Part shown: positions 1 through 64,000 of the stretch, piece by piece | Layout: each line of letters starts with the position of its first letter | Numbering within the stretch: the first letter of the stretch is position 1 | Assembly (NCBI GenBank): GCA_937124585.1 | Contig: CAKZKT010000051.1 | Coordinates: 16,398-80,397 of the forward strand | Direction of reading: 5' to 3' | DNA: 64,000 nt | Source: an uncultured Anaerolineae bacterium | Lineage (GTDB): Bacteria > Chloroflexota > Anaerolineae > CG2-30-64-16 | The notes under the pieces: model-generated | The model's database searches: none | What the model saw: the letters and a program-made list of their open reading frames with translations, nothing else | Told to the model about the DNA's origin: nothing | Position numbers and translations under genes: made by a program

Positions 1-639
1 GACGGCCTGCGGGCAGGCGGGCGGAGGCGGCGGAAAGCCGCACGCCTGGGCAAACCGGGCCAGTTCGCTCTCCGGCACGTAGATGAAGGGCCGGATCAGC
101 CGGATCTGGCCCCCGAAATAGTCTGCCGCCGGTTGCACCGTGCGCACGTCGCCGCCATAGAGCAGATTCAACAGAGTGGTCTGGGCGGCGTCGTCGGCGT
201 GATGTGCGAAGGCGACCACGTTGCAGCCCAGCCCCGCGGCGGTCAGGAAGATCGCCTTGCGACGTAACCATGTGCAACGCTGGCAGGTGAGCGGGGGCGC
301 GTCTGTCTCCTTCAGCTCTGGCTCGACGATCCGGTAAGGGATGTCCTGGCCGGCGAGCCATTCCTCCAGTGGCGGATGCGGCGGCGTGATCCCGGTTGCA
401 TCCCCGCGCACGTGGACCGCGGCGAGCGTGTAGCGCTTCGCGAACGAGCGCCGATGGGTTTGCAGCAGGCGCACGAGTGCCAGGCTGTCTTTGCCGCCCG
501 AGACGGCGACCGCCACGCGATCACCGTCTCGCAGCATATCAAATTGGCGCACGGCCCGATTCAGTGCTTTTATGATGAAGTAGGCCAGGCGCTCAGGGGA
601 CGATTCGTCGGCCACAGGGCCAGCGTCAGCCGGGGTCAC
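1..639 (-). CDS. ttcA: TtcA-like PP-loop ATPase (tRNA 2-thiocytidine synthase family); 3' part lies outside the window
   Basis: Minus-strand translation of 1-639 gives ...RLAYFIIKALNRAVRQFDMLRDGDRVAVAVSGGKDSLALVRLL... The SGGKDS PP-loop and CQRCTWLRRK resemble the TtcA CxxC-SRLRRG signature. The likely GTG start at ~639 (or 615) overlaps the PHP gene stop. It is missing from the ORF track because it runs off the window edge. Confidence 0.6.
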   Translation of the reverse strand, partial: MTPADAGPVADESSPERLAYFIIKALNRAVRQFDMLRDGDRVAVAVSGGKDSLALVRLLQTHRRSFAKRYTLAAVHVRGDATGITPPHPPLEEWLAGQDIPYRIVEPELKETDAPPLTCQRCTWLRRKAIFLTAAGLGCNVVAFAHHADDAAQTTLLNLLYGGDVRTVQPAADYFGGQIRLIRPFIYVPESELARFAQACGFPPPPPACPQAV

Positions 640-640
640 G

Positions 641-1498
641 TCACCTTCCGAGATGTTGCCAGGCAGCACGCAGCTTGCGCACGGCCTTCATCGGCACGTA
701 CACTCCACCCAGGTCTGGCTCGTTGGCGCGCACGCCGTGAAAATCGGTGCCGCCGGTGTGCAACAGCCTGTAACGGCGGGCGACGGCCATCAGATATGCA
801 ACCGTCACCGCGTCGTAGCCCGGGTAGTAGACCTCCAGGCCTATCAGCCCGGCGCCGATCAGCTCCGGCAGCATGGCATCGAGATCGAAGGGAGCCTTGA
901 TCGCGCCGTAGCGGTCGAAGAAGACGGGATGCGCCAGCACGGGCAGGCCGCCGGCGCGCCGGATCAACGCGCACGCTTCAGCGGGCGTGAACTTCAATCG
1001 CTCTACGTAGGCCGGGCTGTTGCGGCCGATGTATTTGTCGAAGGCCTGCTCGAAGCTGACGACGTGGCCTGCCTCCAGCAGCGCCTGGGCGACATGCGGC
1101 CGGCCCACCGCGCCTTCACCCGCAATCTCCAGGATCCGTTCGAAACGCACCGGCGCACCCATCTCGGCCAGCTTCTCGGCCATGCGTCTGGCGCGGCCGA
1201 TACGACCGTCGCACAGCCGCGTCAACTCGCTACACAGGGCCGGGTCGGCGTGGTTTATGAAATAGCCGAGCACATGCACTTCGGTGCCTGGCACATCGGT
1301 GTTGATTTCGACGCCCGGGATCACCTCGACGCCAAACCGTTGGCCGGCAGCCAGCGCCTCGGCCACGCCCTCGGTGGAATCGTGATCGGTCACCGCGATG
1401 ACTCGGAGCGCCAGCCGCGCGGCGCGCGCGACCAGCTGGGTCGGGGTCAGCGCGCCGTCGGACGCGGTGGTATGGCAATGGAGGTCAACCATGTTCAT
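641..1498 (-). CDS. PHP-domain metal-dependent phosphoesterase
   Basis: MNMVDLHCHTTASDGALTP...AVTDHD...HPVFF...GGTDFHG are PHP-family His/Asp metal ligands. Confidence 0.75.
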   Translation of the reverse strand: MNMVDLHCHTTASDGALTPTQLVARAARLALRVIAVTDHDSTEGVAEALAAGQRFGVEVIPGVEINTDVPGTEVHVLGYFINHADPALCSELTRLCDGRIGRARRMAEKLAEMGAPVRFERILEIAGEGAVGRPHVAQALLEAGHVVSFEQAFDKYIGRNSPAYVERLKFTPAEACALIRRAGGLPVLAHPVFFDRYGAIKAPFDLDAMLPELIGAGLIGLEVYYPGYDAVTVAYLMAVARRYRLLHTGGTDFHGVRANEPDLGGVYVPMKAVRKLRAAWQHLGR

Positions 1499-1548
1499 GA
1501 TGGGAATATTGTATCACAGCGCCCGGGGATGCCAAAACCCAAGAATTT

Positions 1549-2567
<1,019 letters not shown>

Positions 2568-2571
<4 letters not shown>

Positions 2572-3551
2572 GATATCCGCTCCGAGAAGAGATGGCAGGC
2601 AACCTGATGTTTGGGCGCGACCTCTTGCAGGCGCGGCACCTCGACAGCGCAGCGCTCGAACGCCGCCGGGCAGCGCGGATGGAAAGCGCACCCCGGTGGC
2701 GGGTTGAGCAGGGTGGGCGGCAGGCCGGGAATGGCCTGCAGCGGCTTCTTTTCTTTGGTGGACGGCACCGACGCGATGAGCAAGCGGGTGTATGGATGCA
2801 AAGGCTGCTCGAAGATGGTGATGGCGTCCGCGATCTCGGCGATGCGGCCGGCGTACATCACCGCCAGCCGGTCAACGAGCTGGGCCTGCAGGCCCATATC
2901 GTGCCCGATGACGATCAGGGAGGTGCCCAGCCGCTCCTGCACCTCCATGAGGGTCTGGATGACGACGCGTTGGACGACAACGTCCAGCGCGCTGGTCAGC
3001 TCGTCGGCGATCACCAGCTTCGGGTTGAGGGCGATGGCCATGGCGATGCAGACCCGCTGTTTCATGCCGCCGCTGAGCTCATGCGGATACATGGTGGTGA
3101 CGCGGCGGGGCAGCCCGACCATGTTCAGCAGCTTGTGCACGCGCTCGGCGAGCTCGGCCGGCGACGGCCGGCCTTCGTGACAGATGATGACATCTTCGAT
3201 CTGTTCGCGAATGCGCATGACCGGGTTGAGCGAGTTCATGGCGCCCTGCGGAATCAGCGAGAGGTCGCGCCAGCGCAATGTGCGGAGCTCATCCGGTTTC
3301 AGCGTCAACAGGTCCCGACCTTCGAGCCGGACTTCGCCGGTCTCGATGCGGCCGGGGGGCTTGATCAGCCGCAGCAGGGCCATGGCCGTTGTGGATTTGC
3401 CGCAACCCGATTCGCCGACCAGGCCGAAGCGCTCCCCTTTGTATACGTCAAAACTGACATGTTCTACTGCTTTGATGGGCCCCCGCGGCGTGTGATAGTG
3501 CACCACCAGGTCGCGCACCGTCAGCACCGGTTCGGCAGCCAACGCACCCAT
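2568..3551 (-). CDS. peptide ABC transporter ATP-binding protein (OppD/DppD-like)
   Basis: [35 protein letters not shown]...CAFHPRC. Confidence 0.85.
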
Positions 3552-3566
3552 GCAATTGCCTCCGTT

Positions 3567-4397
3567 TTATGCCCGCACGACGAGCCGTGGATTCATCACC
3601 TCATCCAGACCCAGGTGGATCAAATACAGCGACAGAAACAGCGCGATGAGGGCAAACACGGGCGCCATCCACCACCACCAGAGGTTCTGCAGGATCGCGC
3701 CGTAGCCCAGCGCCCAGTAAATCATCATGCCGAGGGTGATGTCGTTCTGCGGCCCCAGGCCGAGGAGCGACAGCCCGGCTTCGGCCAGGATGGCCGCGAT
3801 GAAGGCGTTGACGAAGTTGGCCCCCAGCCATTGGAACATGTTCGGCATCAGCTCGCGGAAGATGATCTCCAGGCCCGACATGCCCGAAAGCCGGCTGAGT
3901 TGGACAAATGCGCGTTCTTTCAGGCTCAGCACCTGTCCCCGCACCTGTCGCGCCGGCGATGCCCAGGCAAACGCGCCGATGATGAGCGCAACCGCCGGCA
4001 ACGCCACTCCCCGCATCAGGGACGCGATCAGGATCAGGAAGAGGAGGGAGGGCACCGCCAGGAAAACGTCAATGAAGACCCGCAGCACGGCATCTATCAG
4101 CTTGCCGAAATAGCCGGCCGAGAAGCCGATGAGCGCGCCGAGAAAAGTCCCCAGCGCGGCGGCAATCAGGCCGACCAGCAGCGATTTGAGGATGGCTTCC
4201 ACGATCTGAATGGCCACGCTTCGCCCCAGTGCGTCGGTTCCGAGCAGTCCCCCCTCCTCGCCGGGCGGCAGGCGGGGCAAAAAGCTGCCGGTGCGCCGCA
4301 ATTCGGGCGGCGTCAACAGGACGCCGATGATCGAAACGATCACCATGAGCAAAAGGATAGAGAGGCCGATGAGGAGCTTCTTGTTGTGTGTGATCAC
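3567..4397 (-). CDS. ABC transporter permease (OppC/DppC-like)
   Basis: Multi-TM protein with the binding-protein-dependent permease EAA-like loop (LSLKERAFVQLSRLSG). Confidence 0.85.
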   Translation of the reverse strand: MITHNKKLLIGLSILLLMVIVSIIGVLLTPPELRRTGSFLPRLPPGEEGGLLGTDALGRSVAIQIVEAILKSLLVGLIAAALGTFLGALIGFSAGYFGKLIDAVLRVFIDVFLAVPSLLFLILIASLMRGVALPAVALIIGAFAWASPARQVRGQVLSLKERAFVQLSRLSGMSGLEIIFRELMPNMFQWLGANFVNAFIAAILAEAGLSLLGLGPQNDITLGMMIYWALGYGAILQNLWWWWMAPVFALIALFLSLYLIHLGLDEVMNPRLVVRA

Positions 4398-4464
4398 GGT
4401 CTTGTTCTGCCTTCAGTTGCTGTTTGAGGCGATCCGCATCTGCCTGCGCACTGTCGCAATGGCA

Positions 4465-5475
4465 TCAATCGGGCGCGGCCTGCCGGATCCGGGGATCAAT
4501 GAGCGGATAGGCAATGTCAATGATGAAGTTTGCCACCGCTACAGAGAGGATGATCAGGAGCACGCTGCCCTGGATCACCGGATAGTCGAGGCCTTTGATC
4601 GAATTGTAAATCAGCCAGCCGAGGCCCGGATAGCCGAAGATCACCTCGGTGATCAAGGCGCCGCCGACGACGTGGCCCAGCGACAGGGCCAGGCCCGTGG
4701 CCTGAGGCAGCAACGCGTTGCGAAACGCATAGCGCCAGAGAATGCGTCGTTCGGGCAGGCCTTTGGCTTCGGCCAGCAGGATGTAGTCTTCGCCTTTCAA
4801 GGCGCCGATCAGGCTGCGCATGCTGAGGAACCACCAGCCCAGCGATACCAGCACAATGCTGAGTGCGGGCAAAAAGGCGTGGTGGAGCACGTCGGCGATG
4901 AACGGCAGCGTCAGGGCCGGCGTCATGGTCACCGAATAGTTCCCGGACAGGGGGAAGATAGGCCAATGAAAAGCGAACAGAAAGATCAGCAGCAGCGCCA
5001 GGATGTAATAGGGGGTGGCGTACAGGATCAGCGCCAGCGGAACCAGGGCCTGAAGAAACCGCGACCCGCTGCCACGCCAGCCCACCACCGCGCCGGCCAA
5101 AGAGCCGATCACCCAACTCAACAGGGTGGTCACCGTCAAGAGGCCGATCGTCCAGGGAAGCGAATTGCGGAGCAGATCCGCAACCTCCGATGGGAAACTG
5201 GCGATCGAATAGCCCAGGTTGCCCTGCAGGAGTTGGGCCAGAAAGCTGATGTACTGCTCCCACAGGCTCTTGTCCAGGCCAAAGCGGCGGGTGTATTCGG
5301 CGACCAGCTCGGTGGCGTTCATGCTGCCGCCCATCTGCGCCAGGCTGAGAAAGACGGCGCCCAGGGGGTCGCCGGGGACCAGGCGTGGCACGATGAACAC
5401 CACGGTCACAGAGATGACGATGGTGGCAATGAAGAGCGCGAAGCGCTCCGCCAGATATTTCAGGTAAGCCGCCAT
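4465..5475 (-). CDS. ABC transporter permease (OppB/DppB-like)
   Basis: Hydrophobic multi-TM protein with the ILLAEAKGLPERRILWRYAFRNALLP permease signature. Confidence 0.85.
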   Translation of the reverse strand: MAAYLKYLAERFALFIATIVISVTVVFIVPRLVPGDPLGAVFLSLAQMGGSMNATELVAEYTRRFGLDKSLWEQYISFLAQLLQGNLGYSIASFPSEVADLLRNSLPWTIGLLTVTTLLSWVIGSLAGAVVGWRGSGSRFLQALVPLALILYATPYYILALLLIFLFAFHWPIFPLSGNYSVTMTPALTLPFIADVLHHAFLPALSIVLVSLGWWFLSMRSLIGALKGEDYILLAEAKGLPERRILWRYAFRNALLPQATGLALSLGHVVGGALITEVIFGYPGLGWLIYNSIKGLDYPVIQGSVLLIILSVAVANFIIDIAYPLIDPRIRQAAPD

Positions 5476-5560
5476 GAGTCGGTTCCTTCGAGGCAGGAGA
5501 AATGGCCCTGGCTGTGCACGGCCTGCGCACAGCCAGGGCCGGAACGGATCGCAGCAGGCG

Positions 5561-7496
5561 TTACTTCACGCCCGTCGGCTGGAGGCCGCCCACCCACTTG
5601 CCGGTGGTGGGGGACTGATAGCCGGTGATGACCAGGTTAAACGTGGCCCACCAGCTGACCGGCATGTTCCACGGATCCTCGGCCGAGGGGAAGCCCTTCC
5701 AGTAGGTATAGTTGAAGGGCACCAGGGCCGGGGCCTGGACGACCGGCACCACCGGCAGCTGCTCGAACCAGATGGCCATCGCCTTCTTGTACTGCTCCTT
5801 GACCTTCTCGACCTCGGTCGGCGGGGTCTTGCCCATCTCATCTACGATGGCATCGAACTCCGCGTTCTTGAAGCGGAAGGAGTTGCGCTCGTACCAGGGC
5901 GCGGGCTCGCCCAGGGGCACGTAGTTGGCGCCATGGAAGAGCCACAGGTTATCGTAGATGTAGCCGGGGCAGAACGAATGCAGCTTGAGGTCGTACTGCC
6001 CGCGCAGCAGGGCATCGGCCAGCGGGCTGCCGGTCATGGACTGGATCTTGACACCGATGCCGGCGGCGCGCAGCTGATCGGCCAGCACCGCGGACACCTT
6101 CATCTCCTCGCCCGAGTTGCTGTCCACCACATAGATCAGCTCCAGCTTCTTGCCGTCGGCGGTGGTCCAGTCGTTGCCGACCTTCTTGAGGCCGGCGGCC
6201 GCCAGGAGCTCGGCCGCTTTCTTGGTGTCGGTCGCATCGGCAGGATACTTCGCACGCAGGTCCTGGATCGCGTCGAAGTAGGGCTTCAGGCCATCGTAGA
6301 AGGGCCACACGCCCCAGGTCGGGGTGGTCGTTCCCTCATACGCCAGGTTGACGATGGCCTTGCGGTCAATCAGGTAGGAAATCGCCCAGCGCACTTCCTT
6401 TTGATCCAGCGGCGGCTTGGCGTTCTGCACCATCAGCGCCCGCGGGCAGGGATCCAGCCAGGCATAGGGCGGATCTTTGGTCCACGCGCGCAGGTTCGGA
6501 TTGCGCCGCGCGACCTCCTTGAAGGAACCGAGCGAGAGCTTTCCGATGAAGGGGGTATCAATTTCGTTGGCGGCCAGGGCCAGCGCGATGTTCGTGTCGT
6601 CGCCGATGTACTGGAAGTTGATGGTCTTGGGGGCCGGCTTGACGCCGAAGACCTTCGTCCCCCACCAGTCATCGCGTCGCTCATAGACGAACGCGGTCTC
6701 GGTGGCGCGCACGAGCTTGTACGGCCCGGTGCCAACAGGCTGCGAGTTCTTGAAGGTCAGCGGGTCCTGGCCTTCCCAGATGTGCTTCGGCAGGATGGTG
6801 ATGCCGCCCCAGATGCCCACTGCCGGGAATGCCTCGCGGATGAGATGGAAGCGCGGGTTGGGCTTTGTGAGCTCGAACTTGACGGTGGTATCGTCCACTT
6901 TCGTGGCGGCCTTCACCCAGGTGTTCGCCTCGGCCGCCCAGGTCATGCCTGGGTTCTTCTTCAGCAGCTCATAGGTGAAGACGACGTCATCGGCCGTGAA
7001 CGGCTTGCCGTCGCTCCAGGTGACGCCCTTCCGCAGGTTGACGGTGATGCTCGTGAAATCGGCGTTGTACTCGTATTTCTCCGCCAGCCAGGGGATGTAC
7101 TCGCCGGTCTGCAGGTTGTTGTAGAAGAAGTACTCGTAGATGACCTGATGGATGCCGGTTCCAGAGCGGCTGACACCCGGCGCGTAGATGTTCAGGTTGG
7201 TGGGATCGGCCACCCGGCCACCGAGCGCGACGTTGAGGGTCTCCGCGCGCGCCAATCGTTCCGGGCTGATCGGCGCGGGCGTCGGGGTCACGACCTTCTC
7301 GACGATCTTCTCGACCGGCTTTTCGACGACCTTTTCGACGACTTTCTCGACCGGTTTCTCGACGACCTTCTCGACGACCTTCTCGACCGGCTTTTCGACG
7401 ACCTTTCTCGATGACCTGTGGCGTGGGTTGTGCACAGGCCACGAGGACACTCATGATCACGCTCAGAACGAGCACGATCCACAGTTTGGTTTTCAT
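5561..7496 (-). CDS. family-5 (peptide/nickel) substrate-binding lipoprotein with an N-terminal (V/P)VEK tandem-repeat linker; reading frame interrupted by an apparent +1 insertion near 7402
   Basis: A Shine-Dalgarno AAGGAGGAGG precedes ATG 7496, which encodes signal peptide MKTKLWIVLVLSVIMSVLVAC (lipobox LVAC) then AQPTPQVIEK. The (VVEK/PVEK)n repeat and the SBP_bac_5-like body (5561-7450) lie in the +1 frame. Confidence 0.7.
7293..7413 (-). repeat. 12-nt tandem coding repeat (about 10 units, GTCGTCGAGAAG / CCGGTCGAGAAA variants) encoding (V/P)VEK
   Basis: Direct inspection of the sequence. Confidence 0.8.
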
Positions 7497-7515
7497 ACCT
7501 CCTCCTTGAAGTGAA

Positions 7516-7884
7516 ATGGCGTTTTTCACGCAGACCAAACTACAGTCGAACTATTGCCGAACACCAGATGCCGCCGAACGCAGAGGGACGATCGCGGTTT
7601 ACCCTGACCGGATGACCACCTCCTTTCAATTTCAAAGCAGAAACAGGGAAGAGAATGAAACCACGCAAGTGCGCTGTCGAATGTGTGGTTTTATTTGGAC
7701 AATATTGACAATAGTTAGACAGCGACGTTTGTGATTGTATGCTGTGTGCGGTTTCCTGTCAAGTTTTGTGTAAGTCGGCCGCCTGACGGGATCGCAGCGA
7801 GCTTCGCGGCCGCATCGACACGGCCTTTGTGTTCATTCCAGGCGATCGGGTATAATGTCCATCAGCTTCTGACGAGGTTGGTCC
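7516..7884. promoter_or_regulatory. Divergent intergenic control region between the peptide-ABC operon (minus strand) and the PEGA lipoprotein gene (plus strand)
   Basis: A relatively AT-rich island contains the direct repeat TTGGACAATATTGACAATAGTTAGACA (two GACAATA/TTGACA units) and CCTGTCAAGTTTTGTGTAAG. No exact sites are assigned. Confidence 0.3.
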
Positions 7885-9996
7885 ATGCAAAAGCAAACGG
7901 TGAAACGGCTATCCTGGTTGGCTGTGCTGTGCTTGGTGGCGCTGGCGACGGCCTGCACGTTCCCCTCGACACCCCCCAGCGCACCCGACCGGCTGCCGGC
8001 GCGGACCGGCGGTGTCACGCGATTGATCGTGGCGCCCAATCCGGACGGCGCGCAGGTGGCCGTGGACGGTGTCGTGCGCGGCAGCTCGCCGCTGACGTTG
8101 ACCCTGACGGCCGGCGATCACCTGATCGCGCTGAGCGCAGCCGGCTACGCGCCCTTCTCGGAGACGATCACCCTCGAAGCCGGCCTGGAGGCGACCTACG
8201 CGCCTGATCTGGAGGACATCGAGCCACCGACCGTCACATTGGAGAGCGAGCAGCCAGAGGCTCCCTGGTCGGGCCAGGTGCAGGTGCGCGCGGCAGCCCG
8301 CGACAACGCCGGCGTGGTAGACCTGGAGCTGGCGCTGGCCGAACGGACGCTGATGGTCACCGATGGCGAAGCGATCGTTTTCGCGCTCGCGCCGGCCACG
8401 CTGACCGATGTGCTGCCCGGTCGCACCTACACATTGACCGCTACTGCGACCGACGCTGCCGGCAACATCGGGCAGGCCTTCCTCCCCATCCTCATCGGGC
8501 CAGAGCAGGCCGCCGCCTCTGCGACGCCCACCCCGCTGCCCGCTGCGACGCCGACCGACAGCGCCACCCCGGCGCCGGCCCCGCCGACGGCCAGCCCCAC
8601 CGCGCCATCGCCGACGCCCTCGCCCCGGCCAACCCCCTCGCCGACCCGCCCGCCCGCGGTGACCTTCCGCGTGACCCAGGTCACCATCCCGACCTACGGC
8701 TATCGGCCGTTTCTGCGCTCTGTCACCGATCCGACGATGGGAGACTACGAGGTGTTGACGCTGGATCGGGCCGCCTACGAGGCGTCCGGTCCCAGGCCGG
8801 CGCCGGTCAACTACACGCTGCTCGTCCTGGAGAACCGCTATCTGCGCCTCAGCATCCTGCCGGACCTCGGCGGCCGCATCTACGAGGTGATCTTTAAGCC
8901 GACCGGCCATAACGAGCTGTATCGCAACCCGGTGATCAAGCCGACCGGCTGGGGGCCGCCCAGTCCGCCCTATCCGGCGGGCGCCAACTGGTGGCTGGCC
9001 GCCGGCGGCATCGAGTGGTGCTTCCCGGTGGAAGAGCACGGTTATGACTGGGGCAAAGAGTGGGGCTATAACTCGACGCGGCTGCCCGACGGCGGCGTGA
9101 CGGTCAGCCTCTTCACCGGCGACTACCGGCGGCCGTACGTCATGGTCAATGTGACGCTGCCCCCCGAAGCCGCCTACTTCACCGTGCAGCCCACCATCAT
9201 CAACCCGACTGCGGCGCCTGCGCGCGTGAAATGGTGGGCGAACGCCATGCTGGCGCCCGGCTCGGCCAACGCGCCCGGCCCGGAACTGCGCTTCATCTTC
9301 CCGGTCAGCGAGATGACCGTTCACAGCACCGGCGATCCGTCGCTGCCGGGGCCAGGGCAGCCGCTGGCCTGGCCGGTCCACGCAGGCCGCGATCTGAGCC
9401 GCCTGGGCAACTGGGGACAGTATCTCGGCTTTTTCGCGCGGCCCGCCGCGACGGGCGACTACATGGGCGTCTACGATCCGACGGTCGAGGAAGGGATGCT
9501 GCGCGTCTACCCCAGCAGTGTGGCGCGCGGAGCCAAAGGCTTCGCAATGGGCTGGAGCCAGCCGATCGGGCCCGAAGCGTACACCGATGACGGCTCCGGC
9601 TACGTCGAGCTGCACGGCGGCCTGGCGCCGACCTTCGACGACTGGCATCAACTGCCGCCGGCGGCCAGCATCAGCTGGACCGAGACGTGGTATCCGGTGG
9701 CCGACATCGGCGGCGTGACCTATGCTTCGGCGACCGCCGCGTTGCATCTGACGCCGGGCCAGGGCGGCCTGCGGGTGGCCCTCTTCCCGGTGAGGCCGGT
9801 GCGAGGCGAAGTGCGGATCGCCCTGCCGGATGCGGCGCCGATCGCGAAACCGGCTGACATTAGCCCGGCGCTGCCGTTCGACGAGGTGATCGCCCTGCCC
9901 GCGACCGTGCCGGCGCAGGGCGAGGTGACCGTGACCCTGCTCGACGCGCAGGGGAGGGCTGTTTTCGAGTATCGGGGGCCGGCCCGGCTGCGCTGA
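7885..9996 (+). CDS. Lipoprotein with a PEGA domain, Pro/Thr-rich linker and a large C-terminal domain of unknown function
   Basis: Signal peptide plus lipobox LATAC. PEGA-like RLIVAPNPDGAQVAVDGVVRGSSPLTLTLTAGDHLIALSAAGY. Linker PTPLPAATPTDSATPAPAPPTASPTAPSPTPSPRPTPSPT. Confidence 0.75.
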   Translation: MQKQTVKRLSWLAVLCLVALATACTFPSTPPSAPDRLPARTGGVTRLIVAPNPDGAQVAVDGVVRGSSPLTLTLTAGDHLIALSAAGYAPFSETITLEAGLEATYAPDLEDIEPPTVTLESEQPEAPWSGQVQVRAAARDNAGVVDLELALAERTLMVTDGEAIVFALAPATLTDVLPGRTYTLTATATDAAGNIGQAFLPILIGPEQAAASATPTPLPAATPTDSATPAPAPPTASPTAPSPTPSPRPTPSPTRPPAVTFRVTQVTIPTYGYRPFLRSVTDPTMGDYEVLTLDRAAYEASGPRPAPVNYTLLVLENRYLRLSILPDLGGRIYEVIFKPTGHNELYRNPVIKPTGWGPPSPPYPAGANWWLAAGGIEWCFPVEEHGYDWGKEWGYNSTRLPDGGVTVSLFTGDYRRPYVMVNVTLPPEAAYFTVQPTIINPTAAPARVKWWANAMLAPGSANAPGPELRFIFPVSEMTVHSTGDPSLPGPGQPLAWPVHAGRDLSRLGNWGQYLGFFARPAATGDYMGVYDPTVEEGMLRVYPSSVARGAKGFAMGWSQPIGPEAYTDDGSGYVELHGGLAPTFDDWHQLPPAASISWTETWYPVADIGGVTYASATAALHLTPGQGGLRVALFPVRPVRGEVRIALPDAAPIAKPADISPALPFDEVIALPATVPAQGEVTVTLLDAQGRAVFEYRGPARLR

Positions 9997-10020
9997 GTCC
10001 GGCGCGCGGCCGCCATTTCT

Positions 10021-10049
10021 TTGACTTCGCGGCGGCTTTCGAGTATACT
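10021..10049 (+). promoter_or_regulatory. Sigma-70-type promoter for tRNA-Pro
   Basis: TTGACT (10021-10026), a 17-nt spacer, then TATACT (10044-10049), ending 10 nt before the tRNA 5' end. Confidence 0.5.
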
Positions 10050-10059
10050 AGCCGCTGTT

Positions 10060-10134
10060 CGGGGCGTAGCGCAGTCCGGTCAGCGCGCTTGATTTGGGTT
10101 CAAGAGGTCCGGAGTTCAAATCTCCGCGCCCCGA
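10060..10134 (+). tRNA. tRNA-Pro (anticodon TGG)
   Basis: Manual cloverleaf: acceptor CGGGGCG/CGCCCCG, D arm GCGC-AGTCCGGTCA-GCGC, anticodon arm CTTGA-TTTGGGT-TCAAG, T arm CGGAG-TTCAAAT-CTCCG, discriminator A. No CCA is encoded. Confidence 0.85.
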
Positions 10135-10259
10135 CTGATAGCGCCAAATTTGTATCTACACCAGACCTGCGGTAAAATAGGGACAGCAGGGTGACGATAG
10201 ATCGGCTGGCTGCGTCCGGCGATCTCCTCCCCCCGTGGCCCTGCGTTTCTTCGTCAGTG

Positions 10260-10294
10260 AGGCCCTGCGGATTTCGGGAAAATCCGCAGGGCCT
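10260..10294 (+). other. Perfect 15-bp-stem hairpin (AGGCCCTGCGGATTT-cggga-AAATCCGCAGGGCCT) between tRNA-Pro and comEC
   Basis: The inverted repeat was checked base by base. There is no downstream T-tract. It could be a tRNA transcript terminator or processing element, or a comEC 5'-UTR structure. Confidence 0.5.
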
Positions 10295-10331
10295 GTGTTC
10301 AGCGTTGCGCCCTGGCCAGGGGGCTCTGCGG

Positions 10332-12587
10332 ATGACGCTGGTCTACCTCACGGTTGCCTGGTGTGTGGGCATCTGGCTGGCCCACCAGTTCTGGACGATC
10401 GGTCTGATCGGCTGCGAGACGCCCGGCTGGGCCTTCGCCATAGCGGCGATGTGCTCTGCCGGGCTTGCTATTTTATGGCGCCGGCAGCCATCTCGCCGTT
10501 GGCCCGCTGTCTTCCTGATGTTTGCCCTCCTGGGTGCCTGGCGCTACCAGCTCCGGCCATTTGTCGTCTGTCCCTCGACTACCACATTGGCGGCTTACAA
10601 TGGCTCTGTGGCCGCGCCGACTCGCGCCGTGATCGAGGGCGTCATCGTCGGCTATCCCGATGTGCGCGATACGGCCACGATCTACCATGTGCGCGCTGAT
10701 ACCCTGATCCTTGACGGTCAGGCCCGGCCCGTGCGGGGCGATGTGCGCGTCGAGGCGCCTCGTTATCCGGTTTTGGCCTACGGCGACCGGGTTCGCGCCG
10801 GCGGTCAGCTGATCACGCCGCCTTCCTTCGACGACTTCGACTACGCTGCCTATCTGAGCATCCATGGCATCCACAGTCTGCTGCGCCGCGCGCGCCTCGA
10901 GCGGATCAGCCCGGATCACGGCCATCCGCTGTGGGCGGCCCTGTATCGGCTGCGCGCTCGCGGGGCCGCCCTGCTCAATCGCGTCCTGCCGGAGCCGACG
11001 GCCGCGCTGGCGAACGGGATGCTGCTGGGCATCGAGAGCGGCATCCCCGACGCGGTGGATGAGGCCTTCAAAGTGACCGGTACCACGCATGTCATCGTCA
11101 TCTCCGGCAGCAACATCGCGCTGCTGACGGGCGTTCTCATGGCGCTGCTGGGCCGCGGCCTGGGACGAAGCCGCGCGCTGTTTCTCGTCGCCGCTCTCGT
11201 GATGCTCTATGTCCTGCTGGTCGGCGCCGACCCGCCGGCGCTGCGGGCCGGGATCATGGGCGTGCTATATGTGATTGCCATCGCGCTGGGCCGCGTGAGC
11301 ACTGCCTACGTCTCGCTCTGCGCCTCCGCGTTGGTCATGGCCTTGCTCAACCCGCTGGCATTGTGGGACGTCGGCTTCCAGCTCAGCTTTGCGGCCACCT
11401 TGGGGCTGATCCTGTTCACGGCGCCGCTCCAGGCGCGCTGCGAGCGTTTTTGCACGCGCCGGTTTTCTCCCGAACGTGCCCGCCAGATCACCGCCCTGTT
11501 GAACGACACGCTCATCGTGACCCTGGCCGCGCAGATCCTGACCCTGCCGCTGCTCGTTTACTATTTTGGCCGCCTGTCGCTGGTGGCGTTGCTTGCCAAT
11601 TTCTTGATCCTGCCTGCCCAACCGCCCATCATGGTCGGCGGCATGGCGACTTTGGCCGTGGGCCTGATTTGGGAAACGCTCGGCCGCATCGCGGCCGTGA
11701 TCCCCTGGCTCTTCCTGACCTACACGGTCACAGTGGTGCGCGGCCTGGCGACTGTGCCGCTGGCCGCAGTGGAGACGGGCGCGCTGGGCCGCCTGCTGGC
11801 CGTGCTGTACGGCGTCGGCCTGATCGGAGGACTGGCGTGGCGCCATTGGCCGCTGCTGCGCCGGATGATGCCGGCGCCGTCGGCGGCAGGGCGCTGGCTG
11901 GCGGTGGGGGGCATCTCCGGTTGGCTGATCTTGACCGCGGTCAACCAGATTCCCGATGGCCGCCTGCACATCACGTTCATCGCCGACGCGGCCGGCGAAG
12001 CGGCATTGGTGACCACGCCGACCGGCAGACGCGTCTGGCTGTGGGATGGTCGCGGCGACGGCGCCGTCCTGGCCGCCGCGACGCGCGACCAGTTGCGAAT
12101 CGGCCAGTCGGGGGTCGGCCTGGCATTCGGGCCGGATGCCGGCCGCTATTGGCCGGCTGCGCAAGTTTTCGAGCCGGCGCAGATGCCTGCCGGCAGCCGG
12201 CTGCGCCTCGACGGAGGCGTGGAGCTGACGCGGCTAGCCGCCGGCTCGGCATGGCTGGTGCGCTATGGCCGGTTTCGCACGCTCGCGCCGGCGACGCTCG
12301 CGCCGGAGGCGCAGGCCGAACTGATGCACGGCGCGCCCGCCGATCTCGCGCTCACTTTCCTGAAGGCGCCCGGCGCCGGCACTTCCACCTGGCCGACGAC
12401 CGCCTTCCTCGCCGTGACCGCGCCGCAGATCGTCCTTTGGCCGGAAGCTGCCACCTATCCGCCCGATGTCGCCGAATGGCTGAGTGGCCTGCGCACTGCC
12501 CGTATCCCCGATGAAGGCGTAGTCGAAGTGATTACCGACGGCATGCGGCTGTGGCTGCGCCAGCGCAGCGGCGTGGTGCAGCGATAA
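10332..12587 (+). CDS. comEC: ComEC/Rec2-family DNA internalization channel protein
   Basis: DUF4131-like N-terminus, a Competence domain with TGTTHVIVISGSNIALL, many TM helices, and a C-terminal metallo-beta-lactamase-like fold (HITFIADAAGEAALVTTPTGRRVWLWDG). The start is placed at ATG 10332, after the 10260 hairpin; the ORF-track GTG 10191 extension is rejected. Confidence 0.75.
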   Translation: MTLVYLTVAWCVGIWLAHQFWTIGLIGCETPGWAFAIAAMCSAGLAILWRRQPSRRWPAVFLMFALLGAWRYQLRPFVVCPSTTTLAAYNGSVAAPTRAVIEGVIVGYPDVRDTATIYHVRADTLILDGQARPVRGDVRVEAPRYPVLAYGDRVRAGGQLITPPSFDDFDYAAYLSIHGIHSLLRRARLERISPDHGHPLWAALYRLRARGAALLNRVLPEPTAALANGMLLGIESGIPDAVDEAFKVTGTTHVIVISGSNIALLTGVLMALLGRGLGRSRALFLVAALVMLYVLLVGADPPALRAGIMGVLYVIAIALGRVSTAYVSLCASALVMALLNPLALWDVGFQLSFAATLGLILFTAPLQARCERFCTRRFSPERARQITALLNDTLIVTLAAQILTLPLLVYYFGRLSLVALLANFLILPAQPPIMVGGMATLAVGLIWETLGRIAAVIPWLFLTYTVTVVRGLATVPLAAVETGALGRLLAVLYGVGLIGGLAWRHWPLLRRMMPAPSAAGRWLAVGGISGWLILTAVNQIPDGRLHITFIADAAGEAALVTTPTGRRVWLWDGRGDGAVLAAATRDQLRIGQSGVGLAFGPDAGRYWPAAQVFEPAQMPAGSRLRLDGGVELTRLAAGSAWLVRYGRFRTLAPATLAPEAQAELMHGAPADLALTFLKAPGAGTSTWPTTAFLAVTAPQIVLWPEAATYPPDVAEWLSGLRTARIPDEGVVEVITDGMRLWLRQRSGVVQR

Positions 12588-12613
12588 TGGCTTGCGACTG
12601 GCGTGCAACCGGT

Positions 12614-12665
12614 TTGTGTGGAAGTATGATTATGCACTATAATAAATAGGTCGAGACCAGGTCTC
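12614..12665 (+). promoter_or_regulatory. Near-consensus sigma-70 promoter plus palindromic operator-like site for the RAMP operon
   Basis: TTGTGT (12614-12619), an 18-nt AT-rich spacer, then a perfect TATAAT (12638-12643). The palindrome GAGACCAGGTCTC (12653-12665) sits at the predicted +1 region. The direct repeat GTAAAC(N15)GTAAAC follows, then AGGAGG 7 nt before ATG 12718. Confidence 0.5.
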
Positions 12666-12717
12666 CCTGTAAACTTGCAGAACTCGCGTAAACAGACCTT
12701 TGAGCCAGGAGGAGAAC

Positions 12718-15700
12718 ATGATCATTCGCGGCAAACTGATCGCGGAAACGCCGATCTATCGAGGCAATGCTCGCAAGACACTCTTCACCCGTGACAGCGA
12801 TGGCACCCAGCGGCTGGTCTCGCTTGCGGGTGAGATCTCGGGAACGGCCCAGGCGCTGATGGACGCTTTCATCGGTCAGTCCCGCGATGGTCGGAACATG
12901 GGGCTATTGAATCGCGCCTGGCGCCGGCTCTACGGTGACCCGTTGCCCGATGGCCTGATCACGCGCGTCGAATGTCGGCTCCCGGAAGCAATGTACACGC
13001 AGGATCGCTTTTTCGACCTGCGCATGGGCCTGAAGTTGGACGAGGACCGTTGGGCGGCCGAGGCGAATGCCAACTACAAGATGGAGACCGTCTTCCGCCA
13101 TACCGGTTTCGACTTCAGCATGATGGTCAACGATGCCGTGCTGGAGCGCGGGGAAAACCGGGTCCGGCTCTACGCCCTGCTGGAGGAGATGGCGGCTGGT
13201 CGGTTCTGGTTTGGCGCCGGGAAGAGCAAAGGGCTGGGCCGGCTGCGGCTGGAAGCCGATCTGAGGAGCCTCACGCCCGCCGCGCCCGCTTTCCGTCCCG
13301 AAGTCAACCATTTGAAGATCGTGCTCCGCTTCAACGCCGATAACCCGGTGCTGGTCGGCTGGAATTGGGGCAAGGTAGATCCGGCCGTGCCGGCCTTCGC
13401 TGCCATCGAGGGCCGGTTGCTCATCGCGGCCATGCGCGACATCCCCGATCCGATCCGCCAGCGGCTCGAGCTCGTCATCGGCGGGCCCATCCTCAGCCCG
13501 GAAGACTGGAAACGCCGGCTGGCCGAGTATCTGCCGCGCGCCATCGCGCTCTGGCTTCAGGAGCGATCGAGCAGCCAGTCTGAAGTGTGGATTCTGCACG
13601 AAAACGCGCTGGCCAGGCTGGCCAAAGGCAAATACCCGCTGTCGCAGAAAGCGCTCGACGCGGTCAAGCCGCTCTGCGAGCAGCCATTTCCCGATGCCGC
13701 AGCCGCAGAAGCGGCCCTCAGGGAGCGCATCGGCAACCAGGCCAAACGCGTCCTGGAGATCATGGAACGGCAGCAGCAGGCCGGCCACCAACTTGACATG
13801 GCCGCCTGGCACGAGGTGAGCGATAGCCTGGGCCTGGATGCCACGCCGGTCGAGACGCTGGCGGCGCAGCTGGACGATGAAACGGCCCTCACCCAGACCC
13901 TCGCCGAAGCGTGTCGGCCGGTCATGGCGCGGCTCTATCAGCAGGTAGACCAGCAGGTGGATCTCCTGCGCAGCGACGCCTGGGTGGATGCCGAGATCGC
14001 CAATCGAGAGGTACATCTCAAGATCAAACAGATGCTGCTGGAGGGCAAGATCAGCGAGGCGCAATGGATGAACCGCAATCAGCCGCCCGCAGGGATCAGC
14101 CCGGCGGCCTGGCGCAGTTTCCTGGAAGAACATAGCCGGGTGCGCTATCAGCACATCATCCATCCGGCGAACCTGCGCAAGAGCATCACCAACGACCGCA
14201 ACTTCATCGCCTTCCTGCAGAGCTACCGGGCGAAGGCGCGCCAGGAACTTTCGCAGCCGTACCATGTGGACTTCCGCAGCGGCGGCCCGTTCAATCGCGA
14301 TGTTGCACGCAAATACGGCAAGCCCTACGACACCATGTTCATGCGCATGTTGACCTGGAGCCCGGCCGCGCGCGAGGGCGCGTGGGAGATCTATATCCCC
14401 GGCAGCACCATCAAGGGCGCGTTTCGCAAGCGCGCCTCGCAGGTGCTGAAGACGCTCTGGGGCGAATCGCCGCGCGTGACCGAGATTTTGGATTATCTGT
14501 TCGGCCGCCAGGGACAGCGCGGGGCCATCTACTTCTCCGATGCCTATCTGACCGATCCCACGCAGCCCGAGGAGGTCTGGTGTTCGATGGACGGCGTGCG
14601 CATGGATCCGGCGACGGCTCGCCCTGTGGAGACTGCCAAGCACGATTACCTGTTCGCCTATGGCGATCAGCTTAACTTCCAGCTGCAACTGGAGTTGCAA
14701 GACCTCACCGAGCGCGATCGGCCCGCGCTGGCCGTCCTGATCAACCTGCTGAAAGATTTCCAGCAGGGCGACATCGTCCTGGGCGGCGAGAAGACCGTCG
14801 GGTTCGGCTGGGTGAAGGCCCGCGTCAGCGAGATCACCTGGCTGACGGCCGATCCGGCCAACAAGCTGTTGGCCGATATCCTGCCCGAACGGCCCTTGAC
14901 CCGTGTCGGGCCCTGGCATCAGCTGACGTTGCGCGACGAAGAGGCGGCCGAGGTAATGTGGCGCGCGCCACTGCCCGCGGCCACCCGGGTCGAGGTCCGG
15001 CCGCCACGTGCTCGGGAAGGCTTCATCTCGCACCGGGCCTTCGGCGGCTACTCCGGCATATTGGCCGTGGAGGTCGAAGTGTTGACCCCTCTCCATGTTC
15101 GGGAGAGCGGCGAGCCATCGCGGCGCGCGGTCCTGGCCGATGGCAACGTGAACGGCTGGGACTGCTTCTCGTTCGCGCCGGCCGAGGCTGCTCTGCGGCC
15201 AGATGCCCGGCTCTACGCGCTGCCCAGCCGCAGCCTGAAGGGGTTGCTGCGCCACATCTACGCGGTCGCCAGCGACGCGAAGGGAGAGAGCCCGGCCCTG
15301 GATCGTCTGAACCCGGCCGACAGCCTGTTCGGATGGGTGGGTGCCGGCCCGAACCAGGCCATCATGGGGCGGCTGGCGTTTGGCTTTGCGCCGTTTGACG
15401 AGACGCCGGAGCTGGCCTGGTTCAAAGTGCCCTACCCCTACGGCGGCTGGATCTGCGAGAACGGCGTCTGGCGCCAGAGTACGACCAAAACGGTGCCGAT
15501 GTTCCAGATAGACAAGACCTGGCGGCTCTTCTTCCACGCGCCGCTCGCGCCGATCGTGAAGCGCCTGGAAGATTTCACGCCCGATACCGTGCAGGCCAGC
15601 TATACACGCGCGATCTTGCCGGGCGCAAAGGCGCGCTTCGACATTCGTTTCTGGAATCTGGAACAGGAAGAGCTGCAGCGCCTCATCTGGTGCATCGAGC

Positions 15701-15933
15701 TGGAGGAGGGCCTGGCGCACAAGTTGGGCCATCACCGCTATGTCGGCTTCGGCAGCGTGCGCCTGCGTATCCTGCCCGAGAGCGTGCTGTGGGACTGGAC
15801 GAAGCGCTACACCGATCAGGATGAGGGACGCCTGCCGCTGCGCGTTGCAGAGTGGTTCGAGCCCAAAGTGGTGGCGCACCGCGCGGCGCTGCTGAAGGCG
15901 CTTGATGCGCGCGTGCTGTCCGGCAATCGCTGA
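12718..15933 (+). CDS. Giant multi-RAMP fusion protein: three Cas7-like RAMP domains plus a ~300-aa alpha-helical insert (candidate single-subunit type III-like effector)
   Basis: Domain 1 (aa 1-185): beta1 MIIRGKLIAETPIYRG, glycine-rich loop WFGAGKSKGLGRLRLE (nt ~13210-13254). Domain 2 (aa ~540-715): IPGSTIKGAFRKRASQ (nt ~14394-14441), LFGRQGQRGAIYFSDAYL, glycine-rich loop GGEKTVGFGWVKA (~14785-14823). Domain 3 (aa ~785-1050): ILAVEVEVLTPLHV, LPSRSLKGLLRH (~15222-15257), LFGWVGAGPNQAIMGRLAFGFAPF, glycine-rich loop GHHRYVGFGSVRLRI. The start is ATG 12718 rather than the ORF-track TTG 12700. Confidence 0.85.
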   Translation: MIIRGKLIAETPIYRGNARKTLFTRDSDGTQRLVSLAGEISGTAQALMDAFIGQSRDGRNMGLLNRAWRRLYGDPLPDGLITRVECRLPEAMYTQDRFFDLRMGLKLDEDRWAAEANANYKMETVFRHTGFDFSMMVNDAVLERGENRVRLYALLEEMAAGRFWFGAGKSKGLGRLRLEADLRSLTPAAPAFRPEVNHLKIVLRFNADNPVLVGWNWGKVDPAVPAFAAIEGRLLIAAMRDIPDPIRQRLELVIGGPILSPEDWKRRLAEYLPRAIALWLQERSSSQSEVWILHENALARLAKGKYPLSQKALDAVKPLCEQPFPDAAAAEAALRERIGNQAKRVLEIMERQQQAGHQLDMAAWHEVSDSLGLDATPVETLAAQLDDETALTQTLAEACRPVMARLYQQVDQQVDLLRSDAWVDAEIANREVHLKIKQMLLEGKISEAQWMNRNQPPAGISPAAWRSFLEEHSRVRYQHIIHPANLRKSITNDRNFIAFLQSYRAKARQELSQPYHVDFRSGGPFNRDVARKYGKPYDTMFMRMLTWSPAAREGAWEIYIPGSTIKGAFRKRASQVLKTLWGESPRVTEILDYLFGRQGQRGAIYFSDAYLTDPTQPEEVWCSMDGVRMDPATARPVETAKHDYLFAYGDQLNFQLQLELQDLTERDRPALAVLINLLKDFQQGDIVLGGEKTVGFGWVKARVSEITWLTADPANKLLADILPERPLTRVGPWHQLTLRDEEAAEVMWRAPLPAATRVEVRPPRAREGFISHRAFGGYSGILAVEVEVLTPLHVRESGEPSRRAVLADGNVNGWDCFSFAPAEAALRPDARLYALPSRSLKGLLRHIYAVASDAKGESPALDRLNPADSLFGWVGAGPNQAIMGRLAFGFAPFDETPELAWFKVPYPYGGWICENGVWRQSTTKTVPMFQIDKTWRLFFHAPLAPIVKRLEDFTPDTVQASYTRAILPGAKARFDIRFWNLEQEELQRLIWCIELEEGLAHKLGHHRYVGFGSVRLRILPESVLWDWTKRYTDQDEGRLPLRVAEWFEPKVVAHRAALLKALDARVLSGNR

Positions 15934-15938
15934 CCGGT

Positions 15939-16811
15939 ATGCTGACACATTTCGACTGGCTACGGCGCAGCTGCAGCGGTCCGGAATTGTTGGCGACGCT
16001 CCAATACCTGGAGACCAACCCCGACCTGCCGACGGAAGACAGCGAGATGGGACCCCCGCCTTCGGCCGGGACGGCACCGTGCGCGCGCTGCTGGATCTAT
16101 CCGCGCGCGGTGGGACGCTATTGTGTCACCTGTCACGCCATCCTCGATCGTGCCTGGCGCCTGCGTGATGTCATCCCCCGGACGATCGTGATCTGGGGCT
16201 TCGTCAATCGCGTGCCCAAGGCCCGGCCGGGCCGCCAGAGCTTTGCCGGCAGCAACATCCTGGGGCAATACGTTCACGACGAGCGGCGTTTTCTGCTGAT
16301 GTTGCCGCACGACGAACTGAAGTCCTGGTTGCACGACCTGGCGCTCTACTACGGGATCGAGTTGAAGGGGCTTTTGCAGATCTTTCCGACCACGGGCGGC
16401 CGGGCGGCCCACATGGGCGACCTGCTGGTGCGCATGGTTCACCATGAAGCGCGCTTCCCGCCCGACAAGCTGCGCATTCGCTTCTTCGCCAAACTGGACC
16501 AGGTCTTCCATCCGCGACCGTACGAAAAGGAGGGCGTCCTGACCTTCGAGGCGGCCGAATTCCTGCGCACCCTGGAGCTGGCGACCGTCTTCCGCACTCT
16601 GCTGCGGCCGGATGAGCAGAAAACTCTTTACAAGCTGCTGCACATGACCGACTCCGCGCAGTCGCAGCTCTATTGGGGCCGCTTTTGGGGCCTGCTCAGC
16701 CAGGAGGCGCGCGATCTGATCAATGCCTGGGGCATCCGAACCTGGACGGAGTATCAGATCAGCCTGCTGTACGAGTTAGTGGACTATGTTGCCTTTGATC
16801 AGCCAGGTTAA
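15939..16811 (+). CDS. Hypothetical protein with an N-terminal CxxC...CxxC zinc-ribbon, translationally coupled to the RAMP gene
   Basis: CARCWIYPRAVGRYCVTCH. The ATG lies 5 nt after the upstream stop. No recognisable catalytic motifs. Confidence 0.6.
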   Translation: MLTHFDWLRRSCSGPELLATLQYLETNPDLPTEDSEMGPPPSAGTAPCARCWIYPRAVGRYCVTCHAILDRAWRLRDVIPRTIVIWGFVNRVPKARPGRQSFAGSNILGQYVHDERRFLLMLPHDELKSWLHDLALYYGIELKGLLQIFPTTGGRAAHMGDLLVRMVHHEARFPPDKLRIRFFAKLDQVFHPRPYEKEGVLTFEAAEFLRTLELATVFRTLLRPDEQKTLYKLLHMTDSAQSQLYWGRFWGLLSQEARDLINAWGIRTWTEYQISLLYELVDYVAFDQPG

Positions 16812-17826
16812 TCTGATCCGCTACCTGATCGTCTGGCGGGTGAACAGTTCGCTGGTGCACTTGTCGCGCTGTCTCGCCACCGATGTCTCGCGCACGCTCG
16901 CCATGTTGATCGCTGAGCGTCTGCCGACGCAGCAGGCGCGGCCGTGGCGCAAGACGGTGCAGCTTTGGAACAGCATCGCGGGCGATGCGGGCGCAGCCGA
17001 CGACGGCGAGGCGCAGGCGTCACCGAAACAACCGGCCTCTCAGGCGCCGGCCGATGAAGAGGCATTCTGGCCGGCCTGGCCGATCGAAGCAGTCGTGTGG
17101 CCATATCCCGGCAAGCGCATCTATGGCCAGGGCGAACCGCTCATATGGGAGCTGAAGCTGCTCGGCAACGACGCCGACCACGGCCTGTTTTTGGAGGTGC
17201 TGTTGCCGGCGATGGAAGCGGCGGCTGTCACCTCCGACGAGCGGTGGCATCGGTCGCGCACGTTGTGGGGGCGGTTCGACATTGACAGCATCTACGTCAG
17301 CCGCGGGCCGCGCTGGGAGCCGATTGCGCGCGGCGGTCGGCTCGACCTGAGCTGCCGCGTGACGCCCGTGCAGTGGGCCGAGGGGTTCGGCGAAGAGAGG
17401 CAGGAAAAGCCCCTACGGCGTCGCCTCATCTGGCTCACTCCGTTCGACCTGCCGGTGCTCGCGACGGCCGCCGACGCTCAGGACGCGACACGGCCGGCGC
17501 GACCGGCCGTGCCGGCGCTGGCCGACATCCTGGAGGCGCTGATGGAGCGGGTGGCCGGCCTGGCGGCGGGCAAACGCGCCCGCGCCGAACAGGCCTGGGC
17601 GCTCCTCTCGGCCGAAGAGCGGGCCGCCTTGCAGGAGGCTTGCGCAGCGGGCCCAGTGGTGAGGGCAGAATTGCAACGCGCCGATTGGGCCTGGCCCGGC
17701 CGCTGGATCGGCGAGCAGACCTTCCGCCAGATCGCGGCCGTCCTGTGGCCCTATTTGGATCTGGCCTCTATCGTGCACATCGGCCGCCACACCCATTTCG
17801 GCTGTGGCGCTTTCACGTTGGTCTAG
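16786..17826 (+). CDS. Cas6-like RAMP protein (putative endoribonuclease) with a C-terminal glycine-rich loop
   Basis: C-terminal ...VHIGRHTHFGCGAFTLV (nt ~17773-17823) fits the Cas6 G-phi-G-R-x-T-S-x-G-phi-G loop. N-terminal beta-alpha pattern IRYLIVWRVNSSLVHLSRCLATDVSRTLAMLIAERL. Overlaps the upstream gene by 26 nt. Confidence 0.6.
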   Translation: MLPLISQVNLIRYLIVWRVNSSLVHLSRCLATDVSRTLAMLIAERLPTQQARPWRKTVQLWNSIAGDAGAADDGEAQASPKQPASQAPADEEAFWPAWPIEAVVWPYPGKRIYGQGEPLIWELKLLGNDADHGLFLEVLLPAMEAAAVTSDERWHRSRTLWGRFDIDSIYVSRGPRWEPIARGGRLDLSCRVTPVQWAEGFGEERQEKPLRRRLIWLTPFDLPVLATAADAQDATRPARPAVPALADILEALMERVAGLAAGKRARAEQAWALLSAEERAALQEACAAGPVVRAELQRADWAWPGRWIGEQTFRQIAAVLWPYLDLASIVHIGRHTHFGCGAFTLV

Positions 17827-19067
17827 CGTCGCGCGGCGATCACCTGCTTCAGCAGCTCGCCCAGCCGGCGGATTCCCTCCTCGATCTGGGCGGGCCGGGC
17901 GTTGGAGAAGTTCAGCCGCATGGTGTTGCGGCCCCGGCCGGGCTCGGTATAAAACGCGAATCCCGGCACGTAGGCCACTTTGTGTTTCACGGCCTCTTTG
18001 AGCAGCTCCGCGGTGTCAATCCACTCCGGGACGCGTGTCCACAGGAATAATCCGCCCTCCGGACGCGTCCACGAGCAGCCCTCCGGAAAGTAGCGCTCCA
18101 GCGCGGCCAGCATCACGTTGCGGCGTTCGCCGTAGACGCGGCGAATCACCCGGATGTGTTCGTCCATGAAGCCGTCTTTGACCATCTCCCACGCCAGCAT
18201 CTGGTTGAAGGTGCTCGTGTGCAGGTCTACGCCCTGCTTGGCCATCACCAGCTGCTCCACGACCTCCACCGGCGCGACGACCCAGCCCAGGCGCAAGCCG
18301 GGCGCCAGGGTCTTGGAAAAGGTGCCCAGGTAGATAACGTTGCCCTCCATGTAGCCGTGGCTCTCCAGCCCGGCGCGCGTCTGAAAATCGCTGTCGAGCG
18401 CCACCAGGGGCGGCAAATGCTCCCCTTCGAAGCGCAGCGCGCCGTAGGGATCATCTTCGACGATGGGGATGCCGTATTTGTGGGACAGGCGTACGATCTC
18501 CAGCCGGCGTTCGATGGGCAGGGTCGTGCCGCCCGGGTTCTGGAAGTTCGGCAGGACGTACATGAACTTCGGGCCATGGCGCAGCGTTGCTTCCAGAAGC
18601 TCGACGCGCAGGCCGTCATCATCACCCGGCACGGGCAGATACTCCGCTTGATACGCGTTCCAGGCCTGGAGCGCGCCCAGGTAGGTCGGCTCCTCGACCA
18701 GCACGCGGTCGCCCGGGTTCAACAGCAACTTGCCGATCAGGTCGAGGGCTTGCTGAGAGCCGTTGGTGATCAGCACGTTTTCCGCTTTGGCGTGGATGCC
18801 GTAGCGACACATGCGCTGGACGATGTACTCTCGCAGCGGCACATATCCTTCGGTCGGCCCGTATTGCAGGGCGTGCACGCCGTTTGTGGTGAGGATGCGC
18901 GCGGCTGCCTCGCGGGCTCGTTCGATGGGAAACAGTTCGGGCGCCGGCAGTCCGCCGGCAAAGGAGATGAGGTCTGGCTGCTCGGTGTATTTCAGCAGCT
19001 CGCGAATCACCGAGCGCCCCATGCGCTGCAGGCGCTGGGCATAACGGTTTTTCCAGAGAGTGGTCAC
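17823..19067 (-). CDS. PLP-dependent aminotransferase (class I/II, 2-aminoadipate/LysN-like)
   Basis: SVIRELL...ISFAGGLP...LITNGSQQALDL...YLGTFSKTLAPGLRLGW carries the fold-type-I Lys motif. The GTG start at ~19067 follows an AAGGA RBS; the ORF-track extension is rejected. Confidence 0.8.
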   Translation of the reverse strand: MTTLWKNRYAQRLQRMGRSVIRELLKYTEQPDLISFAGGLPAPELFPIERAREAAARILTTNGVHALQYGPTEGYVPLREYIVQRMCRYGIHAKAENVLITNGSQQALDLIGKLLLNPGDRVLVEEPTYLGALQAWNAYQAEYLPVPGDDDGLRVELLEATLRHGPKFMYVLPNFQNPGGTTLPIERRLEIVRLSHKYGIPIVEDDPYGALRFEGEHLPPLVALDSDFQTRAGLESHGYMEGNVIYLGTFSKTLAPGLRLGWVVAPVEVVEQLVMAKQGVDLHTSTFNQMLAWEMVKDGFMDEHIRVIRRVYGERRNVMLAALERYFPEGCSWTRPEGGLFLWTRVPEWIDTAELLKEAVKHKVAYVPGFAFYTEPGRGRNTMRLNFSNARPAQIEEGIRRLGELLKQVIAARR

Positions 19068-19166
19068 GGTTGTTGCAATCCTTTGTTCTGGGCGGTGCAC
19101 ACACGTCGCGACGCCGTAGAACGAGATTGATCTCGTCCTGCGGCCGACGCTCTTCAAGCCGGATGT

Positions 19167-19760
19167 TCAGTCGGCCGCCGCGGCCGGATTCGCCGTCTGT
19201 TCAGCCGGCGCGGCCGGCACTGCCTCCAGCACACAGGCCGCGCCACGTTGCAGCGCGGCTTTATTGCTTTCCAGGAAACGGCGCTGCCGGCCCGGCAGAT
19301 GGCGGTCGAGTGCGGTCTCGACCGCGGCCAGCGGCAGGATGCCGGTGGCCGCCAGATAGCCGCCCAGCAGCACCACGTTGGCCTGGCGCACGTTGCCCAG
19401 CGCCTCGGCGATGTCGTTGGCCGGAATGGGCACGTAGCGGATATCCGCGCGGCCGGGCCGCCTGTCAATGAGCGAGCTGTTGTAGACCAGCACGCCACCG
19501 TGCTTGACCAGCGGCTCATACTTTTCGAAGGAGGGCAGATTCAACGCGATGACGCTGGCCGGCCGGCGCACTAGCGGCGACCCGATCGGCTCATCGGCGA
19601 TGACCACGGTGCAGTGGGCGGTGCCCCCGCGCATCTCCGGGCCATACGAAGGAATCCAGGTGACGTGCAGGCCGCAATCCAATGCGGCATAGGCCAGCAG
19701 CTGGCCGGCAAACAGCGCGCCCTGCCCGCCAAAACCAGAGAAGATGATTTCCTCGTGCAT
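19167..19760 (-). CDS. korC: 2-oxoacid:ferredoxin oxidoreductase gamma subunit
   Basis: [16 protein letters not shown]... The start sits at the internal ATG behind a GGAGAGA RBS. Confidence 0.8.
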
Positions 19761-19778
19761 AATTCTCTCCATCAACCT

Positions 19779-20572
<794 letters not shown>

Positions 20573-20576
<4 letters not shown>

Positions 20577-21667
20577 GGTTCCCTCCTGCGCGCGGCCGGG
20601 TCGGCGGGCTGATCCGCGATGAGGTCGTGGAGCGCACCCAGGATCTCGTCCGGCAGGATCATCACGCCGCCCATGCGGCCGTAAAAACGCACCGGGCAGC
20701 GGCCGAGGGTCGCCAGATGAACGTCTTCCAGCATCTGGCCGGCGTTCATCTCGGCCACCAGGATGCCGCGGACCTGTTCGGCCAGCTTGCGCAGCCGGGG
20801 GCCGGGGAACGGCCACAACGTGATCGGCCTGTAGAGGCCCACTTTGATCCCCTGTTGCCGCGCTTCGCGCACCACCGTCTTGCAGGTACGGCCCACCGTG
20901 CCGAAGGCCACCAGCAAGTATTCGGCGTCCGCGGTGGCGACTTCTTCCCAGTGTTGTTCGGTCTCGGCGATGTGTTTGAGCTTGGCCTGGAGGCGCAGGT
21001 TCAGCGCTTCGAGTTCCTCTTCTTTCAGGAAGAGCGAGGTGATGATCCGTTTCTCGCGGCCGCGCGCGCCGCGCACGGCCCAGCTCGGCCGCTCCGCTTC
21101 GGTCAGGAGGGGCCGGGCCGGCGGCATCTCGGCCGGCTCCATCATCTGGCCCAGAGAGCCGTCGGCGGCCAGGATCACGATGGTGCGATACTTTTCCGCC
21201 AGGGGAAACGCCTCGTACATCAGGTCAATGGCTTCCTGGATGGTGGCGGGCGCCAGGACGATGGGATGGTAATCGCCATGTCCGGCCGAGCGCGTCATCT
21301 GGAAGTAGTCGCCCTGGCTGGGCTGGATATTGCCCAGGCCGGGGCCGCCGCGCATCACGTCAATCAACACGATCGGCACTTCGGAACCGGCGATGTAGGA
21401 GAGGCCCTCTTGCATCAGGCTGATGCCGGGGCTGGCGGAGGAGGTCATGGCTCGGACGCCGCCACAGGCAGCGCCGTAGACCATGTTGATGGCCGCGACT
21501 TCGCTTTCGGCTTGCAGGAATGTCCGCCCCAACTCGGGCAGACGCGCCGCCATGTATTCGAGCAGCTCGGTTTGGGGCGTGATGGGGTAGCCGAAGAAGG
21601 CTTCGACGCCACCACGGATGGCAGCCTCTGCAATGGCCTCGTTGCCCTTCCAGAGTTCTCTTGCCAT
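20573..21667 (-). CDS. korA: 2-oxoacid:ferredoxin oxidoreductase alpha subunit
   Basis: [14 protein letters not shown]...MRGGPGLGN. Confidence 0.85.
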
Positions 21668-21685
21668 GATTTTGCTCCTGAGTTT

Positions 21686-21928
21686 TCAGCTTCGCTTCGG
21701 GTCGAAGCGGTAGACCGTCAGTACGACATCGGGACAGATCAGGGCGCACAGGGCGCAGCCGGTGCATTTGCCGAGGGGATCCTCCAGCTGCACCGGCCGA
21801 TAGCCGCGCGCGTTGAAACGGTCGCGCGCCATGTGAAGCACCTGCTGAGGGCAGATTGTCGTGCACAATTCGCAGCCCTTGCAGCGATCTGTTTCGATCA
21901 CGACCGTGCCTTTTGCCATGCCTTTCAC
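21686..21928 (-). CDS. korD: 4Fe-4S ferredoxin-type delta subunit
   Basis: Two CxxCxxCxxxCP clusters (CKGCELCTTICP, CTGCALCALICP). Confidence 0.8.
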   Translation of the reverse strand: MKGMAKGTVVIETDRCKGCELCTTICPQQVLHMARDRFNARGYRPVQLEDPLGKCTGCALCALICPDVVLTVYRFDPKRS

Positions 21929-21950
21929 CTCCTTGTGAAATGATTCTGGC

Positions 21951-23741
21951 TCAGTCTATGGGCTGGGCGCTGTATTTGAAGCGTTGCGGGAAAAGACGGC
22001 GGCTCACCTCGCGCACCATGTCTTCGATCAACATGTGGGCCACCTGGTGATAGCGCAGCTTCGGGCCGCTGAACTCCACGTTGAGCTCGCGCTTGTCGCA
22101 CACGGTGGACATGTTGACCTGGTCAATTTCGGCCTTCAGCCGGCCCAGTTCCGCATAGACTTGGTCGGACGGAGCGGTGTTGACCAGGCGGTCAATCTCA
22201 GCAATGAGGGCGGTCGCCCGGTCAATGCGCGCGTCGGTGGCGGCGGCCTGCTCGGCGCTCACTAGGCCGTATTCCGCCTTCAGGCTGTTGAGACGTTTGC
22301 CTGCCGCGTAGGTGACCTCGACAAGCTGGTCGCGGTTCATCCAGCGGGTCTCGTAGTTCAGCACATATTTCCAGCTCGGTGCGCCCAGACGTTGGCGATG
22401 CTCCTCCAGGGTGCGGGCGAACAGGCGATAGCCGTGCTGATCGGGTTCCTCGAAGCCCCGGCTGCCGGGGTCGAGGAAGGGTGCCAGGGGCGAGATGAAC
22501 GGGATCAGCCGGCCATCGCGGCCGAAGCGGCGCAGCAGGTCGGCGCAGTAGTCAATCGTGTCGAGGACCGAGGCGGCCGTCTGCTGCGGCAAGCCGGCCA
22601 TGAAGAAGACGTCTACCCGTTTGGCGCCGACGTCCAGGGCGTCGGCGATGGTGCGTTCGATCGGCTCGTTGGCATAGTGTTTGCCGAACGCCGCGCGCAC
22701 CTGGGGATCGTGGCTTTCGAGGGAGACTTCCAGCGTGAAGTTGGGCAGCGCGCGGGCAAGCCGGGCCAGATATTCGCGCGGCGCGGGCGAGAAAAGCTCG
22801 GTGATGACCGGGCCGCGAAAGCCGCGCAGCGCGTCGAAAAAGCGTTGGGCGTAATCCGGGCCGGCCTGGCGCAGGTCGCCCAGGATGAACACGGGGCCGC
22901 GGCTGAGCGCGGCGGAGCGGCGCACGTCCTCGGCCAGCATCTCCGGTTTGCGGAAGGCCGGCGCGGTGCGGCCGTGCATGCGGCGGAACGCGCTCGCCGA
23001 TCCGCCGCAGATGACGCAGTTCTGGGTGCAGCCGCGGCAACTGAGCGCGGCCAGGATGGGATAGTCGAGCCAGTCTTTGAACGGCACGTAAGAGTCCAGG
23101 TCGAGATCGCGCGCGGCCGCCCGCACTACGTAGCGATAATCCAGCATGACATGGTCCAGGTTCGCCGGCCGGTAGCTGTACGGATTGACGTGGATCTCGC
23201 CGTCGCGGTCGCGCCAGGTCAGGTTGGGCACGGCGGCCAGCGTGGGCGCGCCGGCCCGACCCGATAGACAGGCCATGAGCTGGCGCAGCGGCTCCTCGGC
23301 CGAGTCGCCCCGAATGACGTAATCCACGAACGGGTAGCGGATCAGCTCCTCGTGGTAGTAGGTGGCGGAAAAGCCACCGAAGATGATCGGTGTGTGGGGA
23401 TGATGGCGCTTGACGATTTGGGCAATGGCCAGCGCGCCGTGTGCATGGGGCAGCCAGTGCAGGTCAATGCCGAAGGCGGTCGGCTGGAAGGCCGCGATCA
23501 GCGGTTCCGGATCGAACGTGGGCTCGTTGAGCATGCGCACGGCCAGGTTGACGATGCGCACGCGAAAACCGTGGCGTTCCAGGTACTCGGCCATGGTAGT
23601 GAAGCCGATCGGGTACATCTCGAAGACCGGTGTGGACGGCACCAGGTCGCTCACCGGGCCATAGAGAATGGATTGTCGTCGAAAATCGTACACGCTCGGC
23701 GCGTGCAACAAAATCAGGTCTGCTCGCTGCGACATTGCCAC
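21951..23741 (-). CDS. B12-binding domain radical SAM protein
   Basis: N-terminal cobalamin-binding-like domain, CTQNCVIC (CxxxCxxC) and the elongated radical-SAM core. Confidence 0.7.
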   Translation of the reverse strand: MAMSQRADLILLHAPSVYDFRRQSILYGPVSDLVPSTPVFEMYPIGFTTMAEYLERHGFRVRIVNLAVRMLNEPTFDPEPLIAAFQPTAFGIDLHWLPHAHGALAIAQIVKRHHPHTPIIFGGFSATYYHEELIRYPFVDYVIRGDSAEEPLRQLMACLSGRAGAPTLAAVPNLTWRDRDGEIHVNPYSYRPANLDHVMLDYRYVVRAAARDLDLDSYVPFKDWLDYPILAALSCRGCTQNCVICGGSASAFRRMHGRTAPAFRKPEMLAEDVRRSAALSRGPVFILGDLRQAGPDYAQRFFDALRGFRGPVITELFSPAPREYLARLARALPNFTLEVSLESHDPQVRAAFGKHYANEPIERTIADALDVGAKRVDVFFMAGLPQQTAASVLDTIDYCADLLRRFGRDGRLIPFISPLAPFLDPGSRGFEEPDQHGYRLFARTLEEHRQRLGAPSWKYVLNYETRWMNRDQLVEVTYAAGKRLNSLKAEYGLVSAEQAAATDARIDRATALIAEIDRLVNTAPSDQVYAELGRLKAEIDQVNMSTVCDKRELNVEFSGPKLRYHQVAHMLIEDMVREVSRRLFPQRFKYSAQPID

Positions 23742-23776
23742 GATGTTCCTCTACGATCGCCATGTTTAACAGGTCA

Positions 23777-23808
23777 AAGACCCGGTTTTGCTGAAACCGG
23801 GTCTTTGC
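23777..23808 (-). terminator. GC-rich hairpin 3' of the CBS gene (AAAGACCCGGTTT-tgctga-AACCGGGTCTTT)
   Basis: A 12-13-bp stem with no clear U-tract, which is common in high-GC genomes. Confidence 0.35.
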
Positions 23809-23826
23809 GCTCGGTCAGCCGGCCTT

Positions 23827-24264
23827 TCAGGCCGGGATCGTTTCATGTTCCAAGATCTCGATGAGAAAGTCCAGCAGGTCGGTGTCGGTGACGATGCCGA
23901 CCAGCTGGCCGTCGGCGACGACCGGCAGGCCGCCGATCTTGTGATTGCGCATCACGCGCGCGGCTTCCGCGATGGGCGCGCCCGGTTCGATCGTGAGCGG
24001 ATTGGGCGTCATGCACGATCCGACCTCGATATGGTCGAGGATGAAATTATCGTACCATTGCTCGCGCACCACGAACGGCGAGTTTGCGGCCCGGCGCAGA
24101 TCACGATCGGTGATGATGCCAACCAACCGGCCGCGATCTACGACGGGCAGGCGGCGAAATCCGCCCTCCCGCATCAGGTTCACAGCCGTGCGGATGGCAT
24201 TGCGGGGCGTCACCGTGACCGGATTGGCCGTCATAATGTCTGCAACCACACGTTTTGAGGGCAT
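23827..24264 (-). CDS. CBS-domain pair protein
   Basis: Two CBS motifs (VADIMTANPVTV..., EVGSCMTPNPLTI...). ATG 24264 follows a GGGGGAGGA RBS. Confidence 0.75.
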   Translation of the reverse strand: MPSKRVVADIMTANPVTVTPRNAIRTAVNLMREGGFRRLPVVDRGRLVGIITDRDLRRAANSPFVVREQWYDNFILDHIEVGSCMTPNPLTIEPGAPIAEAARVMRNHKIGGLPVVADGQLVGIVTDTDLLDFLIEILEHETIPA

Positions 24265-24464
24265 AGTCTGTCCTCCCCCGGCCGACTGTGCGCCTTTCCC
24301 GAACACCGGGCGGGAAAGGCAGGTCGCTGCGGCGGCCTTCACGCTTGGATTCTACATGTTCATTGTAGCATTGGGTGCGCCGCTTATCTATGATGCCGGT
24401 CATGCGGGGAGATACCGGGGAAAGAGGGCAATGCGAGGCCGCGCTACAGCCTCTGTGGGTGAAA

Positions 24465-24601
24465 GTCGCCCACGTGCCAGGCACTCGGCAAGATGCCTGG
24501 CACGGGAGTGGTCGCCACGTGCCAGGCACTCGGCAAGATGCCTGGCACGGGAGTGGTCGCCCACGTGCCAGGCACTCGGCAAGATGCCTGGCACGGGAGT
24601 C
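24465..24601. repeat. 3x tandem ~46-nt palindromic unit (GTCGCCCACGTGCCAGGCACTCGGCAAGATGCCTGGCACGGGAGTG) immediately 3' of rex
   Basis: Units at 24465-24510, 24511-24555 and 24556-24601. Each holds the 10-bp inverted repeat GTGCCAGGCA/TGCCTGGCAC. There are no unique spacers. Confidence 0.85.
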
Positions 24602-24610
24602 CGGCGATTT

Positions 24611-25237
24611 TCAGGCCAGGTAGTAGGTCATGCGTTGCAGGCCGACGACCGGGTCAATGTACTGCACGTGCACTCCGGGCGGCACCATGATGGTGATCGG
24701 CGCGTAGTTCAGGATCGCTTTCACGCCACCCTCGACCATGGTGCGGGCGATGGCCTGCGCGTGTTCGGCCGGCGTGGCAATGATGCCGACCACGATGCCG
24801 CGCTCGCGCAGCGTGCGTTCCAACTCTTCGACCGGCTGGACGGTCACGTGGTTGATGCCCATGATCTGGCCGATCTTCGCCGGATCGTTGTCGAAGATGG
24901 CGATGATGTTGAAGCCTTTGCCGACAAAGCCGGGATAATCGGCGATGGCCTTGCCGAGATTGCCCGCGCCCACCAGCGCCACGTCCCACATGCGGTTGAC
25001 TTTCAGGATCTCACTGAGCTGTTGACGCAGAAATGCGATATCATAGCCAGTGCCCTGCTTGCCGAATTCCCCGAAGTGCGAGAGATCCTTGCGGATCTGC
25101 GCCGAGGAGATGCCCAGCCGATCCCCTAGCTCCTGCGATGAGGTCACCTGACGGCCTTCTGCCACCAGAAAATTGAGCGCCCGCAGATACACGGGCAGCC
25201 GCCCGATCACGATATCGGGAATTGCTCGCTTCGCCAT
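24611..25237 (-). CDS. rex: Redox-sensing transcriptional repressor Rex
   Basis: [17 protein letters not shown] winged helix, a Rossmann GAGNLG NAD(H) site and [11 protein letters not shown]. Confidence 0.85.
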
Positions 25238-25433
25238 GGTCTGTTCTCCATTGTACATATTTGCCGATATGATTGCCTGCAGGTCGTACGTTGCCTGTGG
25301 CCGCCTCGTATACGGCTTGTGAATTCAGTACAAGTTATATCTTAGCACAAGTACGATCCTTGTGCAAGTCTTGACAAGACGACCTTCTGGTGCTATCGTG
25401 TTGATTCTTGGGGACATTGCTCAGGAGGATATG

Positions 25434-26163
25434 GGTGCCGCCGAAGATGTCTTTGTGGGATCTGTTCTGGAGCATGGTAGATCGCCCCGGCGCGGCGCTG
25501 GCGAACGTCGTCGCGTATCCGCGCTGGCGTTGGCTGCTGCCGGTGGGGGTGATGATGGCGGCCGTGGCGGCCTCGTTGGCGCTCACCGCGCCGCTGTTGA
25601 CGATCCAGACGCGGCAGTTGCTGGCCGAACAGATGGCACAGCTGCCGGCCGAGCAGGCCAGTCTGCTGGCGCCGCAGCTGGAGCAGATGCAGACGACGCC
25701 GGTGGTGGTCGGCTCGGCGGCTGTGTCGTCGGCGATCGGTCTGCTGCTCGGCTGGCTGTTCCAGGCAGTCGCGCTCTACTTCGGCATCTTGATCGCCGGC
25801 GGAGAGCTGGAATTCAAGCGCGTCCTGGCCGCGGTGCCGTGGCTCAGTTTGCCGTTCGCCCTGGAGATGGTGCTGCAGGCGGTCTTCGCTGCCACGCAGG
25901 GCTACCTGGTGGTGAATCAGGGCCTGTCGTACCTGGTGTCGGTCGGCAAGCCGACGGAGGACATGCGCAATCTGCTCTACGTTCTTCTGGCGCAGCTGAC
26001 CCTCTTCCGCCTGTGGCATTGGATCCTGGCCTATGCGCTGCTGCGTCGGGCTGCCAGGCTTGCGGGTGGGACCGCCGCCAGCCTCACCCTGGTGTACGCG
26101 GCGTTGGGCGTCGGCGTGCAGCTGGCGCTGGTCGCGCTCAGCAATATGCTGAGTCCGCAGTAG
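25434..26163 (+). CDS. Yip1-family-like integral membrane protein (putative)
   Basis: Five predicted TM helices. The start is placed at GTG/ATG ~25434-25447, after AGGAGG. Confidence 0.45.
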
Positions 26164-26306
26164 AATGTTTGTAGAGCGTTTTCGGAAGCATTCTTCCTGT
26201 ATACAATCGCGAAGCATGCGATACTCATAGCATCGCAGGTCGAGCAGATGACGCTGCAGCCGGGCAAAGTGGGGTGGCCCGGCTGCGACGCGAGGAGAGG
26301 GGATTC

Positions 26307-27692
26307 ATGCGGCGAGCAATTACGGTGTTGGTGATCCTGATCGGGATCGCCGGCTTGAGCTGGTTCGGCTATCAGCAGTTCGGTGGCGCGCGGGCCGCCG
26401 CCAGCCCGGACTATGAGGTGGTCGAGGTGACGCGCGGGGACATCACGGCTGTGGTCAGCGCGTCGGGCACGGTGTTGCCGGAGCGTCAGGCCAATCTCGT
26501 CTTTCAGACGACCGGGATCGTGACGAAAGTGGCGGTACAGGTGGGCGATACGGTGACGGCCGGCCAGGTGTTGGCGCAGCTGGACACGAAAGACCTGGAA
26601 CTGGCGCTGCGGCAGGCGCAGATCAGCCTGCGCCAGGCCGAGGCGCAGCTCCAGCAGCTGAAGGCCGGGCCGAACGCGGTGGACGTCGCCTCGGCGCGAG
26701 CGGCACTGGCCAGTGCCCAGGCTGCTTACCAGCAGCTGCTGAGCGGGACCGACCCCGATCGGCTGGCGGCCGCGCGCGCCCAGGTCGAGCAGGCACGCGT
26801 GGTGCTCGAACAGGCTCAGCAGGCCTACGACAAAGTGAAGGATGTGCCCGGCGTCGGTATGTTGCCGCAGTCGCTCCAGTTGCAGCAGGCCACCATCAAC
26901 TATGAGACGGCGCAGGCCAACTATCGGGTCGCCAGTCGCGGCGCGGATCAGGCGCAGCTGGCGGCCAGCCAGGCGCAGGTGGCGCAGGCGCAGGCCGCGC
27001 TGGATCGGCTGCTGCGCGGGCCCAGCAAGGAGCAGCTCGATGTGGCCCAGGCCGGGGTCGAGCAGGCCCAGCTGGCCGTAGAACAGGCGCAGCGGCGCCT
27101 GGAAAACGCGCTGCTGATCGCGCCGTGGGACGGCGTCGTGACGGCGGTCAACATCGTGGAGGGCGCGCTGGCCCAGCCCAATGTCCCGGCCATCCAGCTG
27201 GCCGACCACAGTCGGTTTCACATCAATGTCCAGGTGGATGAAGTGGATATCGCCAGCATCGCGCCGGGCCAACCGGTGAGCATCGAAATGGACGCCCTGC
27301 CCGATCAGAAGCTGGCCGGCCATGTTCATCGGATCGCGCCGGCGGCGACGGTGGATCAGGCCGGCACGATCTCGTATCGGGTGGAGGTGTACTTCGACCG
27401 GATCGAGCCGGCGATCCGGCCCGGCATGAGCGCGACGGCGAATATCACCAGCAGCTCGCGGCAGGGGGTTTTGCTGGTGCCCAACCGGGCCGTCCAGATA
27501 GATCGGGAGTCCGGCCAGTTGTTCGTGGAGAAGGAGACCGCCTTTGGCCCGCAGAAGGCGGAGATCCTCGTCGGCCTGCGCGATGAGCAGGCGAGCGAGG
27601 TGCGCGAGGGCCTGGCCGACGGCGATCGGGTGATCATCCGCAAGTTCAGCAGCCGCGAGCAACTGCAGCGGGTGTTTGGCACCACCAACTGA
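26307..27692 (+). CDS. Efflux periplasmic adaptor (HlyD/MacA-like membrane fusion protein)
   Basis: N-terminal TM, long coiled-coil (LRQAQISLRQAEAQLQQL...) and beta-barrel/lipoyl-like segments. RBS GAGGAGAGGGG. Confidence 0.8.
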   Translation: MRRAITVLVILIGIAGLSWFGYQQFGGARAAASPDYEVVEVTRGDITAVVSASGTVLPERQANLVFQTTGIVTKVAVQVGDTVTAGQVLAQLDTKDLELALRQAQISLRQAEAQLQQLKAGPNAVDVASARAALASAQAAYQQLLSGTDPDRLAAARAQVEQARVVLEQAQQAYDKVKDVPGVGMLPQSLQLQQATINYETAQANYRVASRGADQAQLAASQAQVAQAQAALDRLLRGPSKEQLDVAQAGVEQAQLAVEQAQRRLENALLIAPWDGVVTAVNIVEGALAQPNVPAIQLADHSRFHINVQVDEVDIASIAPGQPVSIEMDALPDQKLAGHVHRIAPAATVDQAGTISYRVEVYFDRIEPAIRPGMSATANITSSSRQGVLLVPNRAVQIDRESGQLFVEKETAFGPQKAEILVGLRDEQASEVREGLADGDRVIIRKFSSREQLQRVFGTTN

Positions 27693-27704
27693 GCGGTCGA
27701 ATCT

Positions 27705-28478
27705 ATGACAGAAACACAGACGCAGCCGCTCATCGTCATCAAAGATATCACCAAAGTCTACCGGATGGGGGACGTGGAGGTGCATGCCCTGCGCGGCGTC
27801 TCTCTGACGGTCGAGCGGGGCGAGATGCTGGCGATCATGGGGCCGTCCGGTTCTGGCAAATCCACGCTGATGAACATCATCGGCTGCCTGGATCAGCCGA
27901 CATCCGGCGAATACTGGCTGGCCGGCCAGGATGTCGCGCGCCTCAACGACGACCAGCTGGCCGAGATCCGCAACAAGCAGATCGGCTTCGTCTTCCAGAA
28001 TTTCAACTTGCTGGCGCGGACGACGGCGGTGCAGAACGTCGAGCTGCCGTTGATCTATTCGGGCGTGAGCGGCCGCCGGGCGCGCGCGATCGCCGCGCTG
28101 GAGGCGGTCGGCCTGGGCGAACGCCTGGAGCACCGCCCCAGCGAGCTTTCCGGCGGCCAGCAGCAGCGTGTGGCGATCGCGCGGGCGCTGGTGACTTCGC
28201 CCAGCATCATCATGGCCGATGAGCCGACCGGCAACCTCGACTCCAAAGCCGGCGCCGAGGTGATGCAGATTTTCCAGCGGCTGAACGAGGAGCAGGGCAT
28301 CACGATTATCCTGGTGACCCACGAGCCGGACATCGCCGAGCATTGCCGGCGTATTATCCACATCCACGACGGCAAGATCTTGTGCGACGAGCCGGTGCCA
28401 GAGCCGCGTCGTGCCGGCGAGTCGGCCTATCTCCTGAATCATCGGCCGGCCGCGGTGGTGGGGCGCCGGCCGCGCTGA
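27705..28478 (+). CDS. MacB/LolD-type ABC ATP-binding protein
   Basis: [36 protein letters not shown]. Confidence 0.85.
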
Positions 28479-28489
28479 GGGACTGAGCG

Positions 28490-29752
28490 ATGAAGATCAC
28501 AGAAGCGATCCGATTGGCGCTGCGGGCCCTGGCCGTTAACAAGCTGCGTTCCGCGTTGACCATGCTGGGCATCATCATCGGCGTGGCCGCGGTCATCACC
28601 TTGCTTTCGGTCGGCCAGGGCGTACAGGTGCTGGTCACAGAGCAATTGCAGAGCGTCGGCACGAACCTGCTCTTCGTGGTGCCGGGCAACATCGGCGCGG
28701 GCGGCCAGGCGCAGTTTCGGGCCGCGGCGCGCTCTTCTTTGACCCTGGCCGACGCGGAGGCAATCGCCGATCCGCTCAACGTGCCCAACGTGGCGCGCGT
28801 GGCCCCCGAGGTGATCAGCGCGGCCACCGTGAGCTATGGCAAGAAGGACTTGCGGCTCTCGGTTTCGGGCGTGACGCCGGCCTACGAGATCGTGCGCAAT
28901 TCGCCTGTGGCGGTGGGCAACTTCATCACCGAGTCCGATCTGGCGGGCGGCTCGCGCGTGGCCGTGCTGGGCAGCCGCGCGGCCGAGAAGCTCCTCGGCG
29001 CGAACGTCTATCCGATCGGCCAGACGATCAAGATCAACGCCGTGCCGTTTAAGGTGGTCGGCGTGCTGGCCTCCAAAGGCGGCGGCGCCGGTGTGGGCGG
29101 CGGCAATCAAGATGAGGTCGTGCTGGTGCCGCTGAGCACTGCGCATCGCCGGCTCTTCACCACCCGTTTTCGCGATCCGAAAGGCCAGCCGCTGGTATCG
29201 GTCATCTATGCGCAGGTGATCAGCGAAGATCGCATGCCGCAGGCGACCGATGAGATCGGCCAGTTGTTGCGCGCGCGGCACAATATCCGCTATCAGGACG
29301 AGGATGACTTCACCGTGATCAACCAGAAGGATCTGCTGGCAATCTTCGGCCAGATCACAGGCGTGCTTACGATCTTTCTGGGCGCTATCGCCGGCATCAG
29401 CCTGTTGGTAGGCGGGATCGGCATCATGAACATCATGCTCGTTTCGGTGACGGAACGCACGCGCGAGATCGGCCTGCGCAAGGCGGTGGGCGCCAAACGG
29501 CGGGATATCCTCAGCCAGTTCCTGATCGAGTCGGTGATCCTCTCGGTGATCGGCGGGCTGATCGGCATTGCGCTGGGCGCTGGCGGAGCGTTCGCAGTCT
29601 CGCAGCTGGCGAGCGATCTGAAGGCGGTGGTGACGCTGGATTCGGTGCTGCTGGCCACCGGCTTTTCGGCCATCGTCGGGCTGTTCTTCGGCATTTATCC
29701 GGCGACGCGGGCCGCCCGCTTGAACCCCATCGAGGCGCTGCGCTATGAGTAG
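28490..29752 (+). CDS. MacB-type ABC permease (FtsX-like with MacB periplasmic domain)
   Basis: Four TM helices, a large periplasmic domain and a C-terminal FtsX-like ...NIMLVSVTERTREIGLRKAVGA. Confidence 0.85.
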   Translation: MKITEAIRLALRALAVNKLRSALTMLGIIIGVAAVITLLSVGQGVQVLVTEQLQSVGTNLLFVVPGNIGAGGQAQFRAAARSSLTLADAEAIADPLNVPNVARVAPEVISAATVSYGKKDLRLSVSGVTPAYEIVRNSPVAVGNFITESDLAGGSRVAVLGSRAAEKLLGANVYPIGQTIKINAVPFKVVGVLASKGGGAGVGGGNQDEVVLVPLSTAHRRLFTTRFRDPKGQPLVSVIYAQVISEDRMPQATDEIGQLLRARHNIRYQDEDDFTVINQKDLLAIFGQITGVLTIFLGAIAGISLLVGGIGIMNIMLVSVTERTREIGLRKAVGAKRRDILSQFLIESVILSVIGGLIGIALGAGGAFAVSQLASDLKAVVTLDSVLLATGFSAIVGLFFGIYPATRAARLNPIEALRYE

Positions 29753-31274
29753 GTTCGCAGCGCGGCCGTTTTTCCTGGGCCTGGCCGTGTTGATCTGTTG
29801 TGCCGTGGCGCTGACCGGCTGTCAGGCCTTTGGGCCGGCCGCTCTGCCGGCGTCGCCCACGCCGCTGCGCCTGCCCCAGGCCACGCGCGGCCAGCCCACC
29901 CAACCGCCTGCTGTCCCGACGAGCACGCCCACCGTAGCGGCTCGCGCGGCGGTTTCGCCTGTGATCGCGGCGACCGCCACGCCCGCCGCGACACCCACCC
30001 CCACGCCCACGGGGTTGATGGCCGTGGGCCGGCTGCCGTCGCTGGCGGTGCGCAGCCTGCCGCGAGCCGATGCGCCGATGGTGGCGAGCGTGCCGGGTTC
30101 GCAGATCGTGTGGATCGAAGGGCGCAATGCCGACGGACGTTGGGTGCGCGCGGTTTTCGACGAGGCGGGCAGCCGCGGCTGGTTGCTGCGCAGCGACCTG
30201 GTGTTGTGGGGCGAGCTAGAGGATGTGGCGGTGGTCGAGGCCTCGGGCGAGGTCGCCGCGACGGCGGTCCCGGCCGGAGTTGCGCTGGCCGCGGCGCGCT
30301 CTCCGTCACCCCAGGCTGCAGCCAGGCCGACGCTGGCCGGCAAGGTCGTGTTTCAGACGGCCAGCGGCGGCGATATCTACATCGTCAACGCGGATGGCAG
30401 CGGCCTGCGCCGGCTCACCGACGGCATGGATCCGGTCCTCTCGCCGGATGGGACACGCGTGGCCTTTGTGCGCTGGGGAGCGCCGCACGGAGTCTTCGTC
30501 CTCGATCTGCGCACCGGGCAGGAGCAGCGCATCGTCGCGGTCAACCAGCCGCGCGGGCCGACCTGGAGCGCCGATGGCCGGCGCCTCGCTTTCACCCATG
30601 TGACCCGGACGCGCACCTGCATTGATCTCGGTTTCGCCTGTTTGGAGGTCGAGGAGGTGCGCCGTTTGTTCGGCGGCCAGGATTGCATCATCACGCCCCA
30701 GGGCCGGCGGTGCATCGGCGATTATCCGGTGCGGAAGTTGGATGACAACGGGCTGGAATTGTTCGATCTGCAGGATGCGGCGCGGGAGAATCTGATCGGC
30801 GAGGGGACGATTCAGTCGTTGCAGTGGCGGCCCGGCCAGGAGCAACTGCTTTTTCGCGGTCGCACGGGCCTGCAAACGATCCGGCCGGGCGAGCGGCCGG
30901 CACCCCTGATCAACGATCCGAACCTCGGCAGTCCCGTCTGGTCGCCGGACGGCCAGCGAATCGCCGCGCAGCTGCGCATCCACGATCGCACGGAGATCGT
31001 GTTGCTCGATGCCGGCGGCGCGTTGATCGCCCATCTGACGCAGCCGCCGCCCACTTACGAGCGGCCGGGGCAGCCGGCGCCGCATAATGTGGCGCCGGCC
31101 TGGTCGCCGGACGGTCGTTCGCTCATCTTTCTCAGCAACAGGACCGGCACATGGCGCCTGCACATCATGGACGCCGACGGTGCCAATCAGCGGTTGTTCT
31201 TGCCGGATGTGCTGGCGGCGATCGAGTATCGCTATGATTTCGCCGCCGAACGCGTGGCGCATTGGGGGCGGTGA
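29745..31274 (+). CDS. Lipoprotein with a Pro/Thr-rich linker, SH3-like region and TolB-like (PD40) beta-propeller repeats
   Basis: Lipobox LTGC. Repeated DGS/DGxxxAF WD40-like-PD40 units. Confidence 0.6.
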   Translation: MSRFAARPFFLGLAVLICCAVALTGCQAFGPAALPASPTPLRLPQATRGQPTQPPAVPTSTPTVAARAAVSPVIAATATPAATPTPTPTGLMAVGRLPSLAVRSLPRADAPMVASVPGSQIVWIEGRNADGRWVRAVFDEAGSRGWLLRSDLVLWGELEDVAVVEASGEVAATAVPAGVALAAARSPSPQAAARPTLAGKVVFQTASGGDIYIVNADGSGLRRLTDGMDPVLSPDGTRVAFVRWGAPHGVFVLDLRTGQEQRIVAVNQPRGPTWSADGRRLAFTHVTRTRTCIDLGFACLEVEEVRRLFGGQDCIITPQGRRCIGDYPVRKLDDNGLELFDLQDAARENLIGEGTIQSLQWRPGQEQLLFRGRTGLQTIRPGERPAPLINDPNLGSPVWSPDGQRIAAQLRIHDRTEIVLLDAGGALIAHLTQPPPTYERPGQPAPHNVAPAWSPDGRSLIFLSNRTGTWRLHIMDADGANQRLFLPDVLAAIEYRYDFAAERVAHWGR

Positions 31275-31294
31275 GGGCTGAGGGGCGGCATGAA

Positions 31295-31326
31295 TGCGCG
31301 ACGTATCAGGCGCCGAATACGTCGCG
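31295..31326 (+). terminator. Hairpin GCGCGACGTAT-N10-ATACGTCGCGC after the lipoprotein gene
   Basis: Perfect 11-bp inverted repeat. Confidence 0.35.
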
Positions 31327-31333
31327 CGGTGCT

Positions 31334-31362
31334 TTGACAGGTCGGCAGCTGACGGCTATAAT
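31334..31362 (+). promoter_or_regulatory. Perfect-consensus sigma-70 promoter: TTGACA, 17 nt, TATAAT
   Basis: TTGACA 31334-31339 and TATAAT 31357-31362, 48 nt upstream of the small ORF. Confidence 0.55.
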
Positions 31363-31409
31363 CGGCGTGTCGAAGTTGCCCTGTTCGGGGATAAAGTGAG
31401 GGGGAAGGA

Positions 31410-31529
31410 ATGGCTCGCAGGAAGTCCAAACGGCTCGATTGGCGCATGATCGTGTTTGTGAGCATCTCGTTGATCATTGTCTTGAGCATGGTGCTTTTCA
31501 CCATCGTGCCTGCGTTGCCCGGTTTTTGA
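31410..31529 (+). CDS. Unannotated 39-aa single-TM membrane peptide (MARRKSKRLDWRMIVFVSISLIIVLSMVLFTIVPALPGF)
   Basis: Strong RBS GAGGGGGAAGGA, a basic N-terminus, then a 22-residue hydrophobic helix. The stop is 4 nt before the DMT transporter ATG. It is below the ORF-track length cutoff. Confidence 0.45.
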   Translation: MARRKSKRLDWRMIVFVSISLIIVLSMVLFTIVPALPGF

Positions 31530-31532
31530 TCC

Positions 31533-32417
31533 ATGGCCGATGGCCGCGTTGCACCTCTGGCTGCTGCCCATAGTGTGCGGAGCGGGGTGCTCCTGGCGTG
31601 CGTGGCGGTTCTCGCATTTTCTACCAGTCCGGTGTTCGTGCTGGCCGCTGCGCCGTTCAGCGCGTTCGTCATTACGTTCGGTCGGCTGGCGATCGGGGCG
31701 CTGTGTACGGCCACGCTGGGGCGACTGTATCGCCAGCCGCTGTTTCCATCCCGCAGCGATTTGCCCCTCTTCGTGGGCTTCGGTTTGATCACCGCGTTGC
31801 ATTTCCTCGCCTATATTGCATCGCTCAACTTTACTACCATCGCACATTCGCTGGCAATCGTCTACACGGCGCCGGTCTTCGTCACGTTTTTTTCGGCGAC
31901 GCTGATCGGGGAGCCGATCACGCTGCGCAAGTGGTGCGGCGTGCTCGTCACGGTGATGGGGATGGCCATCCTCGTCGGCTTCGAGCCGCGCATGGATGGG
32001 CGCATGGCGTTGGGTGACCTGCTGGCACTGATCTCGGCGATCACTTTCGGCCTTTATTCGGTGGCGGGCCGCTCGCAGCGCGTGCGCTACGGTCTGTTCA
32101 CCTATACCGGCGCTGTTTACGGCCTGGCGGCGCTGTGGGCGCTGCCGGCTGCGGGGCTCACCTTCAGCCCGGTCGGCGTGTCGCTGAAGTCGGTGCTGGC
32201 GCTGCTGGCGGCCGGTCTGATTCCGCTGGGGTTGGGGCATACGCTTTATAATGCGGCGGTGCGTCGCACCCATGCCACCATCGTCAACCTGATCGCCTCG
32301 CAGGAGGTGACCGGTGGGGTGTTCCTCGGTGCCGTGTTGCTCGATCAGCTGCCGCAGACGAACGAGCTGGCGGGCGCGGCGATCGCGCTGCTGGGAATTG
32401 CGCTGGTATTGATGTAG
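31533..32417 (+). CDS. DMT-superfamily (EamA-like) transporter
   Basis: Ten predicted TM helices arranged as two EamA repeats. Confidence 0.75.
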   Translation: MADGRVAPLAAAHSVRSGVLLACVAVLAFSTSPVFVLAAAPFSAFVITFGRLAIGALCTATLGRLYRQPLFPSRSDLPLFVGFGLITALHFLAYIASLNFTTIAHSLAIVYTAPVFVTFFSATLIGEPITLRKWCGVLVTVMGMAILVGFEPRMDGRMALGDLLALISAITFGLYSVAGRSQRVRYGLFTYTGAVYGLAALWALPAAGLTFSPVGVSLKSVLALLAAGLIPLGLGHTLYNAAVRRTHATIVNLIASQEVTGGVFLGAVLLDQLPQTNELAGAAIALLGIALVLM

Positions 32418-32494
32418 TTGGGCCAAACCCGGTATCCTCTTTGTCGCAGAACCGGGAGGGGGCGTTAATCCAAATGCCATGTCGCCGCGCGGCA

Positions 32495-32635
32495 GGAGAT
32501 GGGTGTAGATCAGGGTTGTTTTGATGTCTTTGTGGCCCTGAACAGAACCATGTTTGCTTTGTTGGGCGATATGGTCGAACTTACAGATGGTGTCAACATC
32601 ACTGTCTGTGGCTTGGCGGATTGAGAACATGCTCT
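32495..32635 (-). pseudogene. Tyrosine recombinase/integrase C-terminal remnant
   Basis: The minus-strand reading ...FDHIAQQSKHGSVQGHKDIKTTLIYTHL... matches the integrase box II (LLGH...TT..YTH, with the catalytic Tyr). No N-terminal or core-binding domain survives upstream. Confidence 0.45.
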
Positions 32636-32673
32636 CCTGTGATCCTGGATTAACCCGAAAATCGTCGCTGGAG

Positions 32674-32699
32674 GTGCCAGACACTCTGCAAGATGCCTG
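32674..32699. repeat. Degenerate solo copy of the GTGCCAGGCAC...TGCCTGGCAC palindromic element
   Basis: GTGCCAGACACTCTGCAAGATGCCTG compared with the unit GTGCCAGGCACTCGGCAAGATGCCTGGCAC. Confidence 0.5.
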
Positions 32700-33465
32700 C
32701 GTAGTCCCGCGACAGCGGGGACACGTGGACACGGCTTGTTTTCATGGCTTTTTTGTGCGCAGACCGGTGCATGGGCCGCTTGTTGGTTGTGGCTACGGTG
32801 ACCTTTGCCCCGGGCGAGGCTGTTGACGGCGCTTTCATCCTGTTTTTTGTCTTTTTGGCGCCGCGCGTCATCTTTCGGACGATAATGGGCCATGCTGACG
32901 CGTTGTTGGGCAAAGCTCCGGCCTGGCGGTGATACTTGCCCGACGAAAGCCAACGTCCAGGAGGTACGCCGTGGCCTGCCGAAGACTGGAGACCATATCA
33001 AGCGCAAGACGGTCGGCAAGTATCGCGTCTGGGCGACTGAGCAAGGGCTGCTGGCGCAACGCGGCCTGCCCAGCCGGGAGGCGCTGCACCGTGGCCTGGC
33101 CGCGAACGCGTGGTCCATTCTGGCCGTGATTTGACGCCGAACCCGTCGCTGCCTCGCGTCTCAAGGCCTATGTTTAGCCCCTTTCTGTTTCCTGGCAAGC
33201 AGCCTACATCCCGGCGTCCATTGTAAGCTGAAACCCAAAAATATCAAGATGTTTTTTTCTCTCCCTCGACCTTAAACCGCGTTGCCGCGTGCGACAGGCC
33301 TGGCGGTACGCCGTTGCCCGGGCTGACGACGGGCCGGGTTTCGATCCGAGGCGGCAGCGGAGCCACCGCGGAGCTCATCGCGGATCGCCTCGCCGGCGCG
33401 GAGAGACTTGCGCTGTAAGAGACCCCCGCTGCTTGAACGCATGTCCGAACATCGGAACAATCCGC

Positions 33466-33494
33466 TTGACAGCAAACCGGAGCAAATGTATGCT
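33466..33494 (+). promoter_or_regulatory. Sigma-70 promoter (TTGACA, 17 nt, TATGCT) with a ~140-nt GC-rich leader upstream of the P-type ATPase remnant
   Basis: Direct sequence match. Confidence 0.45.
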
Positions 33495-33637
33495 GTGATC
33501 GGCATCTCGCGAGCGCCGGGACCGGCCGTGCCGCCCGGGCGGGCAATGCAAGCGCGGAGCACCGTAGCCCACCGGCCGCGCGCCTGCCGGATCCACGGCA
33601 CGAGGGATGCGACACCGGACTTCAGCGAGGACGCCGT

Positions 33638-34084
33638 ATGCGTGATCTGGACGGACTTTCATCTACCGAGGTGGCCGAGCGGCTGGCGCGTTATGGCCCC
33701 AATGCCCTGCCTGAGCCGCGCCATCGCCTGCTGCGGCTGGTTGCCCGGCAGTTCAGCGGCATCTTCAACCTCTTCTCGCCCGAGGTGTTGCAGACCAACT
33801 GGTTCATCGCCAGCGTCATCACCGAGCTCCTGCTCCTGGCCTCCATCCGCTCCATGCTGCCCATCGAAAAGGCAGGCCGGCCGGCGCCGCTGATCGTCGG
33901 CCTCTCCGCGGCAGCTTTCGTGTTGACCCTGGCGCTGCCGATGATCCCGTGGACGGCGGCGTTCTTCGAGTTCGTCCGGCCGACGCCGGCCCACTTGGCC
34001 CTCATCGTGGCGCTGGCGACGCTCTACCTGGTCATCTCCGAACTGGCCAAGCGGCCACTGGCGCGCTTTTTGAGCAGGCCATAG
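33638..34084 (+). pseudogene. Internally deleted P-type cation ATPase (MgtA/Ca-ATPase-like) remnant: N-terminal ~45 aa fused to C-terminal ~100 aa
   Basis: MRDLDGLSSTEVAERLARYGPNALPEP... is the typical P-type ATPase N-terminus. It joins directly to the terminal TM9-10 region (...NWFIASVITELLLLASIRS...FEFVRPTPAHLALIVALATLYLVISELAKRPLARF). The ~700-aa catalytic core is missing. Confidence 0.5.
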
Positions 34085-34122
34085 GGCATTTCGGTTGAGT
34101 TTCTGCAACGCATCGGGAAGGG

Positions 34123-34151
34123 TTGGCTTTTGAGCGGGTCTCGGCTATAAT
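34123..34151 (+). promoter_or_regulatory. Promoter TTGGCT, 17 nt, TATAAT for the PIG-L deacetylase gene
   Basis: TATAAT at 34146-34151. The ORF-track TTG 34123 'start' is actually the -35 element. Confidence 0.4.
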
Positions 34152-34197
34152 TCCCCCGGATTCAGACAACCGATACCAAACAAAATCTGTGGAACGC

Positions 34198-35457
34198 ATG
34201 AACCGACCACTCACCATCCTGGCCATCTTCGCCCATCCCGACGACGAGATCGGCTCCGGCTCCACCCTGGCGTATTACAGCGACCAGGGCGTGCGCACTG
34301 TGTTGATCTGCGCCACGCGCGGTGAAGCCGCGACGATCTTCTGTGACGGCTGTGCGACGCCCGAAAATCTGGCCCAGGTGCGCACACGCGAGCTGGAATG
34401 CGCCTGCGCGCACATCGGCATCCACGAGCTGCGCTGGCTCGACTGGCCCGACGGCGGCATCGGATCCCTGCCGCGCGGCCCGGCCGTCGCCGAGATCGTG
34501 CGCTACGTGCGCGAGCTGCGGCCCGATGTCATCCTGACCCATCCCGAACACGGCCTCTATCCGCATCCAGACCACCTGGCGCTGTGGGAGATCGTGCGCG
34601 AGGCATTCTCGGCCGTAGCCGATCCGGAAGAGCACCCCGCAGCCGGGCCGGCCTGGGCGCCTGCGCGTCTCTTCACGCGCGCCCTGCCCCAGAGCATCTT
34701 CGAGGTCGCGCCCGGCCTGAAGGAGTTTCGCGTGGAGCTCAACGGCCAGCTATTGCCGTTCTACGCCACGCCCGACCACGAAATTGACGTCATCATGCGC
34801 GTCGAGCCATGGGTCGAACGGCGTATGGCAGCCTGGGCCTGTCATCGTTCGCAGCATAACCCGAAAGGCTTCTCTGCGACCATGCCCGACGGTGTGCGTC
34901 GCGAGATGGCTGCCAACGAGCATTTCCTGCTGGCCGCCGCGCGCGTGCCGCTGCCCGATGGCGTCAGCGATGACCTGCTGGCCGGCCTGGATCAGAGCGA
35001 CGCCGCGGACGACGTCGAGGTGGCCGGCCCGACTGCTTTGCTGCGCGACGAACTCGCCTGGCATCGCGCCTTCGCCGAGATCTGCGAACGCTATGGCGCA
35101 GACCAGGCCGAGCCGCGGGTGGCCGAGGTCGCGCGGCGCCTGTTCGACGCCGAACAGGAGATCATCCATCGCCTGGCGCGCGGTTTGCGCCTGATCGGAG
35201 AATCGGCCGGCGCGGTCGAGTCGGATGCTCGCCTGAAGGCACAGGGCCTGCAGCGACAGTCGCCCGCCGAGCACCTGGCATTTTTGCGCGATCAGATCGC
35301 GCAAGCCGCCGCACGGCTGCGCACCTGGCCGGCCGCCGACGCCCCTGTGCGCGACGACAGTCTGATCGCACTGATCGAGGCACAACGGGCACAGGTCGTC
35401 GCCGTCGAGCAGGAATTACAGGATGCCCACCCAGGCCCTGATGCCCGGATCGGTTGA
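34198..35457 (+). CDS. PIG-L/LmbE-family N-acetylglucosaminyl deacetylase with a C-terminal extension
   Basis: ILAIFAHPDDE...HPDH zinc-binding motifs. Confidence 0.75.
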   Translation: MNRPLTILAIFAHPDDEIGSGSTLAYYSDQGVRTVLICATRGEAATIFCDGCATPENLAQVRTRELECACAHIGIHELRWLDWPDGGIGSLPRGPAVAEIVRYVRELRPDVILTHPEHGLYPHPDHLALWEIVREAFSAVADPEEHPAAGPAWAPARLFTRALPQSIFEVAPGLKEFRVELNGQLLPFYATPDHEIDVIMRVEPWVERRMAAWACHRSQHNPKGFSATMPDGVRREMAANEHFLLAAARVPLPDGVSDDLLAGLDQSDAADDVEVAGPTALLRDELAWHRAFAEICERYGADQAEPRVAEVARRLFDAEQEIIHRLARGLRLIGESAGAVESDARLKAQGLQRQSPAEHLAFLRDQIAQAAARLRTWPAADAPVRDDSLIALIEAQRAQVVAVEQELQDAHPGPDARIG

Positions 35458-35649
35458 GACGGTGGTTGAGGACGCGAGCGCGTCGGGAGCCAGCGGCCGG
35501 CACAGGACGCACTGCTGCTTCGCGTTGCCGCGTACCATCGCGCAACCAGGCTCCCGAGGCCGACCGCCCCGGAATGACAGCGGCCGGCGCGATCTGTCCT
35601 GCGCGGCCTTGTCCGATTCCCGACACCATCCCGCGACCGACAGCCAGAA

Positions 35650-35678
35650 TTGCCAGTATCCCGACAAATCAGTATACT
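35650..35678 (+). promoter_or_regulatory. Promoter TTGCCA, 17 nt, TATACT for lpd
   Basis: Followed by an AAGGAG RBS and ATG 35700. Confidence 0.4.
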
Positions 35679-35699
35679 TCTCAAGGAGTCCGTACCACC

Positions 35700-37112
35700 A
35701 TGTCTGAAGTCACTACATACGATCTCATCGTCCTCGGCGGAGGGCCGGGCGGCTATGTGGCGGCCATTCGCGCAGCACAACTGGGCCGCAAGGTTGCCGT
35801 CGTGGAGCGCGAGGCGCTGGGCGGCGTCTGCCTGAATTGGGGTTGCATCCCGACCAAGTCGTTGCTGCGCAATGCGGAACTGGCGAGCATCTTGACTGGC
35901 GAGGCGAAGGAATTCGGCTTCAGCTTCGACAATCTGAAGCTGGACTACGCAGCCGCCCAGAAGCGCAGCCGTCAGGTCTCCGAACGACTGGTGCGCGGCA
36001 TCGGCTTCCTGTTCCGCAAGAACAACGTTACCCTGGTCCAGGGCACGGGCAGGCTGATCGGCCCCAAACAGATCCGGGTCGAGCCGTCCGGCCAGACGCT
36101 CGAGACCAGCCACATCATCATCGCCACCGGCGCCCGCCCGCGCGCGTTGCCCGGCATGGTGGTGGACGGACAGAAGATCATCACCTCGCGGCAGGCGCTG
36201 GAGCTGACGAGCGTGCCCCAACGTCTGGTCATCGTCGGTGCGGGTGCCATCGGCATGGAATTCGCCTACATTTTCCGCGCCTATGGCGCCGCGGTCACGG
36301 TGATCGAGATGCTGCCCCATGTGCTGCCGCTGGAAGACGAAGAGACCGCGGCCGAGGTGGCGAAGGCATTCAAGAAACAGGGCATCGTGACCCTGGTCAA
36401 CACGCGCACCGAGGCGGTCGAACCGACGGCCACCGGCGTGAACGTGCGGGTGAAGGAGCAGGCAAGCGGGCAAGAACAGACGATCAGCGCGGACGTGGTG
36501 CTCGTCGCCATCGGCGTGGCGCCCAATAGCGACGGCATCGGCCTGGAGGCGGCCGGCGTGCAGACCGACAAACGCGGCTTCATCCCGGTAAACGAGTTCA
36601 TGCAGACCAATGTCCCCGGCATCTACGCCATCGGCGACGTCACGGGCAAGCTGCTGCTGGCGCACGTGGCCAGCGCGCAGGGCATCGTGGCGGCCGAGCA
36701 CCTGGCCGGCCACGAGACGCGACCGCTTCGCGATGTGGATTACACCTTCATGCCGCGCTGCACCTACTGCAAGCCGCAGGTGGCCAGCCTGGGCTACACC
36801 GAGGCGCAGGCGAAAGAAAAGGGCTACGCGATCAAAGTCGGCAAGTTCCCCTTCATTGCCAGCGGCAAGGCGCTCGGCCTCAACGAAAAGGATGGCTTCG
36901 TCAAGATCATCGCCGATGCCAGATATGGCGAGATCCTGGGCGCGCACCTGGTCGGCCCCGAGGTCACCGAGCTTTTGCCCGAGCTGGCGCTGGCGCACAC
37001 CTGGGAGCTGACGACAGAGGAGATCGCCCGCACCGTCCACGCGCACCCCACCCTGTCCGAGGCGCTGATGGAGGCAGCCCACGCCGTGGGCGGCCAGGCA
37101 ATCCATATCTAG
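35700..37112 (+). CDS. lpd: Dihydrolipoyl dehydrogenase
   Basis: MSEVTTYDLIVLGGGPGGYVAAIRAAQLG, redox-active GGVCLNWGCIPTK, NAD-binding VIVGAGAIG, C-terminal HAHPTLSEA. The upstream ORF-track extension is rejected. Confidence 0.9.
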   Translation: MSEVTTYDLIVLGGGPGGYVAAIRAAQLGRKVAVVEREALGGVCLNWGCIPTKSLLRNAELASILTGEAKEFGFSFDNLKLDYAAAQKRSRQVSERLVRGIGFLFRKNNVTLVQGTGRLIGPKQIRVEPSGQTLETSHIIIATGARPRALPGMVVDGQKIITSRQALELTSVPQRLVIVGAGAIGMEFAYIFRAYGAAVTVIEMLPHVLPLEDEETAAEVAKAFKKQGIVTLVNTRTEAVEPTATGVNVRVKEQASGQEQTISADVVLVAIGVAPNSDGIGLEAAGVQTDKRGFIPVNEFMQTNVPGIYAIGDVTGKLLLAHVASAQGIVAAEHLAGHETRPLRDVDYTFMPRCTYCKPQVASLGYTEAQAKEKGYAIKVGKFPFIASGKALGLNEKDGFVKIIADARYGEILGAHLVGPEVTELLPELALAHTWELTTEEIARTVHAHPTLSEALMEAAHAVGGQAIHI

Positions 37113-37237
37113 CACGAGTCAGCGAGATCATGACGACATACGCCGCGGGCTCGACCGTGACAACGACTGGTGGCACGGCCGAGCCAGGTTCCGAGCGGGG
37201 CAGGTGCCTGTCCTGGCGTCATCGAGAAAGGCCTGAT

Positions 37238-38434
37238 ATGCCCTCCACCGACATCCTGATCATCGGCGCCGGCATCGTCGGGTTGGCGACCGCGTACACG
37301 CTGGCGCAGATGCATCCCGAAAAGCGCATCACGGTGCTGGAGAAGGAGGCCGGCCTGGCCCGTCACCAGACCGGTCACAACTCCGGCGTGCTTCACTCCG
37401 GCATCTACTACAAGCCGGGCTCGTTGAAGGCGACGAACTCCCTGGCCGGCCGCCGCGCGCTGCTGGAGTTCTGCGACCGCGAGGGAATCCCCTACAAGAT
37501 CTGCGGCAAAGTGATCGTGGCCGTGGATGCAGCCGACGCGGCGCGGCTCGACATGCTCTACGAGCGTGGCCTGGCGAACGGCATCGTCGTGCACAAGATT
37601 GATCGCAACCGGCTGCGCGAGCTGGAGCCGCACGCCGACGGCGTGGCCGCGCTTCACCTGCCCAATTCGGGCGTCGTGGACTTTCGTGTCGTCTGCGAGC
37701 GGCTGGCGCAACGCGTGCGCGAGGCCGGCCACACCATTCACACCCAGGCCGCAGTGGTGGGGCTGGTCGAACGCGCGGACGAGGTCGTCGTGCAGAGCCG
37801 GGCCGGCGATTTCACCGCGGCCTACGTGGTGAACTGCGCGGGCCTGCATTCCGATCGCGTGGCCGCACTGGCCGGCAGCCGGCCCCAGGCCCGCATCGTC
37901 CCCTTCCGGGGCGAGTACTATCGCCTGAAGCCCGCCGCGGCGCACCTGTGCAACAACCTGATCTATCCGGTGCCCGATCCCCAATTCCCCTTCCTGGGCG
38001 TGCACTTCACCCGCACCGCCTGGGGCGACGTGGAATGCGGCCCCAACGCGGTGCTGGCCTTCGCGCGAGAGGGCTACCGGAAAACCGACATCAACCTGCG
38101 CGACCTGGTGGAGACACTGACCTATCCTGGCTTCCTGCGCCTGGCCTCGCGCTACTGGCGGATGGGCGCGGGCGAAATGTGGCGCTCCTTCAGCAAGGCT
38201 GCGTTCGTGAAGGCGCTTCAGCGCCTGATGCCCGAAATCACCGCCGAGCAGCTGGAGCCGATGCCGGCCGGCGTGCGTGCCCAGGCGGTCGCGGCGGATG
38301 GTCACATGCTCGACGATTTTGCTTTTGCGGAAAGCCCGCGCATGGTCCACGTCGTCAACGCTCCCTCGCCGGCTGCTACCGCTTCTCTGAGCATCGCACG
38401 CACGATTGTCGGGAAACTGGCGCAACGCTTTTGA
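37238..38434 (+). CDS. FAD-dependent L-2-hydroxyglutarate oxidase/dehydrogenase-like (LhgO family)
   Basis: DILIIGAGIVGLATAY...EKEAGLARHQTGHNSGVLHSGIYY. Confidence 0.7.
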   Translation: MPSTDILIIGAGIVGLATAYTLAQMHPEKRITVLEKEAGLARHQTGHNSGVLHSGIYYKPGSLKATNSLAGRRALLEFCDREGIPYKICGKVIVAVDAADAARLDMLYERGLANGIVVHKIDRNRLRELEPHADGVAALHLPNSGVVDFRVVCERLAQRVREAGHTIHTQAAVVGLVERADEVVVQSRAGDFTAAYVVNCAGLHSDRVAALAGSRPQARIVPFRGEYYRLKPAAAHLCNNLIYPVPDPQFPFLGVHFTRTAWGDVECGPNAVLAFAREGYRKTDINLRDLVETLTYPGFLRLASRYWRMGAGEMWRSFSKAAFVKALQRLMPEITAEQLEPMPAGVRAQAVAADGHMLDDFAFAESPRMVHVVNAPSPAATASLSIARTIVGKLAQRF

Positions 38435-38526
38435 CAAGCCGCGCTGCGGTCGTCCGTTCCGGTCAGTGCAGACCGCCCGCCGATCGCGTCGCCGGCGTTG
38501 CCATGCGACTTTCAGGGTGATCGGCT

Positions 38527-38988
38527 ATGGCCTACGAGGAGCTTTTCAAAAAGATCGGCGCTGAATACGGCCTCGACTGGCGCCTGTTGGCCCAGCAGGC
38601 CTGGCGCGAGAGCCGTTTCAATCCTCTGGCCGTGGGCGCCGCCAACGACATGGGCCTGATGCAGATCGTGCCGGCCACCTGGGACGAATGGGCACCGAAG
38701 GTGGGCGTCTTCGATCCCTTCGACCCCGAAAGCAACATCCGCGTGGCGGCCGCGCTGCTGGCCCACTTGCGCGCCACGCTGACAAAACTCGGCCGGCCAG
38801 AGACCTACTGGTGGCTCACCGCCTACAATTGGGGGATCGGCAACGTGCTGCGGCTGCTCCAGCGGAACGGCACCTGGAACGATGTGCCGCCGGAGCGCCA
38901 GGCCTATGCCATCAATATCATCCTTGCGGCCGAAGCGGACGCCCTGGCGGAACAGCTCGGCTTGTCTACCCAACCGATGTACGGATGA
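38527..38988 (+). CDS. Lytic transglycosylase (SLT) domain protein
   Basis: ESRFNPLAVGAANDMGLMQIVPATW. Confidence 0.75.
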   Translation: MAYEELFKKIGAEYGLDWRLLAQQAWRESRFNPLAVGAANDMGLMQIVPATWDEWAPKVGVFDPFDPESNIRVAAALLAHLRATLTKLGRPETYWWLTAYNWGIGNVLRLLQRNGTWNDVPPERQAYAINIILAAEADALAEQLGLSTQPMYG

Positions 38989-39446
38989 ACGAGATGAACG
39001 AAACCCATACCGCCGAACAGGAGAAAGAAATCCTGGCTCTGCTCGATCGGCATCTGCGCAGCATCTGGACAGGCGATCTGGCCACCTACACGGCGACGAC
39101 CGCGGCCGACGTGACCTTCTTCGAGTGGTACATCAGCACGCAACGCATTGACGGGTTGGAGTTCCATCTGCGCGAGACGGCCGCCAACTATCGCGCGGCC
39201 GAGGCGCGACGTCGGGCCGGCCAACGCTACGAGATCGAGCACGAGGTGCTGGCGCCCAAGGTCCAGCTCTACGACGATATCGCCATCGTTACCTACACCC
39301 TGCTGATGCGGTACGTCACTGATGAGGGCGTGCGCCACACCGAACACAACGAAACGCGCATCTTTCAGCGCCGGCCGGTCGGCTGGCAACTGGTGCACTG
39401 CCACAAATCGCCCATGTGGCCGGCCCCGCATGTCCCGCGCGGCTGA
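38985..39446 (+). CDS. NTF2-like/SnoaL-like small protein
   Basis: The ATGA overlaps the SLT stop. The alpha+beta cone pattern (WQLVHCH...) is a weak call. Confidence 0.45.
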   Translation: MNEMNETHTAEQEKEILALLDRHLRSIWTGDLATYTATTAADVTFFEWYISTQRIDGLEFHLRETAANYRAAEARRRAGQRYEIEHEVLAPKVQLYDDIAIVTYTLLMRYVTDEGVRHTEHNETRIFQRRPVGWQLVHCHKSPMWPAPHVPRG

Positions 39447-39514
39447 AGCGCGTCGTATCCTGAAAAATAGCCGCTCAAAGGCGAGACCTACCTCGCTCTG
39501 CGAACTGTGAGGCT

Positions 39515-39988
39515 GTGATGATCGAAATCGCCATCCCTGGAGACGGCAGTCTCCAATTGAAAAACCTGGTGCTGGACTACAACGGCACCCTGGCCTGCAG
39601 CGGCGTCCTGTTGGAGGGGGTCAGCGAGCGGCTGACCGCGCTCTCCAGACAGCTCGCCGTGTACGTTCTCACCGCGGACACGTTCGGGACGGCCGCCGCG
39701 GTGCTGGCCGGCCTGCCCTGCACCGTGCACATCCTGCCCCAGATCGGCCAGGATCACGCCAAAATGGCCTTCGTGGCGCAGCTTGGCCGCGGGGAAACGG
39801 TATGCGTCGGCAATGGCCGCAACGACAAGCTGATGTTGCAGGCAGCCGCGTTGGGCATCGCCATCGTCGGGCCTGAGGGCGCAGCGACCGAAGCCGTCCT
39901 GGCGGCCGACATCGTTGTGCCCGACATCCGGGTCGCGCTCGATCTGCTGCTTCATCCGCTGCGCCTGGTCGCCACGCTGCGGTCGTAG
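39515..39988 (+). CDS. HAD-family hydrolase-like small protein
   Basis: VLDYNGTL (motif I DxxGT) and GNGRND (motif III). Confidence 0.6.
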   Translation: MMIEIAIPGDGSLQLKNLVLDYNGTLACSGVLLEGVSERLTALSRQLAVYVLTADTFGTAAAVLAGLPCTVHILPQIGQDHAKMAFVAQLGRGETVCVGNGRNDKLMLQAAALGIAIVGPEGAATEAVLAADIVVPDIRVALDLLLHPLRLVATLRS

Positions 39989-39992
39989 TCCC

Positions 39993-41147
39993 ATGTTACC
40001 GCCCACTGCAGATGTCGTCATCATCGGCGGCGGCGTGATGGGGGTCAGCACGGCCTATCATCTGGCCCGACGTGGCTGCCGAAGGGTCGTCCTGCTCGAA
40101 AAGCATCCTTTCCTGGGCGCCGAGGCCACCGGCAAATGCGCGGGCGGCATCCGCTATCAGTTCAGCACCGAGATTAACATCCGGCTGTCCCAGCTCAGCT
40201 TGCCGATGCTCGAACGCTTCGAGGCCGAAACCGGTCAGGCGATTGACCTGCGCTGGCCCGGTTATCTCTTCCTGCTGGACAACGCCGCCGACCTGGCGAT
40301 TTTTCGCCGCAACGTGGCGCTGCAGAACCGGCTCGGCGTCCCCTCGGTCATCCTCGCGGCCGATGACGTGCGAGCCCGCGTGCCGCTCCTGCGCCTGGAT
40401 GACATCGTCGGAGCCGCATGGCATGCCGGCGATGGCCTGGCCGATCCCAACGGCGTGGTCCAGGGCTATGCGGCCGCGGCGCGATGCTTGGACGCGGCCA
40501 TCTTCACCGGCGTCACGGTCACCGGCATCACCGTGCGCGCCGGTCGCATCAGGGGCGTGCAGACGAGTGCGGGCGACATCGCCGCGGCCGCCGTCGTGAA
40601 CGCCGCCGGGCCATGGGCCGGCCAGGTGGCCGCCCTGGCCGGCGTCGAACTGCCGATCACACCGCTGCGCCGCCAGATCGTCGTCACCGCGCCGCTGCCC
40701 GGCGTGCCCGACGACTTCCCCTTCGTCATTGACTTCAGCCGCAGCCTCTACTTTCACCGTGAGGGCCGCGGCATCCTGACCGGCCAGTCCAACCCGCACG
40801 AAACGCCCGGCTTCGACCAGTCGGTGGATCACGCCTGGACCGAACGACACCTGGAACAGGCGATGTGGCGTTTCCCGCTGTTGGAGCGGGCCGGCCTGCT
40901 GCGCCAATGGGCCGGGCTGTACGAGGTCACACCCGACGCGCACCCGGTCATTGACGGCCTGACCGACCCGGCGGGCTTCTACATCGTGGCCGGCTTTTCG
41001 GGCCACGGCTTCATGCACGGCCCGGCCGCCGGCCTGCTGATGGCCGAGCTGATCCTGGACGGCGCAGCGCATAGCCTGGACGTGCACCAGCTCCGGCTGA
41101 GCCGCTTCGCTGAAGGCGATTTGGTGCGCGAGCACAACGTGGTTTGA
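39993..41147 (+). CDS. FAD-dependent oxidoreductase (DAO family, sarcosine/glycine oxidase-like)
   Basis: VVIIGGGVMGVSTAYHLA...EATGKCAGGIR...AGFSGHGFM. Confidence 0.75.
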   Translation: MLPPTADVVIIGGGVMGVSTAYHLARRGCRRVVLLEKHPFLGAEATGKCAGGIRYQFSTEINIRLSQLSLPMLERFEAETGQAIDLRWPGYLFLLDNAADLAIFRRNVALQNRLGVPSVILAADDVRARVPLLRLDDIVGAAWHAGDGLADPNGVVQGYAAAARCLDAAIFTGVTVTGITVRAGRIRGVQTSAGDIAAAAVVNAAGPWAGQVAALAGVELPITPLRRQIVVTAPLPGVPDDFPFVIDFSRSLYFHREGRGILTGQSNPHETPGFDQSVDHAWTERHLEQAMWRFPLLERAGLLRQWAGLYEVTPDAHPVIDGLTDPAGFYIVAGFSGHGFMHGPAAGLLMAELILDGAAHSLDVHQLRLSRFAEGDLVREHNVV

Positions 41148-41170
41148 CCGTCCATCGTTGCGAGGCAGCC

Positions 41171-41800
41171 ATGAGATTACTGCTTACCGGCTTCGGCCCG
41201 TTCGGCGATATCGTCTGCAATCCCGCGCAGCTCGTCGTCGAGGCGCTGGCGGCCGACGTGACTCTGTGGGAGCCGGACGGCCCACACCGGCTTATCTCGG
41301 TCATCCTGCCGGTCGAGTTCGGGGCGGCCGACGAACATATCCGCAACCTGATCGAGGCGCACCGGCCCGATGTCATCCTGATGTTGGGTGTGGCTGCCAA
41401 ACGCGACAGCATCGGCCTGGAACGGATCGCACTGAACCTGGACGATGCACCCGACCGGCCGGACAATGCCGGCTGCGCGCCGGACGGCATCCCGATCGCG
41501 GCCGAGGGGCCGCTGGCCCTGGCGGCTACCCTGCCGCTGCCGGCCTTGCGCGCCAGCCTGAACGCGGCAGGCTTTCCGGCCGTCATCTCCAACCATGCCG
41601 GCACCTATCTGTGCAACCACGTCTTCTACACCGCGCTGTGGACCGTCGAGCGGCTGGGCCTGCCGACTCGCTGCGGCTTCATCCACGTGCCGCTGCCGCG
41701 CGATCTTCAGCCCGCAGGCGCAGACGCGCGCGTCGCGCTGGCCGATCTGGTCGCCGCGATCCGCCACTGCATCGGCTATCTGAGCGAATGCCCGACATGA
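41171..41800 (+). CDS. pcp: Pyroglutamyl-peptidase I (peptidase C15)
   Basis: MRLLLTGFGPFG...NHAGTYLCNHVFY (catalytic Cys/His). Confidence 0.85.
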   Translation: MRLLLTGFGPFGDIVCNPAQLVVEALAADVTLWEPDGPHRLISVILPVEFGAADEHIRNLIEAHRPDVILMLGVAAKRDSIGLERIALNLDDAPDRPDNAGCAPDGIPIAAEGPLALAATLPLPALRASLNAAGFPAVISNHAGTYLCNHVFYTALWTVERLGLPTRCGFIHVPLPRDLQPAGADARVALADLVAAIRHCIGYLSECPT

Positions 41801-42420
41801 ACCTCGCCGAACTCCAGGCTGCGCTCGCTGCCTGTCGCAAATGCGCGGAGGCCGGTTACTTCATCGGCTCGCGGCCGATTTCCGCGGTGAATCCGGGCGC
41901 CACCTTCATGATCGTGGGCCAGGCCCCCGGCCGTCACGAGGCGGAGGTCACCCAGCGGCCTTTTTCGGGTCCGGCCGGCCGGCGCCTCTTTCGCTGGCTG
42001 GCGCAGGCCGGCTTCGACGAGGCCGAGTTCCGCGCTACGCAGGCGATGGCGGCGATCACGCGCTGCTATCCTGGACCACATCCTGGCGGCCGCGGCGATC
42101 GGGTGCCCAGCCGTGCCGAGCAGGCACTCTGCGCAACGTGGCTAGAGGCCGAGCTTGCGCTCATCCGGCCGCGCGTGCTCATCCCTGTCGGCGGGCTGGC
42201 GATCGGCCGTTTTCTGGGCAACGACCGGCCGATGACCGCCCTGATCGGCGAGCGTTTCGAGCGGGAGGGCCGCATCATCGTGCCGTTGCCCCACCCATCG
42301 GGTGCCAGCCAGTGGTTCAACATGGCGGAAAACGCGCTTCGGCTGGAGCGAGCGCTGGCGCTTTTGGGGCAGCTACGGGAGCAGCTGGCGCGTACACTTT
42401 CTTCGGGAGAAGAGATATGA
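41797..42420 (+). CDS. Uracil-DNA glycosylase, family 4
   Basis: CRKC...GQAPG...HPS family-4 UDG motifs. The ATGA overlaps pcp. Confidence 0.75.
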   Translation: MNLAELQAALAACRKCAEAGYFIGSRPISAVNPGATFMIVGQAPGRHEAEVTQRPFSGPAGRRLFRWLAQAGFDEAEFRATQAMAAITRCYPGPHPGGRGDRVPSRAEQALCATWLEAELALIRPRVLIPVGGLAIGRFLGNDRPMTALIGERFEREGRIIVPLPHPSGASQWFNMAENALRLERALALLGQLREQLARTLSSGEEI

Positions 42421-43922
42421 AAATCGCACTCGAACAGGGCAATATCGTCCAGGCAGACGCCGATCTGATCATCGTCAATCTGTTTCAAGGGGTCACCATG
42501 CCGGGCGGCGCGACGGGTGCAGTGGATCGCGCGCTGGCCGGCGCCATCAGCGATGTGATTGCGGCCGGCGATTTCACCGGCAAAAGCGGGGAGACGCTGG
42601 TGCTTTACACGCGCGGGGCCATCCCTGCGCCGCGCGTGCTGGTCGTCGGGCTGGGCGAGGCCGGCAAGTTCGACGGCCGGGCCGCGCGCACGGCCGCCGC
42701 AGCCGCGGCGCGCAAAGCGCGCGAGCTGGGCGTCAAGCGCGTGGCGACCATTGTGCACGGCGCGGGCATCGGCGGCATGGAGCCGGCCACAGCCGCCGCC
42801 GCACTGGTAGAGGGCACCCGGCTGGGCCTCTATCGCTATGCCGGCCATCGCTCGCAGCCGCCCAAAGACTGGAAGCCCGACCCGGAGATGTTGATCGTCG
42901 TCGAAAGGAACGCGGCTCAGCTCGCCGCCCTCGCAGACGGCGTTGCCCGCGGCGAGGCTGTGGCACAGGGGGTCAACCTGGCGCGCGACCTGGTGAACAC
43001 GCCGGCCAACCGGATGACGCCGACGGTGCTTGCCGAGCGCGCGGCTGCGCTGGCTCAGGAAACCGGCCTGCGCTTTCAGGCCCTGGGCCGGGCCGAGTGC
43101 AAAGCGCTTGGCATGGGCATCTTCATGGCCGTGGCCGAAGAGTCCGAGCAGGAGCCGCAGTTCATCATCCTGGAGCACAACGCGGGCCGCGACGACCTGC
43201 CGACGATCGTGCTGGCGGGCAAGGGGGTGACTTTCGATTCGGGCGGCATTTCGCTCAAGCCTGGCGAAGAGATGTGGAAGATGAAGGGCGACATGGCCGG
43301 CGCAGCCGCGGTCATCGCGGCGCTGGGTGTGGCGGCCCGGCTGCAGCTGCCCGTGCACGTGGTCGGCCTGGCGCCGTGCGCCGAGAACCTGCCCGGTGGC
43401 CGGGCCCAGAAACCCGGTGATGTTTTCACTGGCATGATGGGCAAAACGATGGAGGTGATCAGCACCGACGCGGAGGGACGCATGTTGCTGGCCGACGCCC
43501 TGGCCTATGCGGCACGCTTCAAGCCGGCGGCCGTGGTGGATATCGCCACTTTGACCGGCGCGCAGGCCATCGCGCTGGGGCCGCACGCGGCGGCCTTCTT
43601 CGCCAATGACGAGGCCCTGGCCGCTAAATTGCAGGCCGCCGCCGAGGCCTCAGGCGATCGGCTGTGGCGGTTGCCGCTGTACGAAGAATACGCGGAGGCG
43701 ATCAAGAGCCAGGTGGCCGACGTGAAGAATTCGGCCGGCCGCTACGCGGGCATCGGCGCCAGCGCCAAGTTCATCGAGCATTTCACCGAGGGCTATCCGT
43801 GGGCGCACGTGGACATGGCCTCGCTGGCGCTGGCCGAAGAAGATAAGCCGGTCCAGCCCAAAGGCGCGACCGGCTATGGGGTGCGGCTTTTCGTGTCGTT
43901 GCTGGAGGCGTGGGGCCGGTGA
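42417..43922 (+). CDS. pepA: Leucyl aminopeptidase (M17)
   Basis: NTDAEGR(M)LLADAL M17 active-site signature, plus VLAGKGVTFDSGG. Confidence 0.9.
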   Translation: MKIALEQGNIVQADADLIIVNLFQGVTMPGGATGAVDRALAGAISDVIAAGDFTGKSGETLVLYTRGAIPAPRVLVVGLGEAGKFDGRAARTAAAAAARKARELGVKRVATIVHGAGIGGMEPATAAAALVEGTRLGLYRYAGHRSQPPKDWKPDPEMLIVVERNAAQLAALADGVARGEAVAQGVNLARDLVNTPANRMTPTVLAERAAALAQETGLRFQALGRAECKALGMGIFMAVAEESEQEPQFIILEHNAGRDDLPTIVLAGKGVTFDSGGISLKPGEEMWKMKGDMAGAAAVIAALGVAARLQLPVHVVGLAPCAENLPGGRAQKPGDVFTGMMGKTMEVISTDAEGRMLLADALAYAARFKPAAVVDIATLTGAQAIALGPHAAAFFANDEALAAKLQAAAEASGDRLWRLPLYEEYAEAIKSQVADVKNSAGRYAGIGASAKFIEHFTEGYPWAHVDMASLALAEEDKPVQPKGATGYGVRLFVSLLEAWGR

Positions 43923-43931
43923 GCGCGGCCT

Positions 43932-44273
43932 TCAGGCAACGCGGTGGCCACGGCGCAGCCAGAGGACGTAGGTCATGAGGCCGGCCAGCGAGACCGCGGA
44001 GCCGACGGCTGCGGCGCCCCACACCCAGCGTCGGCCGGGCAGTGGCGCCGCAGCGACCCAACGCGCCAGGCGGGCCGGGATATCCACGAGCGATTCCCGC
44101 GCGACCGCGGCCGCGGTCGCGCGCTCGCCTGTTGCGGCCGAGGCCACCAGGCTGTGATAAAGTTGCGCGCGAAATTCGCTGCGCGGCTGCAGCGGGGTGA
44201 GCGCGTCGGATAGCTCGCGCGCGAGCGCCAGATAGGGCGCCAGAGGCAACGGTGATAGCGACGTGTTTTTCAT
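43932..44273 (-). CDS. Small single-pass membrane protein (candidate anti-sigma factor)
   Basis: Cytoplasmic N-terminal domain and a C-terminal TM (WGAAAVGSAVSLAGLMTYVLW). Lies two genes downstream of the ECF sigma factor. Confidence 0.4.
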   Translation of the reverse strand: MKNTSLSPLPLAPYLALARELSDALTPLQPRSEFRAQLYHSLVASAATGERATAAAVARESLVDIPARLARWVAAAPLPGRRWVWGAAAVGSAVSLAGLMTYVLWLRRGHRVA

Positions 44274-44321
44274 GCAGCAATCCTTTGCGCTGGTAGATCT
44301 CTCCGACGGCCAGGCGACATC

Positions 44322-45182
44322 TCAGGGCACATACCCCACGACGCCGACCGTGCCCGGCCCCAGGTGCACGGCGATCCCGATAGAGAGCGTGTTGATGACG
44401 TCGGGCAGCTTGCCAAACCGTTTGAGGCAGGCCGCGGCCAGCTCCTGCGCGGTCTGTGCGGCCTGCGCGTGAATGACGGCCAGCTTCGGCGACGCATCGC
44501 CCCATTTCGCCAGCGCGTCCCCCAGCGCATTGATCAGCCCGGCCAGCGCCTGGCTGCGGCTGCGGGCACGGTTGACGAGCTCCAGCTTGCCGACCTGAAC
44601 GGTGAGCATCGGCTTGACGCTGAGGAGCGAGGCCAGCATCTCCTGCACCTTCCCCACGCGGCCGCTCATGCGGGCGAAGCGCAGATTGTCCAGGCTCAAG
44701 AAAATGCACATCCGCTGCCGTATCTCCTCCAGCCGGGCCAGGACCTCCGCCATCGTCGCGCCCGCTTCGGCCAGTTGCGCCGCCTCCAGCACCATGAAGC
44801 CCAGCCCCATCGAGCCGCTCAGGCTATCGAAGACAGTGATCGGCGGGGTCTCGGGCATCTGTCCGGCAGCGACCACGGCCGCGTGATAGGTGCCGCTCAG
44901 ATGTCCGGTGATGTGCAGCGAGAGAATGGCTCCCGTGTTCTCCTCGGCCGCCACGGCCTGATAGGCGCGCGCAAACTGGCCCAGCGACGGCTGCGAAGTG
45001 GTCGGGATCTGATTGAGAGCAGCGACTTTGCGATAGAATTCGTCCTGGCCCAGGGTGACGTTCTCCTGGAAGCTTTCCTGGCCGAACTGAATGTTGATCG
45101 GCACCACGCGAATGCGATACCGGGCCAGCAAATCGGCCGGCAGGTCACACGTGGAATCAGTGACGATGCGAATCATAACCAA
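44322..45182 (-). CDS. DegV-family fatty-acid-binding protein
   Basis: IRIVTDSTCDLP... Confidence 0.85.
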   Translation of the reverse strand: MVMIRIVTDSTCDLPADLLARYRIRVVPINIQFGQESFQENVTLGQDEFYRKVAALNQIPTTSQPSLGQFARAYQAVAAEENTGAILSLHITGHLSGTYHAAVVAAGQMPETPPITVFDSLSGSMGLGFMVLEAAQLAEAGATMAEVLARLEEIRQRMCIFLSLDNLRFARMSGRVGKVQEMLASLLSVKPMLTVQVGKLELVNRARSRSQALAGLINALGDALAKWGDASPKLAVIHAQAAQTAQELAAACLKRFGKLPDVINTLSIGIAVHLGPGTVGVVGYVP

Positions 45183-45195
45183 TAACTCCTTTTTG

Positions 45196-45804
45196 TCAGT
45201 GCCAGCCTCGCGCTTCCAGGTCTGCGCGCAGCGATTTGAGCGTGCGAAAATACAGCGACTTAACTGAACTCTCCGTGCGCCCCATCACCTGGCCGATCTC
45301 GTCGTTTGACATCCGATTGGCGAACTTCAGGATCAGCAGCTGCTGGCGTTCTGCGGGCTGACGACGGATGGCCGACCAAAGCGCGCGCCGTCGTTCGCGC
45401 GCCTCGGCGCTCTGTTCGGGACCCTCGGCCGCCCTGCCTGCCAGCTCCAGATCGTCCAGGGAGGTCAACTTCCATCGGCTGTGCGAGCGGTGATAATTGG
45501 CCACCAGGTTGTGCGCGATCCGGTACAACCACGCCACGAACGGGACGCCCTGATCTTCGTAGCGGCCGATATTGCCAAGAGCCTGATGAAACGTATGCGC
45601 CGTCAGATCCTCTGCGTCCGCGACGTTGCCCACCCGATAGTAAACATAGTTGTAAATGCGGTCTACATGACGCAGATACAGCTCGCCGAACGCCTCCGGA
45701 TCGGTCCGGGCCAACTCGATCAACTGGCTTTCGGTCAGTTCTTTGTAGCGACGATCGTGCGCAGTCGGCGGCGCGCTTTCGCCGTTGTTCATAGTGAGTA
45801 ACAC
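45196..45804 (-). CDS. ECF-subfamily RNA polymerase sigma-70 factor
   Basis: Region 2 (FGELYLRHVDRIYNYVYYRVG) and region 4 (NDEIGQVMGRTESSVKSLYFR). Confidence 0.85.
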   Translation of the reverse strand: MLLTMNNGESAPPTAHDRRYKELTESQLIELARTDPEAFGELYLRHVDRIYNYVYYRVGNVADAEDLTAHTFHQALGNIGRYEDQGVPFVAWLYRIAHNLVANYHRSHSRWKLTSLDDLELAGRAAEGPEQSAEARERRRALWSAIRRQPAERQQLLILKFANRMSNDEIGQVMGRTESSVKSLYFRTLKSLRADLEARGWH

Positions 45805-45833
45805 CGCTGGCTGTCTTGAGGCGCGGTCAAAAA

Positions 45834-46679
45834 TCAGCCTCCGGCGTAGACTGCGGCGCCAACAGTGCCGGGGCCGACGTGTGTGCCGATCACCGGGCCG
45901 AGCGAGCAGACGAACACGCGCGAGGTCTCGAAACGCTTCGCCAGCGCGTCGGCGATCTGAGCGGCGGTGTTGGGCGTATCGGCGTGCGTCACCCCGATAT
46001 GCACTCGCTCCCCGCGCGCGGTGACCTGTTGCGCCAGCAGGTCTTGCATCGTCTCGATGGCCTTGCCCATGCTGCGCACGCGTGCCACGGGATGCACTTC
46101 GCCCTCGATGATGCTCAGCAGCGGCTTGAACTGCAACAATGTGCCCACGAAGGCCTGCGCCTTGCCGATGCGCCCGCCACGCTGAAGATATTCCAGGGTC
46201 TGTAACGTGAACAGGATGCGGATCTCATCGCGCATCTGTTCGAGCTGTGCCGTGATCTCGGCCCGGGAGGCGCCCGCTTCGGCCATCTCGACCGCCTTCT
46301 CGAGCATCAGCCCCAGCCCCACGGAGATGCTGCGCGAATCAATGACGGTGATGGGCGCGCCGGGCAGGGCCTCCCTGGCCACCAGCGCCGATTCGTAGGT
46401 GCGGCTCAGCTTGGCCGACAGGGTGATGGCGATGACCTCGTCGCCAGCCTCGATGATCTCGCGGAAAGGCGTCTCGAAGTTCGCCGGGCTTGCCTGCGAC
46501 GTGGTGGGGAGCACGCTGCTCTTCGGCAGGTACGACCAGAACTGTTCGCGCGTCATGTCCACGCCATCTCGATAGGATTGTTGCCCAAAGATGACGTAGA
46601 GGGGAATCACCGTGACGAGCGGGTGATTCAGGAGCGCCGGCGGCGCCTCGCAAGTTGAATCGGTTATGATGCGGATCAT
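45834..46679 (-). CDS. DegV-family protein (second paralog)
   Basis: IRIITDSTCEAP... The start is at the internal ATG. Confidence 0.8.
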   Translation of the reverse strand: MIRIITDSTCEAPPALLNHPLVTVIPLYVIFGQQSYRDGVDMTREQFWSYLPKSSVLPTTSQASPANFETPFREIIEAGDEVIAITLSAKLSRTYESALVAREALPGAPITVIDSRSISVGLGLMLEKAVEMAEAGASRAEITAQLEQMRDEIRILFTLQTLEYLQRGGRIGKAQAFVGTLLQFKPLLSIIEGEVHPVARVRSMGKAIETMQDLLAQQVTARGERVHIGVTHADTPNTAAQIADALAKRFETSRVFVCSLGPVIGTHVGPGTVGAAVYAGG

Positions 46680-46979
46680 GATTCCATCTCCTGGGATGAA
46701 AGGAAATGATGCCGGCGGATCGTCCGCCGTGCCGAAAAAGCTACGGGCGCCGATCGGGAAGAACAGGCGACGGCGCCCGGCAGCGACGATGAGATCCTTG
46801 GGTCTGCGTTTGAATGAATCCGTCACGCGCGCTGATGATGTTTATTGTAGATGGAATGACGGCGTTTGTCAACGCCGTGGCGCGGTTTGACATCTCGGTG
46901 CGGCTGTGCTATATTGTAAAACAAGTGACGGCATTGTCGAATAGTTCGTGGACGCCGTTAGCCACTTCCTCGCCAATCG

Positions 46980-47783
46980 GTGCGCTTTATGTTGCCAGCC
47001 AGCAAGTCAGAGCCTCTTGCGAGGGGACTCATCGGCGCTGTTGACCGAGCGCTCGATATCCTGAACCTGTTCGATTCGCGCACGCCCGAACTCGGCACCA
47101 CCGAGATCGCCGAAGCAACCGGTCTCCACAAGAGCACAGCGGCCGGATTGATCTACACCCTTGCGGCCAAAGGCTATTTGACGCAGAATCCGCACAACCG
47201 CAAATACAGGCTGGGCCTGAAGCTCGTGGAGCGCGCGGCGATCGTGTTGGGCAGCATGGACTTGCGTCGCGTGGCGTTGCCCTACTTGCAGCAATTGCGC
47301 GATACTTTCAACGAAAGCGTCAATCTGGCGATCCTGGATGGAGGATACATGGTCTACGTGGAGCGCGTCCTGGGCACCCGAGCTCTGGGCATGCGCTCCG
47401 AGGTGGGCAAGCGCGAACCGGCGCACAGCACCGCGCTGGGCAAGGCGATCCTTTCCTGTTGGAAACCGGCCGAGGTTGCCGCCTACGTCGAGCGTTACGG
47501 GCTGCGCAAGATGACGCCCCGCACCGTTGTTGACCCGGCGGTCTTTCTGGGCCAGGTCGCAGAGGCTCGACGTCTGGGTTACGCGCTGGATGACGAGGAG
47601 AACGAAGAGGGTGGTCGTTGTGTGGCTGCGCCTGTTTTTGATCACGTTGGCCAGCCCATCGCGGCCATCAGCATCTCGGCGCCGACCGCCCGTTTGGCGC
47701 TGGAGGATGTCCCGCAGGTCGGCGTGCAGGTGCGCGCGGCAGCCCTGGCGATCTCGGCCAGCCTGGGCTACGTCCCCAGGTGA
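46980..47783 (+). CDS. IclR-family transcriptional regulator
   Basis: N-terminal HTH (ALDILNLF...LGTTEIAEATGLHKSTAAGLIYTL) plus a C-terminal IclR effector domain. Confidence 0.85.
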   Translation: MRFMLPASKSEPLARGLIGAVDRALDILNLFDSRTPELGTTEIAEATGLHKSTAAGLIYTLAAKGYLTQNPHNRKYRLGLKLVERAAIVLGSMDLRRVALPYLQQLRDTFNESVNLAILDGGYMVYVERVLGTRALGMRSEVGKREPAHSTALGKAILSCWKPAEVAAYVERYGLRKMTPRTVVDPAVFLGQVAEARRLGYALDDEENEEGGRCVAAPVFDHVGQPIAAISISAPTARLALEDVPQVGVQVRAAALAISASLGYVPR

Positions 47784-47989
47784 TCGCGGCGTGTTGTCTG
47801 CCCCTTTGTGAGTTCTGTCAACCTGCCAGGCTTAGCAGAGCACAGCTTTGGCTCGCCCAGAGGCGCCAGGAGGCCACGAGAGGATCGGGCACCTTCGTGG
47901 CCGCGGTGGCTTTGTGTGAGCGTGATGACCTGTTGAATCCGGCTGCTACCTATCTCTAATCACGAAAGAGAAAGGAAAAAAAGGAGGTC

Positions 47990-50191
47990 ATGATGTCCAC
48001 GAGCAAGAAGTTGACGAGGCGGCAGTTTCTGACCCTGGCCGGCGCTGCCACCGGAACAGCGGCGTTGGCCGCTTGTGCTCAGCCCACTCCCGCCCCGACG
48101 CCGGTGCCGCCCACACAGGCGCCGGCGGCTCCAGCCCCAGCAGCCACGCAGGCTCCCGCGCCGACGGCTGCTCCCGCACCGGCTGCCGTGCCGACCAAAG
48201 CCCCGGCGCCGACTGTGGCGCCAACCGCAGCCCCCAAGCTGGGCGAGTCGCTCATCGGCAAGCTCGAAGGCCCGGAGATCATCCGGGATACGGTAAAATA
48301 TCCCAAGAAGTTCGCCGAAGCGCCGATACTGGCCGAGATGGTCAAGGCCGGCAAGCTGCCGCCCGTCGAACAGCGTTTGCCCGAACCGACCGAAGTCATG
48401 GTCATCAAGCCGCTGAAGGAGATCGGCAAATACGGCGGCAACTGGCGCCGCGGCTTCACCGGCCCCGCCGACCACGAAAACGGCAACCGCATTGTGTCCA
48501 CCGAGAAGATCTTGTTCTGGGACTACACCGGCAACAAGATCGGTCCGGCCCTGTGCAAGGACTGGAAGCTCAGCGAGGACGGCAAGACGACCACCATCTA
48601 TCTGCGCAAGGGCGCCAAATGGTCGGATGGCACGCCGCTCACCGCCGACGACTTCATGTTCTGGTTCGAGGACATCTACTCGAACAAAGACCTGGTGCCC
48701 ACCCCGTTCCCCGAGATGCTGGCAAACGGCAAGCCGGGCGTGATGAAGAAGATAGACGACTTCACCGTTGCTTTCGAGTTCCCCGAGCCGAACTACCTGT
48801 TCCCCTACATCCTGGCAGGCAGCACGGCCATCGGCGCGGGCTTCGCCACGCGCGGCGCGTTCGGCACTTACGGCGGCGGCTACGCGCCCAAACACTACCT
48901 GAAGCAATTCCTGCCCAAGTATTCTTCGGAGAACGAGATCAACGCTAAGGCCAAGGCTGCCGGCTTCGATGACTGGAAGGCCTACTTCAAGAACCGCTAC
49001 AGCTGGGTGCTCAACCCCGACGTGCCGGTGATGACCCCGTGGCGGACGGTCAGCCCCATCAACACGCCTACCTGGGTGCTGGAGCGCAACCCCTACTACT
49101 GGGCGGTGGACACCGAGGGCAATCAGCTTCCCTACATTGACAAGATCACCATGACGCTGGCCGAAAACCTGCAGGTGCTCAACCTGCGCGCGGTGGCCGG
49201 CGAGTACGACATCCAGGAGCGCCACGTGTCGCTGGCCAACCTGCCCGTGCTCCTGGAGAACCAGCAGAAGGGCAACTACACCGTGCACCTCGACCCGGCG
49301 CTCAACGGCTCGGACGTGACGCTGCACATAGGCAACGCCTACAAAGCCGATCCGGAGATCGCCAAGTGGCTCAGGAACAAGGACTTCCGCCACGCGCTCT
49401 CGCTGGGGATTGACCGCGATCAGCTCAACGAGACGTTCTGGCTCGGCGTGGGCACGCCCGGCTCGACCGCACCTGCCGAGACCACCATCTACAGCCCAGG
49501 CCCTGAGTATCGCAAGAAGTGGTGCACGCTCGACATCAAACAGGCCAACGAGATCCTGGACAGGATCGGCCTCAGCAAGAAGGATGCCGAGGGCTTCCGC
49601 CTGCGCACCGATAACGGCCAGCGCTTGCGCCTGGAGATGATCACCGTGGGCGGGCAGTTCGTGCCCTACACGGCGGTCGGCGAGATGATCAAGCAACAGT
49701 GGAAGAAGATCGGCATTGACGTGGATGTCAAGGAGATGGAGCGCAACCTGGCGTTCGGCAAGACGGCCAACAACGAGCACCAGATCATCCTGTGGGCCAA
49801 CGATGGCTCGGAGATGTTGTTCCTCTTCCCGCGCCACGCGTTGCCGGTGGACCCGGTCGAATGCCACATGGGCATGGCATTTGCCAAGTGGTATGCCTCG
49901 GGCGGCACGCAGGGCGAGAAGCCGGACGATCCCGAGATGCTGCGCGCCTTTGATCTAATGCGTAAAGTCTCCTCGATGACGGAAGAGGAGCAGATCAAGA
50001 CCGGCAAGGAGCTGTGGAAGATCATCGTCGAGCAGCAGTGGAGCATCGGTACGGTCGGCCAGTCGCCCGCCTTCATGGGCGTGCGCGTGGTCAAGAACAA
50101 CATGGGCAACATCCCGGAGCGTCAGGTTAACGCCCAGCACTGCCGCACGCCGGGCAGCTCGTTGCCGCCGACGTTCTTCTTCAAGAGTTAA
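47990..50191 (+). CDS. Family-5 substrate-binding lipoprotein with a Tat signal and Pro/Ala/Thr-rich linker
   Basis: Twin-arginine TRRQFLTLAG, lipobox LAAC. RBS AAAGGAGG. Confidence 0.85.
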   Translation: MMSTSKKLTRRQFLTLAGAATGTAALAACAQPTPAPTPVPPTQAPAAPAPAATQAPAPTAAPAPAAVPTKAPAPTVAPTAAPKLGESLIGKLEGPEIIRDTVKYPKKFAEAPILAEMVKAGKLPPVEQRLPEPTEVMVIKPLKEIGKYGGNWRRGFTGPADHENGNRIVSTEKILFWDYTGNKIGPALCKDWKLSEDGKTTTIYLRKGAKWSDGTPLTADDFMFWFEDIYSNKDLVPTPFPEMLANGKPGVMKKIDDFTVAFEFPEPNYLFPYILAGSTAIGAGFATRGAFGTYGGGYAPKHYLKQFLPKYSSENEINAKAKAAGFDDWKAYFKNRYSWVLNPDVPVMTPWRTVSPINTPTWVLERNPYYWAVDTEGNQLPYIDKITMTLAENLQVLNLRAVAGEYDIQERHVSLANLPVLLENQQKGNYTVHLDPALNGSDVTLHIGNAYKADPEIAKWLRNKDFRHALSLGIDRDQLNETFWLGVGTPGSTAPAETTIYSPGPEYRKKWCTLDIKQANEILDRIGLSKKDAEGFRLRTDNGQRLRLEMITVGGQFVPYTAVGEMIKQQWKKIGIDVDVKEMERNLAFGKTANNEHQIILWANDGSEMLFLFPRHALPVDPVECHMGMAFAKWYASGGTQGEKPDDPEMLRAFDLMRKVSSMTEEEQIKTGKELWKIIVEQQWSIGTVGQSPAFMGVRVVKNNMGNIPERQVNAQHCRTPGSSLPPTFFFKS

Positions 50192-50262
50192 CCTCGCCCT
50201 GCCGTTCCCTCTTCCTCCCCACGCCGGGGAGGAAGAGGTCGGGGGGAGAGGCAGGAGGCCCG

Positions 50263-51252
50263 ATGCTTGCCTACATCCTGCGCCGCCTGATCCTGGCGCT
50301 GATCACCGTGATTGCGATCAGCATTCTGTCGTTCGTCATCATTCAGTTGCCGCCCGGCGACTTCATCACCTCCTACATCGCCTCGATGTCGGCGGGCGGC
50401 GGTACGGTCTCGGAGGCCGAGGTCGAGGCGCTGCGCGAACAGTACGGGCTGGACCAGCCGATCACCGTTCAATACCTGAAATGGGTGAGCCAGATCGTGC
50501 AGGGCAACTTCGGCATGGCATTGGAATGGAACCGACCCGTGAAGGATGTCATCGGCGATCGCCTGACGCTGACGGTCATCATTTCGTTGGCGGCCGTGAT
50601 CTTCACCTGGGCGGTGGCGCTGCCCATCGGCATCTATTCGGCCGTCAAGCGTTATTCCATCGGCGACTACATCTTCACATTCATCGGTTTCATCGGCCTG
50701 GCCATCCCCGGCTTCATGCTGGCATTGATCGTCCTCTACGTGGGTTTTCGTTATTTCAATGCCAACGTGGGCGGCCTCTTTTCGCCAGAATATGCGGAAG
50801 CGCCGTGGAGCTGGGCCAAATTCCAGGACCTGCTGGCGCATCTGCCGATCCCGGCGGTTGTGCTCGGCCTTTCCGGCACGGCCCAGATGATCCGCATCAT
50901 GCGTTCCAATCTGCTCGACGAGCTGCGGAAGCCCTATGTGATGACGGCACGCGCCCGTGGTCTCACCGAGATGCGCGTGATCCTGAAATACCCGGTACGC
51001 GTCGCCATGAATCCTTTCATCAGCACCATCGGCTACCTGCTGCCCTACATCGTCTCCGGCAGCATTATCGTCTCCCTGGTGCTCAGCCTGCCCACCGTCG
51101 GCCCGTTGCTGCTGAAGGCGTTGATCGCCCAGGACATGTTCCTCGCCGGCACCATCATCCTGCTGCTCGGCGTAATGACGGTGATCGGCACCTTTATTTC
51201 CGACCTGCTGCTGATGTGGGTTGACCCGCGCATCCGTCTGGAGAGGCGCTAA
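50263..51252 (+). CDS. ABC permease (DppB/OppB-like)
   Basis: Permease signature ...MTARARGLTEMRVILKYPVRVAMNP. Confidence 0.85.
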   Translation: MLAYILRRLILALITVIAISILSFVIIQLPPGDFITSYIASMSAGGGTVSEAEVEALREQYGLDQPITVQYLKWVSQIVQGNFGMALEWNRPVKDVIGDRLTLTVIISLAAVIFTWAVALPIGIYSAVKRYSIGDYIFTFIGFIGLAIPGFMLALIVLYVGFRYFNANVGGLFSPEYAEAPWSWAKFQDLLAHLPIPAVVLGLSGTAQMIRIMRSNLLDELRKPYVMTARARGLTEMRVILKYPVRVAMNPFISTIGYLLPYIVSGSIIVSLVLSLPTVGPLLLKALIAQDMFLAGTIILLLGVMTVIGTFISDLLLMWVDPRIRLERR

Positions 51253-52448
51253 TGGCCGAGCCAGAACAAGATCTCAAACCACACGCAACCCCCTCTTCCT
51301 CGCAGGGAGAGGGCTGGGGTGAGGGTGATTTCCTGGACGAAGACGTAACCACCACCGAAGCCGAAGAGCGCATCTCGGTCGCCACGGCCGGTCAGCTCAT
51401 GTGGTGGCGATTCCGCAAGCACCGCCTGGCCATGGTCAGCGCCGTGGTGCTGATCATCTTCTACCTAGTCGTGATTTTCGCTCCCTTCCTGGCCTACGTT
51501 GATCCGGAGCTCTCCGAGGCGCAGCGTTCGCTGATGCCGCCCCAGCCGGTTCACCTGTTTCGCGAGGGCCGCTTCGAGCCGCACGTCTATGCGGTCAAGG
51601 GCGCGCGCGATCCCAAGACCTTCAAACGCGTCTACGTCACTGACCCCAACACGGTGATTCCGCTGCGCTTCTTCGTCAAGGGCTTTCCATACAAGCTGCT
51701 GGGCGTGATCCCGTCGGACATCCACCTGCTGGGGGTCGAGGGTGTGCCGGTCGAGGAGGCGCTCTTCATCCTGGGCACCGACCTGAACGGCCGCGATCTC
51801 TGGTCGCGCCTGATGTTCGCCACGCAGATGTCGCTCACCATCGGCCTGGCCGCGGTCGCCATCAGCCTCTTCCTTGGCGTGCTGCTGGGCGGCATTTCCG
51901 GCTACTTCAGCGGCACGGTGGATACGCTGATCCAACGCGTGATTGAAATCTTGCGCTCCTTGCCGACGATCCCGCTGTGGATGGGCCTGGCCGCGGCGCT
52001 GCCCGGCAGCTGGCCGGTGCAGCGCGTCTATCTGGCGATCACCATCATCATCTCGCTGCTGGGATGGACCGAACTGGCGCGCGTCGTGCGCGGCCGTTTC
52101 CTCACGCTGCGGGAGGAGGATTTCATCACCGCGGCCGAGCTGGCCGGCTGCAGCCGCATGCGCATCATCTTTCGCCACATGGTGCCATCGTTCCTCAGCC
52201 ACATCATCGCGGCGACCACCCTGGCCATTCCCGCCATGATCATCAGCGAGACATCGCTCAGCTTCCTGGGCCTCGGCCTGCGGCCGCCGGCCATCTCGTG
52301 GGGCGTGCTGCTCGAGCAGGCGCAGAACATCCAGGCGCTGGCCATCTCACCGTGGCTGCTGCTTCCGGCCATCCCGGTCATCCTGGCCGTCCTGGCCTTC
52401 AATTTCGTCGGCGATGGCCTGCGCGATGCAGCCGATCCCTACGGATGA
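51252..52448 (+). CDS. ABC permease (DppC/OppC-like) with a long N-terminal extension
   Basis: ...ITAAELAGCSRMRIIFRHMVPS. Confidence 0.85.
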   Translation: MAEPEQDLKPHATPSSSQGEGWGEGDFLDEDVTTTEAEERISVATAGQLMWWRFRKHRLAMVSAVVLIIFYLVVIFAPFLAYVDPELSEAQRSLMPPQPVHLFREGRFEPHVYAVKGARDPKTFKRVYVTDPNTVIPLRFFVKGFPYKLLGVIPSDIHLLGVEGVPVEEALFILGTDLNGRDLWSRLMFATQMSLTIGLAAVAISLFLGVLLGGISGYFSGTVDTLIQRVIEILRSLPTIPLWMGLAAALPGSWPVQRVYLAITIIISLLGWTELARVVRGRFLTLREEDFITAAELAGCSRMRIIFRHMVPSFLSHIIAATTLAIPAMIISETSLSFLGLGLRPPAISWGVLLEQAQNIQALAISPWLLLPAIPVILAVLAFNFVGDGLRDAADPYG

Positions 52449-52452
52449 GCCC

Positions 52453-53463
52453 ATGAACGATCAACGCACGCCTCTGCTTTCGGTTCGTGATCTGAAAACC
52501 TATTTTTTCCAAGACGAAGGCACCGTCAAAGCCGTGGACGGCGCATCCTTCGATGTCGCTCGCGGGCAGACGCTGGGCATCGTGGGCGAATCGGGTTGCG
52601 GCAAAAGCGTCACGGCCCGCTCCATCTTGCGCATCGTCGAAGCGCCCGGCCGCATCGTCGGCGGACAGATCCTCTGGTATGACGCCAAAGGGCAGCCGAC
52701 CGATTTGACCCAACTCGACCCCGACGGCCATCAGATGCGAAGCCTGCGCGGACGCGAGATCGGCTTAATCTTCCAGGAGCCGATGACGTCGTTCAGCCCT
52801 GTCCACACTGTCGGCAACCAGATCATAGAGGCCATCCGACTGCACATGGGCGTCTCCAAGGCCGAGGCCCGACGCCGGGCGATTGAGGCGTTACGTCAGG
52901 TCGGCATCCCGCAGCCGGAACGTCGCATTGACGACTACGCGTTTCAGCTCTCCGGCGGGCTGCGCCAGCGCGCCATGATCGCTGTAGCCCTCTCGTGCGA
53001 CCCGCGGCTGCTGATCGCCGACGAGCCGACCACTGCGCTGGACGTCACCACCCAGGCCCAGATCCTCGATCTGCTGCGTGAGCTCCAGCAGCAGCGCGGC
53101 ATGGCCATCATGCTGATCACGCACAACCTCGGCGTGGTCGCCGAAATGTGCGATGATGTCGTCGTGATGTACCTCGGTCGAGTAGTGGAGGTCGGTTCGG
53201 TGGATGCCATCTTCCATCAGGCGAAACATCCCTACACGCGGGCTTTGCTGCGCTCGATCCCGGCCATCACGACACCGCCGCGCGTCAAACTACACACCAT
53301 CACCGGCTCCATTCCACACCCCTACAACCGGCCCAGCGGCTGTCCCTTCCACCCGCGCTGCCCGGAGCGCCTGCGTGGGCTGTGCGAAGTCGCAGAACCG
53401 GCGCTGCGCGCTGTGGGGAACGGTCAGTCGGTGAGCTGTTTTCTGTACGAAAATCGGGCATAG
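52453..53463 (+). CDS. ABC ATP-binding protein (DppD/OppD-like)
   Basis: [27 protein letters not shown]. The internal ATG immediately follows the permease stop. Confidence 0.85.
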
Positions 53464-53479
53464 CCAGGACGACGCCAAG

Positions 53480-54499
53480 TTGAAAGCGACCCAAGACCAA
53501 CTCCTTCTCGAAGTCAAAAACCTGCGCAAGTTCTTCCCCATCCGACGGGGTTTCCTGCAGCGCATCGTGGGTCAGGTGCGCGCAGTGGATGACGTCTCAT
53601 TCTTTATCCGGCCGGGCGAGACCTTTTCGCTGGTGGGAGAAAGTGGCTGTGGCAAGACGACCACGTCGCGTTGCATCCTGCGCGCGGTGCGGCCCACATC
53701 CGGCCAGATCCTCTTCCGCACCGGCGATGGTCGCGTGGTGGACGTGGCTGCGTTATCGGCCGACGAGCTGAAACCGTTGCGCCGCGAGATGCAAATGATC
53801 TTCCAGGATCCCTTCTCCTCGCTGAACCCGCGCATGACCTTGCTGGACATCGTCGGCGAGCCGTTGCTGGTCAACGGCATGACGGACCGGGCCGCGCGCA
53901 CCGAGCGGGTGGCCGAGCTGCTGAAGCTGGTGGGATTGCGGCCCGAGTACATGCGTCGTTTCCCGCACGCGTTCAGCGGCGGCCAGCGGCAGCGCATCGG
54001 CATCGCCCGCGCCCTGGCCCTCCATCCCCGGCTGGTCGTGGCCGACGAGCCGGTCTCCGCGCTCGACGTCTCGGTGCAGGCTCAGATCCTCAACCTCATG
54101 CTCGATCTGCAATCGGAGCTGGGCCTCACCTATCTGTTCGTCGCTCACGACCTGAGCGTGGTTAAACATATCAGCGAGCGGGTGGCAGTGATGTACGTCG
54201 GCCGGCTGGTGGAGATGGCACCCACCCAGGACCTCTTCTACACGCCGAAGCACCCCTATACCGAAGCGCTGCTCTCCGCGGTGCCGAAGCCCGACCCCCG
54301 GCTGCGTTCGAAGCGCATCGTGCTCCAGGGCAGCGTGGCCGATCCGGCCAATCCGCCGTCGGGCTGCTATTTTCACCCGCGATGTCGCTACGCGGCGGAT
54401 ATCTGCAGCCGCGCAACGCCCACATTGGTGGAGCTGGAGCCAGGACATTTCGTGGCCTGCCACCGCGCGGCCGAGCTGAAGCTGACAGGGGTGGTGTGA
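53480..54499 (+). CDS. ABC ATP-binding protein (DppF/OppF-like)
   Basis: [28 protein letters not shown]. The TTG start is taken from the ORF track. Confidence 0.8.
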
Positions 54500-54538
54500 G
54501 GCGAGCCTTCGGAATCTGAAATAACCTGAAAAATCGCC

Positions 54539-54576
54539 CAACGTGCCGGGCACCGAGAAGGGTGCCCGGCACGTTG
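54539..54576. terminator. Bidirectional 16-bp-stem hairpin CAACGTGCCGGGCACC-gagaag-GGTGCCCGGCACGTTG between convergent genes
   Basis: A perfect inverted repeat whose stem core CGTGCCGGGCAC is related to the 24465 repeat family. Confidence 0.5.
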
Positions 54577-54619
54577 GGGAATGGGTGCAGGCCCTGCATC
54601 TGTGTCGTGTGCGGTCGCT

Positions 54620-55711
54620 TTATCGTAGTTCGAGGATGGCCGGTCGTTCCCACACCTCTTCGCCGGCTGCCACGCGCAGCAGCGGCCAGCCGGGCGTCTC
54701 CGTCAACACCTCATTGCCCGCAGCCCCCACCAGGATCGTGTCCTCGCTTTTGACGCCTGCGATCGAGGGATTCCAGGCGAACGCCTGCCCCACATGAACG
54801 ACCTCGGCCGAGTCCGGAGTAGCCAGATATTCGCGCGCCTGATAGCCGGCCGCGCCGCCTTGATGGTGTTGCTGCCACTCTGCGTCGAATCCGGCCGTGG
54901 CGTAGGCCTCGACGGCCGCCTGGAAGATCTCGGCCACGCGCGCGCCGGGTCGCGTGCGGCTGATGAAGACCGCATCCACTTGCGCGCAGGCTGCCTGCTT
55001 GCGGCGCAGCTCCTCGGACAATGGGCCGAAATGCACCAGCCGGGTGACTGAGGCAACCAGTCCATGCGCCCGACCACACAACACCAGCATGGCGTACTTT
55101 TCCAGGCGCTTGCCCGTGGGCAGCGGATGCCGGAAGCGGAAGATGCGCTCGTCAGCAGCGATCAGCACCACAATCGGGGTGACGCCCTGGGCATAGGTGT
55201 GCTCGCTCAGCAGGCCGGCGATCTCATGTTCGGTCATGCCTGGGCGCAGGCTGTGGGCCGCGGCAGCCATGGCCCGGCCGCACGCGCGGCCCACCGCGCG
55301 GAACCGTTCCCCTTCCGCGGGCGTCAATTGCAGGCGAAGCCGATTAAAAGCATCGCCCAGGTCGGCCGCGCCGGGGTGAGGCGCATCTGCGGCCAAGCGC
55401 AGGCCCGCCGTCAGCGCCGCCGTCTGCGCGGCGGCCGCGTGCCAGGGCGCCGCGCGCAATATGAAGCCGAGGTCGGCGAGCGGCTCCTCCGCGGCCAGAC
55501 GCGCCGCCTCGATGTTGGTGGTGAGCACGTACCGCGCGTCGGGGGTGACGAGCAGCATGGCCGCGCCCACGTCGGCCGCGATGCCGACATAACTGGCCGC
55601 GCCGTCGGTGAGCCAGGCGAAGTTGCAGATGCGCTTGATCAGCACGGCGTCGTGCTGGCGTTCGGCCAACAGCGCTCGCACACGGTTCAGTTTATGGTGG
55701 ATATCGCTCAT
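54620..55711 (-). CDS. M24-family metallopeptidase (Xaa-Pro aminopeptidase/creatinase-like)
   Basis: N-terminal creatinase-like domain plus a pita-bread fold with conserved H/D/E ligands. Confidence 0.7.
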   Translation of the reverse strand: MSDIHHKLNRVRALLAERQHDAVLIKRICNFAWLTDGAASYVGIAADVGAAMLLVTPDARYVLTTNIEAARLAAEEPLADLGFILRAAPWHAAAAQTAALTAGLRLAADAPHPGAADLGDAFNRLRLQLTPAEGERFRAVGRACGRAMAAAAHSLRPGMTEHEIAGLLSEHTYAQGVTPIVVLIAADERIFRFRHPLPTGKRLEKYAMLVLCGRAHGLVASVTRLVHFGPLSEELRRKQAACAQVDAVFISRTRPGARVAEIFQAAVEAYATAGFDAEWQQHHQGGAAGYQAREYLATPDSAEVVHVGQAFAWNPSIAGVKSEDTILVGAAGNEVLTETPGWPLLRVAAGEEVWERPAILELR

Positions 55712-55928
55712 GCAAACGGCCCCCTTTGTGTGAATGGATGGCCCGACGCGCTGCAGCCCGCGGCGCGCCGGCCTGTCGGTTGCTGGCTGCCGGGTGCACT
55801 ATAGCGGCGCCGCGATCTCCTGTCAAATCGGGAGCCGGCCACGGCCGCTTTTGGCGGCAGCATCATTCTATGTTACACTGATTGCTTGTGAATAGAATGC
55901 CCAAACCCTTGTCGAGGTGGTCAGGCCT

Positions 55929-56657
55929 ATGAAATGGCCAATTTTGATGCTTATTGCATTGCTGATCGCGGGGAACATCACGGCTGTGGTCGTGGCAGCG
56001 CCGCTGGCCCAGGGGCCCAAACCGGTCATCACTCAGCCGGAGCCCGATGCTGTCGTGCGCGGGATCGTGCAGATCGTCGGCTCGGCGACGCACCCGCAGT
56101 TTCAGCGATACGAATTGTACTACGCGCCCTATCCGCTGCCTTCGGACAACGCGTGGATCTTCATCGGCGATGCCCACTACCAGCAACAACCGGCCGGCCT
56201 TCTGGGGACATGGGCCACGGGCGGATTGCCCGACGGCGCCTATCTCCTGCGCGTGCGCGTGGTCAGACAAGACGGCAACTACACAGACAGCGACCCGCGG
56301 CGGGTGCTGGTTGCCAATCGTCGGCCGATCGAATCGCCGACGCCAGTGGCCACGCGCGAGCCGACCCGGCCGCCAGCTGCGCCCACTCCGACCGCCACCA
56401 TCGTCATCGTGGTGCCGACCGTGGAGCTGCCCAGGGCCGCGAGCACGCCGACTGTGCCGGCCCGCGTCACGCCGACGCCGCTGATCGGCGAAGCGCGACC
56501 GACAGCCACGCCGGCCAATAGCCTGGTGGATGTCAACCGGCTGGTGGAAACTGCGAAGACAAGCGCCACCTACACCGTGGGCCTCTTCGTCGCGATCGGC
56601 GCCATCTTCGCAGTGAAGGCGGTTCTCGCCTGGCTGTGGCACAAATTCCGGCCATGA
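55929..56657 (+). CDS. Secreted/membrane-anchored Pro/Thr-rich hypothetical protein
   Basis: Signal peptide, PT linker and a C-terminal TM. Confidence 0.55.
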
Positions 56658-56761
56658 CCCGGCGGGTGGGTGACACAGTGGCAACCACGCTCGCTACGCT
56701 GGCGCGCTCGCTTGCCGGCTCACTGACTCGCCCTGCCGATGCTGGCCAGCCGATTGCCAGG

Positions 56762-57328
<567 letters not shown>

Positions 57329-57356
57329 TGGATGCGTGCAGGTTCGACGGACGGAT

Positions 57357-60971
<3,615 letters not shown>

Positions 60972-60977
<6 letters not shown>

Positions 60978-61044
60978 ACGAGGGATAAATGGGGGATAAA
61001 CGAGGGAAAGCTGAGGGATAACGAGGAATAAATGTGGGATAGCC
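60972..61044. repeat. Cluster of 5-6 GGATAA(A)YGRGG short repeats starting in the mfd stop codon
   Basis: cGGATAAacgagGGATAAatggggGATAAAcgagggaaagctgagGGATAAcgaGGAATAAatgtgGGATAg. Confidence 0.6.
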
Positions 61045-61092
61045 TCGCCCCGCTGTGATCCCCATACAGGTGCGGCGTCGTTTCGCGCCGGC

Positions 61093-61401
61093 CTACGGTT
61101 CCTGCTCGGCTTCGCAGGCGGGACAGCGTAGCGGATTCTTGAGCTCGATGAGGTGCTCCGTACAGACGGCGTAGACCATCACACGGTCAAACAGGCCCCA
61201 TTTGCGTTCGACGCTGGCTTCCAGCGCCAGATGTCTGCATGTCGTGTGGCGCAGAATGCCCGGCACAGGGCAGGAATCGCACAGGCTCCGCCTCCACGGC
61301 CGGCGATTCTCCCGATTGCGTTCGAGCAGTCGGCATGTCTCGAAGTCCCGACCACGATGGTAGTCGGCGTAGTAATAACGACAATCTACGGGTTTGCTCA
61401 T
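61093..61401 (-). CDS. Small Cys-rich zinc-ribbon-like hypothetical protein
   Basis: Four Cys pairs (C..C, CDSC, CPAC...). Confidence 0.45.
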   Translation of the reverse strand: MSKPVDCRYYYADYHRGRDFETCRLLERNRENRRPWRRSLCDSCPVPGILRHTTCRHLALEASVERKWGLFDRVMVYAVCTEHLIELKNPLRCPACEAEQEP

Positions 61402-61464
61402 CCTCTCCCCTGTATATCACGAATGATGTCGGCGTGTCAAATGCACATCAGAGGCTCTCGGAAT

Positions 61465-61492
61465 TTGGCATTCAGCCAGTCTGTGCTATAAT
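61465..61492 (+). promoter_or_regulatory. Promoter TTGGCA, 16 nt, TATAAT for tRNA-Arg
   Basis: The TATAAT ends 14 nt before the tRNA 5' end. Confidence 0.45.
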
Positions 61493-61506
61493 CACAACGT
61501 TGAAAC

Positions 61507-61578
<72 letters not shown>

Positions 61579-61615
61579 TGGCGTCGGTTACTTTGATTTC
61601 ATGGAGGCCATTCTC

Positions 61616-61816
61616 ATGTACGTCGTCACGGTTGATATCGCCAAGTGCCAGGGGTGTGGTGACTGCGTTGACACCTGCCCCAACGAGCTGATCGCCATGG
61701 TCGAAGAGAACGGCAAGCAGTACGCCATGTTCAAAGGCGATCCTGACGATTGCATCGGTTGTTACTCATGCGAGTCGGGCTGCGAAGAAGGAGCCATCAC
61801 CATTACCGAGCTGTGA
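61616..61816 (+). CDS. Small 2x[4Fe-4S] ferredoxin
   Basis: CQGCGDCVDTCP and CIGCYSCESGC. GGAGG RBS. Confidence 0.8.
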   Translation: MYVVTVDIAKCQGCGDCVDTCPNELIAMVEENGKQYAMFKGDPDDCIGCYSCESGCEEGAITITEL

Positions 61817-61841
61817 AGCTCTTCCCTCGCCGAACAAGCCA

Positions 61842-61890
61842 CAAAAATCAGGGTCGTCGCGATTTATCCTGCGACGACCCTGATTTTTTG
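61842..61890. terminator. Bidirectional rho-independent terminator (A-tract, 14-bp stem, T6)
   Basis: AAAAATCAGGGTCGTCGC-gatttatcct-GCGACGACCCTGATTTTTT. Confidence 0.8.
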
Positions 61891-61913
61891 GGCGACCACC
61901 GAGGGATCGTCCC

Positions 61914-63188
61914 CTACGTGCGCAATCCGTATGCTTCGGCCAGCACCTCGACCGTGTGAACGACATCCACGCCGGTATGCGCCGCGATGTTCCACCGACA
62001 TGTCTCATTGTCGCAGGTCGCCATCTTGGCCCCCGACGCTTTGATCCGCTCAAACAACGGCTTCCCCACCCCGTAGGCGATCTCGTATTTCTCGTGTTTG
62101 TAGCCGTAGGTGCCGGTGATCCCACAACAATCGGCGCCCATCTCCTCGACCGTCAGGCCGGGCACCAGGCTGAGCAGGTCCAGTGCCGGCCGGCCGATGC
62201 GATGGAGCTTCTGGTGGCATGAGGTGTGGTAGGGCAGGTAGCGATTCAGCGGCTTGAAGTCGGTCCGCAGGCGGCCGGCCTGATATTGCAGCCACAGGAA
62301 TTCGCAGATGTCGTAGACATGTTCGGCCACCAGCTGCGCCTCCGCGGTGTGAATGCCGAGCAGTTCTCGATAATCGGACTTGAGCTCCAGGCCACAGCTG
62401 GTGCCGCCCACCACGATGGGGATCTCCTGGCCGGCATAGGGCGCCAGCTTGCGCAGATTGGCGAGGGCATAGCGTCGCGCCGCGGCGAAATTGCCGTTCG
62501 ACTGCATCGGCAGGCCGCAACAGTTTTGCTCCGGCAGCACCACCTCGAAGCCGTTATGCTCCAGCACGGCCACGATCGCGCGGCCGACCTCTTGCTCGTA
62601 ATGCTGCGTCGCGCAGCCGTGGAAATAGGCCACCTTCGGCGCGCCGGGCGGCGTGGGCGTCTTCTCCCGCTGATGCTGGCCGAAGAACCAGCTGCGGAAT
62701 TTATTGAAATGAAACGTGGGGAACGGCGCGCGGTGGTCAATGCCGAAGGTCTTCTCCAGCAACAGCCGCGCCGGCCTGAAGCGCATCATCGCGTTCGCCA
62801 GTGGTGCCACCAGGCCGCCCACCTGCCCCAACACCTCGTTGTAGCCGAATGCCGTGTTGCGCCACCACCGCAGATTCAGCGGGTTCTCCCGAAATTGCTG
62901 CTTGCGCAGTTCGGCCTTGGCCGCAGTGTTGATCTCCATCACCTTGACGCCATGCGGACATACGAGCGTGCAAATGCCGCAGCCCGAGCAATAATCCAGC
63001 GAATGGTCCGGCGATGGCAGGCCCGGATCTCGGAAACGCTGCGCCTGCGGGCCGACGTACTTCGGCCCCGGAAACAGATCGGTCAGCGGCACCACCGGGC
63101 ACGCGCTGGTACAGATGTTGCATTTGACGCACAGATCCGCAGTGCGTCGGATATCCTCGAGCAGACGAGGCGTGTAGAATTCGCTCAT
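61914..63188 (-). CDS. (Fe-S)-binding CCG-domain protein (GlpC/GlcF/LutA-like)
   Basis: Two CxxCxxCxxxCP ferredoxin motifs plus two CCG domains. Confidence 0.7.
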   Translation of the reverse strand: MSEFYTPRLLEDIRRTADLCVKCNICTSACPVVPLTDLFPGPKYVGPQAQRFRDPGLPSPDHSLDYCSGCGICTLVCPHGVKVMEINTAAKAELRKQQFRENPLNLRWWRNTAFGYNEVLGQVGGLVAPLANAMMRFRPARLLLEKTFGIDHRAPFPTFHFNKFRSWFFGQHQREKTPTPPGAPKVAYFHGCATQHYEQEVGRAIVAVLEHNGFEVVLPEQNCCGLPMQSNGNFAAARRYALANLRKLAPYAGQEIPIVVGGTSCGLELKSDYRELLGIHTAEAQLVAEHVYDICEFLWLQYQAGRLRTDFKPLNRYLPYHTSCHQKLHRIGRPALDLLSLVPGLTVEEMGADCCGITGTYGYKHEKYEIAYGVGKPLFERIKASGAKMATCDNETCRWNIAAHTGVDVVHTVEVLAEAYGLRT

Positions 63189-63203
63189 GGGAGATTTCGA
63201 TTT

Positions 63204-64000
63204 CTAGAGAACCTCGACATCGTGCGGCTTGCTTTCGACCATGCCCGCCTGGGTGATCATCATGAACTCCGCGTTGGCCTGCAGCTCCTCGATGTTGCGG
63301 GCGCCGCCGTAGCTGAGCCCGGAGCGCAGCCCACCGACGAGCTGATGGAGCAGATCGTTCACCGTGCCGCGATAGGGCACAGCCGCCTCGACCCCCTCGG
63401 CCACCACGCGCGCCCAACTCGGATCATCGCCTTCTGATTCGACCTGCCGATCGGGCCGGTCTATGGCCGCGCCCAACGAGGCCATGCCGCGGCTCACCTT
63501 CGTGCGTCGGCCGTTGCGCAGCACCACCACGCCCGGGCTTTCGTCCGTTCCGGCCAGCAGGCTGCCGATCATCACACTGCTGGCGCCTGCAGCCAGCGCC
63601 TTGACCACATCGCCCGAATTCCGGATGCCGCCGTCCGCGATGATCGGCACGTCGTAGGGCGCCGCAGCTTCGGCGCACTCGGCCACCGCGCTGAGCTGCG
63701 GCACGCCGAAACCGGTCACGATGCGCGTGATACAGATCGAGCCCGGCCCCACACCCACCTTTACCGCGTCGGCGCCAGCCTCGATCAAATCGCGCGTGCC
63801 CTCGGCTGTGGCCACGTTGCCGGCGACAATATCTATCTGTTCGAATGTTTTGCGCAGCGCGCGCACCGCGTTGATGGCATTGTCCGAATGGCCGTGCGCG
63901 ATGTCCACCACCAGCACGTCCACGCCCGCTTCGACCAGCAGGCCGGCGCGCTCCATGAAGCCCGGCTGTACGCCCACTGCCGCGCCCACGCGCAGCCGGC
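63204..64000 (-). CDS. guaB: IMP dehydrogenase (C-terminal part; N-terminus outside the window)
   Basis: ...[11 protein letters not shown]...[11 protein letters not shown]. Confidence 0.85.

Follow-up and report, generated by a model that had tools for sequence, protein, structure and literature searches.

Organization of the Locus

The window, a stretch of 64,000 nucleotides from an uncultured Anaerolineae bacterium, carries a gene for a binding protein of the SBP_bac_5 family, which is followed directly by two BPD_transp_1 permease genes and two ATPase genes with ABC_tran and oligo_HPY domains (1549..5475). This gene set is a standard Opp/Dpp-type importer operon. The four downstream genes are intact, while the binding-protein (SBP) gene is interrupted by a one-base frameshift. 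When the extra base is removed, the gene codes for a protein of 644 aa that matches PF00496 with E = 2.9e-70. The match scores 237.7 bits against a gathering cut-off of 32.4 and covers profile positions 1-351 of 368. The features of the locus are listed in Table 1; all coordinates of the broken gene are read on the minus strand, and the start region inspected was 7250-7650.

Table 1. Features of the binding-protein gene and its operon, in positions of the window.
Feature	Position	Strand	Description
Promoter-like TTGACA-17-TACAAT	7734..7762	-	About 238 nt upstream of the start codon; 11/12 consensus positions; consensus match only
Shine-Dalgarno GGAGGAGG	7498..7505	-	Strong RBS before ATG 7496-7494; conserved in the sister species
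Lipoprotein signal peptide MKTKLWIVLVLSVIMSVLVAC	7434..7496	-	Frame A; n-region, h-region, lipobox LVAC; same peptide in the sister species
AQPTPQ and first repeat unit VIEK (7415-7404)	7404..7433	-	Still in frame A
One-base insertion site	7402..7406	-	AAAGG here, AAGG in relatives; the extra base is an A of 7404-7406 or a G of 7402-7403
Nine 12-nt units VVEK/PVEK/IVEK	7295..7402	-	Frame B (+1 relative to the signal peptide); linker from lipid anchor to binding domain
SBP_bac_5 body (Opp/Dpp/Nik-type, cluster C)	5561..7294	-	Frame B; 570 aa; open to the stop at 5561
Product from the real start codon	6987..7496	-	169-aa lipoprotein precursor with an Arg-rich out-of-frame tail
16-bp GC-rich hairpin	5504..5540	-	Separates the SBP gene from the first permease gene
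Permease BPD_transp_1	4465-5475	-	Intact
Permease BPD_transp_1	3567-4397	-	Intact
ATPase ABC_tran/oligo_HPY	2568-3551	-	Intact
ATPase ABC_tran/oligo_HPY	1549-2571	-	Intact

The locus resembles those of the Opp/Dpp/Nik binding proteins of monoderm bacteria in its PF00496 domain, its operon with two permeases and two ATPases, and its lipobox anchor followed by a flexible linker. Unlike in those systems, the gene is broken in this genome. The best PDB match of the body is 4pfu, a mannoside binder of Thermotoga (E = 1.4e-54), and other close matches are the Thermotoga Opp-family structures 1vr5, 2o7i, and 4jsd and the Vibrio chitin-oligosaccharide binder 1zty (E = 8e-39). The similarity to sugar binders ranges from E = 1e-54 to 1e-36, compared with about 1e-16 for DppA and NikA. 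The closest solved members of cluster C are the mannoside, cellobiose, and laminarin binders of Thermotoga maritima and the chitin-oligosaccharide-binding protein of Vibrio. The NCBIfam equivalogs compared with the SBP all scored far below their cut-offs. "Peptide-binding" is a family label here and not a finding, and a peptide substrate is unproven for a protein whose closest solved structures bind oligosaccharides.

Signal Peptide and Reading Frames

The start of the gene has the pattern of a bacterial lipoprotein signal, composed of the positively charged n-region MKTK, the hydrophobic stretch LWIVLVLSVIMSV, and LVAC, the last of which agrees with the lipobox pattern [LVI][ASTVI][GAS]C; the protein is accordingly predicted to be lipidated. 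The signal and the mature domain do not share a reading frame, which differs by +1 from 7403 onward. The original prediction had placed the RBS, signal peptide, and lipobox in one frame ending in ...QVIEK, and the 12-nt repeats together with the whole SBP body in the +1 frame. Reading of the minus strand confirmed both statements, and the single indel reported by Tandem Repeats Finder agrees with a break between units 1 and 2. Past the junction, the signal-peptide frame reads GRRKAGREGRR... (GRRKAGREGRREGRRETGRESRRKGRRK...) and reaches a stop at 6987. The product in this frame would have 183 aa if it were counted from the TTG at 7538.

Two other readings of the start region were rejected. An internal GTG at 7450 might be proposed as the true start, but it has neither an RBS nor a signal peptide, whereas most of the changes in the conserved signal peptide upstream of it are synonymous. 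A compensating second frameshift was also dismissed, as the sister species is matched by the signal frame as far as VIEK and by the body frame beginning with VVEK. An Rfam search of the window returned only two tRNAs, with no match in the 5' leader.

The Repeat Array and the Extra Base

Tandem Repeats Finder detected a single array at 7290-7417, with a score of 135 for a period of 12, a score of 205 for a period of 36, and 1% indels. In frame B, the units run VVEK PVEK VVEK VVEK PVEK VVEK VVEK PVEK IVEK (9 x 12 nt, 7402-7295), after which the frame continues with VVTPTPAP and VVTPTPAPISPER... into the SBP body. The frame-A unit VIEK lies in the correct register of the 36-nt super-unit (X-VVEK-PVEK). 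Because the array spans the junction with 1% indels, VIEK is its first unit and exactly one indel separates it from the rest. A pattern of two consecutive units occurred five times in the 64-kb window, every time within the array, and was expected 0 times from 100 shuffles.

The window alone cannot place the extra base, as GAGAAAGGTC can be read either as GAGAAGGTC plus an A or as GAGAAAGTC plus a G. The sister species has GAGAAGGTC, which favors an extra A (AA to AAA in GAG-AAG-GTC) over the extra G that had originally been proposed; a G would require one further synonymous change. The lesion is therefore most simply read, from this comparison, as an extra A. It plausibly arose by replication slippage or by mis-templated repair between unit junctions, and junctions of both types, ...AAG|GTC and ...AAA|GTC, are present in the array.

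Comparison With the Sister Species and Distant Orthologs

A sister species with 87-88% nucleotide identity, and 95% in the SBP body, carries a colinear operon on the 40.6-kb contig FWPU01003365.1 (L086), and its locus is also present on FWWL01044647.1 (L084). It encodes MKTKLWIVLVLSVIMSVLVACVQPTPQVIEKVVEKPVEKVVEKVVEKPVEKVVEKVVTPTPAP... in a single frame with the same signal peptide, and its junction, GTC ATC GAG AAG GTC GTC GAA AAG, is in frame. The signal-peptide region differs between the two species at seven nucleotides, resulting in one amino-acid change, and the RBS is conserved. The sister has 7 repeat units and the window 10, a difference of 36 nt (3 units, or one super-unit). The length of the tract does vary, but in steps that keep the frame.

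More distant relatives gave the same picture. The comparison with orthologs that the original prediction had called for covered 50 genes in Chloroflexota MAGs, with 54-76% identity over the best aligned segment, and essentially all of them are in frame, as is the sister. A scan of genome contigs for the species of the window gave best matches of only 72-73% identity, which served to compare the architecture of orthologs. For Mfd, relatives were found at 100%, 90%, and 79-83% identity, with named matches confined to Anaerolineae- or Caldilineae-like MAGs, and cluster names pointed no further than to uncultured Chloroflexota of this kind. A crude test for an in-frame signal peptide was passed by 46 of the 50; of the other four, L021 lies at a contig edge, L038 was wrongly failed by the test, and L019 and L053 each have an N-terminus that is short or unclear. 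An in-frame lipobox was found in 22 of the 50 and in the sister species. In many orthologs the lipobox is followed by V/E/K/T-rich linkers of variable length, such as ...LTSCVVPTPEVIEKIVEKPVEKVVEKIVTPAPAP in L001 and ...ITACAPVAPATPQVVEKVVEKVVEKPVEVVVTPTP in L002. Judged from these genes, the in-frame arrangement is the ancestral and normal state, and the break is specific to the population of the window.

The Same Junction in Other Public Contigs

The junction GAGAAAGGTCGTC was identical in five other public contigs (L081, L082, L083, L087, and L088) from the same near-clonal population. Four of them, of 26-92 kb and from different assemblers, are k141_100251 of ENA ERZ27245459, Ga0116210_1000079 of JGI 3300010288, Ga0209721_1000790 of JGI 3300025104, and DAINQL010000009.1 of NCBI GCA_036742915.1; a 126.5-kb NCBI contig was also concordant. 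The locus was located in the ENA and JGI contigs by an exact-protein look-up of the adjacent permease. The ENA contig and both JGI contigs were 100% identical to the window over an overlap of 11,475 bp, and the 92-kb contig of GCA_036742915.1 differed from it by one SNP in 17,450 bp. This SNP, at window position 6711, lies inside the broken gene and is non-synonymous (V247A). A non-synonymous change at this place is suggestive, with a chance of about 0.11 for what is a single event.

Protein collections agreed with the contigs. Six proteins make up the 90%-identity cluster of the truncated product. Two belong to the sister species (632 aa) and four are frameshifted (629, 629, 629, and 624 aa), one of those with 629 aa being from NCBI GCA_036742915.1. 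The four population members start at internal GTGs, indicating that all of them were called on frameshifted DNA. An exact look-up of the repaired 644-aa protein in a collection of 15 billion proteins found no copy. A scan of metagenome contigs with a pattern for the in-frame and shifted junctions yielded only the in-frame sister contig (L086) and L085, an unrelated SBP that shares the linker, and did not return the known frameshifted contigs. Literature searches for the sample and assembly accessions found no paper that mentions them.

Since the same junction is present in five other contigs, one of which carries a SNP, a glitch of a single assembly is very unlikely. In the case of a shared artifact, the true genome would be in frame, with the extra base originating from sequencing chemistry or from mis-assembly of the 12/36-nt repeat and propagated through shared reads. 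The extra base is located within a tandem array of 128 nt, and the rest of the gene is perfectly intact. Contigs that are 100% identical or one SNP apart over 12-22 kb are compatible with a common read set, and some or all of them may have been re-assembled from one sample or from closely related ones. However, different assemblers and projects gave the same result at the base level, among them a k141 contig in the style of MEGAHIT, two assemblies from JGI, an NCBI MAG of third-party origin, and the 126.5-kb NCBI contig. Moreover, collapse or expansion of the repeat alters whole 12- or 36-nt units and not a single base, and a run of 2-3 nt is not a homopolymer prone to errors in short reads. 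The remainder of the 64-kb window points in the same direction. A GC3 frame map and Pfam searches with same-strand overlapping or adjacent ORF pairs revealed no other broken gene there, and the five other pairs that were checked were all complete genes, indicating that the assembly is not generally indel-prone. A shared artifact is thus improbable. The sequencing error that the original prediction had listed among its three explanations is disfavored by the agreement across assemblies, which may, however, share reads.

Possible Slippage in the Repeat Tract

Another of the three explanations was phase variation, in which slippage in the repeat tract would toggle the lipoprotein ON and OFF and the assemblies would have caught the OFF state. 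Surface lipoproteins are classic targets of phase variation, and the tandem repeat that contains the lesion has changed in copy number between species, with 10 units in the window and 7 in the sister. The locus also resembles the SSR contingency loci of Neisseria, Haemophilus, and Mycoplasma in that a surface lipoprotein gene contains an internal tandem repeat with the frame break inside it. In contingency loci, homopolymers of roughly 7 or more nt switch at useful rates. Here, by contrast, the 12-nt unit and the 36-nt super-unit are multiples of three, so gain or loss of units keeps the frame and slippage on these periods cannot change it. The only runs that could change the frame are A3 and G2, far below about 7 nt, and there is no long homopolymer. 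No ON/OFF length variants were observed among the assembled contigs, the five other contigs being all in the same state, and no in-frame allele of the window species was found in the 15-billion-protein collection. Phase variation at this locus is extremely improbable.

Age of the Break

In its dN/dS, the SBP body was indistinguishable from the other genes of the operon. Compared with the sister species, it had dN = 0.022 and dS = 0.384, giving a dN/dS of 0.058, and the intact operon genes had dN/dS values of 0.056 and 0.032 (permeases) and 0.067 and 0.100 (ATPases). The 22 amino-acid differences between the two species were polarized with six outgroups. Eight were derived in the window lineage and six in that of the sister, while eight were ambiguous (binomial p = 0.79). 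Neither dN/dS nor the relative-rate test gave a signal of relaxed selection on the SBP body. A dN/dS similar to that of intact neighbors and the lack of an excess of window-lineage changes suggest that the break is very recent. Either the break covers a very small fraction of the history of the lineage, or the gene is still used. Recency is the economical reading of these data, given the near-zero diversity among the assemblies (1 SNP in 17-22 kb). A disabling lesion that is absent from close relatives, in a gene showing no decay elsewhere, is also what characterizes a recent pseudogene.

A Probable Young Pseudogene

Taken together, our results indicate with high probability that the locus has undergone a genuine one-base insertion where units 1 and 2 of the (V/P)VEK linker meet and is a young pseudogene in a near-clonal population. 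An ordinary inactivating mutation of very recent date is the most likely cause, rather than an assembly error or a regulatory switch. A recent inactivating mutation in an otherwise intact operon was the remaining explanation of the original prediction. It is supported by the identical junction in five contigs, the in-frame relatives, and the selection statistics without decay. The five concordant contigs also lend indirect support to the presence of the lesion in the DNA of the organism.

The consequences for the transporter can be proposed from the arrangement of the frames. Ribosomes starting from the RBS and the ATG at 7496 would make the signal peptide, the lipobox, and VIEK, and would then continue in the wrong frame, over rare Gly and Arg codons, until the stop at 6987, producing an aberrant lipoprotein precursor of 169 aa. 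The binding domain would be left without its export and lipidation signal. Its synthesis could start only at internal GTGs, none of them with an RBS, and the product would remain cytoplasmic, so that the transporter would be deprived of its cognate receptor. In addition, the roughly 1.4 kb of mRNA left untranslated ahead of the permease genes may lower their expression by polarity. As deduced from the DNA, the binding protein has probably lost its function.

The total lack of secondary damage speaks against a pseudogene to some extent, since it would also fit a gene that is still expressed through some bypass. Such a bypass could be a +1 slip at AAA-G, in which the P-site tRNA-Lys would shift its pairing from AAA to AAG during a pause at the rare A-site codon GGT (followed by CGT and CGA), and it would restore some full-length lipoprotein, be it as leaky rescue or as a recoding site that has just arisen. 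The tRNA-Lys(UUU) is shifty, and re-pairing from AAA to AAG is possible for it. The zero-frame codons GGT, CGT, and CGA account for 7, 9, and 5% of their codon families in the window, and the signal peptide, RBS, and body are all still intact. The site resembles programmed +1 frameshifting of the prfB/RF2 type in that it would need a +1 shift and that rare codons come after a shift-prone Lys codon. However, rare zero-frame codons arise automatically whenever a high-GC3 gene is read out of frame, and GGT at the A site, although minor (7% of Gly, 5.9 per 1000), is not extreme. Unlike prfB/RF2, the site is not conserved, being in frame in the sister and in essentially all 50 orthologs (46 by the crude test), and it lacks a stop in frame or a very rare codon right at the slip, a clear SD-like stimulator ahead of it, and any autoregulatory logic. 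Downstream RNA folding was no better than that of shuffles (z = +0.6), and the intactness of the gene is equally explained by recency. A slip of this kind is highly improbable. It is hardly to be expected, either, that the break is bypassed in vivo and that the allele persists as a down-tuned, newly born recoding site instead of a dead gene.

The young pseudogene supported by these comparisons is a new instance of a well-known event and involves no new mechanism. Similar to other frameshift pseudogenes of ABC-importer binding proteins, a 1-nt insertion splits the export signal from an intact domain, while the partner genes are intact and the relatives are in frame. It differs from typical examples in its extremely young age, with no secondary damage and a dN/dS like that of functional neighbors, and in the position of the break, which falls precisely between two repeat units of a low-complexity linker. 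Gene loss has probably been caught almost as it occurred in a near-clonal environmental population of Chloroflexota, leaving an orphan set of permeases and ATPases. The case also illustrates that assembly concordance, an in-frame sister species, and selection statistics can distinguish among error, recent mutation, and switch without access to reads. For annotation, the locus should be described as a frameshifted lipoprotein-SBP pseudogene with its true start at 7496. Public pipelines instead call a signal-less, cytoplasmic "SBP" of 629 or 624 aa from an internal GTG.

Possible Ligand Class of the SBP and Features of Its Operon

The structures solved so far that lie nearest to the body of the broken lipoprotein SBP are oligosaccharide binders. 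The Thermotoga mannoside binder 4pfu matched it with E = 1.4e-54, and the chitin-oligosaccharide binder 1zty, together with 2o7i and 4jsd, was also among the nearest, while DppA and NikA compared with the same region at E about 1e-16. The transporter encoded by the SBP operon may import sugars rather than peptides. Across the five public contigs from the population of the window (17-22 kb compared), there was a single SNP, which falls inside the broken SBP gene (position 10740 of L087, one of the five) and is non-synonymous (V247A).

The hairpin listed in the table is placed after the SBP stop codon and before the first permease gene, and ATTTCTCC lies 3' of it. One possible role for the hairpin is that of an intercistronic attenuator; another is to stabilise the mRNA, as do elements of the type giving an excess of SBP over permease. 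Upstream, the predicted 5' leader would extend for ~238 nt to the ATG at 7496, if the promoter-like site is real. An Rfam search of this leader returned zero family matches, and it has diverged from that of the sister species except in the final ~130 nt.

Coordinates of features in the window
Feature	Position	Strand	Remarks
GC-rich hairpin	5504-5540	-	16 bp, perfect-looking; arms GGCCCTGGCTGTGC...GCACAGCCAGGGCC
SBP body	5561-7294	-	
SNP	6711		
5' leader of the SBP gene	7497-7762	-	predicted
Promoter-like site	7762-7734	-	
PEGA + DUF5107 protein	7885-9996	+	703 aa; divergent from the SBP operon
Type III CRISPR-Cas genes	~12673-17826	+	precomputed Pfam calls on identical contigs
Pyroglutamyl peptidase gene	41114-41800		near the second Opp-type operon
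Second Opp-type operon	47990-54499	+	

A Shared Linker Stretch and Possible Recombination in Other Contigs

The linker stretch of the metagenome contig L085 (Ga0209162_1000206, 1343-1386) equals that of the sister species with one mismatch in about 44 bases, and it codes for PTPQVIEKVVEKPVEKVV in frame. Its host gene is an unrelated family-5 SBP from another organism, and similarity between the remainder of that locus and the window was absent at the megablast level. The likeness may reflect a module spread by recombination, or convergence. In the sister species, the SBP P0001 of the 2.4-kb contig L084 (FWWL01044647.1) is unlike its near-twin P0122 (FWPU01003365.1) over the C-terminal ~100 aa (residues ~533-632), which agree with the more distant orthologue P0011. 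L084 is either a chimeric contig or carries the trace of a recombination event.

Neighbouring Genes

The second Opp-type operon codes for a 733-aa SBP with a twin-arginine-like signal (TRRQFLTLAGA) and the lipobox LAAC, followed 3' by OppC_N/BPD_transp_1 permeases and oligo_HPY ATPases. Its linker is long and consists of Pro/Ala/Thr, whereas that of the broken SBP is (V/P)VEK, so that one genome holds differing linker solutions. The PEGA + DUF5107 protein carries a lipoprotein-like signal of its own (LATAC), along with an internal linker rich in Pro/Thr/Ser/Ala. According to the Pfam calls, the CRISPR-Cas genes code for a RAMP-domain protein of 1071 aa, a protein of 290 aa, and a weak Cas6 match.

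Follow-up and report, generated by a model that had tools for sequence, protein, structure and literature searches.

How an RNA-guided effector can operate when no CRISPR array lies beside it is the question raised by a short operon in a 64-kb stretch of DNA (hereafter the window, to which all coordinates refer) from an uncultured Anaerolineae bacterium. An earlier note on this DNA described a new orphan RAMP module between comEC and an aminotransferase gene, comprising a type III-like effector and a Cas6-like RNase without a nearby array, and proposed that it uses an array elsewhere in trans, relies on a non-CRISPR RNA or has been exapted for a new function. The module and its flanking genes are borne out by Pfam matches and gene calls. 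Rather than a new orphan, however, positions 12700-17826 are a complete three-gene effector module of CRISPR-Cas subtype III-I, with its own Cas10i, in one operon. This subtype is rare and was only recently named (Makarova et al. 2025, Nat Microbiol; PMC12669027), and the lack of an array, correctly noted, proves to be a rule of the subtype (0 of 80 loci) and no local oddity.

A complete subtype III-I operon

Upstream on the plus strand lies comEC (10191-12587; Pfam Competence, 1.2e-52), followed by a 112-bp intergenic gap (12588..12699, plus strand) that presumably holds the operon promoter and 5' UTR and contains no repeats, ncRNA or array. The plus-strand genes cas7-11i (12700..15933), cas10i (15939..16811) and cas6i (16786..17826) come next, the start of cas6i overlapping the stop of cas10i by 26 bp, and an annotated aminotransferase gene follows on the minus strand (17823-19157). 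All three module proteins give full-length matches to curated, subtype-specific NCBIfam models. With its TTG start, the effector has 1077 residues, not the 1071 first given. The same note had also reported that no cas10 gene is present, which the match of the second gene to NF049958 contradicts, albeit for a protein without HD and GGDD motifs; its statement that there is no small subunit is right in that a separate cas11 gene is absent, but a Cas11 domain resides within Cas7-11i according to the published description (PMC12669027).

Most of what had been said about the surroundings stands. No spaced direct repeats, and hence no CRISPR array, are found across the whole 64-kb window; cas1 and cas2 are likewise absent from it, the genome's sole copies being on contig C122; and no CARF protein, TPR-CHAT protein or further Cas protein is encoded among the remaining window genes. 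Tandem repeats in the window are confined to a 12-bp unit within coding sequence (7288-7418), which had been overlooked, and the three spacer-free palindromic units of 45 bp (24470-24605), earlier taken for the only repeat, which are members of a genome-wide REP-like family. The GC content of the operon (0.63-0.69) matches that of its flanks and of the genome (0.648), and related genomes carry the module in the identical spot, with comEC on one side and the aminotransferase gene on the other. Conserved position and genome-like composition together argue against recent import, in agreement with the original description of the operon as long-resident.

Three proteins, one lacking its enzymatic domains

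In subtype III-I, Cas7-11i is made up of a trio of fused Cas7 domains plus one Cas11 domain (PMC12669027), and the structure of its complex with Cas10i has already been modelled in the literature. The protein encoded here scores 1764.6 bits against NF049957 over residues 7-1071 (cutoff 800), matches Pfam RAMPs at 6.3e-21 and finds Cas7-11/RAMP structures among PDB sequences (8d9f, 7zol, the 7y8x family and 8d9x). Many aspartates are invariant across 80 homologs (e.g., D32/D34, D426/D430, D614 and D649), these being positions along the chain as a whole. On the best reading, the module would act as an RNA-guided, RNA-cleaving effector.

Neither Cas10i nor Cas6i has a detectable sequence homolog of known structure, and structure prediction was therefore used for both. 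Cas10i (290 aa) has a predicted Cas10 fold. Its sequence and the alignment of its homologs lack both the GGDD and the HD motif while retaining an invariant four-cysteine zinc ribbon (C48, C51, C62 and C65, in a CxxC...CxxC arrangement), features that mark it as a Cas10 derivative that has evidently lost its Palm/cyclase and HD domains.

Cas6i (346 aa), the predicted pre-crRNA endoribonuclease, scores 278 bits against NF049959 and matches Pfam CRISPR_Cas6 at 1.4e-6. Its AF2 model (pLDDT 84.7) retrieves Cas6 structures as the top Foldseek matches, with E-values from ~5e-8 (best 4.6e-8) to 3e-4, and on this modelled fold the protein is structurally a Cas6. The glycine-rich loop near the C-terminus is kept (G333, G339 and G341), and H132, H331, H337, K110 and Y13 are invariant in alignments of 75-80 homologs. 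Conserved residues of catalytic type and the Cas6 fold favor an ordinary crRNA-guided role, and the suggested exaptation of the RAMP system to a new function accordingly finds no support.

Relation to other type III systems

The gene set is identical to that published for III-I (Cas7-11i, a Palm-less Cas10i and Cas6; D. magnum references WP_207677910 for Cas7-11i and WP_207677911 for Cas10i), the distribution over Chloroflexota and Desulfobacterota agrees, and nothing we found contradicts membership (PMC12669027). Another close system is III-E, whose Cas7-11e (gRAMP), which forms the "Craspase" with the Csx29 protease, is likewise one large protein of fused Cas7 domains and a Cas11 domain, with crRNA binding and RNA cleavage predicted here too. 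The two nevertheless differ in several respects. The NCBIfam III-E model gives Cas7-11i only 62.5 bits against a cutoff of 700; Cas7-11i has neither the Cas7.1 domain at the N-terminus nor the insertion (PMC12669027); III-I has a Cas10i subunit where III-E has none; and the III-E partners Csx29 (TPR-CHAT) and Csx30 are absent, no TPR-CHAT protein being found in the window or recurring at 80 III-I loci.

The classification paper traces subtype III-I back to a variant of III-D (PMC12669027), and a III-D-like locus is co-resident in this genome, but in III-D the Cas7 subunits are separate and are accompanied by Csx10 and an active Cas10d, in place of the fused Cas7s and Palm-less Cas10 remnant of III-I. 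The canonical III-A and III-B (Csm and Cmr) systems differ as well, with a Cas10 bearing an HD nuclease and a GGDD cyclase and with separate Cas5, Cas7 and Cas11 subunits, neither of which is the case in III-I. On the other hand, the Cmr and Csm modules of Sulfolobus and Thermus resemble III-I in lacking an array and adaptation genes of their own and presumably draw crRNAs in trans from co-resident arrays (PMC12669027, in part). Unlike most such borrowing modules, III-I keeps a conserved Cas6i of its own, and its effector combines one protein of fused Cas7s with a Palm-less Cas10. It is no self-contained CRISPR-Cas locus: arrays and cas1/cas2 are not in cis in the window, nor are arrays in the flanks of the 80 loci.

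Subtype III-I across species

The survey of orthologous loci that the earlier note had called for covered 80 III-I loci from 80 species, with flanks of up to ~10 kb on each side. Not one has a CRISPR array within these flanks. Two array-like matches (L074 and L101) trace to low-complexity repeats within coding sequence and to a leucine-rich-repeat gene, and the 35 of 160 contig ends that lie <1 kb from a III-I locus show no CRISPR-like repeats. The gene order cas7-11i, cas10i, cas6i is fixed and the reading frames are intact throughout, in Chloroflexota/Anaerolineae, Desulfobacterota, Gemmatimonadota and other phyla. No spacer-acquisition genes belong to the module, here or in the 80 related species, and no accessory gene recurs; flank families present in 5-8 of the 80 loci are housekeeping only (response regulator-GGDEF, RtcA, ribosomal L9 and RodZ). 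As a control, the III-A Cas10 loci of relatives have an array within ~10 kb in one of five informative cases, a match in G017 having been set aside because it resembled G/C-rich low-complexity repeats.

In a class-wide sample of 301 genomes, III-I occurs at a frequency of ~10%, and its presence is not linked to that of cas1 (23 of 31 III-I genomes vs 174 of 270 others; Fisher p=0.32). Three incomplete genomes with III-I (G009, 93%; G113, 94%; G121, 85%) yield neither Cas1 nor any other type III RAMP system, and in G009 Cas6i is the sole Cas6 found. Were III-I to need the arrays of other loci, it would have to sit unused in these genomes unless orphan arrays persist there. The lack of cis arrays, of recurring accessory genes and of a link to cas1, and the few incomplete genomes with no CRISPR-Cas component detected besides III-I, add to the published description of the subtype. 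The literature found on Cas7-11i, Cas10i or type III-I consists of the classification paper alone (other "Cas10i" matches are unrelated genome-annotation papers), and its supplement contains no description of III-I arrays (PMC12669027).

Source of the guides

The source genome does hold CRISPR components elsewhere. Two array fragments of a single repeat family lie on contigs C122 and C123, their repeats having a conserved 24-nt 5' segment in common. The C122 array adjoins a cas1–cas2–RT adaptation module, while that on C123 has a variant repeat and is an orphan with no cas genes nearby. There are also a III-A locus with its own Cas6, whose Cas10 gene is ~29 kb from its array, and the III-D-like locus. 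The earlier note held that an array with repeats cleavable by the Cas6-like protein, plus cas10 or adaptation genes, on the same replicon would make this a conventional split type III locus; arrays and adaptation genes both exist in the genome, a draft of 164 contigs in which they may or may not share a replicon with the module.

Type III systems commonly share guides in trans. Since the module has no array or acquisition genes of its own, here or in the 80 species, its guide RNAs are most likely borrowed from arrays elsewhere, the best supported of the three hypotheses first put forward. We consider it probable, on balance, that this complete, long-resident III-I module takes guides from trans arrays and mounts a direct RNA-knockdown defence without cyclic-oligoadenylate signalling. 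Cas6i would process precursor CRISPR RNA to mature crRNAs, supplied most plausibly by the C122/C123 repeat family, which would also serve the III-A and III-D-like systems; Cas7-11i, with its three Cas7 domains and Cas11 domain in a single chain, would bind the crRNA; and Cas10i, without Palm/cyclase and HD domains, would cap the complex. The 8-nt 5' handle of the crRNA, derived from the repeat, would be ACUGAAAC if the reverse strand of the array is transcribed. Once loaded with a crRNA, the complex would cut complementary RNA via conserved aspartates of the Cas7 domains, and no cyclic-oligoadenylate signal would be made. It is the presumed absence of that signal, together with the lack of an HD DNase, that points to RNA knockdown in place of signalling. 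Borrowed guides, RNA cleavage and silence in signalling are each inferred, and simple borrowing gives no account of why an array-less module should conserve a Cas6 of its own.

This last point, that a conserved Cas6i needs some substrate, bears on the proposal that III-I is independent of CRISPR arrays altogether and is guided by non-CRISPR RNAs such as Cas6i-cut fragments of host or phage transcripts. Such guides would account for the array-free loci, the failure of III-I to track cas1 and its occurrence alone in some genomes, those without cas1 or another type III system. These "lone" genomes are, however, incomplete MAGs, in which arrays often go unassembled, and the III-I genomes with a second system that were examined closely (the source genome and G016) all carry arrays. 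Cas6 enzymes, moreover, are repeat-specific, and we regard non-CRISPR guides as unlikely.

Similarly doubtful is a non-defence role, for example in host RNA regulation via host-matching spacers or endogenous RNAs. A fixed, long-resident operon beside which accessory genes for defence do not recur, and a Cas10i that has lost its signalling domain, would suit such a role, but those losses are explained equally by plain RNA-knockdown defence, no host target is known, and both the candidate catalytic aspartates of the Cas7 domains and the active-site features of Cas6 are conserved in 80 species.

Cas6i might instead serve a III-I-specific orphan array somewhere in each genome, and not the arrays of other systems. 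Here the candidate would be C123, with its variant repeat away from cas genes; the C122/C123 family is seen again in relatives, among them G016, where III-I is present without cas1 and an array carries the same variant repeat as C123. A repeat-pattern search also places the family in relatives without III-I (G015, G017, G022 and G023), so it is not III-I-specific, and this arrangement seems improbable.

That III-I is a decaying, non-functional remnant, as the lack of adaptation genes and array in cis and the lost enzymatic domains of Cas10i could suggest, is very improbable given three genes intact in order and frame over 80 species and several phyla, residues invariant in 75-80 homologs, well-folded structure models and a presence in ~10% of the class sample.

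Implications

Subtype III-I is so far known from sequence and predicted structures alone. The present locus and its 80 relatives sharpen the questions of where a type III effector with neither its own array nor cyclic-oligoadenylate signalling obtains its guides, whether a module-encoded Cas6 processes the repeats of other systems, and whether a Palm-less Cas10 is still required. Non-CRISPR guides, if real, would constitute a new route of guide-RNA supply in class 1 systems. As a predicted compact, single-chain, non-signalling RNA-targeting effector, Cas7-11i could, in the manner of Cas7-11e, offer a candidate tool for RNA knockdown. As to the occurrence of the locus itself, one DNA dataset containing it was found, a 2017 hot-spring metagenome, and no RNA dataset was listed, which has no bearing on expression; the Logan contigs of the metagenome span the locus at ~99% identity without joints.

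Results

The RAMP module that the earlier note had described as orphan is almost certainly a CRISPR-Cas effector module of subtype III-I. Its three genes are encoded in one direction, between comEC (10191-12587, + strand) and a PLP aminotransferase gene (17823-19157, - strand), the placement originally reported: cas7-11i (12700-15933, +; 1077 aa, TTG start), cas10i (15939-16811, +; 290 aa) and cas6i (16786-17826, +; 346 aa), whose first 26 bp overlap the end of cas10i. The sole Pfam domains recognized in these genes are RAMP and CRISPR_Cas6. Curated NCBIfam subtype models span nearly the full length of each gene, with Cas_III-I_gRAMP scoring 1764.6 bits on Cas7-11i (model cutoff, 800 bits), Cas10_III-i 404 bits on Cas10i and CRISPR_3_Cas6i 278 bits on Cas6i. 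The locus has the same gene set and features as the published definition, in which Cas7-11i comprises three Cas7 domains and a Cas11 domain, Cas10i is a strongly diverged Cas10 that has lost its polymerase/cyclase domain, and a Cas6 belongs to the module (PMC12669027). It is not categorically new, but adds a member to an already known subtype, one that was described only recently, has seldom been studied and is found in >160 genomes, mainly of Thermodesulfobacteriota and Chloroflexota (PMC12669027, Makarova et al.). As had been noted, the GC content of the operon is that of its flanks, and it is also that of the genome. The locus occurs at ~99% identity in a 2017 hot-spring metagenome, on contigs without rearrangement, which suggests a thermophilic Chloroflexota host.

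The claim that no Cas10 is present does not hold. A confident AlphaFold2 model of Cas10i, built from a 30-sequence alignment (pLDDT 85.6, pTM 0.83), has as its top 50 Foldseek matches exclusively Cas10/Csm1/Cmr2/Cas10d chains. Across 75 homologs the GGDD and HD motifs are absent, and a C48/C51/C62/C65 zinc ribbon is invariant. The reported lack of a small subunit is correct insofar as there is no separate cas11 gene, but a Cas11 domain is described as fused into Cas7-11i (PMC12669027). By its modeled structure (pLDDT 84.7), Cas6i is a Cas6: its top Foldseek matches comprise the Cas6 part of the Cas6-RT-Cas1 protein (7kft, E 4.6e-8) and Cas6 enzymes from Thermus, Pyrococcus and Streptococcus. 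The C-terminal glycine-rich loop is retained (G333, G339, G341), and H132, H331, H337, K110 and Y13 are invariant.

Within the window, the absence of cas1, cas2, any array of spaced direct repeats, and any CARF, TPR-CHAT or further Cas partner was borne out. Its only tandem repeats are a coding low-complexity stretch of 12-bp period (7288-7418, within the ORF at 5474-7414, +) and three 45-bp palindromic units at 24470-24605 (CCACGTGCCAGGCAC...), members of a REP-like family spread across the genome's contigs. A second family, GCGGCAATCCAAA/TTTGGATTGCCGC, is likewise widespread; neither family represents CRISPR arrays.

The original observation is thus confirmed, and its interpretation supported, only in part. 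Orphan status fails at the level of the genome (4.83 Mb, 164 contigs, 99.8% complete), in which the window lies on contig C51. Contig C122 begins with an array of four 37-bp repeats adjoining cas2 (2897-3112), cas1 (4086-4949) and a group-II-intron-like reverse transcriptase (~5060-6025 in the coordinates of the fetched locus, - strand; TIGR04416, 282 bits), which together with cas1 is perhaps a split RT-Cas1. Such RT-associated adaptation modules are typical of type III. The same contig carries a type III-A locus with Csm5, Csm4, Csm3, Cas10/Csm1 (637 bits), a Csx14-like protein and its own Cas6 (18900-19247). A III-D-like locus on C27, a contig without any array, encodes Csx10, a multi-RAMP Csx7-like Cas7 and a 784-aa TIGR03986 RAMP protein. 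Contig C123 opens with an array (positions 1-259 of the fetched locus) of a variant repeat whose first 24 nt are also those of the C122 repeat; this array lacks nearby cas genes and neighbors genes for a DUF11 surface protein and methylmalonyl-CoA mutase. A more sensitive rescan of the genome found no further CRISPR-like array, the remaining matches being rejected as REP-like palindromic clusters or coding repeats.

Of 41 related genomes, 12 encode Cas7-11i, among them both relatives of the same genus; the loci of these 12 keep the three-gene operon and its flanking comEC or aminotransferase gene. In one relative, G001, it is divided between two ORFs (C13:26004-29202, break at ~C13:27010), attributable to a frameshift or to misassembly. 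The survey of orthologous loci that the earlier note had proposed, taking one genome per GTDB species, recovered 80 loci from 80 species, mainly Anaerolineae/Chloroflexota but also Desulfobacterota, Gemmatimonadota, Poribacteria, Pseudomonadota and Calditrichota. The order cas7-11i, cas10i, cas6i is universal (80/80), with cas6i missing only at contig ends. None of the 80 has an array in the fetched flanks (up to 10 kb), two array-like matches having been rejected as coding repeats, and accessory genes do not recur, the commonest flanking families, all housekeeping, appearing in ≤8/80 loci. Among relatives' type III-A Cas10 loci, one of five informative cases has an array within ~10 kb, and the III-A Cas10 of this genome lies ~29 kb from its array; type III loci here thus commonly stand far from arrays. 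Total absence over 80 loci is nonetheless systematic, and a trait of the subtype.

Discussion

We consider it reasonably probable that the module is a working III-I effector. Cas7-11i and Cas10i, for which an AlphaFold3 model of the pair gives an ipTM of 0.75 (PMC12669027), would form a compact crRNA-guided complex lacking an HD DNase. Mature crRNAs would be produced by Cas6i, and complementary RNA would be cut via conserved aspartates of the Cas7 domains. Because the Palm domain is lost, a cyclic-oligoadenylate signal would presumably not be made. Guides would most likely be borrowed from arrays of the same genome. Reverse-strand transcription of the C122 and C123 arrays would give the same 8-nt 5' handle, ACUGAAAC, from both repeat types, and this putative handle is near AUUGAAAC, the canonical type III handle. 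The repeat family occurs in relatives both with and without III-I and is therefore not attributable to III-I.

Among 301 genomes of the class, Cas1 is not enriched with III-I (23/31 vs 174/270 others; Fisher OR 1.59, p=0.32). Eight III-I genomes lack cas1, with other type III modules in G016, G051, G143 and G162, the first of these also having an array with the C123-type repeat. No other RAMP-containing system was found in G009 (93% complete), G113 (94%) or G121 (85%), and the sole Cas6 of G009 is Cas6i. Since a dedicated Cas6i is conserved in an array-less module, and some genomes show III-I alone, the loading of non-CRISPR guides is to be entertained as a minority possibility, albeit an improbable one; such guide use, if true, would be novel.

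An RtcA (RNA 3'-terminal phosphate cyclase) gene lies upstream of III-I in 6/80 loci (e.g., locus L045, 1458-2513). This adjacency, likely a context common to one clade, deserves mention, as the RNA products of Cas7-type cleavage end in a 2',3'-cyclic phosphate.

Follow-up and report, generated by a model that had tools for sequence, protein, structure and literature searches.

A subtype III-I CRISPR-Cas module without a local array in an Anaerolineae genome, and the probable source of its guides

The locus is an operon at positions 12718–17826 on the forward strand of the window (the whole 64-kb stretch of DNA that was analysed), and it consists of three co-directional open reading frames that overlap or abut and are all intact. 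The operon and its surroundings contain the following features:

10191–12587: comEC, the upstream neighbour of the operon
12614–12717, + strand: upstream intergenic region, read from the sequence
12700/12718–15933, + strand: cas7-11i, with the ATG at 12718 as the favoured start, giving 1071 aa
15939–16811, + strand: cas10i, matched by an NCBIfam III-I model
16786–17826, + strand: cas6i, matched by NF049959, Pfam CRISPR_Cas6 and Foldseek
17823–19157, minus strand: class I/II aminotransferase, convergent to the operon

In the region upstream of cas7-11i, an AT-rich TATAAT box at 12638–12643 and a weak -35-like TTGTGT at 12614–12619 were read from the sequence and may represent a promoter; a consensus promoter scan upstream of the operon flagged nothing. 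A strong Shine-Dalgarno site, AGGAGGAG, lies at 12707–12714, and because of this site and an NCBIfam alignment that begins at residue 7, the ATG at 12718 is taken as the start of cas7-11i. The sole Rfam match was a tRNA at 10060–10134, with nothing in the III-I locus. In terms of expression, the only dataset listed is one hot-spring metagenome DNA run.

An earlier sequence-only reading of this DNA had placed the operon between comEC and an aminotransferase, at the GC content of its flanks. Both statements agree with the coordinates above and with the measured composition (GC 0.653 for the operon vs 0.648 for the genome, with a tetranucleotide correlation of 0.98). The same reading took the operon to be long-resident, and this holds at the level of the genus, where both genomes of the same genus have the operon next to this aminotransferase, but not beyond it, as the adjacency was found in 0 of 17 other genomes of the family examined.

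The three genes were identified as cas7-11i, cas10i and cas6i of CRISPR-Cas subtype III-I, an assignment to which we give a probability of about 95%. It follows from full-length matches above cut-off to three NCBIfam III-I models, from the fold of Cas6i, and from a gene order that is shared by orthologous loci (cas7-11i and cas10i in 80/80, cas6i in 79/80). All components of an interference-plus-processing module of this subtype are present. Subtype III-I was named recently, with reference proteins from Desulfonema magnum (Makarova et al. 2025, Nat Microbiol; PMC12669027), and is therefore published and catalogued, so that the operon does not represent an orphan RAMP system of unknown type and its description as an exapted orphan falls away. 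The supplementary files of PMC12669027 held no text on III-I, and a literature search found no experimental paper on the subtype.

The product of cas7-11i is a single-protein III-I effector (gRAMP) in which three Cas7 (RAMP) domains are fused and a helical Cas11-like region is inserted. It matched NF049957 with 1764.6 bits (cut-off 800) over profile positions 1–1074 of 1076, and gave a Pfam RAMPs match at 6e-21. In an alignment of 76 sequences from 76 genomes of several phyla, the mean column identity was 68%, and 268 residues were at least 97% conserved, including D32/D34, D544, D614 and D821. Each Cas7 region carries such aspartates (D32/D34, D544/D614 and D821, at least 90–97% conserved in the 39- and 76-sequence alignments), and by their position these are the putative catalytic residues. 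The A3 profile matched Cas7-2x (residues 560–730) and the TIGR03986 RAMP of III-D, and also the C-terminal Cas7 of Cas7-11e (7zol_B, E 5e-14, residues 959–1024).

The product of cas10i is a minimal, highly diverged Cas10 that has neither an HD domain nor a GGDD motif. It matched its NCBIfam III-I model over the full length with 404 bits (cut-off 175), contains an invariant zinc finger of four cysteines (C48, C51, C62 and C65), and shows the extreme divergence, with loss of the N-terminal polymerase/cyclase domain and the GGDD site, that marks Cas10 of this subtype. When Cas7-11i and Cas10i were modelled as a complex, the score was 0.65 vs 0.00 for the best control; a score of 0.65 was reached by 58/80 solved complexes and 2/110 mismatched pairs. 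At least 55% of contacts agreed between model runs, the partner pLDDT was at least 77, and the predicted interface between the subunits is conserved.

The product of cas6i contains two RAMP folds and a glycine-rich loop, and is predicted from fold and profile to be a pre-crRNA endoribonuclease of the Cas6 family. NF049959 matched over the full length with 278 bits (cut-off 160), and Pfam CRISPR_Cas6 matched over residues 242–342. The AlphaFold2 model had a pLDDT of 88.3, and all of the top 32 Foldseek matches were to Cas6 chains, led by 4ilr at 3.9e-8. The residues R12, Y13, K110, H132, R255, H337, G333, G339 and G341 are invariant.

These results alter part of the sequence-only reading. Its core, a type III-like effector beside a Cas6-like RNase in a window that holds neither an array nor adaptation genes, stands, as does its statement that no Cas10 bearing HD or GGDD is present. 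Its claim that cas10 is lacking altogether fails, given the match of the diverged Cas10i to the III-I model, and its claim that the small subunit is missing fails as well, since the Cas11 domain is fused within Cas7-11i (PMC12669027).

The locus resembles published III-I in its fused effector of three Cas7 domains and Cas11 with conserved Cas7 aspartates, in a Cas10 that lacks the cyclase or Palm1 part and is recognisable by structure only (PMC12669027), and in its host class within the Chloroflexota; no difference in architecture from the accessible description was found. Subtype III-E (Cas7-11e/gRAMP with the TPR-CHAT protein Csx29; PDB 7zol, 7yn9 and 7x7a) is also a single-protein, RNA-guided effector of fused Cas7 domains with an internal Cas11, and its C-terminal Cas7 is homologous to that of Cas7-11i. 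However, Cas7-11e has four Cas7 domains and 1600–1800 aa, compared to approximately 1070 aa for III-I, in which the N-terminal Cas7 and the insertion are absent (PMC12669027). III-E does without Cas10, matures its crRNA itself and has a CHAT protease as partner, whereas Cas10i and Cas6i are encoded here. An assignment to III-E was rejected on the score of NF041225 on Cas7-11i (62.6 bits vs a cut-off of 700), the presence of a Cas10 homologue, and zero CHAT matches on the window's contig; the earlier reading had likewise seen no CHAT partner in the window.

The subunits of III-D (Synechocystis PDB 8s9t: Cas10, Cas7-2x, TIGR03986 RAMP, Csx19 and others) are separate, while those of III-I are fused. 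The III-D Cas10 has approximately 550 aa and keeps its GGDD, which is disrupted in Cas10i (PMC12669027), and III-D has Csx10/Cas5 and Csx19, whereas the III-I locus has no Csx10 or Csx19 gene. An assignment to III-D was rejected, as TIGR03986 gave 100 bits vs 161 and Csx7 gave 62 vs 108 on Cas7-11i.

No CRISPR array was found in the 64-kb window by TRF, repeat finding or a k-mer chain detector, as the sequence-only reading had stated. The only RAMP and Cas6 matches of whole-genome searches on the window's contig are the operon genes, and Cas1 and Cas2, which that reading had found missing from the window, were placed only on contig C122. The tandem repeat at 24465–24601, described earlier as three palindromic units, consists of three copies of a 45-nt palindromic REP-like unit whose core occurs approximately 0.13 times per kb genome-wide. 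Many CRISPR-like matches in the genome belong to two REP-like palindrome families and were rejected, as their "spacers" repeat too. A search of the genome for SAVED gave zero matches, as did its control, so this absence is uninformative.

The sequence-only reading had proposed a survey of orthologous loci and array detection across the whole genome, and both were carried out. Among 80 orthologous loci (80 independent assemblies, 1.2 Mb in all), none had an array of at least three repeats within up to 10 kb of the trio, an adaptation gene or an accessory gene that recurs. Near the trio there was no consistent two-repeat mini-array, the isolated cases (for example L032:5465 and L074:4186) being chance or REP matches, and no conserved non-coding element flanks the trio, where only synteny of close kin and terminator or REP hairpins were found. 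No flanking gene family occurred in more than 8/80 loci, the largest cluster (8 loci) being a generic histidine kinase. Across these 80 loci, the array-less state is the rule for III-I, and this survey, together with cas6i in 79/80 loci, adds to the accessible account in PMC12669027. Since many type III loci have no array close by, the lack of one is in itself statistically unremarkable. Array-less III-G (PMC12669027) and many III-B systems, which obtain their crRNA in trans, similarly have no array or adaptation genes at the locus and have other CRISPR-cas loci in the genome; III-G, however, is multi-subunit, with an HD-active Cas10 and predicted DNA cutting, whereas III-I is a fused effector with a dedicated Cas6, and RNA is its predicted target.

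Whole-genome array detection found two CRISPR arrays, at 28–293 of contig C122 and 1–259 of contig C123, both at contig starts. The two arrays have Cas6-type repeats and share one hairpin, an identical 8-nt 3′ handle, ACTGAAAC, and similar leaders; none of their six visible spacers targets the genome itself. Contig C122 also encodes an RT, Cas1, Cas2 and a second Cas6. Two full-size cas10 genes lie on other contigs than the operon, one in the III-A locus (csm1–5) of C122 and one in the III-D-like locus of C27. The REP motif of this genome occurs at its usual density on contigs C122 and C27, while C123 has no REP copy and is tied to the genome only by the likeness of its repeat and leader to those of C122. 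The sequence-only reading had held that arrays together with cas10 or adaptation genes on the same replicon would make this a conventional split type III locus. Genome-wide, such components (arrays, RT-Cas1-Cas2 and two cas10 genes) are largely present, on other contigs of a 164-contig draft that may or may not be part of the same replicon as the operon. This genome holds, as a compact set, the III-I trio, two arrays with the same tag, RT-Cas1-Cas2, a second Cas6, and III-A and III-D effectors.

III-I is probably an RNA-cleaving effector that uses crRNAs in trans. Of the options raised earlier, an array elsewhere acting in trans is the one favoured here, the trans step itself being what we infer. 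The III-I module, itself devoid of arrays and adaptation genes, would take its crRNAs from arrays elsewhere in the genome. In this genome their source would be the arrays on C122 and C123, which RT-Cas1-Cas2 on C122 presumably supplies with spacers. Cas6i, the second Cas6 of C122, or both may cut the repeats, and the mature crRNA, with an expected repeat-derived 5′ tag of ACUGAAAC, would be bound by Cas7-11i. According to the structural model, Cas10i may dock on the Cas11-like region of Cas7-11i. Complementary RNA would be cleaved via the conserved Cas7 aspartates, as their conservation and the family literature suggest. Because Cas10i is without the cyclase and HD parts, neither signalling by cyclic oligoadenylates nor a DNase output is to be expected.

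Co-occurrence was counted in 401 genomes of the class, of which 40 are III-I-positive and 361 are not. Cas1 was present in 26/40 genomes with III-I vs 203/361 without, and AYTGAAAS-type arrays in 22/40 vs 166/361. This excess is small and not decisive; strict dependence would predict more. Repeats adjoining Cas1 in other III-I genomes are diverse and belong to no single family.

The same counts bear on whether the system depends on arrays at all. It may have been exapted, with Cas6i processing a non-CRISPR guide or substrate RNA, or the proteins may form an RNA-binding or regulatory complex. This is unlikely, in spite of the 0/80 loci with an array, the small co-occurrence excess, and a dedicated Cas6 in 79/80 loci where the majority of type III systems rely on a borrowed one (PMC12669027). 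Cas6i has kept its glycine-rich loop and the fold typical of Cas6, no conserved RNA-like element or Rfam match accompanies the trio, this genome contains arrays and adaptation genes as well as two further type III systems, and the AlphaFold3 model in PMC12669027 accommodates a crRNA with an ipTM of 0.75. Neither Cas1 nor an AYTGAAAS-type array was found in 8/40 III-I-positive metagenome-assembled genomes (MAGs), in which one repeat family was scanned. MAGs often lose arrays, which weakens this point. A related and similarly doubtful proposal is that III-I is an obligately array-less "satellite" effector, which would use the arrays of a cohabiting system via Cas6i or, in its radical form, non-CRISPR RNA in some hosts. 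The radical form would explain the array-less loci, the constant presence of a dedicated Cas6, and the eight carriers without Cas1 or an array of the common type.

It is quite improbable that the operon is a decaying, non-functional remnant of III-D origin that no longer has its array, Cas5 or cyclase. Such decay would fit the reduced architecture (a Cas10 without HD/GGDD, no array and no adaptation module) and the split of cas7-11i into two frames in one same-genus genome. However, the reading frames are intact here, the near-invariant residues of Cas7-11i, the strict gene order and the predicted subunit interface are conserved, and the family occurs in 40/401 genomes of the class, which together argue for purifying selection on a working module. 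The loss of an adjacent array of a conventional locus to an assembly gap or contig break is scarcely credible. Arrays do break this assembly, as the two true ones at contig starts indicate, but the operon's contig runs unbroken and free of N over 29 kb before the operon and 58 kb after it, comEC and the convergent aminotransferase are the operon's immediate neighbours, and all 80 independent assemblies, several with contigs of more than 100 kb, are equally array-less.

The guide source of III-I is a concrete question, because a dedicated Cas6 accompanies it without an array in the loci examined and there is no published biochemistry. The subtype is common in this class (40/401 sampled genomes), and a compact, predicted RNA-targeting single-protein effector of approximately 1070 aa could interest tool developers, as Cas7-11e did.

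The operon is real and intact, and it is already catalogued as CRISPR-Cas subtype III-I. It consists of three co-directional, tightly packed plus-strand ORFs in a window with a GC content of about 65%, and it is arranged with its neighbors as follows:

10060-10134, plus strand: tRNA gene just upstream of comEC (Rfam, 67 bits)
10191-12587: comEC, on one flank of the operon
12700-15933, plus strand: cas7-11i ORF; start most likely the ATG at 12718 (1071 aa), with the Shine-Dalgarno site AGGAGGAG ahead of it
15939-16811, plus strand: cas10i ORF (290 aa)
16786-17826, plus strand: cas6i ORF (346 aa)
17823-19157, minus strand: class I/II aminotransferase, convergent, on the other flank

The NCBIfam III-I models matched all three proteins over their full length and well above the cut-offs: Cas7-11i (NF049957, 1764.6 bits against 800), Cas10i (NF049958, 404 against 175) and the Cas6 of III-I (NF049959, 278 against 160). 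Subtypes III-E (62.6 against a cut-off of 700) and III-D (TIGR03986 RAMP model, 100 against 161) were rejected, as both models scored below threshold. Pfam matches were limited to a RAMP domain in the first protein and the C-terminal domain of Cas6 in the third, which is the extent of what could be inferred by eye in the sequence-only reading that had correctly spotted the feature. That reading's claim that the operon shares the GC content of its flanks also held, since its GC content (0.653) and tetranucleotide usage (r = 0.98) are like those of the genome.

According to the accessible text of Makarova et al. 2025 (PMC12669027), which defined subtype III-I, Cas7-11i comprises three fused Cas7 domains and Cas11 and, with an origin independent of III-E, descends from a III-D variant. 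The profile links found here fit that origin: Cas7-2x and the TIGR03986 RAMP of III-D are linked to the middle and C-terminal Cas7 domains of Cas7-11i, as is the last Cas7 of the III-E protein Cas7-11e. The same text places III-I in more than 160 genomes, mostly of Thermodesulfobacteriota and Chloroflexota, and predicts RNA cleavage from conserved aspartates; its account of III-I is without experiments, and its AlphaFold3 model used a crRNA taken from another subtype.

Two absences that had been reported for the operon, those of cas10 and of a small subunit, were not borne out. The small subunit is accounted for by the Cas11 fused into Cas7-11i in the published description (PMC12669027, in its accessible text). 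The 290-aa protein that matched NF049958 has a confident predicted fold (pLDDT 89.3) whose top 35 Foldseek matches in the PDB are all Cas10 chains; it has a zinc finger of four invariant cysteines (C48, C51, C62, C65) and neither an HD nor a GGDD motif. For Cas7-11i(1-700) modeled in complex with Cas10i, the score was 0.65, compared to 0.00 for the best control; 58 of 80 solved complexes reached this value, as did 2 of 110 mismatched pairs. Contact agreement between runs was at least 55% and partner pLDDT at least 77, and Cas10i was placed on the helical insert of Cas7-11i, where it sits at residues 234-291 and 392-394. This modeling supports, rather than shows, the binding of Cas10i to Cas7-11i.

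Cas6i was predicted to adopt a two-RAMP Cas6 fold (pLDDT 88.3; top 32 Foldseek matches all Cas6 chains), with the glycine-rich loop kept and R12, Y13, K110, H132, R255 and H337 invariant. In an alignment of 76 Cas7-11i sequences, 268 residues were at least 97% conserved, including aspartates in each Cas7 region. Identity of two loci (L130 and L132) to the window operon within the genus was very uneven, at about 80% for Cas7-11i, 60-74% for Cas10i and only 55-58% for Cas6i; the adjacent aminotransferase was 87-88% identical. In a same-genus genome (G092), the cas7-11i ortholog (C13:26004-29202) lies in two reading frames split near residues 337-341, which is either a frameshift/pseudogene or an assembly error.

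No CRISPR array was found in the 64-kb window and no CHAT match on its contig, and genome-wide searches found Cas1 and Cas2 on contig C122 only, in line with the sequence-only reading, which had seen none of these in the window; RAMP and Cas6 matches on the window's contig were confined to the operon. The survey of orthologous loci which that reading had proposed covered 80 loci in Anaerolineae, other Chloroflexota, Desulfobacterales, Gemmatimonadota and a small number of further MAGs (1.2 Mb, with flanks of up to 10 kb on each side). The order cas7-11i then cas10i was kept in 80/80, with cas6i following in 79/80. None of the 80 had an array of at least three repeats, a consistent two-repeat mini-array or a conserved non-coding element adjoining the trio, and no flanking protein family recurred in more than 8 (the largest being a generic histidine kinase). 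The trio is therefore a self-contained three-gene cassette, and the array-less state is the norm of the III-I family, not a peculiarity of this genome. The accessible text of PMC12669027 describes III-G as lacking arrays and III-G and III-H as lacking adaptation modules, and contains no such statement for III-I. III-I was present in 40 of 401 sampled genomes of the class, over 29 of 216 genera. Its flanks are common to close kin only: the aminotransferase adjoins the trio in the two same-genus genomes, an arrangement absent from 17 further genomes of the family that were examined, some of which carry III-I elsewhere.

Whole-genome array detection, also proposed earlier and checked here by eye, yielded two genuine arrays, C122:28-293 and C123:1-259, both cut by contig starts. 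Their 37-nt repeats, with direction read from similar leader-like flanks, differ only in the 5' half and share an identical terminal hairpin and 8-nt handle (…CCCCGNCAGGGGACTGAAAC), and a genome-wide pattern search for this handle matched these two arrays only. C122 also encodes cas2, an RNase H-like gene, cas1, a reverse transcriptase of group-II-intron type (a separate gene adjoining cas1, not fused to it), a WYL protein and a second cas6, together with a full III-A set (csm1-5 and a CRISPR-associated protein of the TIGR02221 (TM1812) family bearing a DxTHG motif). A III-D-like locus on contig C27 comprises Cas10, Csx10, a fused Csx7, Csx19, a TIGR03986 RAMP, Csx15 and CARF. The core of a REP-like repeat (ACGTGCCAGGCA; about 0.13 per kb genome-wide, often in short tandem clusters) has its normal density on C122 and C27, which ties both contigs to the same organism. 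The operon was to count as part of a conventional split type III locus if an array with repeats cleavable by the Cas6-like protein, plus cas10 or adaptation genes, lay elsewhere on its replicon. At the level of the genome, a draft in 164 contigs, this largely holds: arrays, cas10 and adaptation genes are all present on other contigs, which may belong to the same replicon, and the repeats are ones that Cas6i may cleave.

The best-supported reading is that the III-I trio acts as an RNA-cleaving effector guided by crRNAs that are supplied in trans. Family identity, conservation and folds are observed, as is the presence of shareable arrays in the genome; crRNAs may be loaded from the C122 and C123 arrays, Cas6i would have a role in their supply, and the effector would cleave RNA. 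No signaling would be expected because Cas10i has no cyclase. If III-I strictly needed resident arrays, its carriers should be enriched for them. Cas1 was found in 26/40 III-I-positive and 203/361 III-I-negative genomes, and arrays with the AYTGAAAS handle in 22/40 and 166/361, in hand tallies from tables that cover a single repeat family, MAGs that lose arrays and kin that are not independent. Either or both occurred in 32 of the 40 carriers, and neither in 8. This small excess neither supports nor excludes guides in trans, and it leaves room for an array-independent role of III-I, which we consider improbable. The interest of III-I now lies in where the guides come from and why the system always carries its own Cas6.

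Several minor features were also observed. The repeat at 24465-24601, rightly described before as a threefold palindromic unit, is the REP-like element, a 45-nt palindrome in three tandem copies. Short-period tandem repeats at 7290-7417 (12/36-nt unit, inside a large plus-strand ORF, with 7885-9996 downstream) and 60972-61041 (11/22-nt GGATAAACGAG unit) are unrelated to the III-I finding. A second palindromic family (TTTGGATTGCGGCAGCGTGCTGCCGCTTT-like) forms tandem clusters outside the window, often at contig ends (C85:26098-26713, C140:22365-22896, C119:57808-58316, C95:5329-5607); these were rejected as CRISPR arrays since the 'spacers' are themselves repeated. The six visible spacers of the genuine arrays (three each) had no match in the rest of the genome. 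A 773-aa WYL-domain protein lies directly beside the C122 array (features at L001:464-2785, plus strand, and L001:10279-12834, minus strand; L001 is contig C122). Two of the three visible C122 spacers are perfect hairpins (L001:66-103 and L001:218-256) with stems of 15 and 17 bp, and similar hairpin-like spacers occur in arrays from elsewhere in the class.

Follow-up and report, generated by a model that had tools for sequence, protein, structure and literature searches.

A Cas6-type protein encoded by the last gene of a CRISPR-Cas subtype III-I operon in an uncultured Anaerolineae bacterium

Introduction

Subtype III-I entered the CRISPR-Cas classification with its 2025 update, where it is defined by the effector Cas7-11i together with an extremely diverged Cas10 that is devoid of the N-terminal cyclase domain (Makarova et al., Nat Microbiol 2025; PMC12669027). 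Cas7-11i is described there as a fusion of three Cas7 domains with Cas11, which does not have the N-terminal Cas7 domain of Cas7-11e and which arose independently from a III-D variant. The subtype is predicted to cut RNA and its hosts are mostly Chloroflexota and Thermodesulfobacteriota. According to the same text, most loci of several type III subtypes are without arrays of their own, and for III-G it is suggested that the crRNAs are recruited in trans from other loci. In the accessible parts of the update (PMC12669027) no discussion of a III-I Cas6 or of the presence of arrays at III-I loci was found. The literature searched contained no other paper on subtype III-I and no biochemical study of any member of the Cas6i family.

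Type III-E likewise uses a single fused multi-Cas7 effector that is predicted to cut RNA, Cas7-11e (gRAMP). This type has no need of a separate Cas6; Cas7-11e processes its own pre-crRNA, and the processing is done by its N-terminal Cas7 domain. In Cas6 enzymes the catalytic residues are commonly histidine, with tyrosine or lysine. The catalytic histidine of some of them is found just after helix alpha1, and others work without a catalytic histidine. The canonical solved structures are those of S. thermophilus (6fjw), S. solfataricus (3zfv/4ill), T. thermophilus (4c8y/4c98) and P. furiosus (3i4h/3pkm). Cas6 genes usually, not obligatorily, adjoin a CRISPR array, a feature that is missing at the locus described here.

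Results and discussion

A complete subtype III-I effector operon

The window, by which is meant the whole 64-kb stretch of DNA that was analysed, carries on its forward strand three tightly packed genes in the order cas7-11i, cas10i and cas6i. The first (12718..15933) encodes a type III-I fused gRAMP effector of 1071 aa, a length that takes the ATG at 12718 as the start and that public gene calls also give; in the ORF list the frame begins at a TTG at 12700. The second (15939..16811) encodes a strongly reduced Cas10 of subtype III-I of 290 aa. The third, cas6i (16786..17826, 346 aa), is the gene under study and has its ATG 26 nt inside the 3' end of cas10i. Its translation ends with the peptide VHIGRHTHFGCGAFTLV at nt 17773-17823; read from the DNA, the codon of V330 occupies 17773-17775 and the stop codon 17824-17826. 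Upstream, a ComEC gene ends at 12587 and leaves a gap of 130 nt before cas7-11i, and at the 3' side a convergent aminotransferase gene abuts the cas6i stop with its end. A sequence-only reading of this DNA had described a third operon gene at 16786-17826. Coordinates, C-terminal peptide and the tight trio on the forward strand all agree with that description, and 'third operon gene' is accurate because the three genes are packed together, the ComEC gene is separated by the gap and the aminotransferase gene is convergent. The cas6i gene is co-transcribed with the III-I effector genes and is probably also co-translated with them.

A putative -10 box (TATAAT, 12638..12643, forward strand), read directly from the DNA, lies 74 nt before the start codon of cas7-11i and could belong to a promoter of the operon's own. 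A consensus scan of the operon leader did not call a full -35/-10 pair. In related loci a promoter-like pair, TTGACC(A) ... TGTACAAT / TGGTATACT, is enriched at the position that matches the TATAAT of the window.

The product of the third gene scored 278.4 bits (cut-off 160) with the NCBIfam model NF049959 ('CRISPR_3_Cas6i'), the name of which is 'type III-I CRISPR precrRNA processing endoribonuclease Cas6' (NCBIfam). In addition, Pfam PF10040 (CRISPR_Cas6) matched residues 242-342 with 29.4 bits (gathering cut-off 25), and three Cas6 models of PADLOC matched the protein, the best of them with E = 1e-10 over residues 108-345. NF049959 is 207 positions long and covers only residues 4-222 (16786-17451), while homologs measure 317-402 aa; the glycine-rich loop near the C-terminus lies outside this model and is recognised by PF10040 instead (17509-17811). 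Cas7-11i scored 1764.6 bits (cut-off 800) with NF049957 'Cas7-11i gRAMP effector' and E = 6e-21 with Pfam RAMPs, against a weak match of 62.5 bits (cut-off 700) with the III-E model. Cas10i scored 404.2 bits (cut-off 175) with NF049958 'Cas10i' and matched no Pfam family. Because the NF049959, NF049957 and NF049958 matches stand side by side, the three genes form a complete subtype III-I effector operon. The operon is therefore a representative of an already classified CRISPR-Cas subtype, which had gone unrecognised in the sequence-only reading.

It is near certain that the cas6i protein belongs to the type III-I family of Cas6-type CRISPR RNA-processing nucleases, which is already known. It shares with the subtype III-I Cas6 of NF049959 a score above the cut-off, the Cas7-11i and Cas10i partners and the host range, and differs from it in nothing essential. 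Unlike type III-E, the operon encodes a separate Cas6, which makes sense because Cas7-11i does not have the N-terminal Cas7 domain that is the processor in III-E. The Cas6 call made earlier is thus borne out by the Pfam, PADLOC and NCBIfam profiles, and is narrowed by them to the Cas6 of III-I. It had been added then that the protein could equally be a Cas5-like subunit. None of the Cas5-family profiles of Pfam, NCBIfam and PADLOC matched, and Cas5-type RAMP subunits (Csm4, Cmr3) reached about half the scores that Cas6 reached for this protein, so that Cas6 is favoured over Cas5. As the subtype was published in 2025 and the protein is named by a curated NCBI model, the identification itself adds little.

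Predicted fold and conserved residues

The fold was predicted with AlphaFold2 from 40 aligned sequences (mean pLDDT 86.1, pTM 0.85) and secondary structure was assigned with DSSP. In this model the protein is composed of two tandem beta-alpha-beta-beta-alpha-beta units, i.e. a duplicated ferredoxin/RRM fold. The N-terminal ferredoxin/RRM-like domain (residues about 10-182; 16813..17331, forward strand) contains a strand at 10-19, helices at 30-45 and 48-68, strands at 102-107 and 118-126, a helix at 132-148 and strands at 164-173 and 176-182. The C-terminal one (residues about 213-346; 17422..17823, forward strand), which includes the PF10040 match, contains a strand at 213-220, helices at 245-261 and 276-288, strands at 291-298 and 307-313, a helix at 318-330 and a strand at 343-345. 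The beta1-alpha1 pattern that had been discerned at the N-terminus corresponds to the strand at 10-19 followed by the helix at 30-45 in the model. The sequence-only reading had tied its Cas6 claim to such a duplicated fold; as the fold is present in the prediction, the claim stands.

Compared with the solved Cas6 enzymes the protein is 14-18% identical and about 100 residues longer, and it has a long helix alpha1 that is followed by a variable, disordered insertion. At the sequence level no match of the cas6i family to any solved Cas6 structure was obtained. The insertion, which separates helix alpha1 from strand beta2 (residues about 69-100; 16990..17085, forward strand), was modelled with low confidence, pLDDT being below 50 at residues 69-77 and averaging 48-51 in the blocks of 71-90, and both its length and its sequence vary among homologs. 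It occupies the site after helix alpha1 where the canonical catalytic histidine resides.

The family appeared to be well delimited. A word-indexed search yielded 591 relatives, the best 120 of which are almost all full length and 46-69% identical to the cas6i protein in local alignment; one relative, found in several public assemblies, is identical to it. When 1.84 billion cluster representatives were searched exhaustively with a profile, only 135 clusters were retrieved, 94 of them at E <= 1e-30, and the cas6i family is therefore small and sharply bounded. In the alignment of 121 sequences 59 residues are conserved to at least 98%. The glycine-rich loop H331-I-G-R-H-T-H-F-G-C-G341 (17776..17808, forward strand) connects the last helix (318-330) with the last strand (343-345) and has the consensus H-x-G-[KR]-x-T-H-F-G-C-G in the 121 homologs. 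G333, H337, G339, C340 and G341 are conserved to 100%, T336 to 99%, H331 to 98% and the phenylalanine to 83%; the two positions after G333 are K/R and Q/H. Relative to the Cas6 consensus G-h-G-x5-G-h-G, the first glycine is a histidine in cas6i. When relatives of 18-25% identity were added, the invariant columns were R255, G309, G333, G339 and G341, and H331 was still kept in more than 90%. As G333, G339 and G341 are invariant even at 18-25% identity, the loop is the most durable feature of the family, which, judged from the alignment, is as expected for a Cas6. The Cas6-type loop that had been proposed at the C-terminus is consequently well founded, given the PF10040 score above its cut-off, the PADLOC Cas6 matches and the near-invariance in 121 homologs. 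Whether homologs would be without the loop was a question set beforehand; it is their most conserved feature.

Two sites in the N-terminal domain stand out as candidates for an active site. Y107-P-G-K110 in the beta2-beta3 turn (17104..17115, forward strand) comprises candidate active-site or RNA-binding residues, among which Y107, P108 and K110 show a conservation of 98% or more in the 121 aligned sequences; the motif may take part in catalysis. H132 (codon 17179..17181, forward strand), which belongs to an A-D-H-G motif where helix alpha2 begins, is the sole invariant histidine of the N-terminal domain (100% in 121 sequences). Among the relatives of 18-25% identity, several keep it and others have lost it.

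A scheme that accommodates these features is the following. Cas6i would be translated, together with Cas7-11i and Cas10i, from one operon with its own promoter. Its C-terminal glycine-rich loop and the interdomain groove would hold the CRISPR repeat RNA, and residues of the N-terminal domain, with H132, Y107 and K110 as candidates, would cut the repeat and release unit crRNAs. These would load onto Cas7-11i/Cas10i and enable RNA-guided RNA cleavage. The source of the pre-crRNA would be an array at another place in the genome, because there is none at the locus. Weighing against the scheme are the lack of an array and of further cas genes in the surroundings, the variable insertion at the place of the canonical histidine, and the absence of a sequence-level match to solved Cas6 structures. 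We consider it probable that Cas6i is the III-I pre-crRNA processor, which provides Cas7-11i/Cas10i with crRNAs from such a distant array. RNA binding, cleavage, the catalytic residues and the use of arrays in trans are what we infer here, and we are less sure that arrays are processed in trans than we are of the membership of the family.

The operon in related loci

The gene neighbourhood was compared in 160 related loci totalling 1.90 Mb. Reference genomes and metagenomes contributed 80 each, and some loci occur in both sets. In 151 of them cas10i, usually preceded by a complete cas7-11i, is located directly upstream of the cas6i homolog. Six loci are cut off at cas6i, and the remaining three have cas6i alone. 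The overlap between cas10i and cas6i recurs across the related loci.

An invariant three-gene operon in which no cas5 gene is found would also suit a Cas6i whose main role is that of a stoichiometric III-I effector subunit and not that of a turnover processing enzyme. It would then stay on the guide RNA and, with or without a single cleavage, partly replace the missing Cas5 in handle binding and in the docking of Cas10i. Although this comes close in spirit to the Cas5-like subunit of the sequence-only reading, we regard it as unlikely, since the fold is clearly Cas6-like and three loci have a solo cas6i.

The solo genes (L067 2896-3945, L082 4527-5549 and L092 5967-6962) scored 283-310 bits with NF049959 and have no cas7-11i or cas10i upstream. 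Their neighbours are housekeeping genes, which encode xanthine dehydrogenase subunits, RimO, polyprenyl synthase, glucan phosphorylase and an SDR oxidoreductase. In L171 (VFSW01000168.1, 5754-9122) the cas7-11i region was called as three genes of 384, 237 and 500 aa, and tblastn aligned the whole Cas7-11i protein of the window across it; the split calls may reflect frameshifts, sequencing errors or decay. A gene judged by eye to be RtcA-like, i.e. resembling RNA 3'-terminal phosphate cyclase, was seen on the same strand about 110-140 nt upstream of cas7-11i in roughly ten loci, L021 (4527-5723) and about nine others. These loci share neighbours encoding ribosomal protein L9, a ComF-like and a hibernation-factor-like protein, and the RtcA-like gene may be there by simple synteny within one clade.

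Search for CRISPR arrays and for the source of the guide RNA

No CRISPR array was detected in the 64-kb window by Tandem Repeats Finder, by a direct-repeat search or by a k-mer chain detector that did detect a synthetic five-repeat control array. Rfam revealed no CRISPR direct-repeat families in the window, its matches being two tRNAs only. The statement in the sequence-only reading that no repeat array is nearby is thereby upheld for the window. Assemblies of the same genome add about 7.4 kb and 9 kb of sequence past the window, and neither an array nor a cas gene was present in these ~16 kb. Among the annotated neighbours there is no cas1, cas2 or further cas gene; the large ORFs scanned with Pfam and, for the rest of the window, the public gene calls are housekeeping genes. 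In this respect cas6i differs from the solved Cas6 systems, as it has no adjacent array.

The two tRNA genes are situated at 10060-10134, just upstream of the ComEC gene, and at 61507-61578. A 12/36-nt tandem repeat at 7290-7417 belongs to the 5' end of a minus-strand gene for a solute-binding protein, where it encodes repeated (V)VEKPVEK.

The 160 related loci (1.90 Mb) did not contain CRISPR arrays either, as all five matches of the detector were otherwise explained: a coding acidic repeat (L052), REP-like palindromes (L009), HEAT repeats (L135), simple repeats (L143) and a two-copy palindromic element (L029). A two-copy search for mini-arrays in these loci gave nothing consistent. About 20 of the roughly 77 contigs that derive from genomes have an end in the 1 kb that precedes cas7-11i (L007, L013, L015, L028, L029, L043, L048, L065, L072, L074, L075, L078 and others), against only three or four that end inside the 4-kb cas7-11i/cas10i stretch. 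Hidden arrays were rejected as the cause of these breaks, for the contig ends carry simple or palindromic repeats and CRISPR repeats were not seen in them; it is probably such repeats that break the assemblies. Clusters of flanking ORFs revealed no shared accessory or adaptation genes, as they consisted only of housekeeping genes, each present in at most 11 loci.

The only hit of the array search in the window is a tandem hairpin at 24465-24600, in the spacer between a CBS-domain gene and a Rex-like gene. A unit of 45-46 nt is present there in three tandem copies, each with a 10-bp hairpin (GTGCCAGGCA / TGCCTGGCAC) and a 10-nt loop, and the element folds very stably (-100 kcal/mol, z = -8). 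Its linkers are identical, so that it is without spacers and was rejected as a CRISPR array; its appearance is that of a REP-like element. The copy number is four instead of three in another assembly of this genome, and the unit is missing from the syntenic spacer (L170 19339-19591) of a related species that has the operon. The GTGCCAGGCAC palindromic elements proposed in the sequence-only reading as RNA to be cleaved by the enzyme were rejected on these grounds as the Cas6i substrate: they amount to one intergenic site in the window, their number varies between three and four, and they are missing from the syntenic spacer of an operon-bearing relative.

That no array or adaptation gene lies near any of the 160 loci invites the thought that the module has been co-opted for the host, with Cas6i cutting a structured RNA unrelated to CRISPR and the effector using a fixed, genome-encoded guide. 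The operon does reside among housekeeping genes. In a relative with a 58%-identical Cas6i the upstream neighbours differ from those of the window, but the downstream ones match (the aminotransferase, 2-oxoacid:ferredoxin oxidoreductase, radical SAM, CBS and Rex genes), a pattern that points to vertical inheritance over a long time at a single place in the chromosome. The very sharp boundaries and the strong conservation of the family would also fit a host function. Against it, the operon leaders of related loci yielded no conserved RNA motif that Cas6i could bind, beyond the promoter-like hexamers, and the local tandem hairpin is not kept in the syntenic spacer of the relative. Moreover, the classification update describes array-less loci as common in several type III subtypes and the recruitment of crRNAs in trans as a suggestion for III-G (PMC12669027). 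The records of the operon are spread patchily over Chloroflexota, Desulfobacterales, KSB1, Gemmatimonas and Rhodocyclaceae, which fits a mobile defence module. A host function is accordingly judged very unlikely. That cas6i is a decaying remnant without current function, left behind by a CRISPR-Cas system after the loss of its array, would account for the lack of an array and of adaptation genes at the locus, but can practically be dismissed. The ORF is intact and identical in several independent assemblies, the three genes, all of them intact, exceed their family cut-offs by a wide margin, and in 121 homologs of 46-69% identity conservation reaches 98% or more at 59 positions.

What retains most interest is that III-I operons have a dedicated Cas6, and yet in none of the 160 loci is an array found alongside. 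Since no array flanks the operon in these loci despite its own Cas6 always being present, the source of the III-I guide RNA becomes a testable question. Processing by Cas6i of transcripts from a distant array remains the answer that we prefer. A more far-reaching proposal, which we hold to be rather improbable, is that III-I modules are stand-alone array-less units, stably inherited among housekeeping genes, in which Cas6 processes a guide that derives from no linked conventional array. If this were true, the guide would be a non-CRISPR host transcript or would come from the array of an unrelated system, and III-I would be a fixed-guide or guide-scavenging RNA-targeting device. For a first biochemical study of III-I, the fold assignment, which is confident as far as the model goes and points to Cas6 rather than Cas5, would offer leads, and H132, Y107, K110 and the H-x-G-[KR]-x-T-H-F-G-C-G loop make up a shortlist for mutation.

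Repeats in the leaders of related operons

In one clade (L010, L011, L021, L023, L035, L041, L047 and L126) the ~150 nt upstream of cas7-11i have a distinctive organization. The promoter-like pair TTGAC...TGTACAAT is followed by GGTC-rich decamers and then by 5-9 tandem GACC-rich decamers, which continue up to the ribosome-binding site. Within the 5' UTR the GGTC-rich and GACC-rich decamers would pair into a long, imperfect hairpin. Different short tandem repeats take the corresponding position of the leader in L043, L072, L074 and L160, and the cas7-11i leader of the window has only GGTCGAGACCAGGTCTCC.

Follow-up and report, generated by a model that had tools for sequence, protein, structure and literature searches.

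The hairpins that lie behind the rex gene in the 64-kb stretch of DNA analysed here (the window) are best read as REP sequences of a REP/RAYT system belonging to the Anaerolineae (Chloroflexota), and the array that they form as a REP cluster, a reading to which we assign a probability of about 85%. The preliminary description had suspected a REP- or MITE-like family. This is borne out by a dispersed and mostly extragenic palindrome, by a RAYT gene that is flanked by the hairpins, by homologous RAYT genes that are flanked likewise, and by presence/absence differences between close relatives.

The array occupies positions 24465 to 24600 (period 45, 3.0 copies, 97% matches, score 265 in Tandem Repeats Finder), with the rex stop codon on one side and a promoter-like site for the next gene on the other. 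The locus comprises the following features:

23827-24264, minus strand: CBS-domain gene that follows the array; near-identical contigs give it 145 aa
24362-24390, minus strand: promoter-like site TAGATA-17-TACAAT with an upstream TG, for the CBS-domain gene; the block around it is kept at orthologous loci
24458-24470, plus strand: GGTGAAAGTCGCC, imperfect inverted partner of the motif at 24603, from the sequence
24465-24600, no strand: REP cluster of three head-to-tail units, each a hairpin plus a 13-14-nt spacer from local flank sequence (Tandem Repeats Finder, unit sequences)
24473-24504, no strand: REP hairpin 1, CGTGCCAGGCA-CTCGGCAAGA-TGCCTGGCACG, from the sequence
24518-24549, no strand: REP hairpin 2, same sequence as hairpin 1
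24564-24595, no strand: REP hairpin 3, same sequence as hairpin 1, closest to rex and 15 nt off its stop codon
24601-24615, plus strand: flank motif GGCGATTTTCAGG (24603-24615), reading CCTGAAAATCGCC on the rex strand and containing the rex stop codon TGA (24611-24613)
24611-25258, minus strand: rex, redox-sensing repressor gene, longest ORF 215 aa (JGI Pfam PF06971 and PF02629)

Tandem Repeats Finder and the unit sequences (45, 46 and 46 nt) agree with the earlier account of three head-to-tail hairpin units of about 46 nt, and the proposed location at the 3' end of rex likewise holds, with the last hairpin ending 15 nt from the stop codon. The same account gave the hairpins a 10-bp stem; the hairpins stand, but the stem of each measures 11 bp. 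All three loops run in one direction, so that the units are direct repeats, and the spacers, which consist of local flank sequence, are near-identical on the rex strand (TGGGCGACCACTCC and TGGCGACCACTCC, 13 and 14 nt with a one-base difference). BIME-type alternation of REP orientation with defined linker motifs was not found in the rex array. Compared with shuffled sequences, the array region folds much more strongly on both strands (z = -7.4 and -7.8). In the minimum-free-energy fold, GGTGAAAGTCGCC and the motif at 24603 can furthermore pair, giving an outer stem with A and T tracts around the array.

Neither JGI nor our own coding-potential caller calls a gene over the array between rex and the CBS-domain gene, and the six-frame ORFs in this region are thus artefacts, as had been supposed. 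The homologs of rex are named "redox-sensing transcriptional repressor" by their sources, and the representative of the Rex cluster (P0001) has 208 aa, which makes 25237 the likely start. An Rfam search of the whole window at the gathering score returned two tRNAs only, and a search of 24200-24700 at E up to 10 gave nothing near the gathering score, only chance-level microRNA-like matches.

The number of units at this locus differs between assemblies. Four public contigs (L001, L235, L236 and L238) that encode the same 208-residue Rex P0001 carry four units, compared with three in the window. A full-length comparison of L001 with the window gave 99.99% identity over 20.6 kb and zero mismatches; the L001 array lies at 10664-10831. 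A fifth contig (L237, ENA k141_180388) passes into unrelated sequence after the first unit. Taken together, this suggests that the unit number is either variable or unstable in assembly; the three and four units may reflect either true copy-number or rearrangement variation or an assembly artefact (collapse). Hairpin arrays of this kind can break or collapse short-read assemblies, as the unit counts here and the end of another contig (L054) within the array illustrate. Where it varies, the unit number of a REP cluster could serve as a strain-typing marker.

Comparison of the rex locus among relatives reveals rapid turnover. A contig with a 98%-identical Rex has a single REP at the same spot, with a different loop and upper stem and different flanks, whereas contigs whose Rex is 89-90% identical have no REP, each carrying its own ordinary GC-rich hairpin right after rex. 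We therefore regard the REP as a recent, fast-turning-over occupant of the terminator slot. The downstream promoter block is kept wherever the CBS-domain gene adjoins rex (L216, L219, L220 and L221); in L217 and L218 another gene follows rex. We also considered that the element had supplied the rex stop codon, as a TGA lies inside the CCTGAAAAT motif, but dropped this idea because hairpin-free relatives are partly similar there (TGATCATCGCG in L221, AAAATCGG in L219).

Beyond the array, the window is enriched in the palindromic word of the stem. With at most one mismatch, GTGCCRGGCAC occurs 23 times in the 64 kb against 6.7 expected, a count that none of 100 shuffles reached. Two further loci carry the element:

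32650-32776, plus strand: decayed composite element of about 125 nt (blastn-short, nhmmer, alignment to the composites of L006 and L012)
32651-32664: its left motif, TAACCCGAAAATCG
32673-32698 plus 32720-32725: its degenerate REP, the 3' arm split by a 21-nt insert at 32699-32719
32738-32776: its right module (nhmmer E = 0.03)
54522-54538, plus strand: flank motif TAACCTGAAAAATCGCC adjoining the 54537 REP, also present at the rex array and at 32651
54537-54578, no strand: solo REP with a G-C central pair, a perfect 18-bp stem and a 6-nt loop

The degenerate copy noted earlier at 32674 is real: 24 of the 26 bases at 32674-32699 are identical to the array unit, loop included (blastn-short E = 4e-5; nhmmer E = 0.008), and the composite around it aligns end to end with elements on other metagenome contigs. 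The "longer relative" that had been placed at 54539 between convergent genes also proved to belong to the family. It spans 54537-54578, between genes at 53480-54499 (plus strand) and 54620-55711 (minus strand), and corresponds to the G-C central-pair variant of the family pattern, ACGTGCCRGGCA-N10-TGCCYGGCACGT; its stem of 18 bp contains the 12-bp family stem (54541-54552 with 54563-54574). CGATTTTTCA comes next on the minus strand, where the copy fits the stem plus T-run pattern of a terminator. With these loci, three are known in 64 kb of the source organism, and at least three further contigs come from the same sample. Small unannotated ORFs and a 148-aa ORF (33638-34084, plus strand) adjoin the decayed composite in what had been called a decay zone; in the 148-aa ORF, a cation-transporting P-type ATPase is represented by its N- and C-terminal Pfam domains alone, and the ORF is therefore probably a gene remnant.

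The hairpins of the family follow the pattern (A)CGTGCCAGGCA-N9/10-TGCCTGGCACG(T). The REP unit is a near-perfect palindrome of 33-34 nt, ACGTGCCAGGCA-C(T/C)T-N3-4-A(A/G)G-TGCCTGGCACGT, in which a lower stem of 12 bp is conserved in sequence and an upper stem of 3 bp covaries. More specifically, 98% of the copies have an A at -1 and 97% a T at +1, and these pair with each other, which sets the conserved stem at 12 bp. The 9-10-nt "loop" is made up of the 3-bp extension and an apical loop of 3-4 nt. Its position 2 and the partner base covary as T-A or C-G: 39 of the 49 distinct loops are Watson-Crick paired here, compared with a mean of 24.9 and a maximum of 35 in shuffles. The lower stem hardly varies except for compensatory changes of the central pair, to G-C ten times and to T-A five times.

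An exact-pattern scan of metagenome contigs returned at least 162 hairpins on at least 120 stretches, and a stricter pattern, applied to one genome per GTDB species, returned at least 94 stretches. Controls with shuffled 12-mers gave 0-1 matches, as opposed to 82 for the real consensus. All but one of the genome matches listed are Chloroflexota MAGs of the class Anaerolineae (with the labels Thermoflexales, Thermoflexus, Caldilineales and Anaerolineales). Among these matches several MAGs have many loci, with at least 16 in one and at least 13 in another, and the flanks of ascertained copies contain about one further copy per 50 kb. The family is therefore not genome-specific, contrary to what the preliminary description had proposed, since an identical 12-bp stem is found in many Anaerolineae MAGs of several orders and in many metagenomes. 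A literature search with the 11-mer returned only unrelated eukaryotic primer and promoter papers.

Tandem arrangement is not restricted to rex. We found at least 16 further arrays of 2-8 units with a period of 44-60 nt, mostly within about 25 nt of a called stop codon, and each has its own spacer of local flank sequence. Published REP clusters are singletons reiterated in tandem together with flanking DNA, and intragenic REPs have been described as well (PMC3733652); the array-specific, flank-derived spacers match this description.

The position of the copies relative to genes was assessed with gene calls from our own simple and rather crude coding-potential caller. By these calls, 181 of 229 sites (about 80%) lie outside ORFs, and the intergenic sites include 95 between co-directional, 35 between convergent and 12 between divergent genes. 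Most hairpins begin 1-30 nt after the upstream stop codon (median about 19). The search for copy number and bias towards gene 3' ends that had been proposed for the genome was carried out on metagenomes and GTDB genomes, and it returned many copies that are largely outside ORFs and near stops.

The remaining 48 sites are inside ORFs; many of them fall at over-extended ORF starts, and 13 lie deep inside. Eleven of these 13 copies have a length of 33 nt (a 9-nt loop), compared with 57 of 165 intergenic copies, and nine are in the frame read as VPGTxEVPGT; the insert amounts to 11 codons. One Chloroflexota MAG encodes an RsmB/F-type rRNA methyltransferase with two in-frame REPs (L178, 3663-5081, minus strand). 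Neither an 89%-identical ortholog nor any more distant one has the first insert (proteins P0241-P0246), and the second is common to the three closest sequences only. Presence and absence between close relatives, here and at the rex locus, indicate that REPs insert. The orthologs P0244 and P0246 have different, repetitive Gly/Arg-rich inserts at the same two loops, and these loops seem tolerant of repeated insertion. For annotation, the hairpins both create spurious ORFs and add VPGTxEVPGT peptides to real proteins.

A Y1/HUH transposase was found among genes that are bracketed by two hairpins. An ORF on contig L068 (1980-2555) matches Pfam Y1_Tnp with 46.7 bits (cut-off 23) and NCBIfam REP_Tyr_transpos with 78.5 bits, just under the curated cut-off of 80, and has both the HUH motif (NHFHF) and the tyrosine motif YIHRNP. 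It is flanked by the hairpins ACGTGCCAGGCA...TGCCTGGCACGT and ACGTGCCACGCA...TGCGTGGCACGT, and the same RAYT gene with the same flanking hairpins is present on a 44-kb contig, L232. REP/RAYT systems have as their hallmark a transposase gene between the repeats (PMC3733652, PMC3116915). At E below 1e-20 the protein has 5713 homologs, many of them named RayT or transposase by their sources, and the named organisms among them are Chloroflexi/Chloroflexota or Anaerolineae MAGs. A tblastn search that covered the window and a further 1.5 Mb of fetched loci matched a RAYT in L068 alone.

Hairpins likewise bracket the RAYT gene at five homologous loci (L222, L225/L226, L228, L229 and L231). One hairpin precedes the start codon by about 20-50 nt, and the other ranges from an overlap with the stop codon to a position about 6 nt past it. 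The flanking hairpins of L222, L225/L226, L228 and L229 have a 12-bp stem and a 9-nt loop, and those of L231 a related stem with a much longer loop. Their stems include lineage-specific bases (AGGTGCGACGCA, ATGTGCGACGCA, ACGTGCGACGCA and AGGTGCCACGCA). In two assemblies (L231 and L232) the RAYT gene lies directly downstream of a class-I aminoacyl-tRNA synthetase gene (tRNA-synt_1, Anticodon_1, DUF5915), an arrangement that points to a conserved place in the chromosome, in line with what vertically inherited RAYTs would show.

These features resemble the REP/REPIN-RAYT systems of Proteobacteria, such as the REP/BIME sequences of E. coli and the REPINs of Pseudomonas fluorescens. Shared are a palindrome of 20-40 nt in many dispersed, mostly extragenic copies near 3' ends, the occurrence as singletons and clusters, a single Y1/HUH transposase gene flanked by the repeats, and the conserved neighbourhood of that gene (here, after the class-I aminoacyl-tRNA synthetase in L231 and L232). 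There are also differences. Two REP superfamilies have been described, with a GTAG or a CGTC tetranucleotide by the hairpin (PMC3733652). In contrast to the Proteobacterial REPs, the Anaerolineae family lacks the unpaired GTAG tag; we found no conserved unpaired GTAG or CGTC beside the hairpin and nothing conserved beyond the A at -1 and the T at +1, the outer stem itself reading (A)CGTG with the variants (A)GGTG and (A)TGTG. The stem is perfectly palindromic, and each of its arms is a palindrome in turn. Due to this symmetry, it is impossible to read which way a copy points, and hence whether copies form the usual inverted doublets (REPINs). Clusters are direct and head-to-tail, unlike alternating BIMEs or inverted REPIN doublets, and the stem is identical across several orders of the class, whereas Proteobacterial REPs are specific to species groups.

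Within the same phylum, the GTAG-23 REPs of Thermomicrobium roseum (Chloroflexi) are largely clustered (Di Nocera et al. 2013, PMC3733652), but they belong to another class (Thermomicrobia) and have the GTAG tag; the same paper mentions no Anaerolineae REP family (PMC3733652). With no GTAG or CGTC tag, a palindromic stem and a stem shared across orders, the hairpins are a distinct family of a known kind of element, previously undescribed in Anaerolineae. The reach of REP/RAYT is thereby extended to a large, mostly uncultured class that is known mainly from MAGs. The intragenic copies also recall the Rickettsia palindromic elements (RPE) and intragenic REPs, in that in-frame palindromic inserts add a short peptide; in contrast to RPEs, of which RPE-1 is much longer, only a minority of the copies are intragenic here (about 13 of the 229 sites lie deep in ORFs), and none in the window.

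By analogy with the known systems, we propose that a single-copy HUH/Y1 tyrosine transposase, the RAYT, would recognise the folded hairpin in single-stranded DNA and spread REP copies round the genome. Surviving copies would then be found mostly just past stop codons and occasionally as in-frame 11-codon inserts in genes. At rex, one REP with a few flanking bases would have been reiterated in tandem, presumably through slippage or unequal exchange between hairpins, so that the cluster would come to fill the slot that ordinary terminator-like hairpins occupy in REP-free relatives. As a secondary role, the cluster could provide the 3'-end hairpin of the rex transcript, acting as a barrier to 3' exonucleases and/or as a terminator; judged by its position, this 3'-end role is the most likely candidate. 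The use as terminator or mRNA stabiliser that had been suggested for the array is a plausible candidate role. The array stems are followed by no T-run and the rex array has no terminator-like site, so that canonical intrinsic termination is not predicted and an exonuclease barrier or a non-canonical terminator is likelier than a classical terminator. Across the family, too, T is not enriched directly after the stem. The 54537 copy looks like a classical terminator from its sequence and is the only copy in the window that fits the canonical pattern. As a group, the REP hairpins offer a natural set of 3'-end hairpins for the study of transcript ends in Chloroflexota.

Several alternatives to a REP/RAYT system were weighed. 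The hairpins could be non-mobile, lineage-specific intrinsic terminators or 3'-end hairpins, kept in sequence by selection for termination or mRNA stability. A terminator motif of conserved sequence has reportedly been found in Mycobacterium tuberculosis, and the concentration of copies 1-30 nt past stops, the excess of convergent (35) over divergent (12) sites, the ordinary hairpins that REP-free relatives have in the same slot behind rex and the stem plus T-run of the 54537 copy would all suit such an explanation. Rho-independent terminators, including bidirectional ones, are indeed GC-rich hairpins just past stop codons, and A and T tracts accompany both the 54537 copy and the extended subfamily described below. 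In most REP copies, however, including those of the rex array, no T-run adjoins the stem, and termination does not require the identical 12-bp sequence that recurs across loci, genomes and several orders. In-frame copies within real genes that are absent from close orthologs, and a RAYT gene flanked by the hairpin, argue further against this explanation, which we consider improbable.

Still less probable is that the element acts as double-stranded DNA, each hairpin then being a pair of operators bound by a dimeric regulator, perhaps Rex, or by a nucleoid protein. Such a site would account for the palindromic arms (GTGCC-N-GGCAC), for their distance of 21 bp centre to centre, equal to two helical turns, and for a lower stem that is conserved in sequence beyond what pairing demands. 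Yet the covariation of the upper stem points to a folded single strand, and the sites lie past stop codons, outside promoter regions, at hundreds of unrelated loci and even inside genes. Nor do they resemble the Rex operator, TTGTGAA-N-TTCACAA. Nor were lone arms seen to have built up within the 64-kb window, where a single exact one, GTGCCAGGCAC, lies at 1284-1294 over long ORFs with no partner arm nearby, and may be a chance occurrence or a remnant. We give the least credence of all to a CRISPR-like array whose RNA would be processed by Cas6 and which would be linked to type III-like cas genes about 7 kb away; of this, the preliminary description had raised recognition of the hairpin RNA by a Cas6-like RNase. 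CRISPR-associated genes of this type do lie at about 12700-17826 on the plus strand (a 1071-aa RAMP protein, a 290-aa protein and a Cas6-like protein with a weak match to PF10040), and the hairpin units are of CRISPR-repeat size. The spacers of 13/14 nt, however, are near-identical rather than unique, so that the rex array is not a CRISPR array; Tandem Repeats Finder detected no CRISPR array in the window, and the hairpin occurs solo at many loci of many MAGs and flanks a transposase gene. Near-identical spacers and a genome-wide family in many MAGs thus speak against a Cas6 substrate.

Further readings of the motif were set aside. A sigma-54 promoter reading of TGGCAC failed on inspection, as the GG-N10-GC spacing is absent and the flanks vary between copies. 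A small ORF running through the hairpin (MKM..VPGT..AWHV..) was rejected because copies differ in how its frame lies relative to the hairpin. DNA-uptake sequences, with inverted pairs of a conserved word, were also considered; the window has only the one lone arm, and the RAYT association fits the family better.

Part of the family extends beyond the hairpin. A flank motif, CCTGAAAA(A)TCGCC or its reverse complement, is present at all three window loci, and CCTGAAAAT / ATTTTCAGG arms lie beside 29 of the 229 sites (about 13%, against a background of 0.4%). About 15 sites have an additional conserved second module ending in GCGCATGRNCAACTGA. The full composite of about 115 nt consists of a CT(A/G)ACCTGAAAAT arm, the REP, an ATTTTCA / ATTTTCAT arm and a second hairpin ending in GCGCATGRNCAACTGA, and is represented by 32650-32776 in the window and by L006, L012, L014, L052, L088, L141, L172, L177, L186 and L203. 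It recurs at unrelated loci of one MAG as well as across MAGs, and its right module is found almost only beside REPs. The composite often starts at or over the stop codon of the upstream gene, and in several cases stops immediately short of the Shine-Dalgarno sequence and ATG of the following gene. Copies of the extended subfamily lie between an A tract and a T tract.

A tentative and rather unlikely reading of this extended form is that of a separate, non-autonomous mobile cassette around the REP, which would bring to gene ends a stop codon together with a bidirectional terminator and, possibly, a leader for the gene that follows. In that case, the window copies at 32650 and 54522, like the array behind rex, would have arisen by insertion of the cassette rather than of a bare REP. 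Rfam returned nothing relevant for six composite-bearing loci, and the right module matches no Rfam family. On L006, an Rfam DUF3800-IX RNA (8356-8434, minus strand; 58.8 bits, gathering score 36.8) is unrelated to the REP on the same contig. A sigma-70 promoter reading of the right module was abandoned, as no consistent -35/-10 pair could be placed; in L172 the module has TATAAT where the others have CATGRG.

The window also contains repeats that are unrelated to the family. A 12/36-nt tandem repeat, ACGACCTTCTCG..., with 3.5 copies of the 36-nt unit (7290-7417), overlaps long ORFs on opposite strands (5474-7414, plus; 5561-7450, minus) and is probably a coding repeat. Another tandem repeat, GGATAAACGAG, with a period of 11/22 and about 6.5 copies (60972-61041), lies about 470 nt upstream of a tRNA gene (61507-61578). 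Finally, an inverted repeat at 61838-61893 has 23-nt arms (GCCACAAAAATCAGGGTCGTCGC / GCGACGACCCTGATTTTTTGGGC) and both an A and a T tract, and resembles an ordinary bidirectional terminator.
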